Shown: positions 1-33,248 of the stretch, piece by piece | How positions within the stretch are numbered: the stretch's first letter is position 1 | How the letters are laid out: the number at the start of each line of letters is the position of its first letter | IMG/VR virus record: IMGVR_UViG_3300029240_000028 | Coordinates: 1-33,248 of that record | Strand: one strand, 5' to 3' | Source of the DNA: a virus | Length of the DNA stretch: 33,248 nucleotides | Translations under genes and position numbers: made by a program | The notes under the pieces: generated by a model | Told to the model about the DNA's origin: nothing | The model's input: only the letters and a program-made list of their open reading frames with translations | Database searches by the model: none

Positions 1-163
1 AAATGAGTTTTTTCTATACTTCAAAATACTTGAAAGTATAGTGTTTATGCGGATAATCGAAAATTAGATATAAAATTTTTATTAATGTTAGAAGAATTAG
101 AAGAAAAAGAAGTGGCAAAGGTATATGAGTATACTCAACGGATTTGGATAAATTCCACAGATG

Positions 164-189
164 AAAAGAGCGATTAATTTCGCTCTTTT
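164..189. terminator. Bidirectional intrinsic terminator hairpin
   Basis: AAAAGAGCG (164-172) and CGCTCTTTT (181-189) form a perfect 9-bp inverted repeat with an 8-nt loop and A/T runs on both sides. It lies directly 3' of the minus-strand CDS that ends at 190. Confidence 0.7.
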
Positions 190-834
190 TTAGTTTGGAA
201 ACCATTGAATTTCTTTAAATGTTGGTGCTTCATCAGTGTTTCCTGTCCAATCACAAGTAATGACAAAGCCAAGTTTCTTATCATCTACATATGCGTATCC
301 TTTTACCGCATATGAATTATCTTGTTTAATCCAATCGAAATTTGAGATTTTATCCAATTCAGATATTTTGAAATCCGAATGAATTGCGATTGCCATGTCT
401 ACCCAATCATATAAAGCTTCTTTTTCTGCTGGCGTCATAATAACAGTTCTAGGCATTCTAGTAACTGAACCATTTTCGTAGAATACTGTTTCATCCTTTT
501 TAACAGTGCTTACAGTATCATCTTTAATATTAAAGGTAATATCAGTGTCTATATATTTAATTGTGCAAGAATCCTCATCTAAATGAGTGATATGAAGCTT
601 TGATTTTTTAATTCCTAGTTCTTTAGCAACAGATACAATTGACTTTACCTCTTTTTCCGGTACTTCCCAATTTTCTGCAATCTCTTCTGTATATGTAAGC
701 TTTTTTTGTGGCTCACTAGGTGTAATTGCGATGATTGCATAAAAAACAACAATAACAATAGCACACCACATTAATATCTTTTTCTTCTTACTTCCACCTT
801 TTTCAATAGGTGGTGTTTTAGTTTTGTTCCGCAT
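190..834 (-). CDS. Membrane-anchored protein of unknown function (candidate superinfection-exclusion / lysogenic-conversion protein)
   Basis: 214-aa ORF with a basic N-terminus, one hydrophobic helix (ILMWCAIVIVVFYAIIAI) and a ~170-aa soluble domain. It is co-oriented with the repressor gene and overlaps it by 17 nt. Confidence 0.7.
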   Translation of the reverse strand: MRNKTKTPPIEKGGSKKKKILMWCAIVIVVFYAIIAITPSEPQKKLTYTEEIAENWEVPEKEVKSIVSVAKELGIKKSKLHITHLDEDSCTIKYIDTDITFNIKDDTVSTVKKDETVFYENGSVTRMPRTVIMTPAEKEALYDWVDMAIAIHSDFKISELDKISNFDWIKQDNSYAVKGYAYVDDKKLGFVITCDWTGNTDEAPTFKEIQWFPN

Positions 835-1195
835 TGTCTAATTCCTTAATGATTCCATAAATGAAATCTAATAACCTTTCTTTCGTTTCTTCGCTTGATT
901 TTAAGTAAGCCTTGATAAGTGGTTTTTGTTTTGGGTTGATTTGGTATTCTTCTATGAGTTCGTCAATCGTGTTATCCGGTACATCCAAGAACATATCTCC
1001 AATTCCTTCAGTAAGCCAAAAATAATCGGCATTAAATGTTCTACAGATGTTTTTAAGAATGTAATCATTCATGTTTCTAACGCCACTTTCATAGCTTGCA
1101 ACAGAATTTCTAGAAACACCAATTCTTGAACCAAACTCTGTTTGAGTTAAATTTAATGCATTCCTTAACTCTTTTACTCTTTCTCCTGTAGTCAA
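818..1195 (-). CDS. XRE-family HTH transcriptional repressor (cI-like)
   Basis: N-terminal HTH signature ERVKELRNALNLTQTEFGSRIGVSRNSVASYESG. TTG start 8 nt after AAAGGAGG. Divergent from the early operon. Confidence 0.85.
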   Translation of the reverse strand: MTTGERVKELRNALNLTQTEFGSRIGVSRNSVASYESGVRNMNDYILKNICRTFNADYFWLTEGIGDMFLDVPDNTIDELIEEYQINPKQKPLIKAYLKSSEETKERLLDFIYGIIKELDNAEQN

Positions 1196-1234
1196 AAGTT
1201 TAACCTCCTTTATTTCATTTTATCATTAAAAAAA

Positions 1235-1279
1235 TAAATGTACACAAAAATTACAATTTATGCTTGTAAATGTACACAA
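1235..1279. promoter_or_regulatory. Two copies of a 13-bp operator-like repeat TAAATGTACACAA (1235-1247 and 1267-1279)
   Basis: Exact direct repeat, 32 bp centre to centre, containing the TGTACA palindrome. It lies in the divergent intergenic region, and the second copy overlaps the -35/spacer of the candidate rightward promoter. Confidence 0.5.
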
Positions 1280-1292
1280 TGTGTTGTATACT
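1264..1292 (+). promoter_or_regulatory. Candidate early rightward promoter (TTGTAA - 17 nt - TATACT)
   Basis: -35-like TTGTAA at 1264-1269, a 17-nt spacer, and -10-like TATACT at 1287-1292, upstream of the first early gene. Confidence 0.4.
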
Positions 1293-1302
1293 ATACACGT
1301 AA

Positions 1303-1334
1303 GTTACAAAACATTACAAAACATTACAAAACAT
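1303..1334 (+). repeat. Three 10-bp tandem repeats (G/A)TTACAAAAC in the 5' leader of the first early gene
   Basis: GTTACAAAAC ATTACAAAAC ATTACAAAAC runs directly into the GGAGGA SD of the 1349 CDS. Confidence 0.8.
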
Positions 1335-1348
1335 GGAGGACACAAGAA

Positions 1349-1501
1349 ATGAAATCAAAAGAAGAAATTAGAAAAAGACAACAAGAATATAAAGACAAAA
1401 TGTTCAATAAATTCAGTAATGAATTTACAAGAAAGATTATTCTTCAAAAGCAAAATCAAATGCTTAGAGAAGAAATAGAAAGATTAAAAGCTAATCAATA
1501 A
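1349..1501 (+). CDS. Small coiled-coil early protein, unknown function
   Basis: ATG at 1349, 8 nt after GGAGGA. The longer track ORF starting at 1238 begins inside the operator region and has no SD. Confidence 0.6.
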   Translation: MKSKEEIRKRQQEYKDKMFNKFSNEFTRKIILQKQNQMLREEIERLKANQ

Positions 1502-1515
1502 GGAGGATGAAGTAA

Positions 1516-1773
1516 ATGAACAAAATTGATTACTCAACACAACCAAAAGAAAAAGGCATAGACAATTATATTTGGGTGTTAGAAACAAAGATTAAGCTTG
1601 CAGAAAACGACATTGAAGCATTAAAGAAAGATTTAATTCTAGATGTTAATGAGGATAAATTTGAAAAGCTTCAATATTATAGCTTTGAATTAAACAGATT
1701 AAAAACAATCAAGAAAGAATTAAGAAATTCTTTAACTATCTTAAGAGTAAATTTAAAAAAAGATTTGGATTAA
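1516..1773 (+). CDS. Hypothetical early protein (coiled-coil)
   Basis: 85-aa ORF with AAGGAGGA SD upstream of the ATG. Confidence 0.65.
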   Translation: MNKIDYSTQPKEKGIDNYIWVLETKIKLAENDIEALKKDLILDVNEDKFEKLQYYSFELNRLKTIKKELRNSLTILRVNLKKDLD

Positions 1774-1790
1774 CAAGGAGGGCACAAGAA

Positions 1791-2072
1791 ATGACAAACG
1801 AAGAAATCATCCAAAACACAAAGAAACAATTAGGAATGGGAGAGTTTGAACCTCTCCACACATTCCAAAAATGGAAAGAAATGGGATTCAAAGTTAAGAA
1901 AGGTGAGCATGCAGTAACTTGTACAAAGTTATGGAAGCCTAAACAAAAGAAGTATACAGATACAAACGGAGAAGAAAAAGTTGAAAACAATTTCTTCTTA
2001 ACAAAAGCTTACTTATTCAAACTGAATCAAGTTGAGCGAATTAATCAAAATGCAGAACCATTAATGAATTAG
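1791..2072 (+). CDS. ArdC-N-terminal-like (DUF1738-type) ssDNA-binding domain protein
   Basis: HTFQKWKEMGFKVKKGEHAV ... FFLTKAYLFKLNQVE resembles the TF.QW..lG..VkKGEk ... vFn..Q core of the ArdC N-terminal domain, recalled from memory. Strong SD. Confidence 0.5.
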   Translation: MTNEEIIQNTKKQLGMGEFEPLHTFQKWKEMGFKVKKGEHAVTCTKLWKPKQKKYTDTNGEEKVENNFFLTKAYLFKLNQVERINQNAEPLMN

Positions 2073-2087
2073 AAAGAGGAACAGGAA

Positions 2088-2261
2088 ATGAAATCATTGT
2101 ATATAAACGATTCTTATAAAGGGAAATGTTACAAATTGAGAACAGACGATTTATTACTTTATTTATATGTTGATGAACGAGTTATAGCAATCCCATTGAA
2201 ATATGATGTGAGTATAAAAGAAACAGACAATCGTATTGATATTAAAGTATGTCGAAACTAG
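2088..2261 (+). CDS. Small hypothetical protein (57 aa, below the track cutoff)
   Basis: ATG at 2088 preceded by AGAGGAACAGGAA. Read from the sequence as MKSLYINDSYKGKCYKLRTDDLLLYLYVDERVIAIPLKYDVSIKETDNRIDIKVCRN. Confidence 0.5.
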   Translation: MKSLYINDSYKGKCYKLRTDDLLLYLYVDERVIAIPLKYDVSIKETDNRIDIKVCRN

Positions 2262-2300
2262 CCAATAGGCTAGTCTGCTAGAGTTGACCTACTAGCACTG

Positions 2301-2456
2301 ATGATGACAGGTCATGGAGGTGAAACAATACTAGACAAGAGAATTTTTGAAGCCTTAAGCGAATTGCAAAAGAAAGGCTATGAGCTTTCAGAATTTCATC
2401 AAGGGTATATCGCTTGTATCTTAGATGAATCGAAAAGAGGTGAGAAACGTGACTAG
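2301..2456 (+). CDS. Possible small protein (51 aa)
   Basis: ORF MMTGHGGETILDKRIFEALSELQKKGYELSEFHQGYIACILDESKRGEKRD fills an otherwise empty gap. It has no clear SD. Confidence 0.3.
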   Translation: MMTGHGGETILDKRIFEALSELQKKGYELSEFHQGYIACILDESKRGEKRD

Positions 2457-2628
2457 AACGTATCATGTAACCTTCGATGTGACTGCAAATGTCACATTCG
2501 AAGTTGAAGCACATGATGAAGTTGAAGCGCAAGAAATTGCTAATCAACTGAATGTTAGAGATTTGGATGAAGTAAATAAAATCAATACTTGTGAATCTAG
2601 AATGGAGGTGTATGCGTGTGATTATTAA
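2449..2628 (+). CDS. Small DpnD/PcfM-like protein
   Basis: GTG at 2449 follows AGAGGTGAG. The pattern YHVTFDV...FEVEAHDEVEAQEIA resembles the VEA-x-s-EEA motif of DpnD/PcfM-like proteins, recalled from memory. Confidence 0.45.
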   Translation: MTRTYHVTFDVTANVTFEVEAHDEVEAQEIANQLNVRDLDEVNKINTCESRMEVYACDY

Positions 2629-2869
2629 TTACAAAGCTTTATTAGATAAAGATGACTTAATTTCATTGTTTGAATGGGGTGATTTATCAATAGGAGGGCA
2701 ACGAAACAATGCGAATAAGGTTATGAAATCAATTCGTGAGCAGTACAAGAAAGACAATGGAATTGATTGGAAAGATACATTTATTTATAGAAATATATCA
2801 CAAAATGTAATCCCTACAGAAACATTCTTAAAATGTTGTCCGGAATTTAGAAAATCATTTAGGAGATAA
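2612..2869 (+). CDS. Hypothetical early protein
   Basis: ORF with GGAGG at 2604-2608. The start is ATG 2612 or GTG 2618. Confidence 0.6.
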   Translation: MRVIINYKALLDKDDLISLFEWGDLSIGGQRNNANKVMKSIREQYKKDNGIDWKDTFIYRNISQNVIPTETFLKCCPEFRKSFRR

Positions 2870-2872
2870 GAA

Positions 2873-3103
2873 ATGCAAGATATAAGAATGAACAGTATTC
2901 AAGATGAAGAAATGGAGTTAAGCATTTATCCATTTAATCCAAAACGAATACATTTAAGCAAAGAAGAAAAAGAGATACGCAGAGAAAAAAGGTATCAAAA
3001 AAGAATCACAAATTGCGTGAATGTAATTCTAATTACAACAATCGTGATTCTACTTATTTCAATAGCTTGTTTGGGTAAATCGTATGCAATGTTATTTCTA
3101 TAA
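2873..3103 (+). CDS. Small tail-anchored membrane protein
   Basis: 76 aa with a C-terminal hydrophobic helix (VILITTIVILLISIACLG). AGGAGA SD. Confidence 0.6.
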   Translation: MQDIRMNSIQDEEMELSIYPFNPKRIHLSKEEKEIRREKRYQKRITNCVNVILITTIVILLISIACLGKSYAMLFL

Positions 3104-3201
3104 AAAAGAGGTGCGCACTCGACAAAGCACGCACACACAAGAAATGACGTTCTTAAAATAAGAACACATACATTATAGCAGATTAAAAGGAGAAACGGAA
3201 G

Positions 3202-3864
3202 ATGGAAGAAAAGAAAAACATTTATGAGAAACTTTCATTAATTCAGAATGAAATGAAAGTGGGGAAAAACAATTACAACAAATTCGGGAAATACAACTAT
3301 CGTTCTGCCGAAGATATTCTTGCAGAAGCTAAAAAAATTTGTTGTAAGCATAGAACGACTTTAATTCTTACAGATGACATTAAAGTTGCAGGAGATAGAT
3401 ATTACGTTGTAGCAAGCGCAACATTAATGGATTGGGATTCGATTGCAACGGTACAGGTTACTGCAATGGCTAGAGAAGAAGAAAATAAAAAAGGAATGGA
3501 CGCTTCACAAGTTACAGGAAGTTGTTCATCGTACGCAAGAAAGTATGCGTTAAATGGTTTATTCAACTTAGATGACACAAAAGACGCAGATACAGATGAA
3601 CAACATGAAGTCGTTCAAAACGCACAAACAAAACAACAGAAAGCCGAAAACAATGACAAGTTAGATGAAATTCGTATGCGTTGTTTTAAAGCACAGAACG
3701 AATTACAGAAGTTAGGAATTGATACACATTCAGAAGCGTTTTGTGAACATTTAAAAGCCGAATATAAAATCAGTTCACAAGATATTCCTAATCTAAATGG
3801 AAACGGTCTAGTGGCATTAATTAAAGCATACGGAGCTATTTACAAAGAAAATGCGAAAGCATAA
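3202..3864 (+). CDS. erf: ERF-family single-strand annealing recombinase
   Basis: IYEKLSLIQNEM...KFGKYNYRSAEDIL...GSCSSYARKYALNGLFNLDD matches ERF superfamily hallmarks. Confidence 0.85.
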   Translation: MEEKKNIYEKLSLIQNEMKVGKNNYNKFGKYNYRSAEDILAEAKKICCKHRTTLILTDDIKVAGDRYYVVASATLMDWDSIATVQVTAMAREEENKKGMDASQVTGSCSSYARKYALNGLFNLDDTKDADTDEQHEVVQNAQTKQQKAENNDKLDEIRMRCFKAQNELQKLGIDTHSEAFCEHLKAEYKISSQDIPNLNGNGLVALIKAYGAIYKENAKA

Positions 3865-3877
3865 GGAGGAAAGAAAA

Positions 3878-4183
3878 ATGGAATTAGTAAACGTAACAAA
3901 TGGACAAATTGAAATTCAACAGGAAGCATTAAGCAAATTAAAATCATTTCAAGAATACAAAAAGGAAATGGACAAATTAGAAAAAGATATTAAGAAAAAT
4001 ATCTTAGAAGCTATGGAAAATAACGGTATCAAATCATTTGAAAATGATGTTGTGAAAATTGCATATGTAGAACCATACACAAGAACAACTATTGATACAA
4101 AATTAGTAAATGAATTAGGTCTTATGCACCAATTATCAAAGGAAACACCAGTTAAATCTAGTGTTAAGGTAACTTGGAAATAA
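3878..4183 (+). CDS. Hypothetical early protein
   Basis: ATG at 3878 follows AAGGAGGA. The track start at 3851 has no SD. Confidence 0.65.
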   Translation: MELVNVTNGQIEIQQEALSKLKSFQEYKKEMDKLEKDIKKNILEAMENNGIKSFENDVVKIAYVEPYTRTTIDTKLVNELGLMHQLSKETPVKSSVKVTWK

Positions 4184-4470
4184 AACGAGATAAGTCAATC
4201 TTACAAAAAGATATGTCTAAATGCTATGTATGTGGTTCAACTTTAGATTTACATACACATGAGATTTATTTCGGCACTGCAAATAGAAAAAAGTCTATTG
4301 AGCATGGTTGTTATGTACGTTTATGTGCTAGACATCACAACATGAGCAGTGAAGGAGTACATTTCAATCACAAATTAGACATGAAGCTTAAAAAGGAATG
4401 CCAACAGGCATTTGAAGAAGAACACACAAGAAATGAATTTATGAAGATATTTCATAAGAATTATTTGTAG
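4174..4470 (+). CDS. Zinc-binding HNH-like phage protein
   Basis: CYVCGS...HTHEIYFG..NRKKS...LCARHH pattern. The start is ambiguous: TTG 4174, or ATA 4180, which overlaps the upstream stop as ATAA. Confidence 0.6.
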   Translation: MEIKRDKSILQKDMSKCYVCGSTLDLHTHEIYFGTANRKKSIEHGCYVRLCARHHNMSSEGVHFNHKLDMKLKKECQQAFEEEHTRNEFMKIFHKNYL

Positions 4471-4479
4471 GAGGTAAAT

Positions 4480-4710
4480 ATGCATTCATACAATGTTATC
4501 ACGAATCAAGAATCATACCCTAGAGAAATATATTTTTCTCAAGCTAAAAGAATCGAAGAGCTTGAGAATTATATTATGGATGAAAACTTTAATCCGTACC
4601 AAGATTCATGGACGGATGTTAAGAAAATGGAAGAATTGGGAATCACAGAAGAACAAAAGGAATTGTTCAGACTTCAGAAATTTGAAGAAATGGAGCGAAT
4701 TCCATTTTGA
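4480..4710 (+). CDS. Hypothetical early protein
   Basis: 76-aa ORF with TAGGAGGT SD. Confidence 0.65.
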   Translation: MHSYNVITNQESYPREIYFSQAKRIEELENYIMDENFNPYQDSWTDVKKMEELGITEEQKELFRLQKFEEMERIPF

Positions 4711-5258
4711 AAACAAAGTTGATTGGCAATTACTTAAGAAAATCTAGAAATGAGGATGGAAACCTAGAAATAACATTTGAATTAACTGAGCCAATATACG
4801 AATCATACGCTCAGACACTTGAAAAAGGGGCATATAGCGTGATTATAGATTCGGTTAAACATTTACGTACGAATGAACAAAATCGGCTTATGTGGCATTT
4901 AATAAAGGAAATATGCAGTAATGAAAACGCAAGTTATAACGATACATGGGATATGTACTGCGAATTTCTAAGAATGGCAAAGCAAAAGTATACATATGTA
5001 TCAGTTTTAAAAGATGGCGTTGATTCGTTGGCTCAAGCTCATGGAGTTAGAGCGGTACAAATATTGGGCACTGAGATAAGAGACAATGGAAATGAATTTG
5101 TGAATTGTAGATTGTTTCTAGGCTCATCACAAATGGACACAAAGCAAATGGGGATATTAATTGACTGCATACTAGATTATGCAGAACAATTAGGAATCAG
5201 TACTCAATATTATTTAGATAAAGGAATCAAGGTGGAAGAAAATAAAATTTGTAATTAA
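4707..5258 (+). CDS. ninB: NinB/Orf-family recombination mediator
   Basis: RTNEQNRLMWHLIKEIC and GSSQMDTKQMGILIDCILDYAEQLGI parallel lambda Orf RSLDQNRKLWACLGDVS and QSTSRM..EFAELLELIQAFG, recalled from memory. The TTG start overlaps the upstream stop as TTGA. Confidence 0.6.
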   Translation: MKTKLIGNYLRKSRNEDGNLEITFELTEPIYESYAQTLEKGAYSVIIDSVKHLRTNEQNRLMWHLIKEICSNENASYNDTWDMYCEFLRMAKQKYTYVSVLKDGVDSLAQAHGVRAVQILGTEIRDNGNEFVNCRLFLGSSQMDTKQMGILIDCILDYAEQLGISTQYYLDKGIKVEENKICN

Positions 5259-5619
5259 AGGAAAACTAGATGGATTAAATGAATATATTAGAGCTTGCAG
5301 AGCAAATCGTTACAAGGGAGCAGAAATGGTAAAAAAGAACGAGCGTCTTGTAATTGCTTATATCTTACAGGCAGTGAATTTCGGTGAAGTTTACGAAGTT
5401 AAAAACTACCCAATTAAATTAAATATTAATTGGTATGAACAAGACAACAGAAGGGATATAGACAACATAACATTTGCAACTAAATTCATTCAAGATTCAT
5501 TAGTTAGAACAGGAATTTTAGAAGATGATTCACGTAAATACATTAATCAAGTGAATCATACAGTATTCACAGATAAAAAAAATCCAAGGATAGAGGTAGA
5601 AATTCTAGGGGGTGATTAG
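5242..5619 (+). CDS. rusA: RusA-like Holliday junction resolvase, proposed ATA start
   Basis: KFVIKGKLDGLNEYI...RRDIDNITFATKFIQDSLVRTGILEDDS. The frame is open from 5218, with no ATG/GTG/TTG before 5326. ATA 5242 lies 6 nt after AGGTGG (5230-5235). The track ORF at 5326 lacks the conserved N-terminal strand. Confidence 0.75.
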   Translation: MKFVIKGKLDGLNEYIRACRANRYKGAEMVKKNERLVIAYILQAVNFGEVYEVKNYPIKLNINWYEQDNRRDIDNITFATKFIQDSLVRTGILEDDSRKYINQVNHTVFTDKKNPRIEVEILGGD

Positions 5620-5620
5620 A

Positions 5621-6352
5621 ATAGCAGAACTAAAGAAAAGCCTACAAAGTGGGTATACACACGTTAACAATGAGATATTTCACGATAGAGAACTATCTTA
5701 TAAAGCAAAAGGCTTGTTTTGCCAAATGTTAAGCCTTCCGGACAATTGGGACTTTAAGGAAAACAGTATTAAAGCATTAGCTACAGATGGAATATCAAGT
5801 GTTCGGTCCGGTTTAAAAGAATTAATGAATAAAGGATATTTAATTCGTGAACCTATTAGAGAAGGTAATTTAATCGTTGATTGGCAATATACATTAATAG
5901 ACAGTCCTCGGAATTTAGAAAATCTAAAAATAGAAAATCTAAAAATAGAAAATCTAAAATTAGAAAATCTAAACCATATTAAATTAAATAATAATTCAAC
6001 TAAAAATGAATTAAATAAAAATAATATTAATGTATGTACGCACAAACACAAATATGGTGAATATTCACACGTGTTACTTACAGATAAAGAACACACACAC
6101 CTATTAGATTTATATGGTGATTCATTAGATGAACATATAAAGATATTAGATGAATATATTGAAACGAGTGGAAAGAAATACAAGAACCATTCACTAGTAC
6201 TACAAAAATGGGTACATGATGAATGGACTAAAAGAAATAAGAATAAGCCTGTTAGACTAGATTCGAAATTCTATGTACAAGAAAGCAATCAATCGTATGC
6301 AGATGTGCATAAGGAAATGGAACGAGTGAGAAGGGAAATATTAGGAGCATAG
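5621..6352 (+). CDS. Replication initiator / replisome-organizer-like winged-helix protein, proposed ATA start
   Basis: GYTHVNNEIFHDRELSYKAKGLFCQMLSLPDNWDF is typical of the phage replication-protein N-terminal domain. ATA GCA at 5621 lies 6 nt after GGGGGTG; the alternative GTG 5612 sits inside that SD. The gene contains the iterons listed next. Confidence 0.75.
   Translation: MAELKKSLQSGYTHVNNEIFHDRELSYKAKGLFCQMLSLPDNWDFKENSIKALATDGISSVRSGLKELMNKGYLIREPIREGNLIVDWQYTLIDSPRNLENLKIENLKIENLKLENLNHIKLNNNSTKNELNKNNINVCTHKHKYGEYSHVLLTDKEHTHLLDLYGDSLDEHIKILDEYIETSGKKYKNHSLVLQKWVHDEWTKRNKNKPVRLDSKFYVQESNQSYADVHKEMERVRREILGA
5916..5973 (+). repeat. About 3.9 copies of a 15-bp tandem iteron TAGAAAATCTAAAAA (candidate phage ori)
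   Basis: Copies at 5916, 5931, 5946 and 5961 (the last partial), inside the replication-initiator gene. An extremely AT-rich stretch follows (5974 to about 6040). Confidence 0.7.
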
Positions 6353-6369
6353 AAAGGGAGTAAATAGGT

Positions 6370-6549
6370 ATGTCATACAATTTTGAAGTAAGAGCGATTA
6401 CTACTTTATACGGATATGTTGAAGCAGATTCAAAAGAAGAAGCAATGCAACGCATTAAAGATATGAATGTAGATTACATGGATATAAATGATGAGAACCT
6501 AGGTGATATGGATATGTCATCAGTGAAGCTAACGAAAACGGAGGATTAA
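6370..6549 (+). CDS. Small DpnD/PcfM-like protein (59 aa, below the track cutoff)
   Basis: ATG 6370 follows AGGGAG. MSYNFEVRAITTLYGYVEADSKEEAMQRIKDM has the same pattern as the 2449 protein. Confidence 0.5.
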   Translation: MSYNFEVRAITTLYGYVEADSKEEAMQRIKDMNVDYMDINDENLGDMDMSSVKLTKTED

Positions 6550-6807
6550 ATGATTAATTGGATTTGTGGAGCTATATGTGGAAGTGGTGCAACACTTCTT
6601 CTATATAGCCTATTAGTTGGAAAAAGGATTCAAGAAGAACAAGACAAAGCTTGTAAATGTATTTTCAAGTATGAAGAATACAGAAGAAGAATCAGAACGC
6701 TTGAATATCAAAACAAAGAGCTAGAAAAAAGAATCGTAGAATTACAAACGAAGCACGGTGAAGTCGTAAGCGTTGAATATTATTCGGATTTTGATGAGGT
6801 GAAATAA
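6550..6807 (+). CDS. Small membrane protein with coiled-coil
   Basis: N-terminal hydrophobic helix (ICGAICGSGATLLLYSLLV). GGAGGA SD. Confidence 0.6.
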   Translation: MINWICGAICGSGATLLLYSLLVGKRIQEEQDKACKCIFKYEEYRRRIRTLEYQNKELEKRIVELQTKHGEVVSVEYYSDFDEVK

Positions 6808-7269
6808 ATGGATTACTTAAAGCCAAAAAAAGAAGAAAAATGTAATAAATGCAAATATGAATATTTATCAGAATGTGAACATCCTTGTATCGTGTGCAGA
6901 TGGAAAGTTAAAGAGAGAGGTTTAGCTTTTTTTGGAAAGTTGAGTTATTTCGAACCTAAAGAAGAAAAAAATGATGATGAAATCGACATGGTCAATCATC
7001 CTCAACATTACAACAGAGATGGAGCAATGGAGTGTATTGATGAAATGATAGCAGTATTTGGAAAAGATATTGTCGCTTGTTTCTGCTTGTGCAATGTATG
7101 GAAATATAGATACAGAGCTTCAGATAAAGGACATGAAGAGGACTTATCTAAATCTGACTATTATATGGCTAAGTATAAGGAATTAATTACGGAACGCAGT
7201 GTATTAGGCTTGAAAGATGTTAAACAAGCTATAAATGAGCTTAAAGAGGAATTGAGGGCATATGAATAA
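6808..7269 (+). CDS. DUF3310-family protein with N-terminal Cys-rich region
   Basis: VNHPQHYNRDGAMECIDEMIAVFG...CNVWKYRYRASDKG...DLSKSDYY matches the DUF3310 signature. Confidence 0.75.
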   Translation: MDYLKPKKEEKCNKCKYEYLSECEHPCIVCRWKVKERGLAFFGKLSYFEPKEEKNDDEIDMVNHPQHYNRDGAMECIDEMIAVFGKDIVACFCLCNVWKYRYRASDKGHEEDLSKSDYYMAKYKELITERSVLGLKDVKQAINELKEELRAYE

Positions 7270-7492
7270 AAGATACGAATACAACGGAAAGATTTATTGC
7301 GAAGATGATTTATCGGAATCTATAGATAACTATGGCGGTGAATTATATGACTTGTATTGGGAATTATCGCATGACCATCTAGCGTGTGATGTGACTTATT
7401 ATTATGCAACGGATGGAGAAAATGATTATGAAACTGCTGAAGAATTAATAGAATCAGAATTTAGTAATTTAGAGGTAAAAGAAAATGAATGA
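7262..7492 (+). CDS. Hypothetical acidic protein
   Basis: 76-aa ORF whose start overlaps the upstream gene. Confidence 0.6.
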   Translation: MNKRYEYNGKIYCEDDLSESIDNYGGELYDLYWELSHDHLACDVTYYYATDGENDYETAEELIESEFSNLEVKENE

Positions 7493-7796
7493 ATACGAAG
7501 AAGCAATCGAAACAATAAACAATGAAATTCTTTTGTGTTATGGAGAAGAAACGGTTGGAGATTATGAATCAGATACAGACGATTTATATAATGCTTTCGA
7601 TTCGCTAAAAAAATTAGCGAGCAAAGAAACACCTAAGAAACCTATTGACATTGAATTTGGCCCATGTGGCGATTTGATGTTATGTTGTCCAACTTGCAAG
7701 CATGGAGTTGTTCCAATTCCAACATATCATGGGAATAAATATTACCCTCGTTGTCCTTTTTGTGGGCAGAAGTTAGAAGGAGAAGAAAATGAATAA
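7485..7796 (+). CDS. Hypothetical protein with C-terminal zinc ribbon
   Basis: CCPTCKH...RCPFCGQ. Its N-terminal ~48 aa are paralogous to those of the next gene. Confidence 0.65.
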   Translation: MNEYEEAIETINNEILLCYGEETVGDYESDTDDLYNAFDSLKKLASKETPKKPIDIEFGPCGDLMLCCPTCKHGVVPIPTYHGNKYYPRCPFCGQKLEGEENE

Positions 7797-8208
7797 ATAT
7801 CAAAAAGCTATTGAAGTAATAGATACATTACTTCACTTAATGTGTGGAGAAGAAAGAGAAGATGGATATAAGCCGACTATGGAAGAAATGTCTAATTCTA
7901 TGGATTGGTTAAAAGATTTAGCTAATAAAGCAGAATCATTTGAATGGATTCCTGTTTCTGAAAAGCTTCCAAATGAGCATGATAGTGTATTTGCTAAATC
8001 GTATGGAACAGATAAATGGAACAATATGTTTTGGAGAACAACATCAAATAGAGTGATTGCAACAATTAAATATAATGACGGTACGGTAATTGTTAAAGAG
8101 GCATTTACTCATGATGGGGAATGGACTGTCGAGAAGAAAAACATAAACTGTAAAGTTATAGCATGGATGCCATTACCAAATCCATACAAGGAGAAAGAAA
8201 ATGAATAG
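7789..8208 (+). CDS. DUF551-domain protein
   Basis: FEWIPVSEKLPNEHDSV is the DUF551 hallmark. The N-terminal module is shared with the 7485 protein. Confidence 0.65.
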   Translation: MNKYQKAIEVIDTLLHLMCGEEREDGYKPTMEEMSNSMDWLKDLANKAESFEWIPVSEKLPNEHDSVFAKSYGTDKWNNMFWRTTSNRVIATIKYNDGTVIVKEAFTHDGEWTVEKKNINCKVIAWMPLPNPYKEKENE

Positions 8209-8383
8209 TAAGCACGCAGATAGATGGGAAGAATTACGCCAAAAAAATCCACGTCTAGCAATGGAATATTTAAGAATTTACACCACTATGGAGAAAGCTC
8301 AAAAGCATTTTAATAATTTTAAAAAAGATTGTAACGATTGGCTAGATAATATTTATAAGGATGGAGTGAAAGAAAATGATTAA
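8201..8383 (+). CDS. Hypothetical protein
   Basis: 60-aa ORF with AAGGAGAA SD. Confidence 0.55.
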   Translation: MNSKHADRWEELRQKNPRLAMEYLRIYTTMEKAQKHFNNFKKDCNDWLDNIYKDGVKEND

Positions 8384-8858
8384 TGTAGCAGTAATAGCAG
8401 GGCACTTAACTAAAGATGTTGAACTATCAAAAACACAAAACGGAAATAGCGTAGCAAAGTTTACGGTAGCAGTAAATGGATACAATGATACTACAGATTT
8501 TATTAATTGTGTAGCATGGAATAAATTGGCAGATATTGTAAATATGTATTGCAAGAAAGGCGATTTAGTTACGGTTGAAGGAAGAATCAGTGTTAGAAAT
8601 TATGAGAATCAACAAGGACAAAGAATTTATATCACTGAAGTGGTGGCTAGTAACGTGCAATTACCGCCTAAAAACGTTTCTAATGGGCAAAATTTCAGTT
8701 CTAATGTAAATGCATATCAATATCCAAACCAAGCAAATAGCAACGCTTACGGCGTTCAAAACACATATACGCAACCTAGCTTAACACAACAAATTGCACA
8801 ACAAGAATATAATGGTGGAAGTGATTTAGAAATTGCTTCAGATGATTTACCATTCTAG
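8376..8858 (+). CDS. ssb: Single-stranded DNA-binding protein
   Basis: OB-fold signature INVAVIAGHLTKDVEL...FINCVAWNKLA...GDLVTVEGRI, a Q/N-rich linker, and the acidic C-terminal tip DDLPF. Confidence 0.95.
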   Translation: MINVAVIAGHLTKDVELSKTQNGNSVAKFTVAVNGYNDTTDFINCVAWNKLADIVNMYCKKGDLVTVEGRISVRNYENQQGQRIYITEVVASNVQLPPKNVSNGQNFSSNVNAYQYPNQANSNAYGVQNTYTQPSLTQQIAQQEYNGGSDLEIASDDLPF

Positions 8859-8870
8859 GAGGTGGCTTTA

Positions 8871-9065
8871 ATAGAAATGAATTATGAAGAAAGGATTAAA
8901 GATTTAATTTCTAAAAACAACAGATTAGGAAGGACGAATATTCAGTTAATTCAAAAGATTAAAGAAAAAGATGAAACAATACACAATCAAACTTTAGAAT
9001 TGAGGCAATTAAGAAATAAAGTTGGTGAATTAGAAGATAGATTGATGAGGATGTATGTATCATGA
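8871..9065 (+). CDS. Small coiled-coil protein (start is ATA 8871 or ATG 8877)
   Basis: GGAGG at 8858-8862. ATA 8871 is 8 nt downstream and ATG 8877 is 14 nt downstream. Confidence 0.55.
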   Translation: MEMNYEERIKDLISKNNRLGRTNIQLIQKIKEKDETIHNQTLELRQLRNKVGELEDRLMRMYVS

Positions 9066-9388
9066 GCACATATGAAGATGTTAAAAGACACTTCTTGTGT
9101 GAATGTAAAAGCTACACTTATTATGAGCAGAGAATAGCAGAGCTACAAAGGGATGAAGCTATTTATCCTTTAAAAGCCGAGCTATTCTTAGCTCATGCAG
9201 ATTATGCAAGAAGAATGAATTATGTAAAAGACAAATTAAGCCAACTTGATGATACAACTCGAACAATGATTGAGTATAGATATATAAAAGGATTCAGTGC
9301 AGAAAAGACATCTAATATTGTAGGTTATGCAAGAGAAGAAATCCCAAGAAAGATAAACAAGAATTTAAAGAAAGTGCTCACAATGTGA
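9062..9388 (+). CDS. ArpU/RinA-like late-gene regulator (sigma-70 region-4-like HTH)
   Basis: C-terminal IEYRYIKGFSAEKTSNIVGYAREEIPRKINKNLKKV resembles sigma region 4. It sits at the early/late boundary. Confidence 0.55.
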   Translation: MSTYEDVKRHFLCECKSYTYYEQRIAELQRDEAIYPLKAELFLAHADYARRMNYVKDKLSQLDDTTRTMIEYRYIKGFSAEKTSNIVGYAREEIPRKINKNLKKVLTM

Positions 9389-9397
9389 GCATTTTTT
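9375..9397 (+). terminator. Intrinsic terminator overlapping the stop codon of the late-regulator gene
   Basis: TGCTCAC aat GTGAGCA forms a perfect 7-bp stem with a 3-nt loop, followed by TTTTTT. Confidence 0.7.
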
Positions 9398-9414
9398 CAT
9401 GTAATAATTGTTTT

Positions 9415-9490
9415 AGCAGGATAGAGCAGTAGTAGCTCACTAGTCTTATTAGCTAGAGGTCGAATGGTGCAAATCCTTCTCCTGCAACCA
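9415..9490 (+). tRNA. tRNA with anticodon UAU (reads AUA), initiator-like acceptor and D stems, encoded CCA
   Basis: Hand-folded cloverleaf. Acceptor AGCAGGA/TCCTGCA with an A1xA72 mismatch. D stem GAGC/GCTC. Anticodon stem CTAGT/GCTAG. Loop CTTATTA, with anticodon TAT at 9447-9449. Variable loop AGGTC. T arm GAA(T)GG-TGCAAAT-CCTTC with one bulge or mismatch. Ends ACCA. Confidence 0.7.
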
Positions 9491-9570
9491 TGATTACAAA
9501 GCCTATCAGTAAGTCCTTCCCAAATTAGATATTAAATACCAACAATGGCATACAATTAGGCTTTTATATT

Positions 9571-9596
9571 ACCGAGCGTTTGTCTCGGTTCTTTTA
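9571..9596 (+). terminator. Intrinsic terminator downstream of the tRNA
   Basis: ACCGAG cgtttgt CTCGGT followed by TCTTTT. Confidence 0.65.
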
Positions 9597-9613
9597 ATAA
9601 TAAGGAGGAGAAT

Positions 9614-9859
9614 ATGGGTTCAAAAGAATTTCAAGAATTAGCAATGAATGCAGTATTTCAAGTGAATCCAAATATTGCAATCAGTGAAATGTTCGTTGTA
9701 TGGATGGTTAAAGTGCTTCAAAACAATAAAGCATTGATTAGTGCTCAAAGTACAGACAATTACTATGAGGTAACGTATAACGGCGATAAAAAGGAATTAT
9801 ACGTTGATGAATACATAAAGAATACAAATACTTGTTTAAACGTAAATGACGCTCTATGA
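9614..9859 (+). CDS. Hypothetical protein (DUF6275-like)
   Basis: 81 aa with AAGGAGGAG SD. VVWMVKVLQNNKALISA..YYEVTYNGDKKELYVDEY resembles a conserved Firmicutes-phage family, recalled from memory. Confidence 0.65.
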   Translation: MGSKEFQELAMNAVFQVNPNIAISEMFVVWMVKVLQNNKALISAQSTDNYYEVTYNGDKKELYVDEYIKNTNTCLNVNDAL

Positions 9860-9879
9860 GTTTAAAAGGAGGGAGAATA

Positions 9880-10462
9880 ATGAACATTGTTGAAAAAAGA
9901 TTAAATGAGCTAAAACCTTATGAGAATAACCCTAGAATCAATGATGGAGCAGTGAAATTTGTTAAAAAATTCTATTGAGGAATTCGGTTTCAAAGTCCCT
10001 ATTGTTATTGATAAAAATGGAGTGATTGTTGCAGGTCATACACGATATAAAGCTAGTCAAGAATTAGGCTTAGAAACTGTTCCTTGCGTGGTTGCAGATG
10101 ATTTAACAGATGAGCAAGTAAAAGCATTTAGAATTGCAGATAATAAAACGGCAGAAAAAGCTTCATGGGATTTAGACGCATTAAAGACAGAAATGGAAGA
10201 GCTAGAAGAAATTGACGGAATCGATATGAGAGATTTTGGATTCGGCGATTTTGAAATTAGTGCACTAACTGAGGATATGGAAGCAGAAGGATACGATAAT
10301 GAGCTTATGGACGCATTTAGCGAACATTCAGAAGAAATGCTAAAAAAACAACGTGTAATCATTACATATGAAACAGAGGAAGAACAACTATTCTTAGAGA
10401 AACTTTTACAGGTAACTGAATTAAAAGTGTGCTACGACATCAAGGAATTAATGCATGAATAA
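9880..10462 (+). pseudogene. ParB-like nuclease-domain gene interrupted by a +1 frameshift in an A6 run (9964-9969)
   Basis: Frame 1 gives MNIVEKRLNELKPYENNPRINDGAVKFVKK and stops at 9976. Frame 2 continues KNSIEEFGFKVPIVIDKNGVIVAGHTRYKAS...AFRIADNK. Removing one A restores a canonical ParB-N domain. Confidence 0.75.
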
Positions 10463-10511
10463 TATCTATTATGCAATAGCTTAATTATTAAAAGAAAATG
10501 GAGGATATAAG

Positions 10512-11819
10512 GTGAATAAAATTAGTGAGACTTATCAATCACCAAGATGGACAGGAGAAATCGCAGATTGCTCATTACCAGTAACATTTGATACATATTC
10601 CAACTGTTCATTTGGATGTGTTTATTGTTTTAGCCAATATCAAAGAGGCATTGGTGCAAGTAAAGAAGCATATCTTAATAAAGATGTGAAATGTATCAAT
10701 GTTGAGAAGTGTAAAAAGATTTTCAGTGGAGAAGATACAAAATCACAATTCTATAAATACATTAAAGACAGACGTCCTATTCAATATGGTGGATTATCAG
10801 ACCAATTCGACGGATACGAAAAGAAATATGGTAAAACCTATGAAATGCTCAAGTATTTGAAATCTATTAACTATCCTATTTGTTTTAGCACGAAATCGGC
10901 ATGGGTATTTAACGACCCTAAATATCAAGAATTATTCAAAGGTGCAGATAATTGGAATGTTAAGTTTAGTATCATCACACTAGATGAAGAGGACGCAAGA
11001 AAAATTGAAGTAGGTGTACCAAGTCCAAGAAAAAGACTTGAAGCAATGAAAAAATATACTGAATTATCAAAAGGTGGTGCAACTTTAAGGTTACGTCCAT
11101 TTATTGTAGGAGTTTCAGATAAAACCTATCTAGATTTAATTAGAGAAGCCAAAAAGGCAGGAGCAACGGCAGTTACTACGGAGTTCTTTTGCTTAGAAAT
11201 GCGCTCTATTAAACAAGCTAAGGAGCATTATGATGTGATTAGTGAATGTGCAGGATTTGATATTGTAGATTTCTATCGAAAACATTCAAATGGAAGTGGA
11301 TATTTAAGACTTAACAGAAAAGTAAAGGCTAAATACATTCAAAAGATGAAAGAGTTATGTGATGAATTAGGCATGAGATTCTATGTATCAGACGCACACT
11401 TTAAAGAATGCTCGAATAACTGTTGTTGTTGCGCATTAGACAAGAATTGGGATTACTCAAGAGGAAACTTTAGTGGAGCTTTACAAATTGCAAAGAAACA
11501 TGGAAGAGTACATTGGAAAGATATTGAAAAGGATATGTACTTCTTAGACTTTGAACGTAACAAAGCAATTGGCTTTAATACAAATACATCAGAAACTAGA
11601 GCAAAATATGCAGGAATGACAATGAAGGATTATCTGCATTATTTATGGAATTCACCAAAAGCAGGACAATCACCTTACAAGATTTTTGAGAAAGTCTTAA
11701 AGCCTGTAGGATTTGATGAAAATAATGACATCATTTATGAATACGATAATTCAGTAACATTCTTAAAAAGAACAGAGGAGATTACAGAACTTGAAACAGA
11801 AGAAGCAAGACATGTCTAG
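10512..11819 (+). CDS. Radical SAM enzyme (SplB/COG1533-like architecture), function unknown
   Basis: CX3CX2C motif NCSFGCVYCF near the N-terminus. 435 aa. GTG start after GGAGGA. Confidence 0.75.
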   Translation: MNKISETYQSPRWTGEIADCSLPVTFDTYSNCSFGCVYCFSQYQRGIGASKEAYLNKDVKCINVEKCKKIFSGEDTKSQFYKYIKDRRPIQYGGLSDQFDGYEKKYGKTYEMLKYLKSINYPICFSTKSAWVFNDPKYQELFKGADNWNVKFSIITLDEEDARKIEVGVPSPRKRLEAMKKYTELSKGGATLRLRPFIVGVSDKTYLDLIREAKKAGATAVTTEFFCLEMRSIKQAKEHYDVISECAGFDIVDFYRKHSNGSGYLRLNRKVKAKYIQKMKELCDELGMRFYVSDAHFKECSNNCCCCALDKNWDYSRGNFSGALQIAKKHGRVHWKDIEKDMYFLDFERNKAIGFNTNTSETRAKYAGMTMKDYLHYLWNSPKAGQSPYKIFEKVLKPVGFDENNDIIYEYDNSVTFLKRTEEITELETEEARHV

Positions 11820-11961
11820 AGAAGAACATTTACGCCAAATGAAAAGCGTTGAAGAAGAATTAGAAAACACGACATCAGAATACAGAAAAAGAGATTTAAG
11901 AAAAAGATTGCAAAGGCTTAAAAAGCAATTGAATCAATATGATTGTTATAGGGGGTATTAA
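11812..11961 (+). CDS. Small basic coiled-coil protein (49 aa, below the track cutoff)
   Basis: ATG 11812 overlaps the radical-SAM stop. MSREEHLRQMKSVEEELENTTSEYRKRDLRKRLQRLKKQLNQYDCYRGY. Confidence 0.45.
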   Translation: MSREEHLRQMKSVEEELENTTSEYRKRDLRKRLQRLKKQLNQYDCYRGY

Positions 11962-11962
11962 A

Positions 11963-12304
11963 ATAGCAGAGAAACACGCAGGAGGACGTCCAAGGATAAA
12001 GATTGATTATGAAGCAGTTGAAAAGCTTGCTTCTATTGGATGTACTCAAGAAGAAATTGCAGATTTTCTAGGATGTTCAGTAAGAACATTATTAAGAAAT
12101 AAAAAGTTTTGTCAGACATATAAAAGAGGTATAAGCCACTCAAAAAGAAGTTTAAGACGTATGCAGTTTGACAAAGCGTCAAAAGGGAATACGACCATGC
12201 TTATTTGGTTAGGTAAACAAATGCTTGGACAGAGAGAAAAGGTTGAACAAACAATGACACACGAGATTGAGGACCTAACACCTTTGGCAGATTTATTGAA
12301 ATGA
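11963..12304 (+). CDS. terS: Terminase small subunit (HTH type), proposed ATA start
   Basis: AEKHAGGRPRIKIDYEAVEKLASIGCTQEEIADFLGCSVRTL...NTTMLIWLGKQMLGQRE. ATA GCA at 11963 lies 7 nt after GGGGG (11951-11955). The alternative ATG 11939 has no SD. Confidence 0.8.
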   Translation: MAEKHAGGRPRIKIDYEAVEKLASIGCTQEEIADFLGCSVRTLLRNKKFCQTYKRGISHSKRSLRRMQFDKASKGNTTMLIWLGKQMLGQREKVEQTMTHEIEDLTPLADLLK

Positions 12305-13638
12305 TGACTAGAACGATTCCGTGGGGGAAATTTTCAGATAAACATAAGAACTATATTAAGACCGCCCTAAATTACAAACAAAGTGTAGCAGAAGGAGCGG
12401 TACGAAGTGGCAAGACGATTGACCACTGCATAATCTTTTCAATGTATTTGGAAACATGTGAAGATAAAATACATTTAGCGAGTGGGTCAAGCTTACCGAA
12501 TGCAAAATTAAATATAGGTGACTGCAATGGTTTCGGCTTAGAGCATATCTTTCGTGGACGGTGTCGTTGGGGTAAATACAAATCAAACGAAGCGTTATTT
12601 GTCCAAACAAAGGCAGGCGAAAAGATTGTTATATTTACAGGTGGTGGGAAGTCCGATTCATATAAAAGCATATTAGGTAACTCATATGGTGGATGGATTG
12701 CCACCGAAATAAATGAGCATTACGATTGTGAGGATTCTAGAACAAGCTTTATCAAGGTAGCAATGGCAAGACAGATTGCTAGTGTACATCCATTTACATT
12801 ATGGGATTTAAACCCATCAAACCCAAACGCAGACATTTATAAGAATTACATAGATAAATTCATGGGATTAGATTGGTACAGATATGAGCACTTCAATATT
12901 TTCGACAATGCTACAATGAGCCAAGAAAGAATCGAAGAAATCCAAAACAAATATGACATGAATTCAGTATGGTACAAGCGAGATATTCTAGGGGAAAGAA
13001 TGGTTGCCGAAGGACTTGTATTCCCTTATTTTGCTAATGACTGCAAGCCTTACCTATTCAAATATCAGAGTCTAAAAGAAAAGATGAAGGAAGAAGGTAA
13101 ACGGTTTAGTCATTTAATCATAGGTGTTGACTTTGGAGACAATGGCTCGAAATATTCATGGCATTTAACAGGGTTTACAAATGATTGGGATTATATGTGG
13201 GCACTTGATGAAGGAGACATGGCAAAATCTAATTCCATAGACGCAACAAAGTTCTGCAAAGCGTTTGTAAGGTTCTATAAGCGTTGTATTGAATGTTACG
13301 GATATGTGGAATGGATATTTCCGGACAGTGCTTCTAATACATTAATTAACACGCTTAGAGCTTATTTTTACGCCGAAGGATTAGACGGAAGTATAATTGC
13401 ACCAGTTAAGAAGAATGAGCTTGCAGACCGTCCTATAACGGTTGATAGCTTACTTGTTACAGGGCGATTAAAGATAGAAGAACATTGTAAGAACTTAATA
13501 AACGCATTGAGCGAATTAGTATGGGATGAGAAGAAAGACATTCCAAAAGATGAGAACGTAAACAATATAAATGATGATTGGGATTCGTTCTGCTATACAT
13601 TTATCACACATAGTGGATATATAGATTTAAGGAGGTAA
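12301..13638 (+). CDS. terL: Terminase large subunit
   Basis: Walker A GAVRSGKT, and size and architecture of a PBSX-type TerL. The start overlaps the terS stop as ATGA. Confidence 0.9.
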   Translation: MMTRTIPWGKFSDKHKNYIKTALNYKQSVAEGAVRSGKTIDHCIIFSMYLETCEDKIHLASGSSLPNAKLNIGDCNGFGLEHIFRGRCRWGKYKSNEALFVQTKAGEKIVIFTGGGKSDSYKSILGNSYGGWIATEINEHYDCEDSRTSFIKVAMARQIASVHPFTLWDLNPSNPNADIYKNYIDKFMGLDWYRYEHFNIFDNATMSQERIEEIQNKYDMNSVWYKRDILGERMVAEGLVFPYFANDCKPYLFKYQSLKEKMKEEGKRFSHLIIGVDFGDNGSKYSWHLTGFTNDWDYMWALDEGDMAKSNSIDATKFCKAFVRFYKRCIECYGYVEWIFPDSASNTLINTLRAYFYAEGLDGSIIAPVKKNELADRPITVDSLLVTGRLKIEEHCKNLINALSELVWDEKKDIPKDENVNNINDDWDSFCYTFITHSGYIDLRR

Positions 13639-13641
13639 GAA

Positions 13642-15045
13642 ATAGAAACATCTAACACACGTAATCCGTGGTTTCAGAATTACCTAAACGATAGAGGGTA
13701 TTATGTAGATACAAACGCAATTGAGATTATTGAATTGTGTAATAAGTGGTATACAAATACCGAAACAGAATTTCATACGGCATACACCTTGAACAATGAG
13801 GAATACACGCTAGACAAGACAGATTTTGCAAAGCGTTTATGCGAGGATGATGCAAACCTTATTGAAATCTTGGATATAAACGCAACAGAGGACAGTACAA
13901 CAAATGATATTATTTCAGACATTCTAACAAAGAATAGATTTGATGTAATGTACAGAAAACAAGTTGAGCAAATGTCTGCAAACGGAACAGTAGGTGCTTA
14001 TGTAACGGTATCAAATGCCGAGATTTATGAAGATGGTACATTCAGTGGAGGAGAAATCAGAATCAACTATTGTGATTCAATGAATATCCTTCCATTGACT
14101 GTTATCAATGATGAAATCGTTGAGGTAGCTTTCGTTGGAGTAAATTATGAAAAATTAAAAAAAGTATATGTGATGGTCATGTTCTTAAAAGGGCAAGATG
14201 AAAGATATATTGCAGAAACACATTACTTTAAAGATACAGGCGAAGAAATAAAAGAGCGTGCTCAGATTGTTCAACTAGATGTTGTAAAGCCGTTTGCAAT
14301 TATGAGAAATGCAAAGGTCAATAACTTACAAATGCAAGGGTACGGCTTACCGAAGATTTGGAGCGCAATCGCTCCACTAAAAACAATTGATTTAACAATG
14401 ACAATGTGGAATCGTGATTTGTTGAAATCAGATAAAATCGTTCTTGTGAATGAAGCATTAATGCAGAAAGACGAGAATGGAAAGATTAAGATGAATCCAC
14501 AAATGAAAAAGATATTTGTTCAGTTAGGTAGAGATAAGCTTCCGGAAGAAAAAGCTTTATGGCAAGAATATAATCCAACAGTAAGAACGGCAGAAGTTGT
14601 TCAATCACTAGAAACTGCGTTAAGTATCTTATCTATGATGTTTGGATTTGGTACAAAGAAATATACGTTTGAAAGTGGAAGAATCGTAACGGCTACAGAA
14701 TATATCGGTGAGAATCAAGACGCAATGAAGGAAGTTAACTCACAACGTAAAGAATCTACTGCATATATTCAAGATATCATTCAAGCAATAGCGTACTTCT
14801 ATGAATTGACACAAGGCAGAAAGCTTAATATCAATTCATTAGACATTGCTATTGATTATGATGATACATACATTGAAGATAAACAAAGCACTGCACAAGC
14901 GTTAAGGAATGACGCATTAACATTTGATATTCCAAGATTGAAGATTATGTATTTTATGAAGCAATACGGCTTTACTGAAGAAGAAGCAACGGAGTTATTA
15001 AATGAAGAAATTCAAGATGATGGAGAGGAGGATGAAGAAGAATAG
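13642..15045 (+). CDS. Portal protein (SPP1 Gp6-like), proposed ATA start
   Basis: The frame opens at 13639, right after the TerL stop. ATA 13642 lies 6 nt after GGAGG (13631-13635). The N-terminus NPWFQNYLNDRGYYVDTNAIEIIELCNKWY is portal-like, and the first canonical start is TTG 13735. Confidence 0.9.
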   Translation: METSNTRNPWFQNYLNDRGYYVDTNAIEIIELCNKWYTNTETEFHTAYTLNNEEYTLDKTDFAKRLCEDDANLIEILDINATEDSTTNDIISDILTKNRFDVMYRKQVEQMSANGTVGAYVTVSNAEIYEDGTFSGGEIRINYCDSMNILPLTVINDEIVEVAFVGVNYEKLKKVYVMVMFLKGQDERYIAETHYFKDTGEEIKERAQIVQLDVVKPFAIMRNAKVNNLQMQGYGLPKIWSAIAPLKTIDLTMTMWNRDLLKSDKIVLVNEALMQKDENGKIKMNPQMKKIFVQLGRDKLPEEKALWQEYNPTVRTAEVVQSLETALSILSMMFGFGTKKYTFESGRIVTATEYIGENQDAMKEVNSQRKESTAYIQDIIQAIAYFYELTQGRKLNINSLDIAIDYDDTYIEDKQSTAQALRNDALTFDIPRLKIMYFMKQYGFTEEEATELLNEEIQDDGEEDEEE

Positions 15046-15851
15046 CAACTACATATTTTCCATTCGTCTCAAGAAATGGCGATAGATTAGTACTATATGA
15101 CGCTTTCAGAAGATTATTCTCAAGCTACTTTACGAATGGCGTATTCGTTGATGATTCTAGTTCGGACCATTTAAGAGTTGAGAAAGCTCAAGGCTTAACA
15201 TTAACAGTTAAAGCAGGACGAGCAAATATTAATGGAGCGTTCTATTGGCAGAAAGATGACGAAACCATCACACTAGAAAAGAATAACGCAACTAAAAGTT
15301 ACAATATCATTCTTAGATTGAATGATAATGACGCATACAGAAATATCACATTGATTGCTAGTGATATCAATGATGGAATCACAAGAAGTGATTCTATTTA
15401 TGATTTAGTGTTAGCTACAGTTACGGTTACAGGCAATGCAAGTGAAGTAAAAGGTTCAGATATTACAGATACAAGACTAGATTCTACACGTTGTGGAGCA
15501 GTTACAAGCGCAATTAAAAGCGTACAATCGTTGGATTTGTTCACTCAAGTTACTGAGCTATTCAAAGAAATTAAGGCTCAGAATGAATCTGAAATGAACG
15601 CAAATAGAACGGAATTTAATGATTGGTTTGAAACTGTAAAAGATACGTTAGACGCAAATACGGCAGGAAAACTATCTAACAGAATTTCAAACATTGAAAA
15701 GATGATTATGGAGAATCACTTTACTACGATTCTATTAACCGAAGATGGAACGTTAGTAGATGAGAATGGGCATGAGATTCTAGCGGATTGGGCGTATGAA
15801 GTTGATGACGGTGAAGTAGGCAAAGATTGGTCTTACAAGGTGAAATCATGA
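15042..15851 (+). CDS. Tail-fibre-like structural protein, proposed ATA start
   Basis: ATA GCA at 15042 overlaps the portal stop as ATAG, with GAGGAGG 10 nt upstream. About 92 codons (ATTYFPFVSRNGDR...) precede the first canonical start, TTG 15318. Confidence 0.8.
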   Translation: MATTYFPFVSRNGDRLVLYDAFRRLFSSYFTNGVFVDDSSSDHLRVEKAQGLTLTVKAGRANINGAFYWQKDDETITLEKNNATKSYNIILRLNDNDAYRNITLIASDINDGITRSDSIYDLVLATVTVTGNASEVKGSDITDTRLDSTRCGAVTSAIKSVQSLDLFTQVTELFKEIKAQNESEMNANRTEFNDWFETVKDTLDANTAGKLSNRISNIEKMIMENHFTTILLTEDGTLVDENGHEILADWAYEVDDGEVGKDWSYKVKS

Positions 15852-16147
15852 GACAAGGAACAACACCAACAATTCAAATCACAATAAATGATATTGATTT
15901 AAATGAAATGCAGAATATCTATGTGGTATTTGAACAGAACGGATATATCTTGAAAAAAGAATCAAGTGATTTAGACATTGAAGGGAATGTCATTTCAGTA
16001 TCGTTAAGCCAAGAAGAAACACTCAATTTCAAAGAAGGAACTTGCAACATTCAATTAAGAATGATTACAAAAGGAGGAGTTGCTATTGCTTCTCCTATCA
16101 AGACAACAAAGGTATATAGAGTATTGAATAAGGAAGTGATTACATGA
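15848..16147 (+). CDS. Small beta-rich structural protein
   Basis: ATG 15848 follows AAGGTGA and overlaps the upstream stop as ATGA. Confidence 0.7.
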   Translation: MRQGTTPTIQITINDIDLNEMQNIYVVFEQNGYILKKESSDLDIEGNVISVSLSQEETLNFKEGTCNIQLRMITKGGVAIASPIKTTKVYRVLNKEVIT

Positions 16148-16473
16148 TTCTAATGCAAGATATTCAAATGAATATACAAGATGAATCAGACAAGCTTCAA
16201 ATTGAAATCAATGAAGATAAAGAAACATTAACTTTAGGCTTAGATGAGAAGTTTGTTGAAGGTACAAGTGATTACAACAAGCTAAAGAACAAGCCTAAAT
16301 TAAATGGTAATGAAATCATTGGAGAGGTTGAAGAAATAGACCCAACAGTTCCAACATGGGCTAAAGCAGAAACAAGACCGGTATATACTCCGGAAGATAT
16401 TGGAGCTATGGCAGAAGGTTCTGTAACATCTGTATCAACAACCGAACTAGATGAATTATGGAATAGTCTATAG
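16144..16473 (+). CDS. Tail-fibre-associated protein
   Basis: YNKLKNKPKLNGNEIIG and VPTWAKAETRPVYTPEDIGA are typical fibre motifs. Confidence 0.7.
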   Translation: MILMQDIQMNIQDESDKLQIEINEDKETLTLGLDEKFVEGTSDYNKLKNKPKLNGNEIIGEVEEIDPTVPTWAKAETRPVYTPEDIGAMAEGSVTSVSTTELDELWNSL

Positions 16474-16484
16474 GAGGAAAAAGA

Positions 16485-17093
16485 ATAGCTATTGAATATT
16501 TAGATAAGAGTGGATTGACGCTCTTAATCAGTAAAATTAAATCGGCGTTAGGTGGGAAAGTTGATGTTGAAATTGGTAAAGGCTTATCAACAAATGACTA
16601 CACAAGCGCAGAAAAACAAAAGTTAAGTGGTATCGCAAATGGTGCTCAAGTGAACGTGATTGAGTCGGTAAAGGTAAATGGTACGAAGTTAACGCCAAGC
16701 TCAAAAGCCGTAGATGTTACAGTACCGACAAAGACATCGCAATTAACGAATGACAGTGGATATCAGTCGGCAACGAGCGTTGAGTCAATTATCACGGCTA
16801 AAGGGTATCAAACGCAATCACAAGTACAATCGTTGATTAATTCGGCAGTAGGTAATATTACATCAATTAGATATGAAAAGGTAACAAGCTTACCTGCTAC
16901 AGGTTCAAATGGTGTTATTTATTTGGTTGCACATTCACATGGAACGCAAGATATTTATGATGAATATATTTGGTTATCAGAAACTAAAACATTTGAAAAG
17001 ATTGGTAATACAGACATTGATTTATCGGCATATGTTAAGAAATCAGAATTAACGGCGATTACAACAAACGATTTAAACACAATGTGGGGTTAG
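16485..17093 (+). CDS. Tail-fibre protein, proposed ATA start
   Basis: ATA GCT at 16485 lies 7 nt after GGAGG (16473-16477). The N-terminus AIEYLDKSGLTLLISKIK and the motif GKGLSTNDYTSAEKQKLSGI are fibre motifs. The first canonical start is TTG 16515. Confidence 0.8.
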   Translation: MAIEYLDKSGLTLLISKIKSALGGKVDVEIGKGLSTNDYTSAEKQKLSGIANGAQVNVIESVKVNGTKLTPSSKAVDVTVPTKTSQLTNDSGYQSATSVESIITAKGYQTQSQVQSLINSAVGNITSIRYEKVTSLPATGSNGVIYLVAHSHGTQDIYDEYIWLSETKTFEKIGNTDIDLSAYVKKSELTAITTNDLNTMWG

Positions 17094-17096
17094 CAT

Positions 17097-17342
17097 ATGT
17101 CTTTCGTATTCAAAGACAAAGCTTCTATTCAGTGGCTTGTCTCGAAAATAAAGTCTGTAACCATATCACATAACGCATTGAATCAAATGGTGATGAATAA
17201 CCACTTTACTACAAATTTGAATGCTACAAGCGCTCAAGAATTAGTAGATGAAAAAGGAAATGCAATCCTAGCCGATTGGTCTTATGAAGTAGCAAGTGGA
17301 GAAGTCGGTAAGGATTGGAAATATAAAATTAAGGAGGAATAA
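17097..17342 (+). CDS. Mini-fibre / fibre-associated protein sharing modules with the 15042 and 16485 proteins
   Basis: Its N-terminus ASIQWLVSKIKSV resembles that of the 16485 protein. Its C-terminus NHFTT..LVDEKGNAILADWSYEV.SGEVGKDWKYK resembles that of the 15042 protein. Confidence 0.7.
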   Translation: MSFVFKDKASIQWLVSKIKSVTISHNALNQMVMNNHFTTNLNATSAQELVDEKGNAILADWSYEVASGEVGKDWKYKIKEE

Positions 17343-17343
17343 C

Positions 17344-18255
17344 ATGGCAGGAAAACAAGTCACAGAATTAGACGCATTACCTAGTTTCACTGATAATAGC
17401 TTATTGCCTGTGCATAATGGCGCAGGATTGAAAAAAGGACTATTATCGCAATTAGTAAATTATCTAGGAAATAAATTCAGTAATCCAAATTTATTGATTA
17501 ATCCGAACTTTATAATCAATCAAAGAGCAAAAAGTACTTACAGTTCGACAGGAGCAGGCGGAACTGTAGATAGATGGGTAGGAACAAATGTAAAAACAGT
17601 TGTTAACTCAGACAATACAGTAACTGTATCTTCCTTAAGTGGTACAGGATATTATACGCAACACGAAGAAAATATTTCATATGGGAAACATACGTATTCA
17701 ATCTATGTTCAAGCAATCACAGGAACTGTAAAAGCTTTTTATAGAAGCAAAGATTCAAAAGATATCGAATTAGGAACATTAAAGCAAGGATTGAATACAT
17801 TTACATCAGTTGATGATGGATTTAAAAGCTTTTTCTTGAGTATAGCAGGAGGTTCATCTGTAACTTTAAAATATGCAAAAGTAGAGCAAGGCGCAGTGGC
17901 AACTTCATTTATCGCTCCGAATTATGCAGAAGAAATTTTGAAGTGTCAAAGATTCTATGTAGTCCTAGAAAGTTCATTAGCCGGCTATGGAGCTAATAAC
18001 GCTATATATATTCCTTTTGCAAGGGGCGTTTATATGCGAAATAGTCGAAATGTAATCTTTACAGGGGCTAACAAGCAAACTTTTCTTAGAGTTAACGGAA
18101 CAGGTAAACAAATCTCGTTTAACACAACCAATGGTTATGCAAATAATCAATATGTACGTGTATATACAAACCCTGTAGATACATCATTAAACAATACTGC
18201 AATTGGTATAGATTTAAACGATGTGACAATAAGTGTAGACGCAGAAATCTATTAG
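17344..18255 (+). CDS. Candidate receptor-binding protein / tail fibre
   Basis: ATG 17344 follows AAGGAGGA. N-terminal QVTELDALPSF..LLPV anchor motif and a C-terminal beta-rich domain (NLLINPNFIINQR...DRWVG). Confidence 0.7.
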   Translation: MAGKQVTELDALPSFTDNSLLPVHNGAGLKKGLLSQLVNYLGNKFSNPNLLINPNFIINQRAKSTYSSTGAGGTVDRWVGTNVKTVVNSDNTVTVSSLSGTGYYTQHEENISYGKHTYSIYVQAITGTVKAFYRSKDSKDIELGTLKQGLNTFTSVDDGFKSFFLSIAGGSSVTLKYAKVEQGAVATSFIAPNYAEEILKCQRFYVVLESSLAGYGANNAIYIPFARGVYMRNSRNVIFTGANKQTFLRVNGTGKQISFNTTNGYANNQYVRVYTNPVDTSLNNTAIGIDLNDVTISVDAEIY

Positions 18256-18264
18256 GAGGAAACT

Positions 18265-18612
18265 ATGAACAACGAATATAAAGTATACGTATCATTAGTG
18301 GATGGATATATCACATCTATTAATTCAAATATTTTCTTATCACAAGAAGAAATTCAAACAATGACAGAAATTGACAAAGGACAAGGTGATAAATACGCTC
18401 ACGCACAAAGTCAATATCTAGAAAAAGAATTAGTCGATGAGCACGGAAGATATAACTATAAATTTGCAGAAGGTAAAGTGGTCGAGATTGCAGAAGCAGA
18501 AAAGCCAACAATTGAAGAACCAAAAGCGTTACCAACTGAGCAAGATAAGATTAATGCACAATTGATGTTACAAATTGCTCAATTAAAAGCACAAATGAAT
18601 GGGGTGAAGTAG
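18265..18612 (+). CDS. XkdW-like hypothetical protein (weak match)
   Basis: 115 aa with TAGGAGGA SD, positioned directly before the XkdX-like gene. Confidence 0.6.
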   Translation: MNNEYKVYVSLVDGYITSINSNIFLSQEEIQTMTEIDKGQGDKYAHAQSQYLEKELVDEHGRYNYKFAEGKVVEIAEAEKPTIEEPKALPTEQDKINAQLMLQIAQLKAQMNGVK

Positions 18613-18613
18613 T

Positions 18614-18730
18614 ATGAGTTACGAATTAATCAAATCATATTATGAGTTAGGCTTATTCACAAAGAGCGATTTGGAAATGTTTGCTTCTATCGGATGGATT
18701 ACAGAAACTCAGAGAAAAGAATTAATTAAA
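18614..18730 (+). CDS. xkdX: XkdX-family small phage protein (38 aa, below the track cutoff)
   Basis: MSYELIKSYYELGLFTKSDLEMFASIGWITETQRKEIN matches the XkdX pattern (Y..G.ft..dv..fV..G.IT.eqy.eI). Confidence 0.7.
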
Positions 18731-18750
18731 TAGGCTTTAAAAGCGTTTTA

Positions 18751-18772
18751 AAGGGCATTTAAGCCCTTTTTC
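18751..18772 (+). terminator. Intrinsic terminator closing the fibre cassette
   Basis: AAAGGGC atttaa GCCCTTT followed by TT. Confidence 0.6.
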
Positions 18773-18788
18773 TGTAGGGGGTATATAA

Positions 18789-19973
18789 ATGTTAAGTGAA
18801 GAAGAAAAAAGGGAACAAGAACGTGAAAAAAGGCAAGAAGAAAGGAAACAAGAACGCCTACGAAAGCAAATTGAGAAAAGAAGAAAGCTTGAAGAAAGAG
18901 AAAGAAAAAGTGTAAAGCGTGCTAGTGTATTTGAATTAGGAATGATGATATTCGTATCTAATAAAATTCGTGAAGTGCTAGAAAAAAGCACCGAAGAAAA
19001 TGCAAAATTTAATGAGATATTAGCAAAATCACTCGTAGATTTGCGTAAATTCACAAAAAAAGAATCAAAAAGCCTAAAAAAAGATGTAATTAAGGAATCT
19101 AAAAAGGACTTTGAAGAAAATAAGCAAGGAACATTAGAGTTGATTCAAGAAGCAACCAAAAAAAAGATGGATGGAAACCTTGCAAAACATATTGCTTATG
19201 TAAATCCACAAAAAGATACTGCAAAGCGTTGGAAGAAATACATCAAATCAAGTGCAAACACGTATGCAATCGGTAAAGATAAACTACCGGTATTCTTTAC
19301 AAAAATAGTTCAAGAAGAAGTTAAAAATGTAGTAGGTGGTAAATCCACAATTGATGATTCTTGTAGAAAAGCTATTTCAAAGTTAGCAAATAGTGGAGTA
19401 AAGATTGTGGAATATGATACAGGAGTTAAAAGAAATGTGGATGTATGGGTAAGGCAACAAATGCAGTACGCAGAAAAGGAATCATCACAAGAAATTAATA
19501 ATAAATGCGCTAAAGATATGGGAGTTACTGTATTTGAGTTTGACGCTCACGCAAACGCACGTCCAAGCCATAAGAAATGGCAAGGTAAACGCTACGACAC
19601 GCAAGGGAAACTATATCCTAGCTTGTTTCAGTTAACACATGGAGAAGAAAAAGACTATGGATGTAGACACTTTGCTCAACCTGTATGGAATATTGATATG
19701 CCTTATGCCTACACAAAAGAGCAGTTAAAGAATATTGATACAAAGCCTTTCACATTCCAAGGGAAAAATTATGAAGGATATGAAGCTAGGCAGTATCAAA
19801 GAGAACTAGAAAGAAATATCAGAGCATTAAAGAGGGAAGTAATCTTATTGGACAATCAAGGATTAAGCAGTACAGAAGCCAAAATTAAGCTAAAACACGC
19901 AAATGCAGTATATAAAGCTTTTAGTTCTGAAATGGGAGATAGAGTACACAACGATAGGCTTAGAATCGGATAA
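18789..19973 (+). CDS. Head morphogenesis / minor capsid protein (SPP1 gp7 / minor-capsid-2 type)
   Basis: FEFDAHANARPSHKKWQGKRYD and YGCRHFAQPV motifs. Lys/Glu/Arg-rich N-terminus. TAGGGGGT SD. Confidence 0.75.
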   Translation: MLSEEEKREQEREKRQEERKQERLRKQIEKRRKLEERERKSVKRASVFELGMMIFVSNKIREVLEKSTEENAKFNEILAKSLVDLRKFTKKESKSLKKDVIKESKKDFEENKQGTLELIQEATKKKMDGNLAKHIAYVNPQKDTAKRWKKYIKSSANTYAIGKDKLPVFFTKIVQEEVKNVVGGKSTIDDSCRKAISKLANSGVKIVEYDTGVKRNVDVWVRQQMQYAEKESSQEINNKCAKDMGVTVFEFDAHANARPSHKKWQGKRYDTQGKLYPSLFQLTHGEEKDYGCRHFAQPVWNIDMPYAYTKEQLKNIDTKPFTFQGKNYEGYEARQYQRELERNIRALKREVILLDNQGLSSTEAKIKLKHANAVYKAFSSEMGDRVHNDRLRIG

Positions 19974-19976
19974 AAC

Positions 19977-19991
19977 GCTCACAATGTGAGC
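19977..19991 (+). repeat. Second copy of the 15-nt palindrome GCTCACAATGTGAGC
   Basis: Identical to 9376-9390. It lies 3 nt after the stop of the head morphogenesis gene and has no clear T-tract. Confidence 0.8.
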
Positions 19992-20069
19992 TATTATTCA
20001 ATATAAAATATAGTTAGCCATAACCATACCGGAGAAGATTCGGTTTATAAAATACTTTAGGAGGGCAAA

Positions 20070-20654
20070 ATGAAAAACATTATTGAAATTTTAAAAGAAT
20101 CAAACATTGAATTAACCAAAGAACAAGAGGACTCAATTACAAAGCTAGTAAATGACAACTATAAGACGATTGCAGAGTTCGACAAGCAGAAAGAAAAGCT
20201 ATCTTTAGCAGAGAACAACGCAAAGGAAATTCAAACAAAGTTTGATAATTTCAAAAAAAGCTATGATGGTGTTGATGTAGAAGAACTTAGAAATAAAATC
20301 AATACATTGACGAATGATATTGATACTCAAAAGACAAGCTACGAAACTCAGATTAGCAAAATGAATCTTGATTCTGTATTAAGTGCAAAAGCTAAAGAAT
20401 ACGGATGTAAAGATTTTGATTTAGCAAAATCACAATTCAACTATGACGATTTGCTTAAATCAAAAGACCAAACAAATGATATTGACAAAGCTTTCAAGAG
20501 TTTGAAAGAGAATAAGCCAATCTTATTTGATGAAGAACAAAATAAGCCTACTGCTACAGGCAATATTGTTGGAAGCAGTGGACAAGGAGAAAACCCAAAC
20601 GCAGAAGATTTATTATTAAGACAAGTAATGGGTTTAACTACAGAAAAGAAATAA
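20070..20654 (+). CDS. Capsid scaffolding protein (DUF4355-like)
   Basis: Helical, acidic, 194 aa, immediately upstream of the major capsid gene. Confidence 0.7.
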   Translation: MKNIIEILKESNIELTKEQEDSITKLVNDNYKTIAEFDKQKEKLSLAENNAKEIQTKFDNFKKSYDGVDVEELRNKINTLTNDIDTQKTSYETQISKMNLDSVLSAKAKEYGCKDFDLAKSQFNYDDLLKSKDQTNDIDKAFKSLKENKPILFDEEQNKPTATGNIVGSSGQGENPNAEDLLLRQVMGLTTEKK

Positions 20655-20668
20655 GGAGGATTTAATTA

Positions 20669-21538
20669 ATACCAAATGAAATTGCGTTAGCTAAAACGTA
20701 TGTCTCAAATTTGGATGAGGTATATAAGTTAGCATCAGTAACAGGTGATTTAAATGCAGACGCTACAATGGTAAGAGCAGGAGCGAACGCAAAAGAAATC
20801 ATCTATCCACAAATTTCTGTTAAAGGTTTAGGAAACTATGATAGAAATAGTGGTTATACATCTAACTCAGTGAAATTAGAATGGAAAACTGCAACATTTG
20901 ACTACGATAGAGGAACTAAAATCTCAGTTGATACACAAGACAATGCAGAATCAATGAATATTGCGTTCGGTAGAGCAGGAGCGGAATTAATGCGTACAAA
21001 GGTTGCACCGGAAGCAGACGCTTACACATTCGCTAAGATTGCAGGCACAACAGGAATCACAAAAGTTTCAGAAGATTATGCAAGTGCAGAAGAGTTCTTG
21101 AGTGCATTATTAAAAGCAGTTACTAAAATGGATGAGGATGAAGTGCCAAGTGAACAACGTATCTTGTATTCTACTCCTACATTATTGAATAGCGTTAAAG
21201 CTTTAGATACTTACAAATCACGTGAAGCTTTACAAGGATTCGCAAAGGTAGTTCCTGTACCTGCTAGTCGTTTCTATACAAAGATTAAATTGTTGAGTGG
21301 AGCAGATACAGAAGAAGAAGGTGGATATACTAAAGCAGAGGATGGACACGTTATCAACTTCTTGATTGTTCATAAACCTTCTGTTATGAAATGGGATAAA
21401 CACATTGTTTCAAATGTAATTCCTGCAAGCAATAACATTGAATCAGATTCAGATGTATTGAAATATCGTAAGTATGGAATCGTTGATGTATACGCAAATA
21501 AGGTAGCAGGTATTTACTTATCTGCTAGTGCGAAGTAA
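20669..21538 (+). CDS. Major capsid protein, proposed ATA start
   Basis: The frame opens at 20666. ATA 20669 lies 9 nt after GGAGG (20655-20659). The N-terminus PNEIALAKTYVSNLDEVYKLAS.T and the later GLGNYDRNSGY ... FDYDRG motifs are typical. The first canonical start is TTG 20711, which has no SD. Confidence 0.85.
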   Translation: MPNEIALAKTYVSNLDEVYKLASVTGDLNADATMVRAGANAKEIIYPQISVKGLGNYDRNSGYTSNSVKLEWKTATFDYDRGTKISVDTQDNAESMNIAFGRAGAELMRTKVAPEADAYTFAKIAGTTGITKVSEDYASAEEFLSALLKAVTKMDEDEVPSEQRILYSTPTLLNSVKALDTYKSREALQGFAKVVPVPASRFYTKIKLLSGADTEEEGGYTKAEDGHVINFLIVHKPSVMKWDKHIVSNVIPASNNIESDSDVLKYRKYGIVDVYANKVAGIYLSASAK

Positions 21539-21639
21539 TGGCTACAGAAATCGGTTGGGGTTATCCTTCTAAAGTTGAAAAGCCTAAAAAAGGAAAACCT
21601 AAAACAAAAGAGGAAGCTAAACCTCAAAATGAAAAATAG
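21538..21639 (+). CDS. Small Lys/Pro-rich protein (33 aa)
   Basis: The ATG overlaps the capsid stop as TAATG. MATEIGWGYPSKVEKPKKGKPKTKEEAKPQNEK. Confidence 0.4.
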   Translation: MATEIGWGYPSKVEKPKKGKPKTKEEAKPQNEK

Positions 21640-21659
21640 CTTAAAAAGGGGGTTGTAAA

Positions 21660-22007
21660 ATGAACAATATTTTAGATTGGGAATATTACAATTCCCATTT
21701 TCCTAAATTCGATGAAAATCAATTCAATCAGTATTCTTACAAAGCAGAAGCAATGGTATTGAAGTATGTGAATGTTGATTCTATTAACGAACAGAACGAA
21801 AGCACTTTAAAAGATTGTATCTGTGATGTATTAAACAATGTAATCTTTCAAGATTCAATTGATGGTGTATCAAGTATCTCAAACGGTGGATATTCCAAAA
21901 GCTTTATAAACACTACACACTCAGATAAAAGAAACGTGCTTGAGGATATTATAGCCTTTTGGTTAGGTGATACAGATATAATGAAAGAAAGATGGATTGC
22001 ATTATGA
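21660..22007 (+). CDS. Head-tail connector (adaptor) candidate
   Basis: Position after the capsid gene, 115 aa, GGGGG SD. Confidence 0.55.
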   Translation: MNNILDWEYYNSHFPKFDENQFNQYSYKAEAMVLKYVNVDSINEQNESTLKDCICDVLNNVIFQDSIDGVSSISNGGYSKSFINTTHSDKRNVLEDIIAFWLGDTDIMKERWIAL

Positions 22008-22423
22008 CAGGATTCTTTGAGGATTCAATTACACTTGTAAATCACTACTATGATACATTGACGAGAGAAGATAGGTTTCAAGCTTCTATCCTTGATAAAT
22101 GTATGTGGAGACAATCTACTGTTAGAACTGCAAACGGTAATATTCTGAGCATAGCCACATCCACAAATATTACCATTCTATATCGTGAGGGATATGTTGA
22201 ACCTTACGAATATGCAAAGCTTTCAAATGATGAGAAACAAAAGCACTTCACATTAAATACAGATAAAACAGATTTCGTATTCTTTGGAGAAGTCGAAGAA
22301 GATTTATCTAACATCAAGGCAATCAATGAAGCTAAAAAGAAATACAAATGGACAACGATTCAAAGCGTAACAGATTGTACGAATGTCGATATGTTGAAGC
22401 ATTGGGAGGTTGTCGGTCAATAG
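22004..22423 (+). CDS. Minor capsid / head-tail joining protein (Minor_capsid_1-like)
   Basis: ATG 22004 overlaps the upstream stop. Call based on position and size. Confidence 0.6.
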   Translation: MTGFFEDSITLVNHYYDTLTREDRFQASILDKCMWRQSTVRTANGNILSIATSTNITILYREGYVEPYEYAKLSNDEKQKHFTLNTDKTDFVFFGEVEEDLSNIKAINEAKKKYKWTTIQSVTDCTNVDMLKHWEVVGQ

Positions 22424-22782
22424 GAATTAAAGTCAAACTTGATGTTGAATCAATTCCCCAAATTAAGCAATCAAGAGGACTAGAAGAACGTGGACGAGTT
22501 CAACAAATGATTGATTCTGAAGTCATTAGGCTTATGTCCCCTTATACGCCTAGAGACACAGGAGCATTAATTAACTCGGCTACAAGATTAACTCAAATCG
22601 GTAGTGGATTAGTAAAGCAAGGTGGGCCAAGTGCTCCATATGCTAGACGGTGGTATTACAACAAAGAGAATGCTCATTTCGTAGGAGGTAAAACAGACCA
22701 TTGGTTTAAAAAAGCTATGCGAAATGGTGGGACAGAAACAATCTTAAAGAAAGCGCAACAAATGATAGGAGACGGAGAATGA
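22420..22782 (+). CDS. HK97 gp10-like / Minor_capsid_2-like connector protein, proposed ATA start
   Basis: ATA 22420 overlaps the upstream stop as ATAG and lies 10 nt after GGGAGG (22404-22409). GIKVKLDVESIPQIKQ... and MSPYTPRDTGALINS ... APYARRWYY motifs. Track ORF begins at ATG 22348, deep inside the upstream gene, no SD seen. Confidence 0.75.
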   Translation: MGIKVKLDVESIPQIKQSRGLEERGRVQQMIDSEVIRLMSPYTPRDTGALINSATRLTQIGSGLVKQGGPSAPYARRWYYNKENAHFVGGKTDHWFKKAMRNGGTETILKKAQQMIGDGE

Positions 22783-23198
22783 CAGTATCAAAAGCATTGA
22801 TTCAATGGCTATACGGCTACGGAAATATACAGATAGATGAACGTATTGAAACGGATGTTTTAGCGCAACAAGCTATCTCTTATGCATTGTATAAAGAACC
22901 TAATGCAATTGTAGATACATACATTGACGGTTCTCAAATGCGTACAGAATACTATACATTTCTAGCACGTAGGAATACACAAATCGAAGCCGAAAGGCAA
23001 GACAACAATTCCTTTTTAGAAGAATTGGAAGAATGGATTGACGAAAAGAATTTAAATGGAGAATTACCACAACTAGACGGAAACAGACATTGTGATGATG
23101 TTTCCGTTTCAAGTGGTTTATATCTATACACAAATGAGGATAGTCAAGCAGTATATGCGTTAACTATTCAAATCAAATACAGAAAGGAGCTTAATTAA
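22779..23198 (+). CDS. Minor_capsid_3-like / tail completion protein
   Basis: ATGA overlap with the upstream gene. 139 aa. Position before the major tail gene. Confidence 0.6.
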   Translation: MTVSKALIQWLYGYGNIQIDERIETDVLAQQAISYALYKEPNAIVDTYIDGSQMRTEYYTFLARRNTQIEAERQDNNSFLEELEEWIDEKNLNGELPQLDGNRHCDDVSVSSGLYLYTNEDSQAVYALTIQIKYRKELN

Positions 23199-23704
23199 TA
23201 GCAACTCAAGGAACTGAAGTAACTACAGGACAGACAGTCAAGAAGTATATGATTGGATTGTTCTTACAAATGGGAGAAGGTTACAAGCGAATTAAAAAGT
23301 CTACAACTTTAGATATTTCATTCAATAGTGAAACTGAAACGTATGACTTTATCGCAGATAAGAACCCAACAGAATCATTAAAGAGTTATTCACCTCAGAT
23401 TTCGCAAGATTTAACAATGATTAAAGGCGAAGATGACTTTGAATACATTTACGAACAAATGATGAAATCCGTACCAAACAACGAAGAAGTAAATACAAAA
23501 GCTTTACTTGTATTCATGTTTGACGGAGACAAAACAAAAGGCTATAAAGCGTGGGAAGTTGACGCTAAATTGATTTTCGACACATTGAGTGGCGTCGATT
23601 CAAAAATCAACTTCAACATTAACTTTGCAAGTGATATTCGTGTCGGTACTGCAAAGGTAGCAGATGGAACAGTAACATTTACAGAAGGTACATCAGAAGT
23701 ATAA
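23198..23704 (+). CDS. Major tail protein, proposed ATA start
   Basis: ATA GCA at 23198 overlaps the upstream stop as TAATA and lies 8 nt after AAAGGAG (23183-23189). The track start ATG 23249 has no SD. Confidence 0.75.
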   Translation: MATQGTEVTTGQTVKKYMIGLFLQMGEGYKRIKKSTTLDISFNSETETYDFIADKNPTESLKSYSPQISQDLTMIKGEDDFEYIYEQMMKSVPNNEEVNTKALLVFMFDGDKTKGYKAWEVDAKLIFDTLSGVDSKINFNINFASDIRVGTAKVADGTVTFTEGTSEV

Positions 23705-23722
23705 AGAAAGAAGAGGTAAATC

Positions 23723-24085
23723 ATGAATAGAATCACGTATGAAGGGAAGCAGTATGAAATCCCACCTAAAACAATTGAAGTTTTAAAAGCAGAGGACGCT
23801 TGTAACGCATTTCACGCAACGCATGAAGAAGCATATCGAGCTAAATTCGACTATCTGAAAACAGTATTAACAGATGAACAAATTGAAAGCATGTTAGGCA
23901 GTACAGACTTTGAACAGGTTGATTTGATGGAAGTATTGTATATTGTCAATTTGATTGATGATGAATATTCAAAGAAAACGTATGAACAGTTAGAAAAGAA
24001 ATTAAAAACAACATTCGGAACAAATGGAATGAAGCAATTTCTTGACGCAAGCAAAACTGTTTCTAGCATTTCGGCGAAGAAATGA
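23723..24085 (+). CDS. Tail assembly chaperone candidate
   Basis: 120 aa, acidic, located between the major tail and tape measure genes. Confidence 0.6.
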   Translation: MNRITYEGKQYEIPPKTIEVLKAEDACNAFHATHEEAYRAKFDYLKTVLTDEQIESMLGSTDFEQVDLMEVLYIVNLIDDEYSKKTYEQLEKKLKTTFGTNGMKQFLDASKTVSSISAKK

Positions 24086-24645
24086 TTGATTTACGCATAA
24101 AAGGCTTGCCAAATAGCATTCAGTCGCTAGATGGCGAGCCTATTTTATTAAATACAGATTTTCGCTTGTGGATAAGATTCTATGAAGAATTAGAACGATT
24201 CAACAATCATGTTATTGATAAAGTAGATTGTTCTTATTTATTCGTAAATGAACCACCCATCATAGATAAGCATATATTAAAAGAGTTAGAACGATTCCTA
24301 TATAACCCTTCTAGTACGCCTAGAAGTGATTCTACAGGCGTTAAGACATTAGACTATGTACAAGATGGTGAATATATTTATTCGGCTTTTATGCAACTTT
24401 ACGGCATTGATTTAACGGAATGTGATATGCATTGGCACAAGTTCTTAGCACTAGCCAATAATATAGTTGGTGATTCAACTTTATGGGGATATGCAAAGAG
24501 CGTTAGAGGATATGAAAAACCTTCAAAAAATGATACACAAGATAAAGCATATCAAAGAGCAAAAGAAGCGTGGTCTTTCCCAATCGAGTTAACAATAGAG
24601 GAACAAGAAATGAAAGATGAATTTGATTCATATTTTGATGTTTAG
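24082..24645 (+). CDS. Phage Gp15-family protein (second chaperone-position gene)
   Basis: ILLNTDFRLWIRFYE... resembles the Gp15 family, recalled from memory. ATGA overlap with the upstream gene. Confidence 0.6.
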   Translation: MIDLRIKGLPNSIQSLDGEPILLNTDFRLWIRFYEELERFNNHVIDKVDCSYLFVNEPPIIDKHILKELERFLYNPSSTPRSDSTGVKTLDYVQDGEYIYSAFMQLYGIDLTECDMHWHKFLALANNIVGDSTLWGYAKSVRGYEKPSKNDTQDKAYQRAKEAWSFPIELTIEEQEMKDEFDSYFDV

Positions 24646-24665
24646 AAAAGGAGGTGGCAAATTGA

Positions 24666-27245
24666 ATATCAGACGGAACATTAAAGTTTGATACAAAGAT
24701 AGACACAAGTGGTCTAGAGAATGGTATTAAATCTGTAAAGGTTGTATCAAGTGAAGCCACAAATGCTATCAAAGATACTTCAAAAGCGATTGATAAGCTA
24801 GGTTCTGATGGTTCAAAAGCACCGCCAAAAATTAAAGATAAACTTAAAGATTTAAATGATGAGCAAAAGAATACACAAACAGAAACGCAAGAAACAGGTT
24901 CAAAGTTTGATGTATTTAAACAAGTAGGAAGCAGTGCCTTAGAGTCAATTCAAGGTGGATTTGACGGACTATTAGGAAAGATTCAGAATATTAGTCCGGA
25001 AGCTACTGCAATCACTGAAACTTTAACAGGTTTAGGCGTTGGAGGTGTCGTTGGTGTCACTGCCGTAGCAGGAGCTATCGGTGGTATGGCACTAGCTATT
25101 AAAACAGGTGTTAATCAAGCTATGGAACTAGATGACGCTATGGCTAAATTCCAAGCTCAAACAGGTGCTTCAAGCAATGAAATGAATAAATTTAAAAACA
25201 TTGCTCGTGATGTTTGGTCAAACAATTTCGGCGAAAATGTTTCAGACGTAGCCGATATGATGGCACGTGTCAAACAACAAATGCAAGGTATAAGTGATGT
25301 CGATTTAAAGAATGTAACTGAGGATTTATTGACATTAAGAGACACATTCGGAATGGACGAGAACGAAACATTAAGAGGTGCTCAACAATTAATGAAGCAG
25401 TTCGGAATTACTTCTCAAGAAGCTTTTGACCTTATGGCTACAGGTGCTCAGAATGGTTTGAATAAGTCGGATGAATTAGGCGATAACATTTCGGAATACT
25501 CCGGTAAATTTGCTCAAGCAGGATATTCGGCAAAAGAATATTTCCAATTAATGCAAAATGGTTTAGATGGTGGAGCTTATAACCTTGATAAAGTTAACGA
25601 CGCAATCAATGAAGTTACCACAAGGTTAGTTGATGGAACTATCGAAGGAGCTTTAGATAGTTTTGATATCAAGACGCAAGATGTATTTAAGGCTTGGCAA
25701 GAAGGAAGAGCAACTCAGAAAGATGTTGTAAATGCGATTGTAGAAGATATTTCAAAGACTACAAATGAGCAAGAAAAGTTGAATAAATCGGCAACGGCTT
25801 TCGGTACAATGGGAGAAGATTTCAACGCCGGATTTATTGAATCCTTAACTACGGTAGGAAATAAATATAAAGATGTAGAAGGAGCAATGGATAAAGTCAA
25901 AGATATTGCAAATGGTGGCTTAAAGAACGCTTTAAGTGGCTTAGGACGTACATTTCTTGATTCATTTACTCCAATAGGCGAACTTATTACCCCTATTCTT
26001 GCAGGTATCATCGGATTAATTACAGTAGCTATACAAGGTATTCAACAAGGATTTGCTAAAGTTGGTGAAGTTATTTCAAGTGTATTAAGTAAGATTGATA
26101 CAAGTGGAATTACAGAATTAACAAGTCAAGTTTCCGAAGTGTTAGCTCCTGCGTTTGATGAGGTAAAAAAAGCGATTGACGAAATGAAAGTTGCACTTGA
26201 GCCTATTGCAAAAGAAATTTTAGGTAAAATTGGTAACGCAATTCAAAATGTTGTTAACCAAGCTCAAAAGATTCTTAGCGTTGTAGGACCACCGATTCTA
26301 GCAATTATTAAGAAGATTATTCAAACAGTTATCGGCATGATTCCTGTAATAACATCTATCCTTCAAATTGTGGGAAGTGTGGTAAGTGGAATCATTTCAT
26401 TTATAACTATGGTTGTGACGTATGTAGGAACTGCGATTGCAACTATACTTGGATTTATCATGCCTATTGTTCAAATCGTAGCTACAATTGTAGCGAATAT
26501 TTGGTCTGTAATATTAACGGTTGCTCAGAATATTTGGAGTAAGGTTAGTGAAATAGTTACTGCAATTATTGGATTCGTAAGCAATTTGTTTAAAACAGTT
26601 TCGGACATCATAAACAATATTTGGAGCAAGATTCAAGATACAATGAACAGAGTAGGAGATAAAGTTAAAGGCGTTATTGATAATATCAATAAATATTTCA
26701 ATAATGTTAAGAGTACTGTTTCTGATGTATTTAATGGCATTTGGTCTAAAGTTCAAGATGTCATGGACAATGTAGGAAATAAAATTTCAAATGTTCTACA
26801 AGGAATACAGAATGCATGGAGCGGTTTAAAAGGGTTTGTAGGTGGTGTATTCAGTGGAATTGAAGGAGCAGTTAGTTCATTAGTTGGAAGTGTAAAAGGA
26901 ATGGTAAATGGAGTTATCGGTGGCATTAACGGCGCAATCGGTATCATCAATAAGATTCCCGGAGTTCACATTGGAAAGATTCCAAGACTAGAGCGTGGTG
27001 GTGTATTGAAGCGTGGTCAGATTGGTTTGTTGGAAGGTAACGGAGCAGAAGCAGTCGTACCATTAGAAAAAAATAAAGCGTGGATTCGTGCCGTTGCTAA
27101 AGATATGGCTCAAATCATGCCTAGCGTAACAACAAATAACAATGGACAGACTATCAACTTCTACAATAAAGTTCAAAGTCCGGATGAAATCGCTAGAATG
27201 TTACGTATGCAAGCAAGATATGGATATGGAGGTGTAGTTCAATAG
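24666..27245 (+). CDS. Tape measure protein, proposed ATA start (859 aa)
   Basis: An in-frame TGA at 24663 is immediately followed by ATA 24666, 8-11 nt after AAAGGAGGTGG. SDGTLKFDTKIDTSGLENG is a typical tape-measure N-terminus. There are 140 open codons with no ATG/GTG/TTG before the track start at 25086. Confidence 0.9.
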   Translation: MSDGTLKFDTKIDTSGLENGIKSVKVVSSEATNAIKDTSKAIDKLGSDGSKAPPKIKDKLKDLNDEQKNTQTETQETGSKFDVFKQVGSSALESIQGGFDGLLGKIQNISPEATAITETLTGLGVGGVVGVTAVAGAIGGMALAIKTGVNQAMELDDAMAKFQAQTGASSNEMNKFKNIARDVWSNNFGENVSDVADMMARVKQQMQGISDVDLKNVTEDLLTLRDTFGMDENETLRGAQQLMKQFGITSQEAFDLMATGAQNGLNKSDELGDNISEYSGKFAQAGYSAKEYFQLMQNGLDGGAYNLDKVNDAINEVTTRLVDGTIEGALDSFDIKTQDVFKAWQEGRATQKDVVNAIVEDISKTTNEQEKLNKSATAFGTMGEDFNAGFIESLTTVGNKYKDVEGAMDKVKDIANGGLKNALSGLGRTFLDSFTPIGELITPILAGIIGLITVAIQGIQQGFAKVGEVISSVLSKIDTSGITELTSQVSEVLAPAFDEVKKAIDEMKVALEPIAKEILGKIGNAIQNVVNQAQKILSVVGPPILAIIKKIIQTVIGMIPVITSILQIVGSVVSGIISFITMVVTYVGTAIATILGFIMPIVQIVATIVANIWSVILTVAQNIWSKVSEIVTAIIGFVSNLFKTVSDIINNIWSKIQDTMNRVGDKVKGVIDNINKYFNNVKSTVSDVFNGIWSKVQDVMDNVGNKISNVLQGIQNAWSGLKGFVGGVFSGIEGAVSSLVGSVKGMVNGVIGGINGAIGIINKIPGVHIGKIPRLERGGVLKRGQIGLLEGNGAEAVVPLEKNKAWIRAVAKDMAQIMPSVTTNNNGQTINFYNKVQSPDEIARMLRMQARYGYGGVVQ

Positions 27246-28111
27246 ATATCAATAAGGTAAGAGTTATCGTCCGTAGGGATGATGGCAAAGAATTTGAAAT
27301 CGACAACAAAAGATGGAGAATACCATCTAGTGATGGTTTAGATGGATTTGATTATGTAGCACCTTCATATACAACACAAGACAATGCATTCGGAAACGGT
27401 GCTAGATTAATCGGTTCACGTATTCCAACAAAAGAAAGAAGTGTGAAAGCTACCTTTAAAGGCTCGCTAGAAGAAAAAAGAGAAGAAAGGGAGAAGCTAC
27501 GGCGCTTCTTCCAATATTCTCATGTATTTGATGTGATAGTTGAGTATATGGGAGAAAAGAAATATTGCAGAGGAAGACTATATGCGTATAGCTTGCCTAC
27601 CGTTAATATCTACAAAGATTTAGAGCTTAACTTTACGATTCTATGCACGCAACCTTTATTGCTTTCATTTGATGATTTCGCAAGGAATATCGCAGAAATT
27701 GGTGAAGGTTTAGCGTTCAATTTTGAAATACCGGAAACAGGCGTAAACTTTGGAACGTTTACATTCGCTAGAGAAATCTATATTGATAATCAAGGCGATA
27801 CAGAAACATACTGTAGAGCCGTTATTGAAGCGTTTGGAGAGGTTACAAATCCGAAACTATTCAACAAAGATAAATATATTCGTGTATTAGATACGCTACA
27901 CAATGGTGATGTGTTAGAAATTGATTTAGTTTCTGAGCCTATTTCGATTAAAAAAAATGGTGTGAATTGTATAGGCAAAGTAGACAGAACCTCATCATTC
28001 AATGATATGACGATTCAGTTAGGCGAGAATATCATAGGATACACGGCAGACAATGGAGATACGAACCTAGCTTGTACGGTTTATTACAATGAAAGGTATT
28101 TAGGTTTATAG
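27242..28111 (+). CDS. Distal tail protein (Dit), proposed ATA start
   Basis: ATA 27242 overlaps the tape-measure stop as ATAG and lies 9 nt after GGAGG (27228-27232). There are 67 open codons without a canonical start before GTG 27443. Confidence 0.8.
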   Translation: MDINKVRVIVRRDDGKEFEIDNKRWRIPSSDGLDGFDYVAPSYTTQDNAFGNGARLIGSRIPTKERSVKATFKGSLEEKREEREKLRRFFQYSHVFDVIVEYMGEKKYCRGRLYAYSLPTVNIYKDLELNFTILCTQPLLLSFDDFARNIAEIGEGLAFNFEIPETGVNFGTFTFAREIYIDNQGDTETYCRAVIEAFGEVTNPKLFNKDKYIRVLDTLHNGDVLEIDLVSEPISIKKNGVNCIGKVDRTSSFNDMTIQLGENIIGYTADNGDTNLACTVYYNERYLGL

Positions 28112-28112
28112 T

Positions 28113-29126
28113 ATGTCTTACTTTGGATTAGATAAAGATTTCAATATCGTTACACATCTAGCACCTTATAACGTGCAGTGGAATAGGCGATATTATGAAA
28201 CAGGAGATTTCGAGATTTATATTGATATAGGGCAGTATTCAAGCGATATTAAATATATTTATTCTACTGAGGATAAAGAGTTAGGAATCGTTGAAATACC
28301 ACATTATTCAGTTTCAAACAACACAAAACAAATGTTGTTAAAAGGTTCATTTTTTGAAAAGATTCTAGCAGATGATTGTATTTATCCTACATTCTCTAGT
28401 AGCGGAAAAATTGTTGATGTGGTCAAAAAGCTATTAGACAAGTATTGCTCATGGGAAATGGGATATAGATATGATGAATCCATTACCGATAGAGTAGATT
28501 TTCAAGAAACAGGAGCAAACCTTGATACAAAGCTTTATGAGTTATTGTATCCGTTAGAATTGTCTTTCCGCATAGAATATGACTATGTATCAAGTACGTT
28601 CACATTCGTGTTGTATCGAGGGCGTGATTTAACCCAAAACAATACAGACGGAAACAACTTCGTTACATTTTCAACAGAGTTTGGAAACATTGAAGAACCG
28701 GACGTTATGATTGACTCAAGTAAATACAAGAACTATGCAATCATTTGTGGCGAAGGACAATCAGAAGAGCGTATATACGTTGAATATGACGCTAGAATAG
28801 ATAAGAATGAAAGAATCAAAAAGTTATTCGTAGACGCACGTTCTGAGCGTATGGGGGATGATGTGACACTTGATGAATATAAAAAGGTACTTATTCAGAA
28901 AGGAATTGAAAAACTAGCAGATTGTCAAATTCAAGAAAATGTGAATTTCGGATTGAATACTGATTCATACGAATACAAAGTTGATTTTGATTTAGGTGAT
29001 AAAGTTGATGTTATAGTAGCAGATATTGGACTAGTAATGACTGCGAGAATTAGAAATATATTTGAAGTCATTAAAAGTGGATATAGAACCTTAGAATTAG
29101 AGGTTGATAATTTAAAAATCATGTAA
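28113..29126 (+). CDS. Siphovirus Gp37-like tail/baseplate protein
   Basis: N-terminus FGLDKDFNIVTHLAPYNVQWNRRYYETGDFEIYI resembles the ReqiPepy6 Gp37-like family, recalled from memory. Confidence 0.6.
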   Translation: MSYFGLDKDFNIVTHLAPYNVQWNRRYYETGDFEIYIDIGQYSSDIKYIYSTEDKELGIVEIPHYSVSNNTKQMLLKGSFFEKILADDCIYPTFSSSGKIVDVVKKLLDKYCSWEMGYRYDESITDRVDFQETGANLDTKLYELLYPLELSFRIEYDYVSSTFTFVLYRGRDLTQNNTDGNNFVTFSTEFGNIEEPDVMIDSSKYKNYAIICGEGQSEERIYVEYDARIDKNERIKKLFVDARSERMGDDVTLDEYKKVLIQKGIEKLADCQIQENVNFGLNTDSYEYKVDFDLGDKVDVIVADIGLVMTARIRNIFEVIKSGYRTLELEVDNLKIM

Positions 29127-29138
29127 GGAGTGAATTTA

Positions 29139-29639
29139 ATAGAAAAGAAAAATGGAGGATTTAAACAAATAACAAGAAGTATGTATTTTCTAGACAAGAT
29201 GAATGCAATTGGTGGTGTAGCCGTTGCCGTATTAACATACGTATTAGGTGAGCATTGGTATTTATTTGCGTTCTTCTTATTTATGAACGTCGTGGATTAT
29301 ATTACAGGGTGCATGAAGTCGGCGATTAATCACAAAATCAATAGCAATAAAGGATGGATTGGAGTCCTTAAAAAGCTAGGCTATTGGATTATGATTGTAG
29401 TTGCGTTCACGTTCAGTGCATTCTTGGTAGAGATTGGAAAAATGCTAGGAATTGATTTCCATGTAACTACATTATTAGGTTGGTTTGTATTGGCTTCTTT
29501 ATGTATTAATGAAGTGCGTAGCATTATTGAGAACCTTGTACAATGTGGATATAGTGTGCCTAGTGTATTAACTAAAGGTTTGGAAGTAGCGGATAAAATC
29601 GTTAACGAAGACAATGACGAATCAAGTACCTTGGAATAA
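29139..29639 (+). CDS. Holin (toxin-secretion/phage-lysis holin family), probable ATA start
   Basis: Multi-TM protein with NVVDYITG and LCINEVRSIIEN motifs. ATA 29139 lies 8 nt after AAGGAG. The track start GTG 29130 lies inside that SD, and the internal ATG has no good SD. Confidence 0.75.
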   Translation: MEKKNGGFKQITRSMYFLDKMNAIGGVAVAVLTYVLGEHWYLFAFFLFMNVVDYITGCMKSAINHKINSNKGWIGVLKKLGYWIMIVVAFTFSAFLVEIGKMLGIDFHVTTLLGWFVLASLCINEVRSIIENLVQCGYSVPSVLTKGLEVADKIVNEDNDESSTLE

Positions 29640-29880
29640 GATTATTTTAGAAGAGTTTATTAATCTAGCTTTATTAACTAAAGATGAAGAAATGATTCTA
29701 AGAACAAGAATATACGGATGGACAGTTAGAGAACAAGCCGACAGATTGAATATGAGTGTTTCTAGTGTAAATAGAATCATCAAAAGAATAAAGAACAAGT
29801 ATGATGAAGTAGAGAAGTATAGCGCAGTCCTACCACCAAGAAAAAGCAGTGAAAAAGAAATGTATCTAGATAAAAATTAA
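29614..29880 (+). CDS. Small sigma-70 region-4-like HTH regulator
   Basis: LTKDEEMILRTRIYGWTVREQADRLNMSVSSVNRIIKRIKNK. Confidence 0.6.
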   Translation: MTNQVPWNKIILEEFINLALLTKDEEMILRTRIYGWTVREQADRLNMSVSSVNRIIKRIKNKYDEVEKYSAVLPPRKSSEKEMYLDKN

Positions 29881-29904
29881 GAGGTTGAAAAGCCTCTTTT
29901 TTTT
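29879..29904 (+). terminator. Intrinsic terminator
   Basis: AAGAGGTT GAAA AGCCTCTT (GAAA tetraloop) followed by a T-run. Confidence 0.75.
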
Positions 29905-29982
29905 GACATTTATCTGATATTAATGTGAAAACAAACTGAGACTGCCTATGAATATAATTAGGAGTGTAAAGAGGTGAGCAAA

Positions 29983-30408
29983 ATGTATAATCCAATCAAT
30001 GACAGAATTAACAATTTAATGAATCAAAAGCAGATGATTGAATCGCAGTTACAAAACATTCAACAGTTAGCAAATATTCCACCTATTAATATTAACAACC
30101 AAATCACGCCTAACATGGCATTGAATGATTTCAATGGAAAATGGGTTAATAACGAACAAGAAGCAAGGAATATGATGGTGAATGGTTTGCCTAGTATTAT
30201 GCTAGATAGAAATGATTCAGTATTCTATATGAAGTCTTTAGATGGCAGTTTCAAGAAATACAGATTCCAAGAAGAAACAGAGCCAAAGAAAGACAACATA
30301 GAACAACGCTTAGACAAGCTAGAAGCTATGATATTAGGTCTAACAAACGGAAGTAATATAAATACAAAGGCAGAGAAAGAAACGCCTAGAAAGGAGCTTA
30401 AAGCGTGA
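29983..30408 (+). CDS. Hypothetical protein with Q/N-rich N-terminus
   Basis: ATG 29983 follows AGAGGTGAG. 141 aa. Confidence 0.65.
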   Translation: MYNPINDRINNLMNQKQMIESQLQNIQQLANIPPININNQITPNMALNDFNGKWVNNEQEARNMMVNGLPSIMLDRNDSVFYMKSLDGSFKKYRFQEETEPKKDNIEQRLDKLEAMILGLTNGSNINTKAEKETPRKELKA

Positions 30409-30614
30409 ATCCTTTAATGAATATGATGAACCCTCAACAAATGTTGTTGGGTATGTTACAACAAAGAAATCCACAAGCATTTAATCAAGTTCAACAATTA
30501 ATGCAAAGTGGGCAGAATCCCCAAGTATTGCTAAGTAATATGATGGGGAATTTAACGCCACAACAAAAACAACAATTTGAATCAGTGGCTAGTCAATATG
30601 GGCTAAAACGCTAA
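30405..30614 (+). CDS. Met/Gln/Asn-rich low-complexity small protein
   Basis: GTG start 8 nt after AAGGAG. MNPLMNMMNPQQMLLGMLQQRNPQAF... Confidence 0.6.
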   Translation: MNPLMNMMNPQQMLLGMLQQRNPQAFNQVQQLMQSGQNPQVLLSNMMGNLTPQQKQQFESVASQYGLKR

Positions 30615-30638
30615 TTGCGTTGAAAGGAGGAAATATAA

Positions 30639-31250
30639 ATGGAAAGCATGAATGGTATTCAACCAATGTACGATTTAGCAGACAGAAACAACAATGAATT
30701 TGGTGGAGGATATTGGATTTGGATTATCCTTTTATTCTTACTTTTTGGTGGAAATTGGGGTAACAATGGCAACTTGCAGAATGATGAATTAATGAATCAA
30801 GAATTTATTAAGCGTGATTTGTTCAACACAAATCAAAATGTATCTAGCCAAGGCTATCAAAATTCAAGAGACATTCTAGAAAGCCGATACACGACACAAT
30901 TAGGTTTGCAGAATCTAGGTCAACAGAACCAAGAATGTTGTTGTGCAACGCAAAGAGCGATTGATGGAGTAAACGCACAAAGTTTCAAGAACACGTGTGA
31001 TATTACCACTGCAATTCACTCAGAAGGCGAAGCAACAAGAGCATTAATCAATGCGAACACAATGCAAGAATTGCGTGATAAATTAGCAGACAGAGACAGA
31101 GATTTATTAACTGCAAACTTCCAATTAAGTCAACAGGCACAATCTGCTAATATCATTAACACATTGCAACCAACGCCAAAACCTGCATATCTTACTTGCT
31201 CACCTTATTATGCGTATAATATGACAGGTTGTGGATGTAACCAAATCTAG
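30639..31250 (+). CDS. Single-pass membrane protein with Cys clusters
   Basis: TM segment YWIWIILLFLLFGG, a CCC motif and a C-terminal GCGCNQI. Strong SD. Confidence 0.7.
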   Translation: MESMNGIQPMYDLADRNNNEFGGGYWIWIILLFLLFGGNWGNNGNLQNDELMNQEFIKRDLFNTNQNVSSQGYQNSRDILESRYTTQLGLQNLGQQNQECCCATQRAIDGVNAQSFKNTCDITTAIHSEGEATRALINANTMQELRDKLADRDRDLLTANFQLSQQAQSANIINTLQPTPKPAYLTCSPYYAYNMTGCGCNQI

Positions 31251-31285
31251 CTCGAAAGAGATTAGGCAATAGCCTTTGGATTATA

Positions 31286-31316
31286 GGGTAGTCGAAAGGC
31301 TACCCGTTTATTTTAT
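31286..31316 (+). terminator. Intrinsic terminator
   Basis: GGGTAGTC GAAA GGCTACCC (one G-U pair) followed by GTTTATTTT. Confidence 0.7.
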
Positions 31317-31334
31317 ATAGGAGGAAAAGAAAAA

Positions 31335-31754
31335 ATGATTAATAGTATAGCAACGGCAATTCAGACAGTAGCAAATGGACAAAATGTATTATTTCCAACA
31401 GATAGAGTAAGAACGAAATCTTGCCAATGTGCTTGTAAAGGTTGGCTTGCTCATGATGTAGGAAGTGGATTATTTACGTTAACAAAACAAGGAATCTATG
31501 AGGTAGAATATACGGCAGATATTACAAGCGCAACAGTAGGAGTAGCTTCTTTAGAATTAGAACAGAATGGAGAAGCAGTAGGAGGAACAGAATCTTTATA
31601 TAATGTAGCTACTGCAAGTGCATACGGAAATGTAAGTGGAGCAACATTGATTCAAGTACCTTGTGGAGCTTCTTATACAATCACGCTAGGAAACAACAGT
31701 GGCTTAGATTTATCTGTTCAGAATGCAAATATCATCATTAAGAAATTAGCGTAG
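31335..31754 (+). CDS. BclA-C-terminal-domain-like (TNF/C1q-type jelly roll) protein without collagen repeats
   Basis: NVLFPTD...GLFTLTKQGIYEVEYTADI...LELEQNGEAVGGT...ASYTITLGNNSG...NANIIIKKL resembles BclA C-terminal domains, recalled from memory. Confidence 0.55.
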   Translation: MINSIATAIQTVANGQNVLFPTDRVRTKSCQCACKGWLAHDVGSGLFTLTKQGIYEVEYTADITSATVGVASLELEQNGEAVGGTESLYNVATASAYGNVSGATLIQVPCGASYTITLGNNSGLDLSVQNANIIIKKLA

Positions 31755-31761
31755 GTGTATC

Positions 31762-32199
31762 ATGCAAGAGGTTAGAAAAAGGAATCTAGACCTCTTAACG
31801 GAAGCAATGAGAGGACTAGAAAAAGGATACAATGATTTAGATTTTAAAGTCATGAGCCAAGCTTTAGACAATATCAAAGATATTGATACAATACTAGCTA
31901 TGAGTGATGGAAGAACTGCTATAAACGCATTAAGAACAAATGATACAAATATTGAAGGAACAGAAATTGACGACAATATCGCATTGATGAATAGCCATTT
32001 CAGAAAATATATAGAAGCAAAAAAAGAATATCGAAAAGATAACAATGAAATAGATAAGCGAAATTCTATTCGTGAGTTAGAAGCTTTTTTGAATGCTATG
32101 TATGGAATCTTGGAGGAAATGAAAACATCTAGCGACTTTCAAGAAGAAAGAGAAATGGTAAGAGATAAATTAAGAGAAATGTTCTCTGTATATCAGTGA
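31762..32199 (+). CDS. Hypothetical helical protein
   Basis: 145-aa ORF with TAGGTG SD. Confidence 0.65.
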   Translation: MQEVRKRNLDLLTEAMRGLEKGYNDLDFKVMSQALDNIKDIDTILAMSDGRTAINALRTNDTNIEGTEIDDNIALMNSHFRKYIEAKKEYRKDNNEIDKRNSIRELEAFLNAMYGILEEMKTSSDFQEEREMVRDKLREMFSVYQ

Positions 32200-32206
32200 T
32201 AAAAAA

Positions 32207-32250
32207 CCTCTTTTATGTGCTATAATTGGTACATAAAGGAGGATTTTTTT
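32207..32250 (+). terminator. Long terminator hairpin that contains the endolysin SD in its 3' arm and an extended -10 box in its loop
   Basis: CCTCTTTTATGTGC (32207-32220) pairs with GTACATAAAGGAGG (32229-32242). Loop TATAATTG. Then ATTTTTTT. Confidence 0.65.
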
Positions 32251-32251
32251 A

Positions 32252-33013
32252 ATAAATTATCAAAATTTCAAAAAAGCCGTATTAGGCAAAGCTTTCGACA
32301 TTGACGGATACTATGGTGCTCAATGTTGGGACGGATTCGCAAAGTACATGATTGATTTAGGATATAAGGCTATCCATTGTACAACGAGCAAATTTGTGAA
32401 AGACATTTGGAACAATCGAAAAACAAATGGTATCTTGAACTATTGTAATGAGGTCTCAATTATGCAACCTGGAGACATTGCGGTATTTAAAGAAGTAGCA
32501 GGATGGACTCCATATTCACATATCGCAATCTTTGATTCTGATATTGACGGAAAGCAAGGATGGTTCTTAGGACAGAATCAAGGTGGAAAGAATGGAGCAT
32601 TTACCTTATGTAAATTGCCTTATTATGCTACATTCGATACTGCGTTTAGACCTAAATGTTTCGCAAATAGTGGAGCTACAAGTCCAAGCATTCCACAACC
32701 TGTAGAAGCAATTGACCAAATTTTGCACGCAGGTTCTTACGTTACATCCGTACAAATGAAGATTGGAAATCAAGGCTTGAAACAAATCAATGGCGATTTA
32801 TGCGCATACCTTGCACCATTGGGTGGTTGGTTTCCGATTCGCTTAGTTGATAAGGTACGTAATTCCGATGGATATAATGACAATGTATTGCATACCACAA
32901 ATGCCGTTGTCTATGTAACTAGAATTCGTGTTGATGAAGTCAATGTACAAAAGAATCTTGCGAAAATCGGTGGAATTTGGGTAAATTGTGGACCTTTAAT
33001 TGAAGTTGCATAA
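32252..33013 (+). CDS. Endolysin: N-terminal CHAP domain plus C-terminal SH3b-like wall-binding domain, proposed ATA start
   Basis: The catalytic-Cys motif DGYYGAQCWDGF lies upstream of the track start at 32348. The frame opens at 32237 with no canonical start. ATA 32252 lies 9 nt after GGAGG (32238-32242). The catalytic-His motif is YSHIAIF. Confidence 0.85.
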   Translation: MNYQNFKKAVLGKAFDIDGYYGAQCWDGFAKYMIDLGYKAIHCTTSKFVKDIWNNRKTNGILNYCNEVSIMQPGDIAVFKEVAGWTPYSHIAIFDSDIDGKQGWFLGQNQGGKNGAFTLCKLPYYATFDTAFRPKCFANSGATSPSIPQPVEAIDQILHAGSYVTSVQMKIGNQGLKQINGDLCAYLAPLGGWFPIRLVDKVRNSDGYNDNVLHTTNAVVYVTRIRVDEVNVQKNLAKIGGIWVNCGPLIEVA

Positions 33014-33049
33014 ATTACATATAAAACCTTAAACTATTTTTCGTATATT

Positions 33050-33080
33050 AGACCGTATGATTCTGTACGGTCTTTTTTTT
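33050..33080 (+). terminator. Intrinsic terminator after the endolysin gene
   Basis: AGACCGTA tgattctg TACGGTCT followed by T7. Confidence 0.8.
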
Positions 33081-33083
33081 ATG

Positions 33084-33092
33084 TGCTATAAT
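33084..33092 (+). promoter_or_regulatory. Extended -10 element TGCTATAAT (second copy of the 16-mer TTTTATGTGCTATAAT)
   Basis: Identical 16-mers at 32211-32226 and 33077-33092. Confidence 0.4.
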
Positions 33093-33138
33093 ATATATGG
33101 CTTTGAGGTTAATATTCATTTTGATGTTAATCTATGGT

Positions 33139-33165
33139 AGCTCTGTTTATACAGGGCTTTTTTTA
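33139..33165 (+). terminator. Intrinsic terminator about 50 nt downstream of the extended -10 element
   Basis: AGCTCTGT ttat ACAGGGCT (one G-U pair) followed by T-run. Confidence 0.55.
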
Positions 33166-33248
33166 TTTTCCTAAGACACATTTAATAAAACAGGATATAG
33201 ACATCATTAATGTCAAATAGACTTGTACAATTTACCTGTAAGTGAGGT

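Follow-up and report, generated by a model that had tools for sequence, protein, structure and literature searches.

An initiator-type phage tRNA with anticodon UAU and the ATA start codons that accompany it

Does a phage tRNA with anticodon UAU serve as a dedicated initiator at the ATA codons with which many genes of the same genome open? The question is raised by the window analysed here, that is, the whole 33,248-nt stretch of the viral record IMGVR_UViG_3300029240_000028, in which a tRNA gene lies at 9415-9490 and about 13 of 57 genes open with ATA. The sections below show how the tRNA is built, that it is conserved and has an initiator-type body, that the ATA starts are real, and that the two co-occur. 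That the UAU tRNA is a dedicated, AUA-reading phage initiator is the likely explanation, in which expression, charging, formylation and P-site use are inferred.

The tRNA gene and its surroundings

The tRNA gene and the signals around it are the following.

9375..9397, plus strand: terminator-like hairpin TGCTCAC-AAT-GTGAGCA followed by TTTTTT (7-bp hairpin at 9375-9391)
9400..9408, plus strand: candidate extended -10 promoter TGTAATAAT, from direct reading of the sequence
9415..9490, plus strand: initiator-type tRNA gene with anticodon UAU, 76 nt, CCA encoded
9447..9449, plus strand: anticodon TAT (UAU), complementary to AUA, in the 7-nt loop CTTATTA (9445-9451)
9498..9563, plus strand: long conserved hairpin AAAGCCTA ... 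TAGGCTTT in the tRNA trailer, no role assigned
9571..9597, plus strand: intrinsic-terminator-like site ACCGAGCGTTTGTCTCGGT followed by TCTTTT (hairpin 9571-9589), which closes the tRNA unit

The Rfam tRNA model RF00005 matched positions 9415-9487 at 48.8 bits (gathering score 29, E 1.1e-7). The match is full-length (model positions 1-71), so membership of the tRNA family is met. It was also the only RNA-family match in the whole window, as the first-pass annotation had claimed in calling this the sole tRNA present. The 5' half of the molecule reads AGCAGGA (1-7), TA, GAGC (10-13), the D loop AGTAGTA, GCTC (22-25) and A26. The anticodon arm is built of CTAGT (27-31), the loop CTTATTA and GCTAG (39-43), and is followed by the variable loop AGGTC, a T stem GAA-T-GG with a one-base bulge, the T loop TGCAAAT and CCTTC. 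The 3' acceptor strand TCCTGCA (66-72) leads to A73 and then CCA. This layout gives A1xA72, G2:C71, C3:G70, A73, A11:U24, G30:C40, U31.G39 and U37, with a 7-nt D loop that contains no GG. Hence, all structural details listed in the first-pass annotation held (76 nt, encoded ACCA, UAU, A1xA72, G2:C71, C3:G70, A73, A11:U24), and so did the departures that it listed from a canonical initiator (no run of three G:C pairs in the anticodon stem, U37, a GG-less D loop, and a T-arm bulge with TGCAAAT). In tRNAs of any kind U37 is uncommon, and position 31:39 holds U.G in place of G:C.

Terminator-like sites were found on both sides of the gene, and the earlier claim of a placement between two terminators held in this form. 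The upstream hairpin and the stop codon of the preceding sigma-like gene overlap, and the hairpin is kept in types A, B, D and G of the tRNA; the tool lists the 9375-9391 hairpin on the minus strand only, and the plus-strand T run comes from direct reading. The candidate promoter ends 6 nt short of tRNA base 1. A transcript could possibly begin at or beside the mature 5' end of the tRNA, although this is inferred from sequence alone. The motif TGnNATAAT is retained in relatives as TGCGATAAT or TGCAATAAT, and the promoter scan of the window made no call at 9400..9408. The trailer hairpin at 9498..9563 rests on a ViennaRNA fold and on 46 variants, some of which change both arms (for example AAAGTTTATC/GATAGACTTT).

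The neighbouring genes are a regulator gene and packaging genes, and no integrase-sized gene adjoins the tRNA. The 108-aa gene upstream bears only a weak likeness to sigma factors (E about 1e-3); its earlier designation as a late regulator is credible but has not been demonstrated. Adjoining the tRNA is a radical SAM gene of the PA0069/Rv2578c family, which is spore-photoproduct-lyase-like. No relative of it with a solved structure was found, and nothing connects this gene to the tRNA. Among the 36 distinct window ORFs scanned, there was no formyltransferase, aminoacyl-tRNA synthetase, initiation factor or tRNA modifier.

Conservation and body type of the UAU tRNA

The UAU tRNA is conserved in more than 100 viral or metagenome contigs, as 12 sequence variants. 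Across these variants, eight stem pairs showed compensatory changes in which both sides were altered, and 94% of the cells were paired in the cloverleaf, compared with 38-58% when the 3' partners were slid by 1-3 columns as a control. Because more than 100 contigs carry it and its cloverleaf has covariation support, the tRNA stands far beyond chance.

The variants agree in the features that matter for its class. Position 1:72 was unpaired in 12 of 12, as A.A, G.A or C.A, and base 1 was never U opposite A72; type E carries the classical C1xA72 in the context CGC...GCAACCA. Invariant over the 12 were G2:C71, C3:G70, A73, A11:U24, G30:C40 and the GAGC/GCTC D stem. The pairs 29:41, 30:40 and 31:39 are A:U, G:C and U.G in the window, and G:C, G:C and U.G in types B and D to G. 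Every member has the anticodon UAU. The anticodon loop CTTATTA was identical in all relatives found via TerL, a search that is independent of the anticodon-loop sequence. A phage family from the human gut carries an initiator-type tRNA whose anticodon was likely switched from CAU to UAU, and ATA opens roughly a quarter to a third of the genes in these phages, those for the main capsid, tail and lysis proteins among them.

A sceptical reader may regard the gene as a functionless, decaying tRNA pseudogene or an attachment-site remnant. The elbow of the window type is odd (GG-less D loop, UGCAAAU T loop, bulged T stem), which counts against function. Moreover, ARAGORN run on the window did not call the tRNA at 9415-9490, and the fold energy of the window tRNA was not better than that of shuffled sequence (z -0.96). 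Against this reading, the 116-nt tRNA region is 89-100% identical among phages whose terminases are only 64-66% identical, and the eight compensated stem pairs point the same way. The odd elbow is merely one variant of several, as types C to G have a D-loop GG and a T loop TTCGATT, TTCAAAT or TTCAATT. In addition, the absence of an adjacent integrase-sized gene speaks against an attachment-site remnant. This explanation is all but excluded.

The body of the tRNA was then compared with bacterial tRNAs. By BLAST, the closest E. coli matches were annotated as tRNA-Met in all 5426 genomes, at a median of four places per genome; E. coli initiator genes number four. The single E. coli match retrieved was the tRNA upstream of rimP, which we take to be metY. 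Types B and D have GTAGCTCGTCGG, CCGAAGGTCG and GCAACCA in common with this rimP-upstream tRNAfMet, and type B is 77% identical to metY, with long identical runs. Meanwhile, a covariance model (R1) whose training set consisted only of 30 phage CAU initiator-like tRNAs scored E. coli tRNAfMet at 87.3 bits, the UAU types at 71-82 bits and the window tRNA at 71.0 bits. The best elongator reached 52.6 bits, with E. coli Ile(GAU) at 50.9, Ile(CAU) at 40.9 and elongator Met at 29.2. In overall sequence and structure, the UAU tRNA is nearer to initiators than to elongators. The first-pass inference would have been refuted had covariance models classed the gene as an elongator or a pseudogene, which was not the case.

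Individual positions can be judged in the same way. The window has A11:U24, whereas the aligned E. coli elongators have C11:G24 in a GCTC/GAGC stem; elongator D stems have a pyrimidine at 11 and a purine at 24. G2:C71 and C3:G70 are formyltransferase determinants, and the role of these together with A73 has been described (PMC5389676). The 1:72 mismatch prevents EF-Tu binding in E. coli (PMC11744186). Two initiator criteria are not met. The first is the run of three successive G:C pairs (29:41, 30:40, 31:39), of which the window type has one. In E. coli, G30:C40 is essential and, of the three pairs, alone sufficient, and natural au/GC/gu anticodon-stem variants of initiators exist (PMC5389676). 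The incomplete triplet does not refute the initiator reading, because the essential G30:C40 never varies. The second is the CAU anticodon of the tRNAfMet type, from which UAU is the defining departure.

The gene might instead encode an ordinary elongator tRNA-Ile(UAU) that reads rare internal AUA codons independently of the lysidine-modified host tRNA-Ile2. Many phage tRNAs supplement rare codons, and AUA and AGG are classic rare codons. ARAGORN labelled three relatives (L007, L019, L039) as tRNA-Ile(tat), and internal ATA codons do occur, at 1.35% of codons, aligned with isoleucine in homologues. However, the label rests on the anticodon alone, and the anticodon is the only criterion of such an elongator that is met; a paired 1:72, a purine at 37 and an elongator D stem are not. 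The mismatch is present in all variants, A11:U24 stands in place of C11:G24, and U37 takes the place of the purine (t6A37) that elongators reading ANN codons have. The initiator model gave 71 bits, far from the scores of the two E. coli Ile tRNAs. Furthermore, an elongator would leave the ATA starts described below, and their co-occurrence with the tRNA, unexplained. We consider this alternative very unlikely. Very unlikely too is a dual role in AUA initiation and AUA elongation. In its favour, the genome uses ATA both as a start and internally, the A1xA72 and G1xA72 forms are not the classical C1xA72, and there are no EF-Tu binding data for them in the host. Nevertheless, the anti-elongator features apply equally to a dual role, and no sequence sign specific to elongation was seen.

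ATA start codons and their co-occurrence with the tRNA

The ATA-start genes of the window include those of the portal, a head protein, the major head protein, the likely major tail protein, the tape measure, Dit, a holin-like protein and the endolysin. They are listed here with the alignments and relatives that bear on each start.

5242..5619, plus strand: RusA-like resolvase, an early gene, ATA start at 5242; PHROG alignment over residues 2-122, first ATG/GTG/TTG at residue 29, ATA in 29/29 relatives
8871..9065, plus strand: small gene, SD AGGAGGTG then ATA at 8871; ATA in 58/58 relatives
13642..15045, plus strand: portal (phrog_533), SD AAGGAGGT then ATA; phrog_533 alignment reaches residue 22, first canonical start at residue 32, ATA in 52/52 relatives
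15042..15851, plus strand: head protein (phrog_1220), ATA overlapping the portal stop as ATAG; aligned over residues 3-224, first canonical start at residue 93, ATA in 50/50 relatives
16485..17093, plus strand: structural-module gene (phrog_24103), ATA start; residues 4-200 aligned with positions 4-195 of 197
20669..21538, plus strand: major head protein (phrog_422), SD AAGGAGG then ATA; residues 3-288 aligned with positions 3-294 of 297, first canonical start at residue 15, ATA in 38/38 relatives
23198..23704, plus strand: gene at the major-tail-protein position (phrog_3099), ATA start; residues 10-167 aligned with positions 4-169 of 171, first ATG at residue 18
24666..27245, plus strand: tape measure, SD AAGGAGGT then ATA; profiles align from residue 7, nearest ATG/GTG/TTG 140 codons downstream
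27242..28111, plus strand: distal tail protein Dit (phrog_33), ATA overlapping the tape-measure stop as ATAG; aligned from residue 20, first canonical start at residue 68
29139..29639, plus strand: holin-like gene, SD AAGGAG then ATA; alternative start GTG at 29130, inside the SD
32252..33013, plus strand: CHAP endolysin, SD AAGGAGG then ATA; CHAP domain at residues 18-100, first ATG at residue 33

The ATA starts are real, because profile alignments begin upstream of any ATG, GTG or TTG and because ATA and ATG interchange in relatives. Five proteins align from, or from close to, an SD-preceded ATA, namely the major head protein, the second head protein, the tape measure, RusA and the endolysin. 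Residues 3-140 of the endolysin are 58.7% identical to the lysin of streptococcal phage B30, from B30 residue 4. At orthologous starts, the ratio of ATA to ATG was 20:5 for the gene at 16485, 24:1 for that at 23198 and 3:36 for that at 17344. ATAG start/stop overlaps (15042, 22420, 27242) resemble the ATGA overlaps of coupled genes. Among the openers of long ORFs, SD-preceded ATA was second in frequency only to ATG. In UAU phages, ATA accounts for 23-38% of starts, those of the most abundant virion proteins included, and standard gene callers truncate or miss about one quarter of the genes.

Several candidates were not kept. The ATA at 11996 is probably internal, as it alternates with GTA in relatives, and those at 2328, 5621 and 22420 are ambiguous, with in-frame canonical codons upstream (for 5621, a GTG at 5612). 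The start at 8871, retained in the list above, is uncertain, with an ATG two codons downstream. Otherwise, the ATA starts cited in the first-pass annotation held, with 5621 (ambiguous) and 11996 (probably internal) as the exceptions.

Internal ATA codons make up 18% of isoleucine codons. A reading of AUA as methionine inside genes was rejected, since internal ATA aligned with isoleucine in 57% of cases and ATT in 51%. Hence, internal ATA likely keeps its isoleucine meaning and is decoded by host tRNAs.

Do ATA starts follow the tRNA? A strict count, which excludes ATG starts with an ATA neighbour (ATA-ATG or ATG-ATA), gave 132 ATA, 0 ATT, 0 ATC and 213 ATG starts in the tRNA-bearing loci. Five related viral loci without the tRNA gave 0 ATA and 25 ATG, and 80 prophage loci gave 5 ATA and 289 ATG. 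A second metric found 143 ATA starts in 718 kb with the tRNA, whereas related DNA that lacks it had 15 in 1364 kb (Fisher p 3e-50); the loci are related, so that independence is overstated. The tRNA-bearing phages comprise few lineages, and the co-occurrence with ATA is partly shared ancestry. Apparent ATA starts in three loci (L119, L134, L137) were rejected, as each proved to be an ordinary ATG start with an ATA codon beside it (ATA-ATG or ATG-ATA).

Two further tRNAs bear on this link. The prophage L148 has a tRNA 78% identical to the UAU tRNA that has kept CAU, and it has no ATA starts. The L148 tRNA also has the UGCAAAU T loop and the GG-less D loop. Meanwhile, a sister tRNA with anticodon CCU occurs in gut phages (L313, L337, L338, L350) with SD-preceded AGG starts. 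The CCU phages had 19 AGG and 2 ATA starts, and the UAU phages 143 ATA and 1 AGG. The cognate codon therefore serves as a start mainly where the matching tRNA occurs, and by this measure the criterion for a dedicated start-codon system is met.

The main rival explanation is that the host CAU initiator reads ATA weakly with the help of a strong SD; ATA would then attenuate expression as a start codon, and initiation would not need the UAU tRNA, which would be unrelated or only a modest booster. In S. aureus, infC, ccpN and citZ start at AUA behind an extended SD and, served only by the host initiator, yield about 10-30% of what AUG gives (bioRxiv 10.1101/2025.06.19.660503). ATA genes might therefore be translatable without a UAU tRNA. 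Most ATA genes of the window do have a strong SD (6-8 nt). The early RusA gene at 5242, and possibly 5621, uses ATA before a late burst of the tRNA could help. Since the host is unidentified, host-wide use of ATA starts is not excluded either. On the other hand, only four genes start at AUA in the whole S. aureus genome (bioRxiv 10.1101/2025.06.19.660503), compared with 23-38% of starts here. ATA starts are at most rare in related phages and prophages that lack the tRNA, AT-rich ones included, and are absent from the prophage with the homologous CAU tRNA. The weak near-cognates ATT and ATC are unused. Furthermore, the match between anticodon and codon is exact in both the UAU/ATA and the CCU/AGG systems. 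We consider reading by the host initiator, with the UAU tRNA not needed, an unlikely explanation.

The first-pass annotation had itself raised two of these points. On its condition that the host must not use ATA starts widely without such a tRNA, the evidence is indirect, namely the few or no ATA starts of related phages without the tRNA, and its unease over ATA in early genes is eased by the S. aureus data (bioRxiv 10.1101/2025.06.19.660503). Its inference of an AUA-decoding initiator is supported, as all predictions testable at the sequence level came out favourably, while expression, charging, formylation and the dependence of translation on the tRNA are inferred.

Proposed mechanism and comparison with known systems

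The dedicated-initiator reading, which we prefer, can be laid out as a series of inferred steps. The tRNA would have arisen from the bacterial tRNAfMet type by a change of anticodon from CAU to UAU. After infection or induction, it would be made from its own small transcription unit between the two terminators. It would be charged by a host aminoacyl-tRNA synthetase, most likely IleRS with isoleucine, because IleRS identity is anticodon-based. The host formyltransferase is predicted to read the 1:72 mismatch, G2:C71, C3:G70 and A73. The mismatch would exclude the tRNA from EF-Tu and, together with G30:C40, would direct it to the P site at an AUA placed 5-10 nt past a strong SD. Initiators with a mutated anticodon do start translation at the non-AUG codon that matches it, and AUA is read at only 0.1-1% by the native E. 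coli initiator (PMC11744186). The outcome would be a private phage start codon, with strong translation of virion and lysis genes dependent on a phage product. Its purpose can only be inferred. The system might lock the translation of late and lysis genes, free the phage from the host's pool of initiator tRNA, or let it escape defences that cleave tRNAfMet.

A bolder reading is that phages have evolved natural orthogonal initiation systems, UAU/AUA and its sister CCU/AGG, at codons that would be poorly read by the host initiator. The major virion and lysis proteins would then depend on a phage tRNA and begin with a residue other than methionine, probably formyl-Ile or formyl-Arg. We consider this reading more likely than not.

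The host could only be hinted at. A megablast of positions 8000-12000 against GenBank phages gave no match, and the nearest cultured terminase, from C. difficile phages, is about 45% identical. The tRNA pattern was unmatched in 185,579 representative genomes. Terminase relatives in representative genomes reached at most 56% identity over the full length, with N-terminal fragments up to 70%, and belonged to mixed Clostridia MAGs. The endolysin CHAP domain resembles streptococcal phage lysins, with weaker matches to Erysipelotrichaceae phages, which is a hint about the host and no more.

In the literature searched, neither a UAU initiator tRNA nor ATA starts were found described for phages. If the proposal is true, it would reveal a new means by which viruses control host translation, at the step of initiation and not through stop-codon recoding. 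Virion proteins would be predicted to begin with a non-methionine residue, and a ready orthogonal pair of initiator tRNA and start codon would be available for Bacillota. Labels of tRNA-Ile(TAT) in other phages may flag the same mis-annotation elsewhere and, to judge by the CCU/AGG sister family, this is probably not an isolated case.

Among known systems, the closest in body is the bacterial tRNAfMet (E. coli metY, metZWV). The phage tRNA resembles it in the 1:72 mismatch, G2:C71, C3:G70, A73, A11:U24 in GAGC/GCTC, G30:C40, the AGGTC variable loop and the GCAACCA 3' end. It differs in UAU, in U37 for A37, in U.G at 31:39 and in its 7-nt D loop, and the window type alone differs further in A:U at 29:41, the D loop without GG and the bulged T arm with UGCAAAU. 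Unlike tRNAfMet, it is phage-encoded and coupled with ATA start codons. To our knowledge, no natural initiator tRNA has an anticodon other than CAU. Phage CAU initiator-like tRNAs, of which at least 106 were found from at least 120 viral loci, have in common with it the 7-nt D loop, GAGC/GCTC, AGGTCG and a 1:72 pair that is mismatched or weak, but their loci show no ATA or AGG starts above background.

An elongator tRNA-Ile(UAU) is found in bacteria that lack TilS (Mycoplasma mobile; B. subtilis tilS suppressors). It is similar in that UAU reads AUA and in probable charging by IleRS, whereas its body is that of an elongator, with 1:72 paired and position 37 a purine, and it enters the A site with EF-Tu. 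The native AUA starts of S. aureus (infC, ccpN, citZ) likewise follow a strong SD, but they are rare and attenuating and are read by the normal CAU initiator, without any UAU initiator. Mitochondria decode AUG as well as AUA with a single tRNA-Met; there, a modified CAU initiator reads AUA, and no dedicated UAU initiator is involved.

Suppressor tRNAs of stop-recoded gut phages, reportedly described by Borges et al. 2022 and Peters et al. 2022, offer a parallel of another kind. In these phages too, a phage tRNA alters the meaning of a codon, mostly in late structural and lysis genes, and the affected genes are mis-annotated by public gene callers. However, suppressor tRNAs act in elongation at stop codons, whereas the UAU system would act at initiation and leaves the internal meaning of ATA standard.

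The logic is shared with engineered initiators (amber CUA; AUC, GUC and UUC; orthogonal initiators for mRNA display), which combine an initiator body, a new anticodon and a cognate non-AUG start. In these, the amino acid follows the anticodon, and the CUA mutant carries formyl-glutamine (PMC11744186). Non-AUG starts through anticodon-mutant initiators have been a laboratory trick since about 1990 and are now a synthetic-biology tool. Those initiators are laboratory products, whereas the UAU tRNA occurs in nature, is conserved and has evolved together with dozens of start codons in a phage genome.

Genuine ATA start codons

The phage genome of the window is 33 kb long with approximately 33% G+C and a siphovirus-type tail module. 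It matched contig Ga0495776_144877 of JGI metagenome 3300045988, and 13 contigs in JGI and ENA assemblies encode an identical terminase protein.

Gene order of the phage genome
Minus strand, first: repressor-like HTH gene
Plus strand, after the HTH gene: early genes for ERF, NinB-like protein, RusA, replication protein and SSB
9062-9388, after the early genes: small regulator gene, weakly sigma-like
After the regulator: DUF6275, ParB-like nuclease, radical SAM protein, small and large terminase subunits
After the terminase: portal, head proteins, scaffold, major head protein, connectors, tail, tape measure, Dit, Tal
After the tail module: holin-like gene and CHAP endolysin

When ORFs of at least 60 codons were counted, with the opening codon 5-10 nt after a GGAGG-type Shine-Dalgarno (SD) site and no more than 12 codons from the upstream stop, ATA was the second commonest opener in the window behind ATG only (ATG 13, ATA 9, TTA 5, AAT 4, GTG 3, ATT 2). 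The ATA starts were followed by typical second codons such as GCA, CCA, TCA, GAA and AAA. Profile alignments of five ATA genes are listed below; in addition, the endolysin ran collinear with the lysin of phage B30, beginning at residue 4 of the latter.

ATA-initiated genes, their profile alignments and their first ATG/GTG/TTG
20669, major head protein: residues 3-288 to phrog_422 positions 3-294 of 297; residue 15
15042, head protein: residues 3-224; residue 93
24666, tape measure: from residue 7; residue 141
5242, RusA: residues 2-122; residue 29
32252, endolysin: CHAP domain, residues 18-100; residue 33

At three junctions (15042-15045, 22420-22423 and 27242-27245) start and stop overlapped as ATAG, the ATA counterpart of the ATGA overlaps of translationally coupled genes. 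The ATA start was found in all relatives for portal (52/52), head protein (50/50) and major head protein (38/38), while at other orthologous starts the ATA:ATG ratio was 20:5 (16485), 24:1 (23198) and 3:36 (17344). The gene model of the window contains 38 ATG, 13 ATA, 3 GTG and 3 TTG starts, with ATA opening 10 of the 34 genes downstream of the tRNA and 3 of the 23 upstream. Inside genes, ATA made up 1.35% of codons and aligned with Ile at 57% of homologue positions (51% for ATT), and is an ordinary Ile codon. The profile alignments show, at the sequence level, that these phages genuinely start genes at ATA. In public databases, the gene calls for the contig of the window itself (L078) and a near-identical ENA contig (L079) placed the starts of ATA genes at downstream TTG, GTG or ATG codons and left uncalled gaps before portal, head protein, major head protein and other genes. 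Such genes are thus truncated, and the deposited proteins lack their N-termini.

A conserved tRNA with an initiator-type body

The only RNA family match in the window was the tRNA (9415-9487), in the 225-nt gap between the regulator and DUF6275 genes, which scored 48.8 bits on Rfam RF00005 (threshold 29) and was missed by ARAGORN. The first-pass annotation had described an initiator-like cloverleaf, and every structural feature it named held when read in the sequence.

Features of the window tRNA and its flanks
Ends at 9397, 5' of the tRNA: hairpin, then T6
Acceptor: A1xA72, G2:C71, C3:G70, A73, encoded CCA
D arm: GAGC/GCTC stem with A11:U24, 7-nt loop without GG
Anticodon arm: stem CTAGT/GCTAG, loop CTTATTA, giving anticodon UAU and U37
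Variable loop: AGGTC
T arm: stem with one bulged base, loop TGCAAAT
9571-9589, 3' of the tRNA: second terminator-like site

A large-terminase search of viral contigs returned 50 loci (terminase 45-99% identical), and the 116-nt tRNA region was 89-100% identical even at a terminase identity of only 64-66%. Pattern scans of viral and metagenome contigs yielded further tRNA lineages; all metagenome matches with a source stated in the record name came from human gut assemblies. The UAU family comprised 12 distinct sequences of seven types, A to G, the window tRNA being type A. Across these 12, standard pairs occupied 94% of pair cells versus 38-58% when the 3' partners were slid by 1-3 columns, and in eight pairs both partners had changed (three acceptor-stem, three anticodon-stem and two T-stem pairs). 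The window tRNA is a real, conserved tRNA. Its odd elbow is one variant among several, as types C to G carry GG in the D loop and a T loop of TTCGATT, TTCAAAT or TTCAATT. In the window type, D-loop G18 changed to A together with T-loop U55 to G (window 9431-9434 and 9468-9470), while types C to G retain both; a compensatory change in the tertiary elbow contact may be inferred as a possibility.

Pair 1:72 was unpaired in 12/12 variants, base 1 being A, G or C but never U, and the classical C1xA72 was present in type E. G2:C71, C3:G70, A73, A11:U24 and G30:C40 were invariant. When type B was compared by BLAST with all 5426 complete E. coli genomes, the matches were tRNA-Met-annotated genes, with a median of four sites in each genome; four is also the number of initiator tRNA genes in E. 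coli. One match examined lay upstream of rimP, which we take to be metY, and it shared with type B the long identical runs GTAGCTCGTCGG, CCGAAGGTCG and GCAACCA. We also built a covariance model, R1, on 30 phage-borne CAU initiator-like tRNAs without any UAU or E. coli sequence.

Scores on model R1 (bits)
E. coli tRNAfMet: 87.3
UAU types D, E, F: 81-82
UAU type B: 73.9
UAU type C: 72.1
Window tRNA (type A): 71.0
Best elongator, ARAGORN-called tRNA-Thr in comparison contig L106: 52.6
E. coli tRNA-Ile(GAU): 50.9
E. coli tRNA-Ile(CAU): 40.9
E. coli elongator tRNA-Met: 29.2

The first-pass annotation had worried that the three anticodon-stem G:C pairs were missing. This is answered by the invariant G30:C40 together with published work, in which G30:C40 is essential and sufficient among the three pairs in E. 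coli and au/GC/gu initiators occur naturally (PMC5389676). In the UAU family, 29:41 was A:U or G:C, 30:40 always G:C, and 31:39 U.G, with C:G once. At the sequence level the UAU tRNA body is shown to be initiator-type, an inference from sequence and R1 scores.

Several other elements were observed. An extended -10-like motif, TGTAATAAT (9400-9408; TGCGATAAT or TGCAATAAT in relatives), lies directly 3' of the first terminator and ends 6 nt before tRNA base 1. Speculatively, this TGnNATAAT motif would have transcription begin at the mature 5' end, and the tRNA could conceivably be transcribed without a 5' leader. Between the tRNA and the second terminator, a conserved long hairpin, AAAGCCTA ... 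TAGGCTTT (9498-9563, loop of approximately 50 nt), has both arms changed in some relatives and could serve either as a processing signal or as a small RNA. The 435-aa radical SAM protein (10512-11819, between the ParB-like nuclease and the small terminase) belongs to the PA0069/Rv2578c family, which we take to be spore-photoproduct-lyase-like; no solved-structure relative was found by sequence, nor any link to the tRNA. The terminase-related contig L129, which was binned with an uncultured Mycoplasma MAG, carries a 'skipping-rope' RNA (RF02924, 53 bits) at L129:14289-14370.

Start codons and tRNA anticodons across phages

Starts were counted strictly, as a codon following an SD with no canonical start between the upstream stop and 8 codons downstream.

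Strict start counts
Loci with the tRNA, 718 kb: ATA 132, ATT 0, ATC 0, ATG 213
Related viral loci without it, 80 kb: ATA 0, ATT 0, ATC 0, ATG 25
Terminase-related prophage loci, 1284 kb: ATA 5, ATT 3, ATC 9, ATG 289

Rfam and ARAGORN scans found no tRNA in loci L045-L048 of the viral tRNA-less group. Because the prophage group has few ATA starts and includes loci of 27-29% G+C, AT-richness alone is not the cause. The tRNA-bearing loci are mutually related, so the counts overstate independence; even so, they include phages whose terminases share only 64-72% identity with that of the window, and one phage of 43% G+C. Types C, D, E, F and G each occur in a phage with ATA starts. A Ruminococcaceae MAG prophage (L148) carries a CAU initiator-like tRNA (L148:7093-7167) 78% identical to the window tRNA, with G1xA72, a D loop without GG and the same UGCAAAU T loop; the prophage has no ATA starts, and it probably represents a relative of the ancestral state.

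A free-anticodon backbone scan of viral contigs gave at least 120 loci, from which 106 phage-borne CAU initiator-like tRNAs were extracted (approximately 78% with a 1:72 mismatch, 19 with U1:A72). These (L217-L335) share the 7-nt D loop and GAGC/GCTC D stem, come from phage contigs of many environments, and in some cases have U37 (loops CTCATTA, CTCATTC). The same scan also revealed a sister initiator-type tRNA with anticodon CCU (L313:7353-7424, minus strand; also L221, L304, L336-L372), whose acceptor stem is identical to that of the window tRNA, with A1xA72; it likewise has U31.G39 and U37, and an A20 in its D loop that we take to be an ArgRS identity element. A targeted scan found it in 40 viral contigs (approximately 41% G+C in three checked). 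Among the non-canonical codons that follow an SD where ORFs open, AGG was the most frequent in CCU phages: these had 19 AGG and 2 ATA, UAU phages 143 ATA and 1 AGG. In the CCU phages, the genes for portal, head protease, major head protein and major tail protein open with an SD and a conserved 'AGG AAA...', and have no SD before the first canonical start; the major tail protein profile aligns from residue 4, the first canonical start being residue 24. This cross-specificity, from co-occurrence data, gives the best support for the reading, which we regard as likely, that the start codon is set by the anticodon and not by generally sloppy initiation.

The main rival holds that ATA is an attenuated start for which the UAU tRNA is not needed. 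In its favor, S. aureus AUA starts work with the host initiator alone, at approximately 10-30% of the AUG level (bioRxiv 10.1101/2025.06.19.660503). We consider this rival unlikely. The S. aureus data also ease a tension raised by the first-pass annotation, that early genes use ATA as well.

Proposed mechanism and comparison with known systems

We prefer a UAU initiator acting at AUA over an attenuated start. Together with 2:71 and 3:70, a 1:72 mismatch marks a tRNA for formylation and keeps EF-Tu from binding it (PMC5389676; PMC11744186), and anticodon-mutant initiators start at the cognate codon with the anticodon-dictated amino acid (PMC11744186). The native initiator of E. coli reads AUA only at the 0.1-1% level (PMC11744186). 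From these published determinants and behaviors it is inferred that the UAU tRNA would be charged by the host, probably with Ile via IleRS, then formylated, and would initiate at SD-positioned AUA codons. The UAU anticodon is accepted by B. subtilis IleRS.

The full-text literature searched contained no description of a natural non-CAU initiator tRNA, phage or other, or of systematic ATA starts in phages. The components are of known kinds, namely initiator tRNA, decoding-altering phage tRNA and engineered initiators; hence the system, though striking, is not categorically new.

Follow-up and report, generated by a model that had tools for sequence, protein, structure and literature searches.

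Rare near-cognate start codons in bacteria, such as the AUU of infC, occur in single, autoregulated genes and are read by the normal initiator tRNA. Amber-, Val-, Ile- and Phe-initiating mutants of tRNAfMet were reportedly made early on in the RajBhandary and Schulman laboratories. Orthogonal initiation in Escherichia coli has been obtained with engineered, anticodon-mutant initiator tRNAs such as i-tRNA(AAC) (bioRxiv 10.1101/2021.05.25.445580), where the anticodon sets the amino acid with which synthesis begins. Initiation in E. coli is raised when tRNA position 37 and mRNA position –1 are complementary, also with an A37U initiator (PMC10018350), and animal mitochondria initiate at AUA by means of tRNAMet(f5CAU) (PMC2655697). 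As for viruses, stop codons are recoded in some gut phages that encode their own suppressor tRNAs (Borges et al., bioRxiv 10.1101/2021.08.26.457843). In literature searches, we found neither an account of a natural phage initiator tRNA whose anticodon differs from CAU nor a natural precedent for a private start codon encoded by a virus.

The window, i.e., the whole 33,248-nucleotide stretch of DNA that we analyzed, stems from a Holdemanella (Erysipelotrichaceae) phage, a temperate siphovirus, the host being assigned from names in the capsid protein cluster and from host flanks. A scan of genome contigs returned no close prophage. Some contigs pass from the integrase straight into lysis and tail genes, and these look like circular, excised genomes. 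The start region of the major capsid gene comprises the following features.

20655..20659, plus strand: Shine–Dalgarno (SD) sequence of the capsid gene, GGAGG, with a 9-nt spacer; kept in all clade members
20668..20672, plus strand: capsid start site A-ATA-C, with A at –1; the ATA (20669–20671) is orthologous to the ATG of distant relatives
20669..21538, plus strand: major capsid protein gene, 289 codons, PHROG 422, from a profile match and homologues

An earlier note on this DNA had proposed that the capsid gene depends on an ATA start, and direct reading of the sequence bears out its description of the locus. The frame is open from 20666, a spacer of 9 nt separates GGAGG from the ATA, and TTG 20711 (codon 15), which is the first in-frame start of canonical type, lacks an SD, neither GGAG nor GAGG being found within 20 nt 5′ of it. 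The stop codon of the scaffold gene (TAA, 20652–20654) directly adjoins GGAGG, so that the SD reads AGGAGG if the last A of that stop is included; in the capsid frame there follow a TAA (20663–20665), a TTA (20666) and the ATA, and the codons after it (CCA AAT GAA and onward) read PNEIALAKTYVSNLDEVYKLAS. Assignment to the HK97-fold major capsid proteins is based on a full-length match of the ATA-initiated product to phrog_422 (E = 9e-64, residues 3–288 on profile positions 3–294) and on the position after the scaffold gene (phrog_194), which sits upstream; homologues carry the annotation major head protein.

Gene callers and public records assume a different start, namely TTG 20711 (or, in relatives, an ATG at codon 34), which would turn the 14 upstream codons into an untranslated leader. 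In keeping with this, the calls listed for the cluster in RefSeq, GenBank, IMG, ENA and Logan have 256, 272, 275 or 283 residues, vs 289 from the ATA. We nevertheless consider a start at TTG very improbable. The strong SD serves the ATA and not the TTG, and codon 15 is CTT in two relatives (L006 and L007), so TTG 20711 cannot be the conserved capsid start. Moreover, codons 2–14 are conserved at the protein level, with synonymous changes, and align with the N-termini of ATG-initiated homologues down to 34% identity, while the PHROG profile alignment begins as early as residue 3. In a codon-by-codon alignment, the ATA itself falls on the ATG annotated in Eggerthella phage PMBT5 and Ruminococcus phage RG-TP1, and likewise on that of bajarodcaudo virus 4 and MT835795. 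It is present in 39/39 sequences with at least 84% capsid identity (IMG/VR, Logan and ENA), and relatives of at most 67% identity that align at the start codon have ATG there. These relatives were found by protein-level searches, a DNA-level search with the capsid region against deposited phages having given no match. Taken together, the orthology with ATG, the clade-wide ATA, the conservation of codons 2–14 and the lack of an alternative start support the dependence of the capsid gene on ATA 20669, as the note had claimed. The public annotations listed for this capsid are all too short.

Two other solutions were considered and rejected. One was a frameshift from a mini-ORF (MKLR, then a stop) beginning at the out-of-frame ATG 20676, which relatives such as L005 do not have; the other was a readthrough fusion of scaffold and capsid, the frames of which differ in the window and are separated by the in-frame TAA at 20663–20665. 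Since ATG and ATA are only one G-to-A change apart, one might also think of a sequencing or assembly error, or of an inactivating mutation in a decaying prophage. We give this explanation practically no credence, as it is already refuted by comparative data: the same ATA recurs across independent samples and assemblers, in 39 diverged sequences, as well as in a protein cluster of 1224 members, ten further genes show the same pattern with all reading frames intact, and the contigs mentioned above resemble circular, excised genomes.

Indeed, an SD followed by A-ATA opens ten or eleven genes in the window (11 of 56 by our count), including those for the portal, head proteins, tape measure, distal tail protein, holin and endolysin. 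Besides the capsid gene, these are as follows.

8871..9065, plus strand: small gene with SD and ATA, ambiguous; ATA in 32/32, with an in-frame ATG two codons later
13642..15045, plus strand: portal gene, ATA start, AGGAGG with a 6-nt spacer; ATA in 38/38 loci; profile match
15042..15851, plus strand: head protein gene, ATA overlapping the portal stop (ATAG); ATA in 38/38; profile match from residue 3
16485..17093, plus strand: phrog_24103 gene, function not assigned, ATA start; 16 ATA and 4 ATG in identical context
22420..22782, plus strand: minor head protein gene, ATA overlapping the upstream stop (ATAG); 97 ATA, 2 ATG
23198..23704, plus strand: phrog_3099 gene, probably for a tail protein, ATA overlapping the upstream TAA; 82 ATA, 3 ATG
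24666..27245, plus strand: tape measure gene, ATA start; ATA in 37/37, first ATG 140 codons on
27242..28111, plus strand: distal tail protein (Dit) gene, ATA overlapping the tape measure stop (ATAG); 31 ATA
29139..29639, plus strand: holin-family gene (PF05105), ATA start; 25 ATA, 1 ATG
32252..33013, plus strand: endolysin (CHAP) gene, ATA start; ATA in 22/22; profile match

Every one of these starts is preceded by a strong SD, at a distance of 6–11 nt, and in several cases the ATA shares bases with the stop codon of the upstream gene (ATAG or TAATA). At SD-proximal positions in the window, ATA is found 10 times vs 11 for ATG. Profile matches begin at residues 2–4 of the ATA-initiated proteins, and in the head protein gene at 15042 the first canonical start comes 92 codons after the ATA. 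Late genes show a mix of ATA and ATG starts, ATA being used by 10 of the 34 late genes vs 1 of the 22 early genes (p = 0.036). The ambiguous candidate at 8871 is located upstream of the tRNA gene described below. The earlier note had considered the capsid alone, missing both the set of about 11 ATA-start genes and the decoder tRNA in the same window.

The ATA codons at starts evolve differently from those inside genes. Start ATA is unchanged in 97.9% of comparisons, the sole alternative being ATG (9 cases), and ATA/ATG polymorphism in identical context is seen at 16485, 22420, 23198 and 29139. Internal ATA is unchanged in 74.5% and exchanges mainly with ATT, ATC, GTA and TTA. The exclusive exchange with ATG at starts might suggest a mitochondrion-like code, with ATA meaning Met throughout. 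However, the eight codons that most often replace internal ATA do not include ATG, and internal ATG (93.7% unchanged) has a distinct substitution spectrum; on the pattern of internal substitutions we reject such a reassignment, the probability of which we rate as negligible. Within genes, ATA behaves like any other Ile codon. The internal ATA share is 8.8% in the ATA-start genes, the lowest share, as compared to 20% in other late genes, 27% in early genes and 11% in the host flanks.

A candidate decoder for the ATA starts is encoded at 9415–9490, with the following surroundings.

9375..9391, unstranded: hairpin followed by a T-run, terminator-like, between the gene at 9062–9388 and the tRNA
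9415..9490, plus strand: initiator-like tRNA with anticodon UAU and encoded CCA, from Rfam RF00005, homologues and covariation
9571..9589, plus strand: terminator-like hairpin downstream of the tRNA, from hairpin analysis

A conserved TGnNATAAT (9400–9408), which might act as a promoter, ends 6 nt before tRNA position 1. The tRNA matches Rfam RF00005 with 48.8 bits (E = 1.7e-9), and BLAST retrieved homologues at 39 loci, in 12 variants. Its cloverleaf is 94% paired, with compensatory double changes in 8 pairs, and 0/500 shuffles were as good. ARAGORN called no tRNA in the window, a false negative that was revealed by its hits in relatives, by BLAST and by Rfam and that is due to the aberrant elbow of the common variant, type A (D loop without GG, T loop UGCAAAU, bulged T stem).

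With the E. coli initiator metZ, the phage tRNA shares the unpaired 1:72, G2:C71, C3:G70, A73, an identical D stem (GAGC/GCUC), A11:U24, G30:C40, the variable loop AGGUC and the encoded CCA. A standard 1:72 pair occurs in 0/13 tRNA sequences (the window has A1xA72, type B has G1xA72 and type C has C1xA72; variant L128 shows the canonical C1xA72); G2:C71, C3:G70 and A73 are invariant, and A11:U24 is found in 13/13. The G2:C71 and C3:G70 pairs with A73 are formyltransferase determinants. Unlike metZ, the phage tRNA has UAU (in all 12 variants) in place of the initiator anticodon CAU, U instead of A at position 37, altered D and T loops in type A, and no more than one or two of the consecutive G:C pairs, three in number, at 29–31:39–41 that are regarded as a hallmark of bacterial initiators. 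In the window these positions are A29:U41, G30:C40 and U31.G39; across the variants, 29:41 is A:U in 9 and G:C in 4, 30:40 is G:C in all, and 31:39 is U.G in 11. A BLAST search of the tRNA against E. coli genomes gave no match, and we used direct alignment to the annotated K-12 tRNAs instead. Variants A2 and C match metZ at 59 of 77–78 positions, vs 43–49 for ileX and metT, whereas the window's own variant, A1, separates weakly (52/78 for metZ, vs 47/79 and 51/82 for ileX and metT). Among deposited phages, the closest tRNAs carry the annotation tRNA-Met.

As for an elongator tRNA-Ile reading AUA (UAU or lysidine-CAU), the anticodon is a suitable one, but the 1:72 pair is absent and the body is not elongator-like, clearly so in variants A2 and C and weakly in A1; a purine at 37 is also missing, U37 being present in lineages A, B and C. 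A modified purine, t6A37, is expected in tRNAs that read ANN codons. It is also a determinant for E. coli IleRS and is precluded by U37, while U34 removes the main MetRS determinant, so the charging synthetase is ambiguous. Codon compensation was rejected as a role for this tRNA, the ATA-start genes being the poorest in internal ATA. The tRNA is real and initiator-like, and from its sequence we infer an initiator function. Among the 30 or so largest genes, including those flanking the tRNA, searches of PHROGs, Pfam and NCBIfam yielded no protein with which the phage itself might assist the tRNA, be it a synthetase, a formyltransferase, an IF-like factor or a tRNA modifier. The radical SAM protein at 10512–11819 is similar to the PA0069/Rv2578c and 'mobile pair B' families, with no detectable link to tRNA and no relative in the PDB.

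The tRNA and the ATA starts are found together in three lineages (A, B and C), and in types B and C too the capsid gene starts with ATA. No tRNA-less copy was seen among the clade loci spanning the tRNA site, two loci ending there at a contig edge. Counts of SD-led open frames with only an ATA vs those with a canonical start were 358 vs 596 in clade loci and 23 vs 28 in phages with type B or C tRNA, as against 3 vs 269 (about 1%) in capsid outgroups and 4 vs 52 in tRNA-less terminase outgroups, although the three lineages may have a single origin and the co-occurrence counts are in that case not independent. Other lineages of initiator-like tRNA(UAU) exist in metagenomes.

The nucleotide preceding the start codon points in the same direction. 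In the window, A is found at –1 of 11/11 ATA starts vs 21/45 canonical starts (p = 0.0013), and in lineages B and C of 13/14 vs 11/21. U37 of the phage tRNA is complementary to this A, which is thus present before 24/25 ATA starts. An engineered A37U initiator likewise favors A at –1 (PMC10018350); unlike the modest modulation described there, the U37/–1 A combination of the phages is native and nearly invariant.

These data bear on the most serious alternative, by which translation does begin at ATA, but with the host's ordinary fMet-tRNA(CAU) decoding it through a third-position mismatch. The strength of the SD, its optimal distance and the coupling of translation to genes upstream would assist in this, and the tRNA(UAU) would be an elongator tRNA-Ile provided for AUA codons. 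The strong SD at every ATA start and the several stop overlaps would suit this explanation, as would the tRNA-Ile label that ARAGORN assigns where it detects the tRNA, and the anticodon stem without three G:C pairs. Furthermore, in vitro, an AUA mRNA in an optimized initiation region acted like AUG with the normal machinery (PMC5499595), implying that the phage tRNA may not be strictly needed. We nonetheless deem reading by the host initiator unlikely. In related phages with equally strong SDs and no such tRNA, about 1% of the starts are ATA-only; 1:72 is unpaired in 12/12 phage variants, in combination with the other initiator features, and variants A2 and C are closer to metZ than to ileX or metT. 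Internal ATA is rarest in the very genes that start with ATA, and the –1 A is complementary to U37 of the phage tRNA but not to A37, the base that a standard initiator has. Finally, start ATA never swaps with ATT or ATC, which are as near-cognate as ATA for a CAU anticodon.

The earlier note had argued that an ATA start would call for a dedicated decoding mechanism, and the tRNA(UAU) encoded in the same window, co-occurring with ATA starts in three lineages, bears this argument out as the candidate decoder. Building on the ATA starts, their conservation, the structure and identity elements of the tRNA, the co-occurrence and the –1 A bias, all of them evident in the compared sequences, we consider it probable that ATA serves the phage as a second, private start codon in about ten late genes and is read by its own tRNA. 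This tRNA would descend from a bacterial initiator tRNA, with UAU replacing CAU. The GGAGG located 6–11 nt upstream would set the P site of the 30S subunit on A-AUA, where U34-A35-U36 would pair with AUA and U37 probably with the –1 A; with four base pairs in total, the weakness of a codon made only of A and U would be compensated. Owing to the missing 1:72 pair, G2:C71, C3:G70, A73 and A11:U24, the formyltransferase of the host, IF2 and also the P site would handle the tRNA as an initiator, and the same acceptor-stem features, with A11:U24, would bar the tRNA from elongation. As U34 pairs with A or G, ATA and ATG would be interchangeable at starts, and ATT or ATC would not. We infer expression, charging and formylation of this tRNA as well as its use at A-AUA sites; the amino acid would most likely be Ile, possibly Met.

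As to purpose, translation of the late and lysis genes may be made dependent on a phage product, either to gate it in time or according to lysogeny, or to free the phage from the initiator of its host. More tentatively, one can envisage a natural, virus-encoded orthogonal initiation in which the tRNA is Ile-charged and formylated, so that capsid, portal, tape measure, holin and endolysin begin with (formyl-)Ile instead of methionine. In this temperate phage, late synthesis would then be turned on only after the phage tRNA is made, providing a translational gate for late and lysis functions.

Compared to the engineered initiator tRNAs, the phage tRNA has the same type of body, an altered anticodon and a complementary non-AUG codon behind an SD; it differs from them in being natural, conserved in a clade and matched by about ten genes with a switched start codon, and in combining U37 and –1 A with an anticodon stem lacking the three G:C pairs. 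With stop-codon recoding it has in common a phage-encoded tRNA of non-standard anticodon that alters codon reading, the concentration of the codons in genes for structural proteins and lysis, the low-GC gut phages and a plausible role in late-expression gating or as a lysogeny switch. Recoding, however, reassigns stops in elongation, whereas here a start codon is added, the sense of ATA as Ile is unchanged, and stops are not read as sense, all 56 genes being intact under table 11 with TAA, TAG and TGA as stops. AUA or AUU also serves as an initiation codon in mitochondria and infC; but in mitochondria AUA means Met everywhere by virtue of a modified C34, where the phage encodes U34 and keeps ATA as Ile internally, and the infC type involves single genes and the normal initiator, not a separate tRNA for a gene set.

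In practical terms, gene callers that accept no start other than ATG, GTG or TTG make systematic errors in such phages, cutting short or misplacing the main genes for structure and lysis, with losses of 140 residues for the tape measure and 92 for the head protein, and capsids of 256–283 residues instead of 289. If the proposed mechanism is true, it would be, as far as literature searches show, the first natural expansion of start codons by a dedicated initiator tRNA, and a natural counterpart of the orthogonal initiation systems of synthetic biologists. The tRNA and the A-AUA context would be ready-made engineering parts, and natural non-methionine initiation in bacteria would become directly testable. 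Initiation would thereby join the decoding changes made by phages, of which the known case so far is the recoding of stop codons by suppressor tRNAs.

The capsid start site, read directly from the sequence, had the layout described in the earlier note. The stop codon TAA of the scaffold gene (20070-20654, phrog_194) directly adjoins GGAGG at 20655-59, and the capsid frame then runs from TAA 20663-65 through TTA 20666 and ATA 20669 into PNEIALAKTYVSNLDEVYKLAS. The first canonical in-frame start (ATG, GTG or TTG), TTG 20711, has nothing resembling a Shine-Dalgarno (SD) sequence before it, again as claimed. An ATG in another frame, at 20676, lies seven bases inside the capsid gene; the mini-ORF that it begins has 4 codons (MKLR and a stop, 20676-20690), is missing in relatives such as locus L005 and is probably incidental.

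In tblastn searches, capsid homologues in deposited phages aligned from query residues 1-2. Four deposited relatives (41-51% identity) begin with ATG-GCx/AAT-AAC ('MAN' or 'MNN'), and this ATG aligns exactly with the window's ATA-CCA-AAT; the gene is annotated in Eggerthella phage PMBT5, Ruminococcus phage RG-TP1 and bajarodcaudo virus 4, and unannotated in MT835795. Among 108 fetched loci, ATA occupied the capsid start in all 39 sequences with at least 84% identity (hereafter, the clade), and relatives of at most 67% identity that align to the start codon had ATG. The fetched loci L005, L006 and L007 carry an SD and ATA at the orthologous codon, and codon 15, TTG in the window, is CTT in L006 and L007. 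Codons 2-14 are kept at the protein level, with synonymous differences between lineages, and the PHROG 422 profile match begins at residue 3 of the ATA-initiated protein. The clade-wide ATA, the conserved codons 2-14 and the profile alignment rule out a sequencing error and a pseudogene and, together with the CTT codons, a start at TTG 20711. We regard ATA 20669 as the capsid start with near certainty.

The public capsid calls listed (P0375-P0388; WP_337526991.1, WP_288536604.1, DAF49942.1) are N-terminally truncated, with 256, 272, 275 or 283 aa versus 289, and the nearest database capsid proteins are short, at 275 aa (a 1224-member cluster) and 256 aa. Because codon 15 is CTT in L006 and L007, gene callers there settle on an ATG that lies 33 codons further on. 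In Logan and ENA calls, the tape measure protein has 719 aa versus 859, and the distal tail protein (Dit) 227 versus 289.

When all plus-strand open frames of the window were scanned, many long ones proved to open with ATA behind a strong SD, well ahead of their first ATG, GTG or TTG.

Genes of the window with an SD and an ATA start (position of the ATA)
8871, plus strand, small gene; ambiguous, with ATG two codons later
13642, plus strand, portal
15042, plus strand, head protein
16485, plus strand, gene of unknown function
20669, plus strand, major capsid
22420, plus strand, minor head protein
23198, plus strand, probable tail protein
24666, plus strand, tape measure; first ATG 140 codons later
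27242, plus strand, Dit
29139, plus strand, holin family
32252, plus strand, endolysin

With these starts, ATA opens 11 of the 56 genes of the window, and every frame is intact under table 11; SD-proximal positions held ATA 10 times versus 11 for ATG. ATA starts were found in 10 of 34 late genes versus 1 of 22 early genes (p = 0.036). Several share bases with the upstream stop (ATAG or TAATA), much as ATG starts do in the well-known ATGA arrangement; at four, the upstream gene ends in a TAG or TAA embedded in the start site. All 11 sites are kept across the clade, four of them showing ATA/ATG polymorphism in an otherwise identical context.

Across the clade, internal ATA codons were unchanged in 74.5% of cases and swapped mainly with ATT, ATC, GTA and TTA, which is how ordinary isoleucine codons behave. 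Start ATA was unchanged in 97.9% of cases and its sole alternative was ATG, never ATT or ATC. Since start and internal ATA evolve differently, and internal ATA exchanges as an Ile codon, genome-wide reassignment of ATA was rejected. Judging from these substitutions, ATA at these sites acts specifically as an initiation codon. An anticodon with U34 can pair with just this set of acceptable starts, ATA and ATG.

In tiled relatives ARAGORN detected exactly one tRNA, with anticodon TAT, but in the window itself it detected none. By BLAST, the window's copy lies at 9415-9490 (91% identical), and it is the only RNA family match in the window (Rfam, 48.8 bits, E = 1.7e-9). The tRNA is present in 39 loci as 12 sequence variants of three types, A, B and C. 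The ARAGORN miss is attributable to the features of type A, the commonest (window, L109-L158): a D loop AGUAGUA without GG, a T loop UGCAAAU (with G55) and a single-base bulge in the T stem. Types B and C retain the D-loop GG and the T loop UUCGAUU, so the two loops of type A seem to have changed together.

The cloverleaf was 94% paired, versus 39-56% with the partners slid, and eight stem pairs showed compensatory double changes; none of 500 shuffles reached the observed values. No variant has a standard pair at 1:72 (AxA, GxA or CxA instead), G2:C71, C3:G70, A73 and A11:U24 are invariant, and the gene encodes CCA. In alignments to annotated E. coli tRNAs, variants A2 and C agree with the initiator metZ at 59 of 77-78 positions and with the elongators ileX or metT at 43-49; for A1, the variant in the window, the distinction is weaker (52/78 for metZ versus 47/79 and 51/82 for ileX and metT). 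In deposited phages, the tRNAs closest to it carry the annotation tRNA-Met. Unlike the textbook initiator, the phage tRNA has anticodon UAU, U at position 37 and an anticodon stem with one or two G:C pairs in place of three.

If this tRNA were an elongator serving codon compensation, it would not match the elongation need, since the ATA-start genes are the poorest in internal ATA: it makes up 8.8% of their Ile codons, versus 20% in other late genes and 27% in early genes (11% in host flank genes). The acceptor and D-stem features also argue against EF-Tu-type use. Counts of internal ATA versus ATT plus ATC were 23 versus 237 in ATA-start genes (avoidance), 63 versus 247 in other late genes and 47 versus 124 in early genes; the capsid gene has no internal ATA.

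Terminator-like hairpins flank the tRNA gene. In type A genomes, 6 nt separate a conserved TGnNATAAT, which resembles an extended -10 element, from tRNA position 1 (window 9400-9414); the sequence upstream of the type B tRNA differs. The motif may be a promoter, and at this distance the tRNA could be transcribed without a 5' leader. Directly upstream, 9062-9388 (plus strand, 108 aa) gives faint sigma-70 region-4 matches (E about 1e-3) and may encode a regulator of late-gene transcription; downstream lie DUF6275, ParB-like, radical-SAM and terminase genes, which places the tRNA at the early/late boundary. The 435-aa radical SAM protein (10512-11819, plus strand, about 1 kb downstream of the tRNA) has CSFGCVYC, i.e., CxxxCxxC; the families closest to it are PA0069/Rv2578c and 'radical SAM mobile pair protein B', and no PDB relative was found by sequence. 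Profile annotation (PHROGs, Pfam and NCBIfam) of the roughly 30 largest window genes, those beside the tRNA among them, revealed no synthetase, formyltransferase or initiation-factor-like gene.

PHROG annotation identified Erf, a replication initiator, SSB, a ParB-like protein, terminase, portal, scaffold, capsid, tape measure, Dit, holin and endolysin. The phage is a temperate one; immediately outside the left end of the window lie its integrase and an HTH repressor (L279-L284). Some contigs run from the integrase straight into lysis and tail genes and so look like circular, excised genomes; others are integrated beside host genes, at different sites per sample (rplQ-rpoA, SseB-TldD/PmbA, MatE). 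Named capsid-cluster members are Holdemanella sp., and RpoA in the host flank shares 73% identity with the Faecalitalea cylindroides protein.

A pattern combining an initiator-like D arm with a UAU anticodon loop matched only 42 of 2.9 million IMG/VR contigs, all but two belonging to this phage group, and 44 contigs in the metagenome collection; the tRNA was not found in deposited phage genomes. Initiator-like tRNAs with anticodon UAU and A37 also occur on unrelated contigs, each on two (L194/L215, 64% GC; L237/L278; L259/L274, with C1xA72 and all three G:C pairs; L235/L276; L238/L243); singletons may be errors in ordinary tRNAfMet genes. In a related phage group, L065-L070 (capsid 54% identical, ATG start), a tRNA(CAU) at about 2259-2332, about 0.7 kb upstream of the capsid gene, combines a D stem of initiator type (GAGC/GCTC) with an anticodon stem containing three G:C pairs; these loci could represent a precursor state in which the phage initiator tRNA still had the standard anticodon. 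Full-text literature searches found no natural phage initiator tRNA with a non-CAU anticodon, though engineered orthogonal initiators, stop-codon recoding and mitochondrial AUA initiation are described.

SD-led open frames were counted by whether only ATA or a canonical start was available.

Co-occurrence of the tRNA and ATA starts
Clade loci: ATA-only 358, canonical 596
Phages with type B/C tRNA: ATA-only 23, canonical 28
Capsid outgroups (ATG capsid start): ATA-only 3, canonical 269
tRNA-less terminase outgroups: ATA-only 4, canonical 52

The capsid gene of types B and C also begins with ATA. Among clade loci spanning the tRNA site no tRNA-less copy was seen; two loci reach a contig edge within the site. 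The -1 base was A at 11 of 11 window ATA starts versus 21 of 45 canonical starts (p = 0.0013), before 37% of internal ATA codons, and, in lineages B and C, at 13 of 14 ATA starts versus 11 of 21. This A complements U37 of the tRNA; in E. coli, initiation is raised when mRNA -1 is complementary to position 37 of the initiator, also with an A37U initiator (Höllerer and Jeschek, PMC10018350). G was enriched at +4 after ATA starts (window 8/11, lineages B and C 8/14; ATG or canonical starts 8/37 and 2/21), giving the consensus A-AUA-G (window; L126-L147, L239-L246).

The host's normal initiator might itself read AUA at these starts, and in vitro an AUA mRNA with an optimised initiation region did behave like AUG (PMC5499595). 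However, three observations would be left unaccounted for: ATA starts are almost absent from relatives whose SDs are just as strong, ATT and ATC never replace the start ATA, and the -1 base complements U37, not A37.

The dedicated decoding mechanism that the earlier note had read into the capsid start is supported by the pairing of clade-wide ATA starts with a phage-encoded, initiator-like tRNA(UAU). The capsid start is one visible part of a clade-wide ATA-start system, in which the phage tRNA probably decodes these starts. That initiation occurs with isoleucine and serves to gate late genes is a more tentative idea, about which we are rather doubtful.

Follow-up and report, generated by a model that had tools for sequence, protein, structure and literature searches.

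ATA start codons in the tape-measure gene and other genes of a gut siphophage, with a candidate AUA-reading initiator tRNA

Analysis of the sequence confirms ATA 24666 as the predicted start of the tape-measure gene in a temperate human-gut siphophage, and with it a genome in which about 12 of ~54 genes are read as starting with ATA. These starts are probably served mainly by a phage-encoded initiator-type tRNA(UAU), and not by mispairing of the host fMet-tRNA. The window referred to throughout is the whole 33,248-nt stretch of DNA that was analysed.

The tape-measure gene and its start codon

The features around the start are as follows.

24647..24657, + strand: Shine-Dalgarno (SD) sequence AAAGGAGGTGG of the tape-measure gene; its GGAGGTG core ends 9 nt 5' of the ATA
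24663..24665, + strand: in-frame TGA that shuts the tape-measure frame and adjoins the ATA on its 5' side (direct reading)
24666..24668, + strand: ATA, from which the tape-measure gene is inferred to start; A at -1
24666..25085, + strand: 140 N-terminal tape-measure codons without ATG, GTG or TTG (frame reading)
24666..27245, + strand: tape-measure gene, 859 codons plus TAG

A stop-to-stop scan and the ORF listing agree on 859 open codons at 24666–27245. After ATA 24666 the frame continues TCA GAC GGA..., giving the translation I-SDGTLKFDTKIDTSGLENGIKSV, and its earliest ATG, GTG or TTG is ATG 25086 (codon 141). The sequence-only reading had reported no stop and no ATG, GTG or TTG over 24666–25085, and our own scan returned the same result; with the TGA upstream and 140 codons lacking a canonical start, its claim that the N-terminus is reachable only from ATA 24666 stands. 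The SD that it placed just upstream is present, and the duplex with the anti-SD is among the window's strongest. In random sequence of the same composition, 140 codons would stay free of stops with a probability of ~4.5e-6, and at the in-gene frequency of ATG, GTG and TTG they would lack all three with a probability of ~0.002. The absence of canonical codons is not itself selected, because eight relatives have one at tape-measure codon 21.

The proposal that ATA 24666 is the start codon is borne out by coding constraint on the leader, by profile matches from residue 7 and by the invariant TGA-ATA and SD. The string ...ATTGA-ATA-TC/GC... is kept in all 29 related contigs that cover the tape-measure start (from at least five metagenome assemblies, JGI and ENA among them), with the SD core and the in-frame TGA invariant in 29/29 relatives, and the 859-codon frame is open in all 27 full-length copies, the window included. 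Variable sites in the 140-codon leader fall on the three codon positions as 30/17/92, against 234/139/529 in the remainder of the gene, and 63 leader columns are purely synonymous vs 40 with amino-acid changes. The protein matches phrog_58 (E = 1e-71) and ~30 further tape-measure PHROGs, with profile alignments spanning residues 7 to 846, and annotated phage tape-measure genes match it in tblastn. Gene order agrees with this homology, a Gp15-like chaperone lying upstream and the distal tail protein (Dit) downstream.

It is very improbable that the true start is ATG 25086, which would give the 719-aa protein that gene callers predict and leave the 420 nt upstream untranslated or decayed. This ATG is the first canonical start and has AGGAG 11 nt upstream, and the tblastn matches to annotated tape-measure genes begin at about residue 144–160. 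Such a start is nevertheless at odds with the 140 stop-free codons, open in every full-length copy, with a leader whose codon-position pattern is like that of the rest of the gene, and with PHROG alignments that begin at residue 7. In homologues, that of Bacillus phage BMBtp16 for example, the conserved core likewise lies ~280 residues in; M141 lies at the end of a hydrophobic segment, and a start there would leave a 440-nt gap behind a strong orphan SD.

Between the SD and the ATA lies a TTG (24662–24664) in another frame, which opens a 9-codon ORF ending at TGA. Were the tape measure to start at this TTG, a +1 frameshift or a 1-nt assembly indel would have to join it to the long frame. The TTG is conserved and well spaced (5 nt) after the SD, and [T/G]TGA-ATA recurs at three ATA starts of the related lineage L224 and at one in L258. 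A local assembly error is ruled out, however: 29 contigs, drawn from at least five assemblies, all read TTGAATA. The TTG frame stops after 9 codons and carries no slippery or hungry-codon signal, and a nearby out-of-frame TTG, as a frameshift or recoded stop would have it, occurs at the tape-measure site only. At ten of the 11 other ATA starts the few nt upstream are free of ATG, GTG and TTG; at ATA 15042 an out-of-frame ATG lies 10 nt to the 5' side. With nearly all other ATA starts lacking a nearby canonical codon, a TTG start cannot explain the pattern, and we regard it as extremely improbable.

Public gene callers lose ATA-started N-termini of this kind. On this contig, public calls leave the head protein 92 residues short and the portal 31–49 short, and a search of 5.8 billion proteins with residues 1–170 of the tape-measure protein returned only five matches, of 95–214 aa.

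ATA starts across the window

The start-codon tally over the ~54 genes of the window is ATG 34, ATA 12, TTG 4 and GTG 4, the ATA starts having been called with an SD as one criterion. Eleven genes share this start with the tape measure.

5242..5619, + strand: RusA-like resolvase gene, SD and ATA; canonical start 28 codons later; phrog_1682 aligns from residue 2
8871..9065, + strand: small gene, SD and ATA, a weaker case (ATG 2 codons later); same site in L206
13642..15045, + strand: portal gene, SD and ATA; phrog_533; ATA in 5/5 relatives
15042..15851, + strand: head protein gene, ATA overlapping the upstream TAG (ATAG); ATA in 22/22 relatives
16485..17093, + strand: structural gene, SD and ATA; phrog_24103 aligns residues 4–200 to 4–195/197
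20669..21538, + strand: major capsid protein (MCP) gene, SD and ATA; ATA in 28/28 clade members
22420..22782, + strand: head-tail gene, ATA overlapping the upstream TAG; phrog_556; ATA 22420 is the probable start, the alternative ATG 22348 having no SD
23198..23704, + strand: putative major tail gene, ATA overlapping the upstream TAA; phrog_3099
27242..28111, + strand: Dit gene, ATA overlapping the tape-measure TAG; phrog_33; ATA in 27/27 relatives
29139..29639, + strand: holin gene, SD and ATA; PF05105; relatives with ATA 22, with ATG 3
32252..33013, + strand: CHAP endolysin gene, SD and ATA; ATA in 19/19 relatives

The tape measure had been described as the cleanest single case of an ATA start; it keeps that place as one of 12 starts in the window that combine an SD with ATA. 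Canonical codons lie well inside several of the other genes: 31 codons past the ATA in the portal (TTG 13735), which public callers truncate, 67 in Dit (GTG 27443) and 32 in the endolysin (ATG 32348), while the head protein runs for 92 codons without one. In the holin, GTG 29130, the start given in the ORF listing, falls within the SD. Family profiles begin at residues 2–4 in most ATA-started proteins; phrog_1220 aligns residues 3–224 of the head protein to profile positions 8–248, and endolysin PHROGs align from residue 2. In alignments the capsid ATA falls on the Met1 ATG of Eggerthella phage PMBT5 and MT835795, and it corresponds to a Met1 ATG in all MCP relatives of 50–67% identity that match from query residue 1.

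Comparison among relatives separates start ATAs from internal ones. Three start sites are polymorphic for ATA and ATG, namely the structural gene at 16485 (ATA in 10 relatives, ATG in 5), the putative major tail gene (26 and 1) and the holin, and neither ATT nor ATC occurs among relatives at these three sites. The third base of the start ATA is invariably A at 8 of 11 sites, in ~20–29 relatives, vs ~66% of third positions varying in the tape-measure gene. Internal ATA columns exchange with ATT 31 times, ATC 19, GTA 16 and ATG only 2; judged by these exchanges, internal ATA, of which the window carries 129 codons, behaves as Ile. An automated search recovered the SD and ATA signal at 139 of 522 ORFs in the clade vs 29 of 1277 in distant relatives.

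A occupies position -1 at all 12 ATA starts vs 20 of 34 ATG starts (Fisher p = 0.009), and at 6/6 ATA starts in L224. The median SD duplex is -12.6 kcal/mol in ATA genes vs -10.1 in ATG genes (p = 0.0008), a comparison that is partly circular because the SD was a criterion for calling ATA starts. An excess of ATA starts in late genes was not significant (2/20 vs 10/34, p = 0.17). Several start ATAs share bases with the stop codon before them (ATAG or TAATA).

The systematic nature of the pattern raises the possibility that ATA in the DNA is misleading, owing to a variant code (ATA as Met, TGA as sense), to A-to-I editing that turns AUA into AUI, or to a modified G read as A in sequencing. Nothing points to this directly, though the phage encodes a radical-SAM protein with no assigned role. 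Internal ATA, however, swaps with ATT, ATC and GTN, not ATG; TGA, TAG and TAA all end genes in the window, ATGA overlaps included, and no in-frame stops were found inside its genes. The ATA contexts share the A at -1 alone and contain no TACG-type TadA motif, and ATG starts in similar contexts stay ATG. The radical-SAM protein matches the PA0069/Rv2578c radical-SAM families, which we take to be related to spore-photoproduct lyase (SplB), a kinship that points to a DNA-related role. We therefore hold an altered message or code to be highly unlikely.

The phage tRNA(UAU) and its relatives

The tRNA gene and the elements that flank it are as follows.

9375..9397, + strand: terminator-like hairpin TGCTCACAATGTGAGCA, then T6; lies where the upstream gene ends, immediately 5' of the tRNA
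9400..9408, + strand: TGTAATAAT, extended -10-like element, 6 nt 5' of tRNA position 1 (sequence reading)
9415..9490, + strand: tRNA gene with encoded CCA, proposed AUA-reading initiator; Rfam RF00005, 48.8 bits
9571..9597, + strand: terminator-like hairpin and T-run 3' of the tRNA (terminator scan)

The minimum-free-energy fold of the tRNA is a cloverleaf, and its anticodon loop, CUUAUUA, gives anticodon UAU and U37. ARAGORN did not call it in the window, and labels this tRNA family elsewhere as tRNA-Ile(tat). The tRNA possibly has its own promoter at 9400..9408, where some relatives read TGCGATAAT; a consensus promoter scan gave no hit there, a -35 box being absent. The hairpin at 9375..9397 was assigned by the scan to the minus strand, but the palindrome and T-run would also form a plus-strand terminator.

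The tRNA resembles the E. coli metZ/W/V initiator in its unpaired 1:72, G2:C71, C3:G70, A11:U24, AGGUC variable loop, A73 and encoded CCA. Position 1:72 lacks a Watson-Crick pair throughout, with A1xA72 in the window and all clade variants and C1xA72 in L224/L208, and within the family 2:71 is G:C in 14 of 15 members and 3:70 is C:G in 15/15. The D stem is GAGC/GCUC as in metZ, vs GCUC/GAGC in E. coli metU, ileX and ileV, and metZ is the best-scoring of the E. coli tRNAs aligned (21, vs 7 for metU, 8 for ileX and 9 for ileV). A 1:72 mismatch is a determinant of formylation and an anti-determinant for EF-Tu, as in E. coli tRNAfMet, and for peptidyl-tRNA hydrolase. Bacterial initiators are charged by MetRS, formylated and brought to the P site by IF2.

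Unlike E. coli tRNAfMet, it is phage-encoded, has UAU instead of CAU (in every copy) and U37 instead of A37, and carries A1xA72 where tRNAfMet, like the L224 lineage, has C1xA72. Only one or two of the three G:C pairs of the anticodon stem are present (A29:U41, G30:C40 and U31.G39 in the window; G29:C41, G30:C40 and U31.G39 in variant B and L224), and natural initiators with fewer than three exist. The window tRNA further differs in a bulged T stem and in loops with G55 and A18.

Elongator tRNA-Ile(UAU), known for example from phage T4 and Mycoplasma mobile, shares the UAU anticodon and the reading of AUA. Elongators have a paired 1:72 and pyrimidine11:purine24, which permit delivery by EF-Tu, and A37 (t6A); all three are present in E. 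coli ileV and ileX, whereas the phage tRNA has an unpaired 1:72, an initiator-type D stem and, in the window clade, L206 and L224, U37 in place of a purine. With its U37, bulged T stem and G55, and without an ARAGORN call, it may be a decaying or non-standard tRNA, but its conservation argues against decay. The exact 17-nt anticodon arm is found in 28 clade contigs, and a broader pattern adds clade contigs with variant arms; anticodon-stem variants A and B differ by three compensatory double changes. Across the family cloverleaf 94.9% of cells are paired and 16 pairs have changed on both sides, and 0 of 500 shuffles did as well. The initiator features (1x72 mismatch, A11:U24 and formylation determinants) are kept across variants only 74% identical.

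In a blastn search of 50,697 phage records, the annotated hits to the tRNA were tRNA-Met(CAU) genes only. These are its closest matches in the phage collection, and two of them have a 1x72 mismatch: tRNA-Met of Campylobacter phage F336 has A1xA72, three G:C pairs and the unusual D and T loops of the window tRNA, and that of Mycobacterium phage Phabba has A1xC72. The tRNAs of F336, Phabba and L128 share the 1x72 mismatch and the D stem with the window tRNA but retain CAU and A37. L128 is an ATG-using relative with an initiator-type tRNA(CAU) and an ATG-started capsid gene, plausibly the ancestral state.

A second lineage, L224/L208 (identity to the window 73% in TerL and 54% in MCP), has a UAU tRNA with C1xA72 and U37 directly upstream of TerS, and shows at least six starts with SD and ATA, those of TerS, portal and MCP among them. 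Because the two ATA-using lineages are related, this co-occurrence is not strong phylogenetic replication. In AT-rich L197, by comparison, the UAU tRNA has a paired U1:A72, and the presumed TerL, portal and MCP genes start with ATG.

Proposed initiation at AUA and its implications

In the mechanism we propose, the phage tRNA would be transcribed from its own extended -10 promoter and aminoacylated, most likely with Ile because its anticodon is UAU; formylation is proposed because the acceptor-stem determinants are present. The 1x72 mismatch would keep it off EF-Tu, and it would occupy the ribosomal P site at AUA codons positioned by an SD, where UAU instead of CAU would allow perfect pairing with AUA. 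The A in front of every ATA start could form a fourth pair with U37. In E. coli tRNAfMet such pairing of position 37 with the -1 base has been demonstrated, the A37U variant included (PMC10018350), and engineered initiator tRNAs given another anticodon start translation at the non-AUG codon that matches it (PMC11744186). The phage would thereby command a second start codon, used in structural and lysis genes, and the translation of these genes would depend on the phage tRNA. If this tRNA does the job, the first residue of the tape-measure protein may be Ile, not Met.

We lean slightly towards a fuller account in which the phage lineage made its own start codon: the tRNA would have changed from CAU to UAU and from A37 to U, and about a fifth of the genes would have been converted to A-AUA, read as four bases, begun probably with (formyl-)Ile and leaving virion and lysis genes dependent on the phage tRNA. 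The same tRNA may have an elongator role at the 129 internal ATA codons. As far as we know, CAU is the anticodon of all natural initiator tRNAs yet described, and the literature searched held no natural precedent for an AUA-cognate initiator.

Non-AUG starts are explained by mispairing of the CAU initiator tRNA, and the ATA starts could be read by host fMet-tRNA(CAU) with a third-position mismatch, helped by strong SDs and coupling, the phage tRNA being an elongator or irrelevant. We consider this unlikely, though not negligibly so. AUA starts of S. aureus infC, ccpN and citZ reach 10–30% of AUG with an extended SD (PMC13009471); the stronger SD duplexes of the ATA genes (a partly circular comparison), the ATAG and TAATA overlaps, the tRNA-Ile(tat) label given by standard tools and the internal ATA codons fit as well. 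Yet 12 genes, the major capsid included, would then be limited to a fraction of AUG efficiency, and the fixed third base at most start ATAs, the initiator features retained by divergent tRNA variants and the lack of ATA starts in L197, with its paired 1:72, all count against it.

Near-cognate AUA/AUU attenuation (infC; S. aureus ccpN, citZ, cvfC1) is alike in that AUA follows an extended, strong SD against a low-GC Gram-positive background, and there host fMet-tRNA reads the starts of a few regulatory genes held at 10–30% (PMC13009471). In the window, by contrast, 12 of 54 genes are involved, not a few low-output regulators; they include the genes of the most abundant virion proteins, and the major capsid, portal, major tail and tape-measure genes are among them, and the cognate tRNA is encoded alongside. 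Even if that tRNA were an elongator only, ATA starts on 20% of genes, those of the most abundant proteins included, would still be an unusual case of non-canonical initiation.

Initiation by the phage tRNA would have parallels elsewhere. The crAss-like and Lak phages, work on which is credited to Borges et al. and Peters et al. in 2022, reportedly recode stop codons with phage-encoded suppressor tRNAs. [quoted passage not shown] Engineered initiators (amber tRNA(CUA), tRNA(AAC) and others) start at the matching non-AUG codon, often with a residue other than Met (PMC11744186; 10.1101/2021.05.25.445580). Those are laboratory constructs, whereas the window tRNA would be natural, evolved and conserved, with matching starts in its genome. 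Streptomyces bldA tRNA-Leu(UUA), which works at a rare sense codon during elongation, gates developmental genes; the likeness is a gene set awaiting one dedicated tRNA, such gating being hypothetical in the phage.

If the proposal is right, an AUA-cognate viral initiator tRNA would vary the genetic code in a new way, at the start signal, much as phage suppressor tRNAs do at stop codons, and would be a natural orthogonal initiation system of the type that synthetic biologists build by hand. It would offer a possible gating mechanism for lysis and structural genes, could serve to time late expression or to insulate it, and could free the phage from the host initiator tRNA pool or from defences that target that pool. 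It also provides a testable case for quadruplet pairing between tRNA position 37 and the mRNA -1 base. For annotation, gene callers restricted to ATG, GTG and TTG truncate or miss such genes, at a cost of 140 residues in the tape-measure protein, and tools call the tRNA an ordinary tRNA-Ile or miss the gene altogether.

Initiator-type UAU tRNAs also occur in L198, L205, L220 and L263, where no ATA starts were found within the few kb available; this tRNA type is thus not always paired with ATA starts. Their presence in many other metagenomic contigs suggests that the principle may be wider. L263 is itself TAG-recoded, with clear in-frame TAGs.

The tape-measure gene and other ATA starts

Read directly, the site at the head of the tape-measure gene runs TAG (24643-45), AAAAGGAGGTGGCAAAT, TGA, ATA TCA GAC GGA..., with the TGA (24663-65) forming the codon directly before ATA 24666 in the same frame and the Shine-Dalgarno (SD) core GGAGGTG ending 9 nt before the ATA. 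From the ATA, the frame stays open for 859 codons up to TAG 27243-45, and its earliest ATG, GTG, or TTG is ATG 25086, at codon 141; the sequence-only reading had stated that the 140 N-terminal codons are reachable only from ATA 24666, which is correct as written. At the base composition of the window, 140 stop-free codons have a chance of ∼4.5e-6, and 140 codons without a canonical start codon have, at the in-gene frequency of such codons, a chance of ∼0.002.

The window contig derives from a JGI human-faecal co-assembly (3300045988, Ga0495776_144877), and the sequence of its 445-aa TerL terminase subunit recurs identically on 13 contigs, one ENA assembly among them. Scanning IMG/VR with the tape-measure protein returned 30 loci from at least 5 metagenomes, at 81-96% identity over residues 1-859. 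The motif ...TTGA ATA (T/G)C... is kept in 29/29 loci covering the start, and all 859 codons are open in 27/27 full-length copies, the window included. Assembly or sequencing error is ruled out by the identical TGA-ATA in 29 related contigs from several assemblies.

Across the 27 full-length copies, variable sites by codon position number 30/17/92 in codons 1-140 vs 234/139/529 in the remainder, and codons 1-140 contain 63 purely synonymous columns and 40 with amino-acid changes. Alignments to PHROG tape-measure profiles begin at residue 7 (phrog_58, E = 1e-71) or, for several others, at residues 17-36. Because the upstream codons are conserved open, show a coding pattern, and are aligned from residue 7, a start at ATG 25086 is not tenable. 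In itself, this tape-measure gene is ordinary; the region had no megablast match among phage records, and no distant N-terminal homologues were found when 170 N-terminal amino acids were searched against 5.8 billion proteins (five matches only, 95-214 aa). Upstream of it, genes 23723-24085 and 24082-24645, the second Gp15-like (PF06854), meet in an ATGA overlap; tail chaperones usually show a -1 frameshift (G/GT) arrangement.

A stop-to-stop scan detected long start-codon-free stretches in other genes of the window, each with a strong SD followed 5-10 nt on by ATA.

ATA starts in the window (gene product and position of the ATA)
RusA-like resolvase: ATA 5242
Small gene: ATA 8871
Portal: ATA 13642
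Head protein: ATA 15042
Structural gene: ATA 16485
Major capsid: ATA 20669
Head-tail gene: ATA 22420
Major tail: ATA 23198
Tape measure: ATA 24666
Dit (distal tail protein): ATA 27242
Holin: ATA 29139
CHAP endolysin: ATA 32252

The gene list of the window comprises 34 ATG, 12 ATA, 4 TTG, and 4 GTG starts. A TTG at 24662, lying between the SD and the tape-measure ATA in a different frame, opens an ORF that stops after 9 codons; initiation there followed by a +1 frameshift would leave the other 11 ATA sites without explanation. Two GTG codons picked in first-start ORF listing (8862 and 29130) fall within the SD motifs GGAGGTGG and AAGGAGTGA; these artefactual picks stem from the first-start rule, and in both cases the codon at SD spacing is ATA. 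In public gene calls on the window contig, the portal is cut to 418 or 436 aa, and 177 aa remain of the head protein.

Family profiles start at residues 2-4 in the ATA-started head, capsid, endolysin, RusA, and 16485 proteins. The capsid N-terminus IPNEIALAKTYVSNLDEVYK pairs residue for residue with MANSITKFKAYTSMLDEVYK of Eggerthella phage PMBT5, which places ATA opposite ATG, as is likewise seen in every IMG/VR relative of 50-67% identity matching from query residue 1. Within the clade of close relatives, the start codon is ATA or ATG at 16485 (10 and 5 loci), 23198 (26 and 1), and 29139 (22 and 3), and neither ATT nor ATC occurs as a start at these three sites. Internal ATA columns of the tape-measure gene swap with ATT (31), ATC (19), and GTA (16), and with ATG just twice. 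From these exchange patterns, ATA reads as isoleucine inside genes and as "start" at these sites, and a code change (TGA as sense or ATA as methionine) is rejected: all three stops end genes, and internal ATA is exchanged with ATT/ATC, not ATG. The data speak against a code change, editing, sequencing error, initiation further downstream, and a +1 shift out of the TTG 24662 frame. At the level of sequence comparison, the tape-measure gene and ∼11 others are established as initiating at ATA.

The base at -1 is A in 12/12 ATA starts vs 20/34 ATG starts (Fisher p = 0.009). SD/anti-SD duplexes had a median of -12.6 kcal/mol in ATA genes vs -10.1 kcal/mol in ATG genes (p = 0.0008), a comparison that is partly circular because the SD helped call the ATA starts. 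An excess of ATA starts among late genes was not significant (2/20 vs 10/34, p = 0.17). An automated SD+ATA signal was obtained for 139/522 ORFs in the 30 close loci vs 29/1277 in 50 more distant capsid relatives, the latter rate being at control-codon level; systematic ATA starting is a clade-specific trait.

A phage-encoded tRNA with a UAU anticodon

ARAGORN reported no tRNA in the window, and the Rfam tRNA model matches 9415-9487 with 48.8 bits, in a 225-nt gap between two genes. The gene (9415-9490) reads AGCAGGA UA GAGC AGUAGUA GCUC A CUAGU CUUAUUA GCUAG AGGUC GAAuGG UGCAAAU CCUUC UCCUGCA A CCA and folds as a cloverleaf, with the anticodon UAU an exact complement of AUA, an A x A mismatch at 1:72, G:C at 2:71, C:G at 3:70, discriminator A73, a GAGC/GCUC D stem (A11:U24), and the variable loop AGGUC. 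The E. coli initiator metZ likewise lacks a 1:72 pair and has the same 2:71, 3:70, D stem, AGGUC, and A73 features, whereas metU, ileX, and ileV differ in them. Global alignments, used because blastn against E. coli genomes gave no match for want of a shared 11-mer, scored 21 for metZ vs 7-9 for these three elongators.

Against 50,697 phage records, blastn returned 16 matches, and all annotated ones are tRNA-Met. That of Campylobacter phage F336 (A1xA72, three G:C pairs) shares the unusual D loop AGUAGUA and T loop UGCAAAU with the window, and that of Mycobacterium phage Phabba (A1xC72) shares the CUAG anticodon stem. Relative to both, the anticodon loop has two changes, CUCAUAA to CUUAUUA (C34 to U, A37 to U). 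In the window variant, the T stem is bulged, position 37 is U, and just one of the three G:C anticodon-stem pairs is present. It lacks two features that define the initiator family (the CAU anticodon and three G:C pairs), and it also lacks three features of tRNA-Ile elongators. Judged on these positions, the tRNA body is unlike an isoleucine elongator and appears initiator-like on most features compared. Two terminator-like hairpins flank the gene, and a conserved TGnnATAAT element lies 6 nt upstream, from which we infer that it has its own promoter.

The exact anticodon arm is present in 28 clade contigs, and the tRNA in every checkable clade contig of at least 30 kb except 3300029219_000010 (43 kb), which is in neither tRNA match list and for which the sequence covered is 27255-39433 alone, possibly stored in part. 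A degenerate pattern made up of the initiator D stem, YUUAU, and AGGUC, in that order, picked up further variants in IMG/VR and metagenomes. Anticodon-stem variant B (UCGGU/GCCGA) differs from the CUAGU/GCUAG of the window by three compensatory double changes and nearly equals the E. coli fMet stem UCGGG/CCCGA; variant C has 31:39 back to C:G, and the L206/L216 contig type has a canonical T arm and is called tRNA-Ile(tat) by ARAGORN. When 12 UAU variants are aligned with 3 CAU initiators, 94.9% of the cloverleaf cells are paired, and 16/21 cloverleaf pairs show changes on both sides (shuffles as good: 0/500). Position 1:72 is unpaired in 15/15 rows of this set, which was selected to include mismatch types. 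The predicted tRNA gene is conserved, with an evolutionary pattern like that of a functional RNA; the phage encodes a conserved AUA-cognate tRNA with initiator-type features.

Distribution of the tRNA and of ATA starts in other phages

A more distant phage, contig L224 (10.3 kb; TerL 73%, portal 62%, and capsid 54% identical to the window), carries a UAU tRNA directly upstream of its TerS terminase gene, with canonical C1xA72, U37, and G29:C41/G30:C40, and contig L208 shares this tRNA. L224 has at least 6 SD+ATA starts, including TerS (IAKGKYKEWIEKDNLL...), portal, and capsid (IANSIALSKNYVDLLDEVYK); the capsid ATA lies at the Met1 position of the family, and the -1 base is A at all six sites. 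ATA starts and the putative initiator-type tRNA co-occur in two lineages, which are related to each other.

A [T/G]TGA-ATA motif, in which a canonical start one frame off overlaps the in-frame TGA directly before the ATA, recurs at several ATA starts (window 24662-24691, where it opens the 9-codon ORF; L224 3013, 4798, and 7979 in reverse-complement coordinates; contig L258 5827). Chance, a frame-clearing stop, and a competing mini-ORF are candidate meanings.

A capsid-family relative using ATG, L128, has an initiator-type tRNA-Met(CAU) (5257-5333; G1xA72, A11:U24, three G:C pairs) ∼670 nt upstream of the capsid gene, so this phage family does include phage-borne initiator tRNAs, and the UAU tRNA may plausibly have arisen by a C34-to-U change. 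With a family covariance model, no UAU tRNA was found within +-6 kb of the capsid gene in 50 ATG-using relatives. Contig L197 (GC 29%) has a UAU tRNA with paired U1:A72 and A37, and its presumed TerL, portal, and capsid genes, assigned by ORF size and order, start with ATG.

Initiator-type UAU tRNAs also occur in contigs of GC 27-68% where no ATA starts were seen in the few kb available. Many further tRNA genes, on the IMG/VR and metagenome contigs L198, L205/L264, L220/L268, L228, L239, L253, and L246 (GC 34-68%), combine an initiator-type D stem, UAU, and A37 with a CxA, CxU, or AxA mismatch at 1x72, and in many of them the anticodon stem has two or three G:C pairs; ARAGORN labels the tRNAs of L220, L239, L253, and L264 as tRNA-Ile(tat). 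ATA matches in L220 lack an SD and are probably noise. Contig L263 (ERZ779669 NODE-22, 95.8 kb), considered as a third ATA lineage, was rejected, its start-less ORF reflecting an in-frame TAG in a TAG-recoded phage and no ATA start. L263 appears to lack SDs, and the features noted on it, around 6778-7758 and 9388-9543, are many in-frame TAG codons inside genes, which indicate the recoding, and an initiator-type UAU tRNA (C1xA72, three G:C pairs), adjoined by a tRNA with a four-base anticodon (tgaa) according to ARAGORN.

Proposed mechanism, novelty and genomic context

In tRNAfMet, the 1x72 mismatch, G2:C71, and C3:G70 together allow formylation and exclude EF-Tu, as known from the RajBhandary, Schulman, Blanquet, and Varshney laboratories, and IF3 monitors codon-anticodon complementarity, not AUG as such. 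With the same three features, the phage tRNA would be formylated and kept off EF-Tu, and its UAU anticodon would direct charging by IleRS, not MetRS, so ATA-started proteins may begin with (formyl-)Ile. The UAU:AUA pairing would be accepted by IF3, since complementarity is what is checked. Engineered initiators with changed anticodons behave exactly as proposed here (PMC11744186). The A at -1 of the ATA starts is complementary to U37 of the phage tRNA, so the A37-to-U37 change covaries with start-codon context; large-scale work in E. coli has shown that tRNAfMet position 37 pairs with mRNA -1, also when the tRNA is A37U (PMC10018350). Speculatively, translation of virion and lysis genes could be gated on the tRNA, holin and endolysin both using ATA; another speculative role would be independence from the host initiator pool.

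The main rival is near-cognate reading of the ATA starts by the host, which may operate here and contribute. In S. aureus, AUA at infC, ccpN, and citZ reaches 10-30% of AUG with an extended SD (PMC13009471), and AUA initiation in E. coli amounts to 0.1-1% of AUG (PMC11744186). Host reading leaves unexplained why the phage takes such a penalty on its capsid protein and why an AUA-cognate tRNA with elongation-hostile features is kept nearby.

Attenuation of the infC type resembles the ATA usage here in form and differs in scale and in the kind of genes. Conceptually, the closest system in nature is the recoding of stop codons by phages that encode suppressor tRNAs; among artificial systems, engineered orthogonal initiator tRNAs come closest. 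The literature searched describes no natural initiator tRNA whose anticodon is other than CAU and no phage that systematically starts genes at ATA, the phrase "ATA start codon" yielding mostly mitochondrial genome papers. On balance, tRNA-directed initiation seems somewhat more likely than not; if that mechanism is false, the system would still be an unusual variant of non-canonical initiation.

Searching the tape-measure protein against GTDB genomes found nothing. The integrase of relatives has best matches of only 38-40% identity, to prophage integrases of Erysipelotrichales, at loci of GC 39-43% where no ATA starts were seen; no host flanks or att-site tRNA were found, and the host is at best a low-GC gut Bacillota. 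This tyrosine integrase lies between the lysis module and the repressor region in relatives (L051 10875-13000, L047 10867-13800, L057-L081) and is absent from the window contig. Many relatives' contigs stop ∼30 nt upstream of this gene, suggesting that assembly broke at the attachment site; in some contigs the lysis genes are joined to the integrase, as in a circular or attP form, and L047 has an extra insertion at this junction.

Just upstream of the terminase genes, the window encodes a ParB_N-domain protein (9959-10462) and a 435-aa radical-SAM protein (10512-11819), and no link between these genes and ATA starts was found. The ParB protein aligns just from profile position ∼33, and its N-terminus or start may be mis-set. 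The radical-SAM protein falls below the curated cut-offs of the families it matches, PA0069/Rv2578c and "mobile pair B"; as a translation modifier it was rejected because these families are related to spore-photoproduct lyase (SplB), with no link to translation.

In the early region of the clade relative L047 (8585-8650, minus strand), Rfam detects a Hammerhead ribozyme type II at 39.4 bits (gathering score 37); none reaches the gathering threshold in the window. The window endolysin (32252-33013) is a 253-aa CHAP protein, and the gene in the same place in L051 (13000-14496) encodes 498 aa in which Pfam detects GH25 only (residues 275-443); lysis modules in the clade are mosaic. A 139-aa protein (31335-31754) encoded between the window's tail and lysis genes has a BclA C-terminal domain (PF18573), whose TNF-like fold is known from the exosporium of Bacillus.
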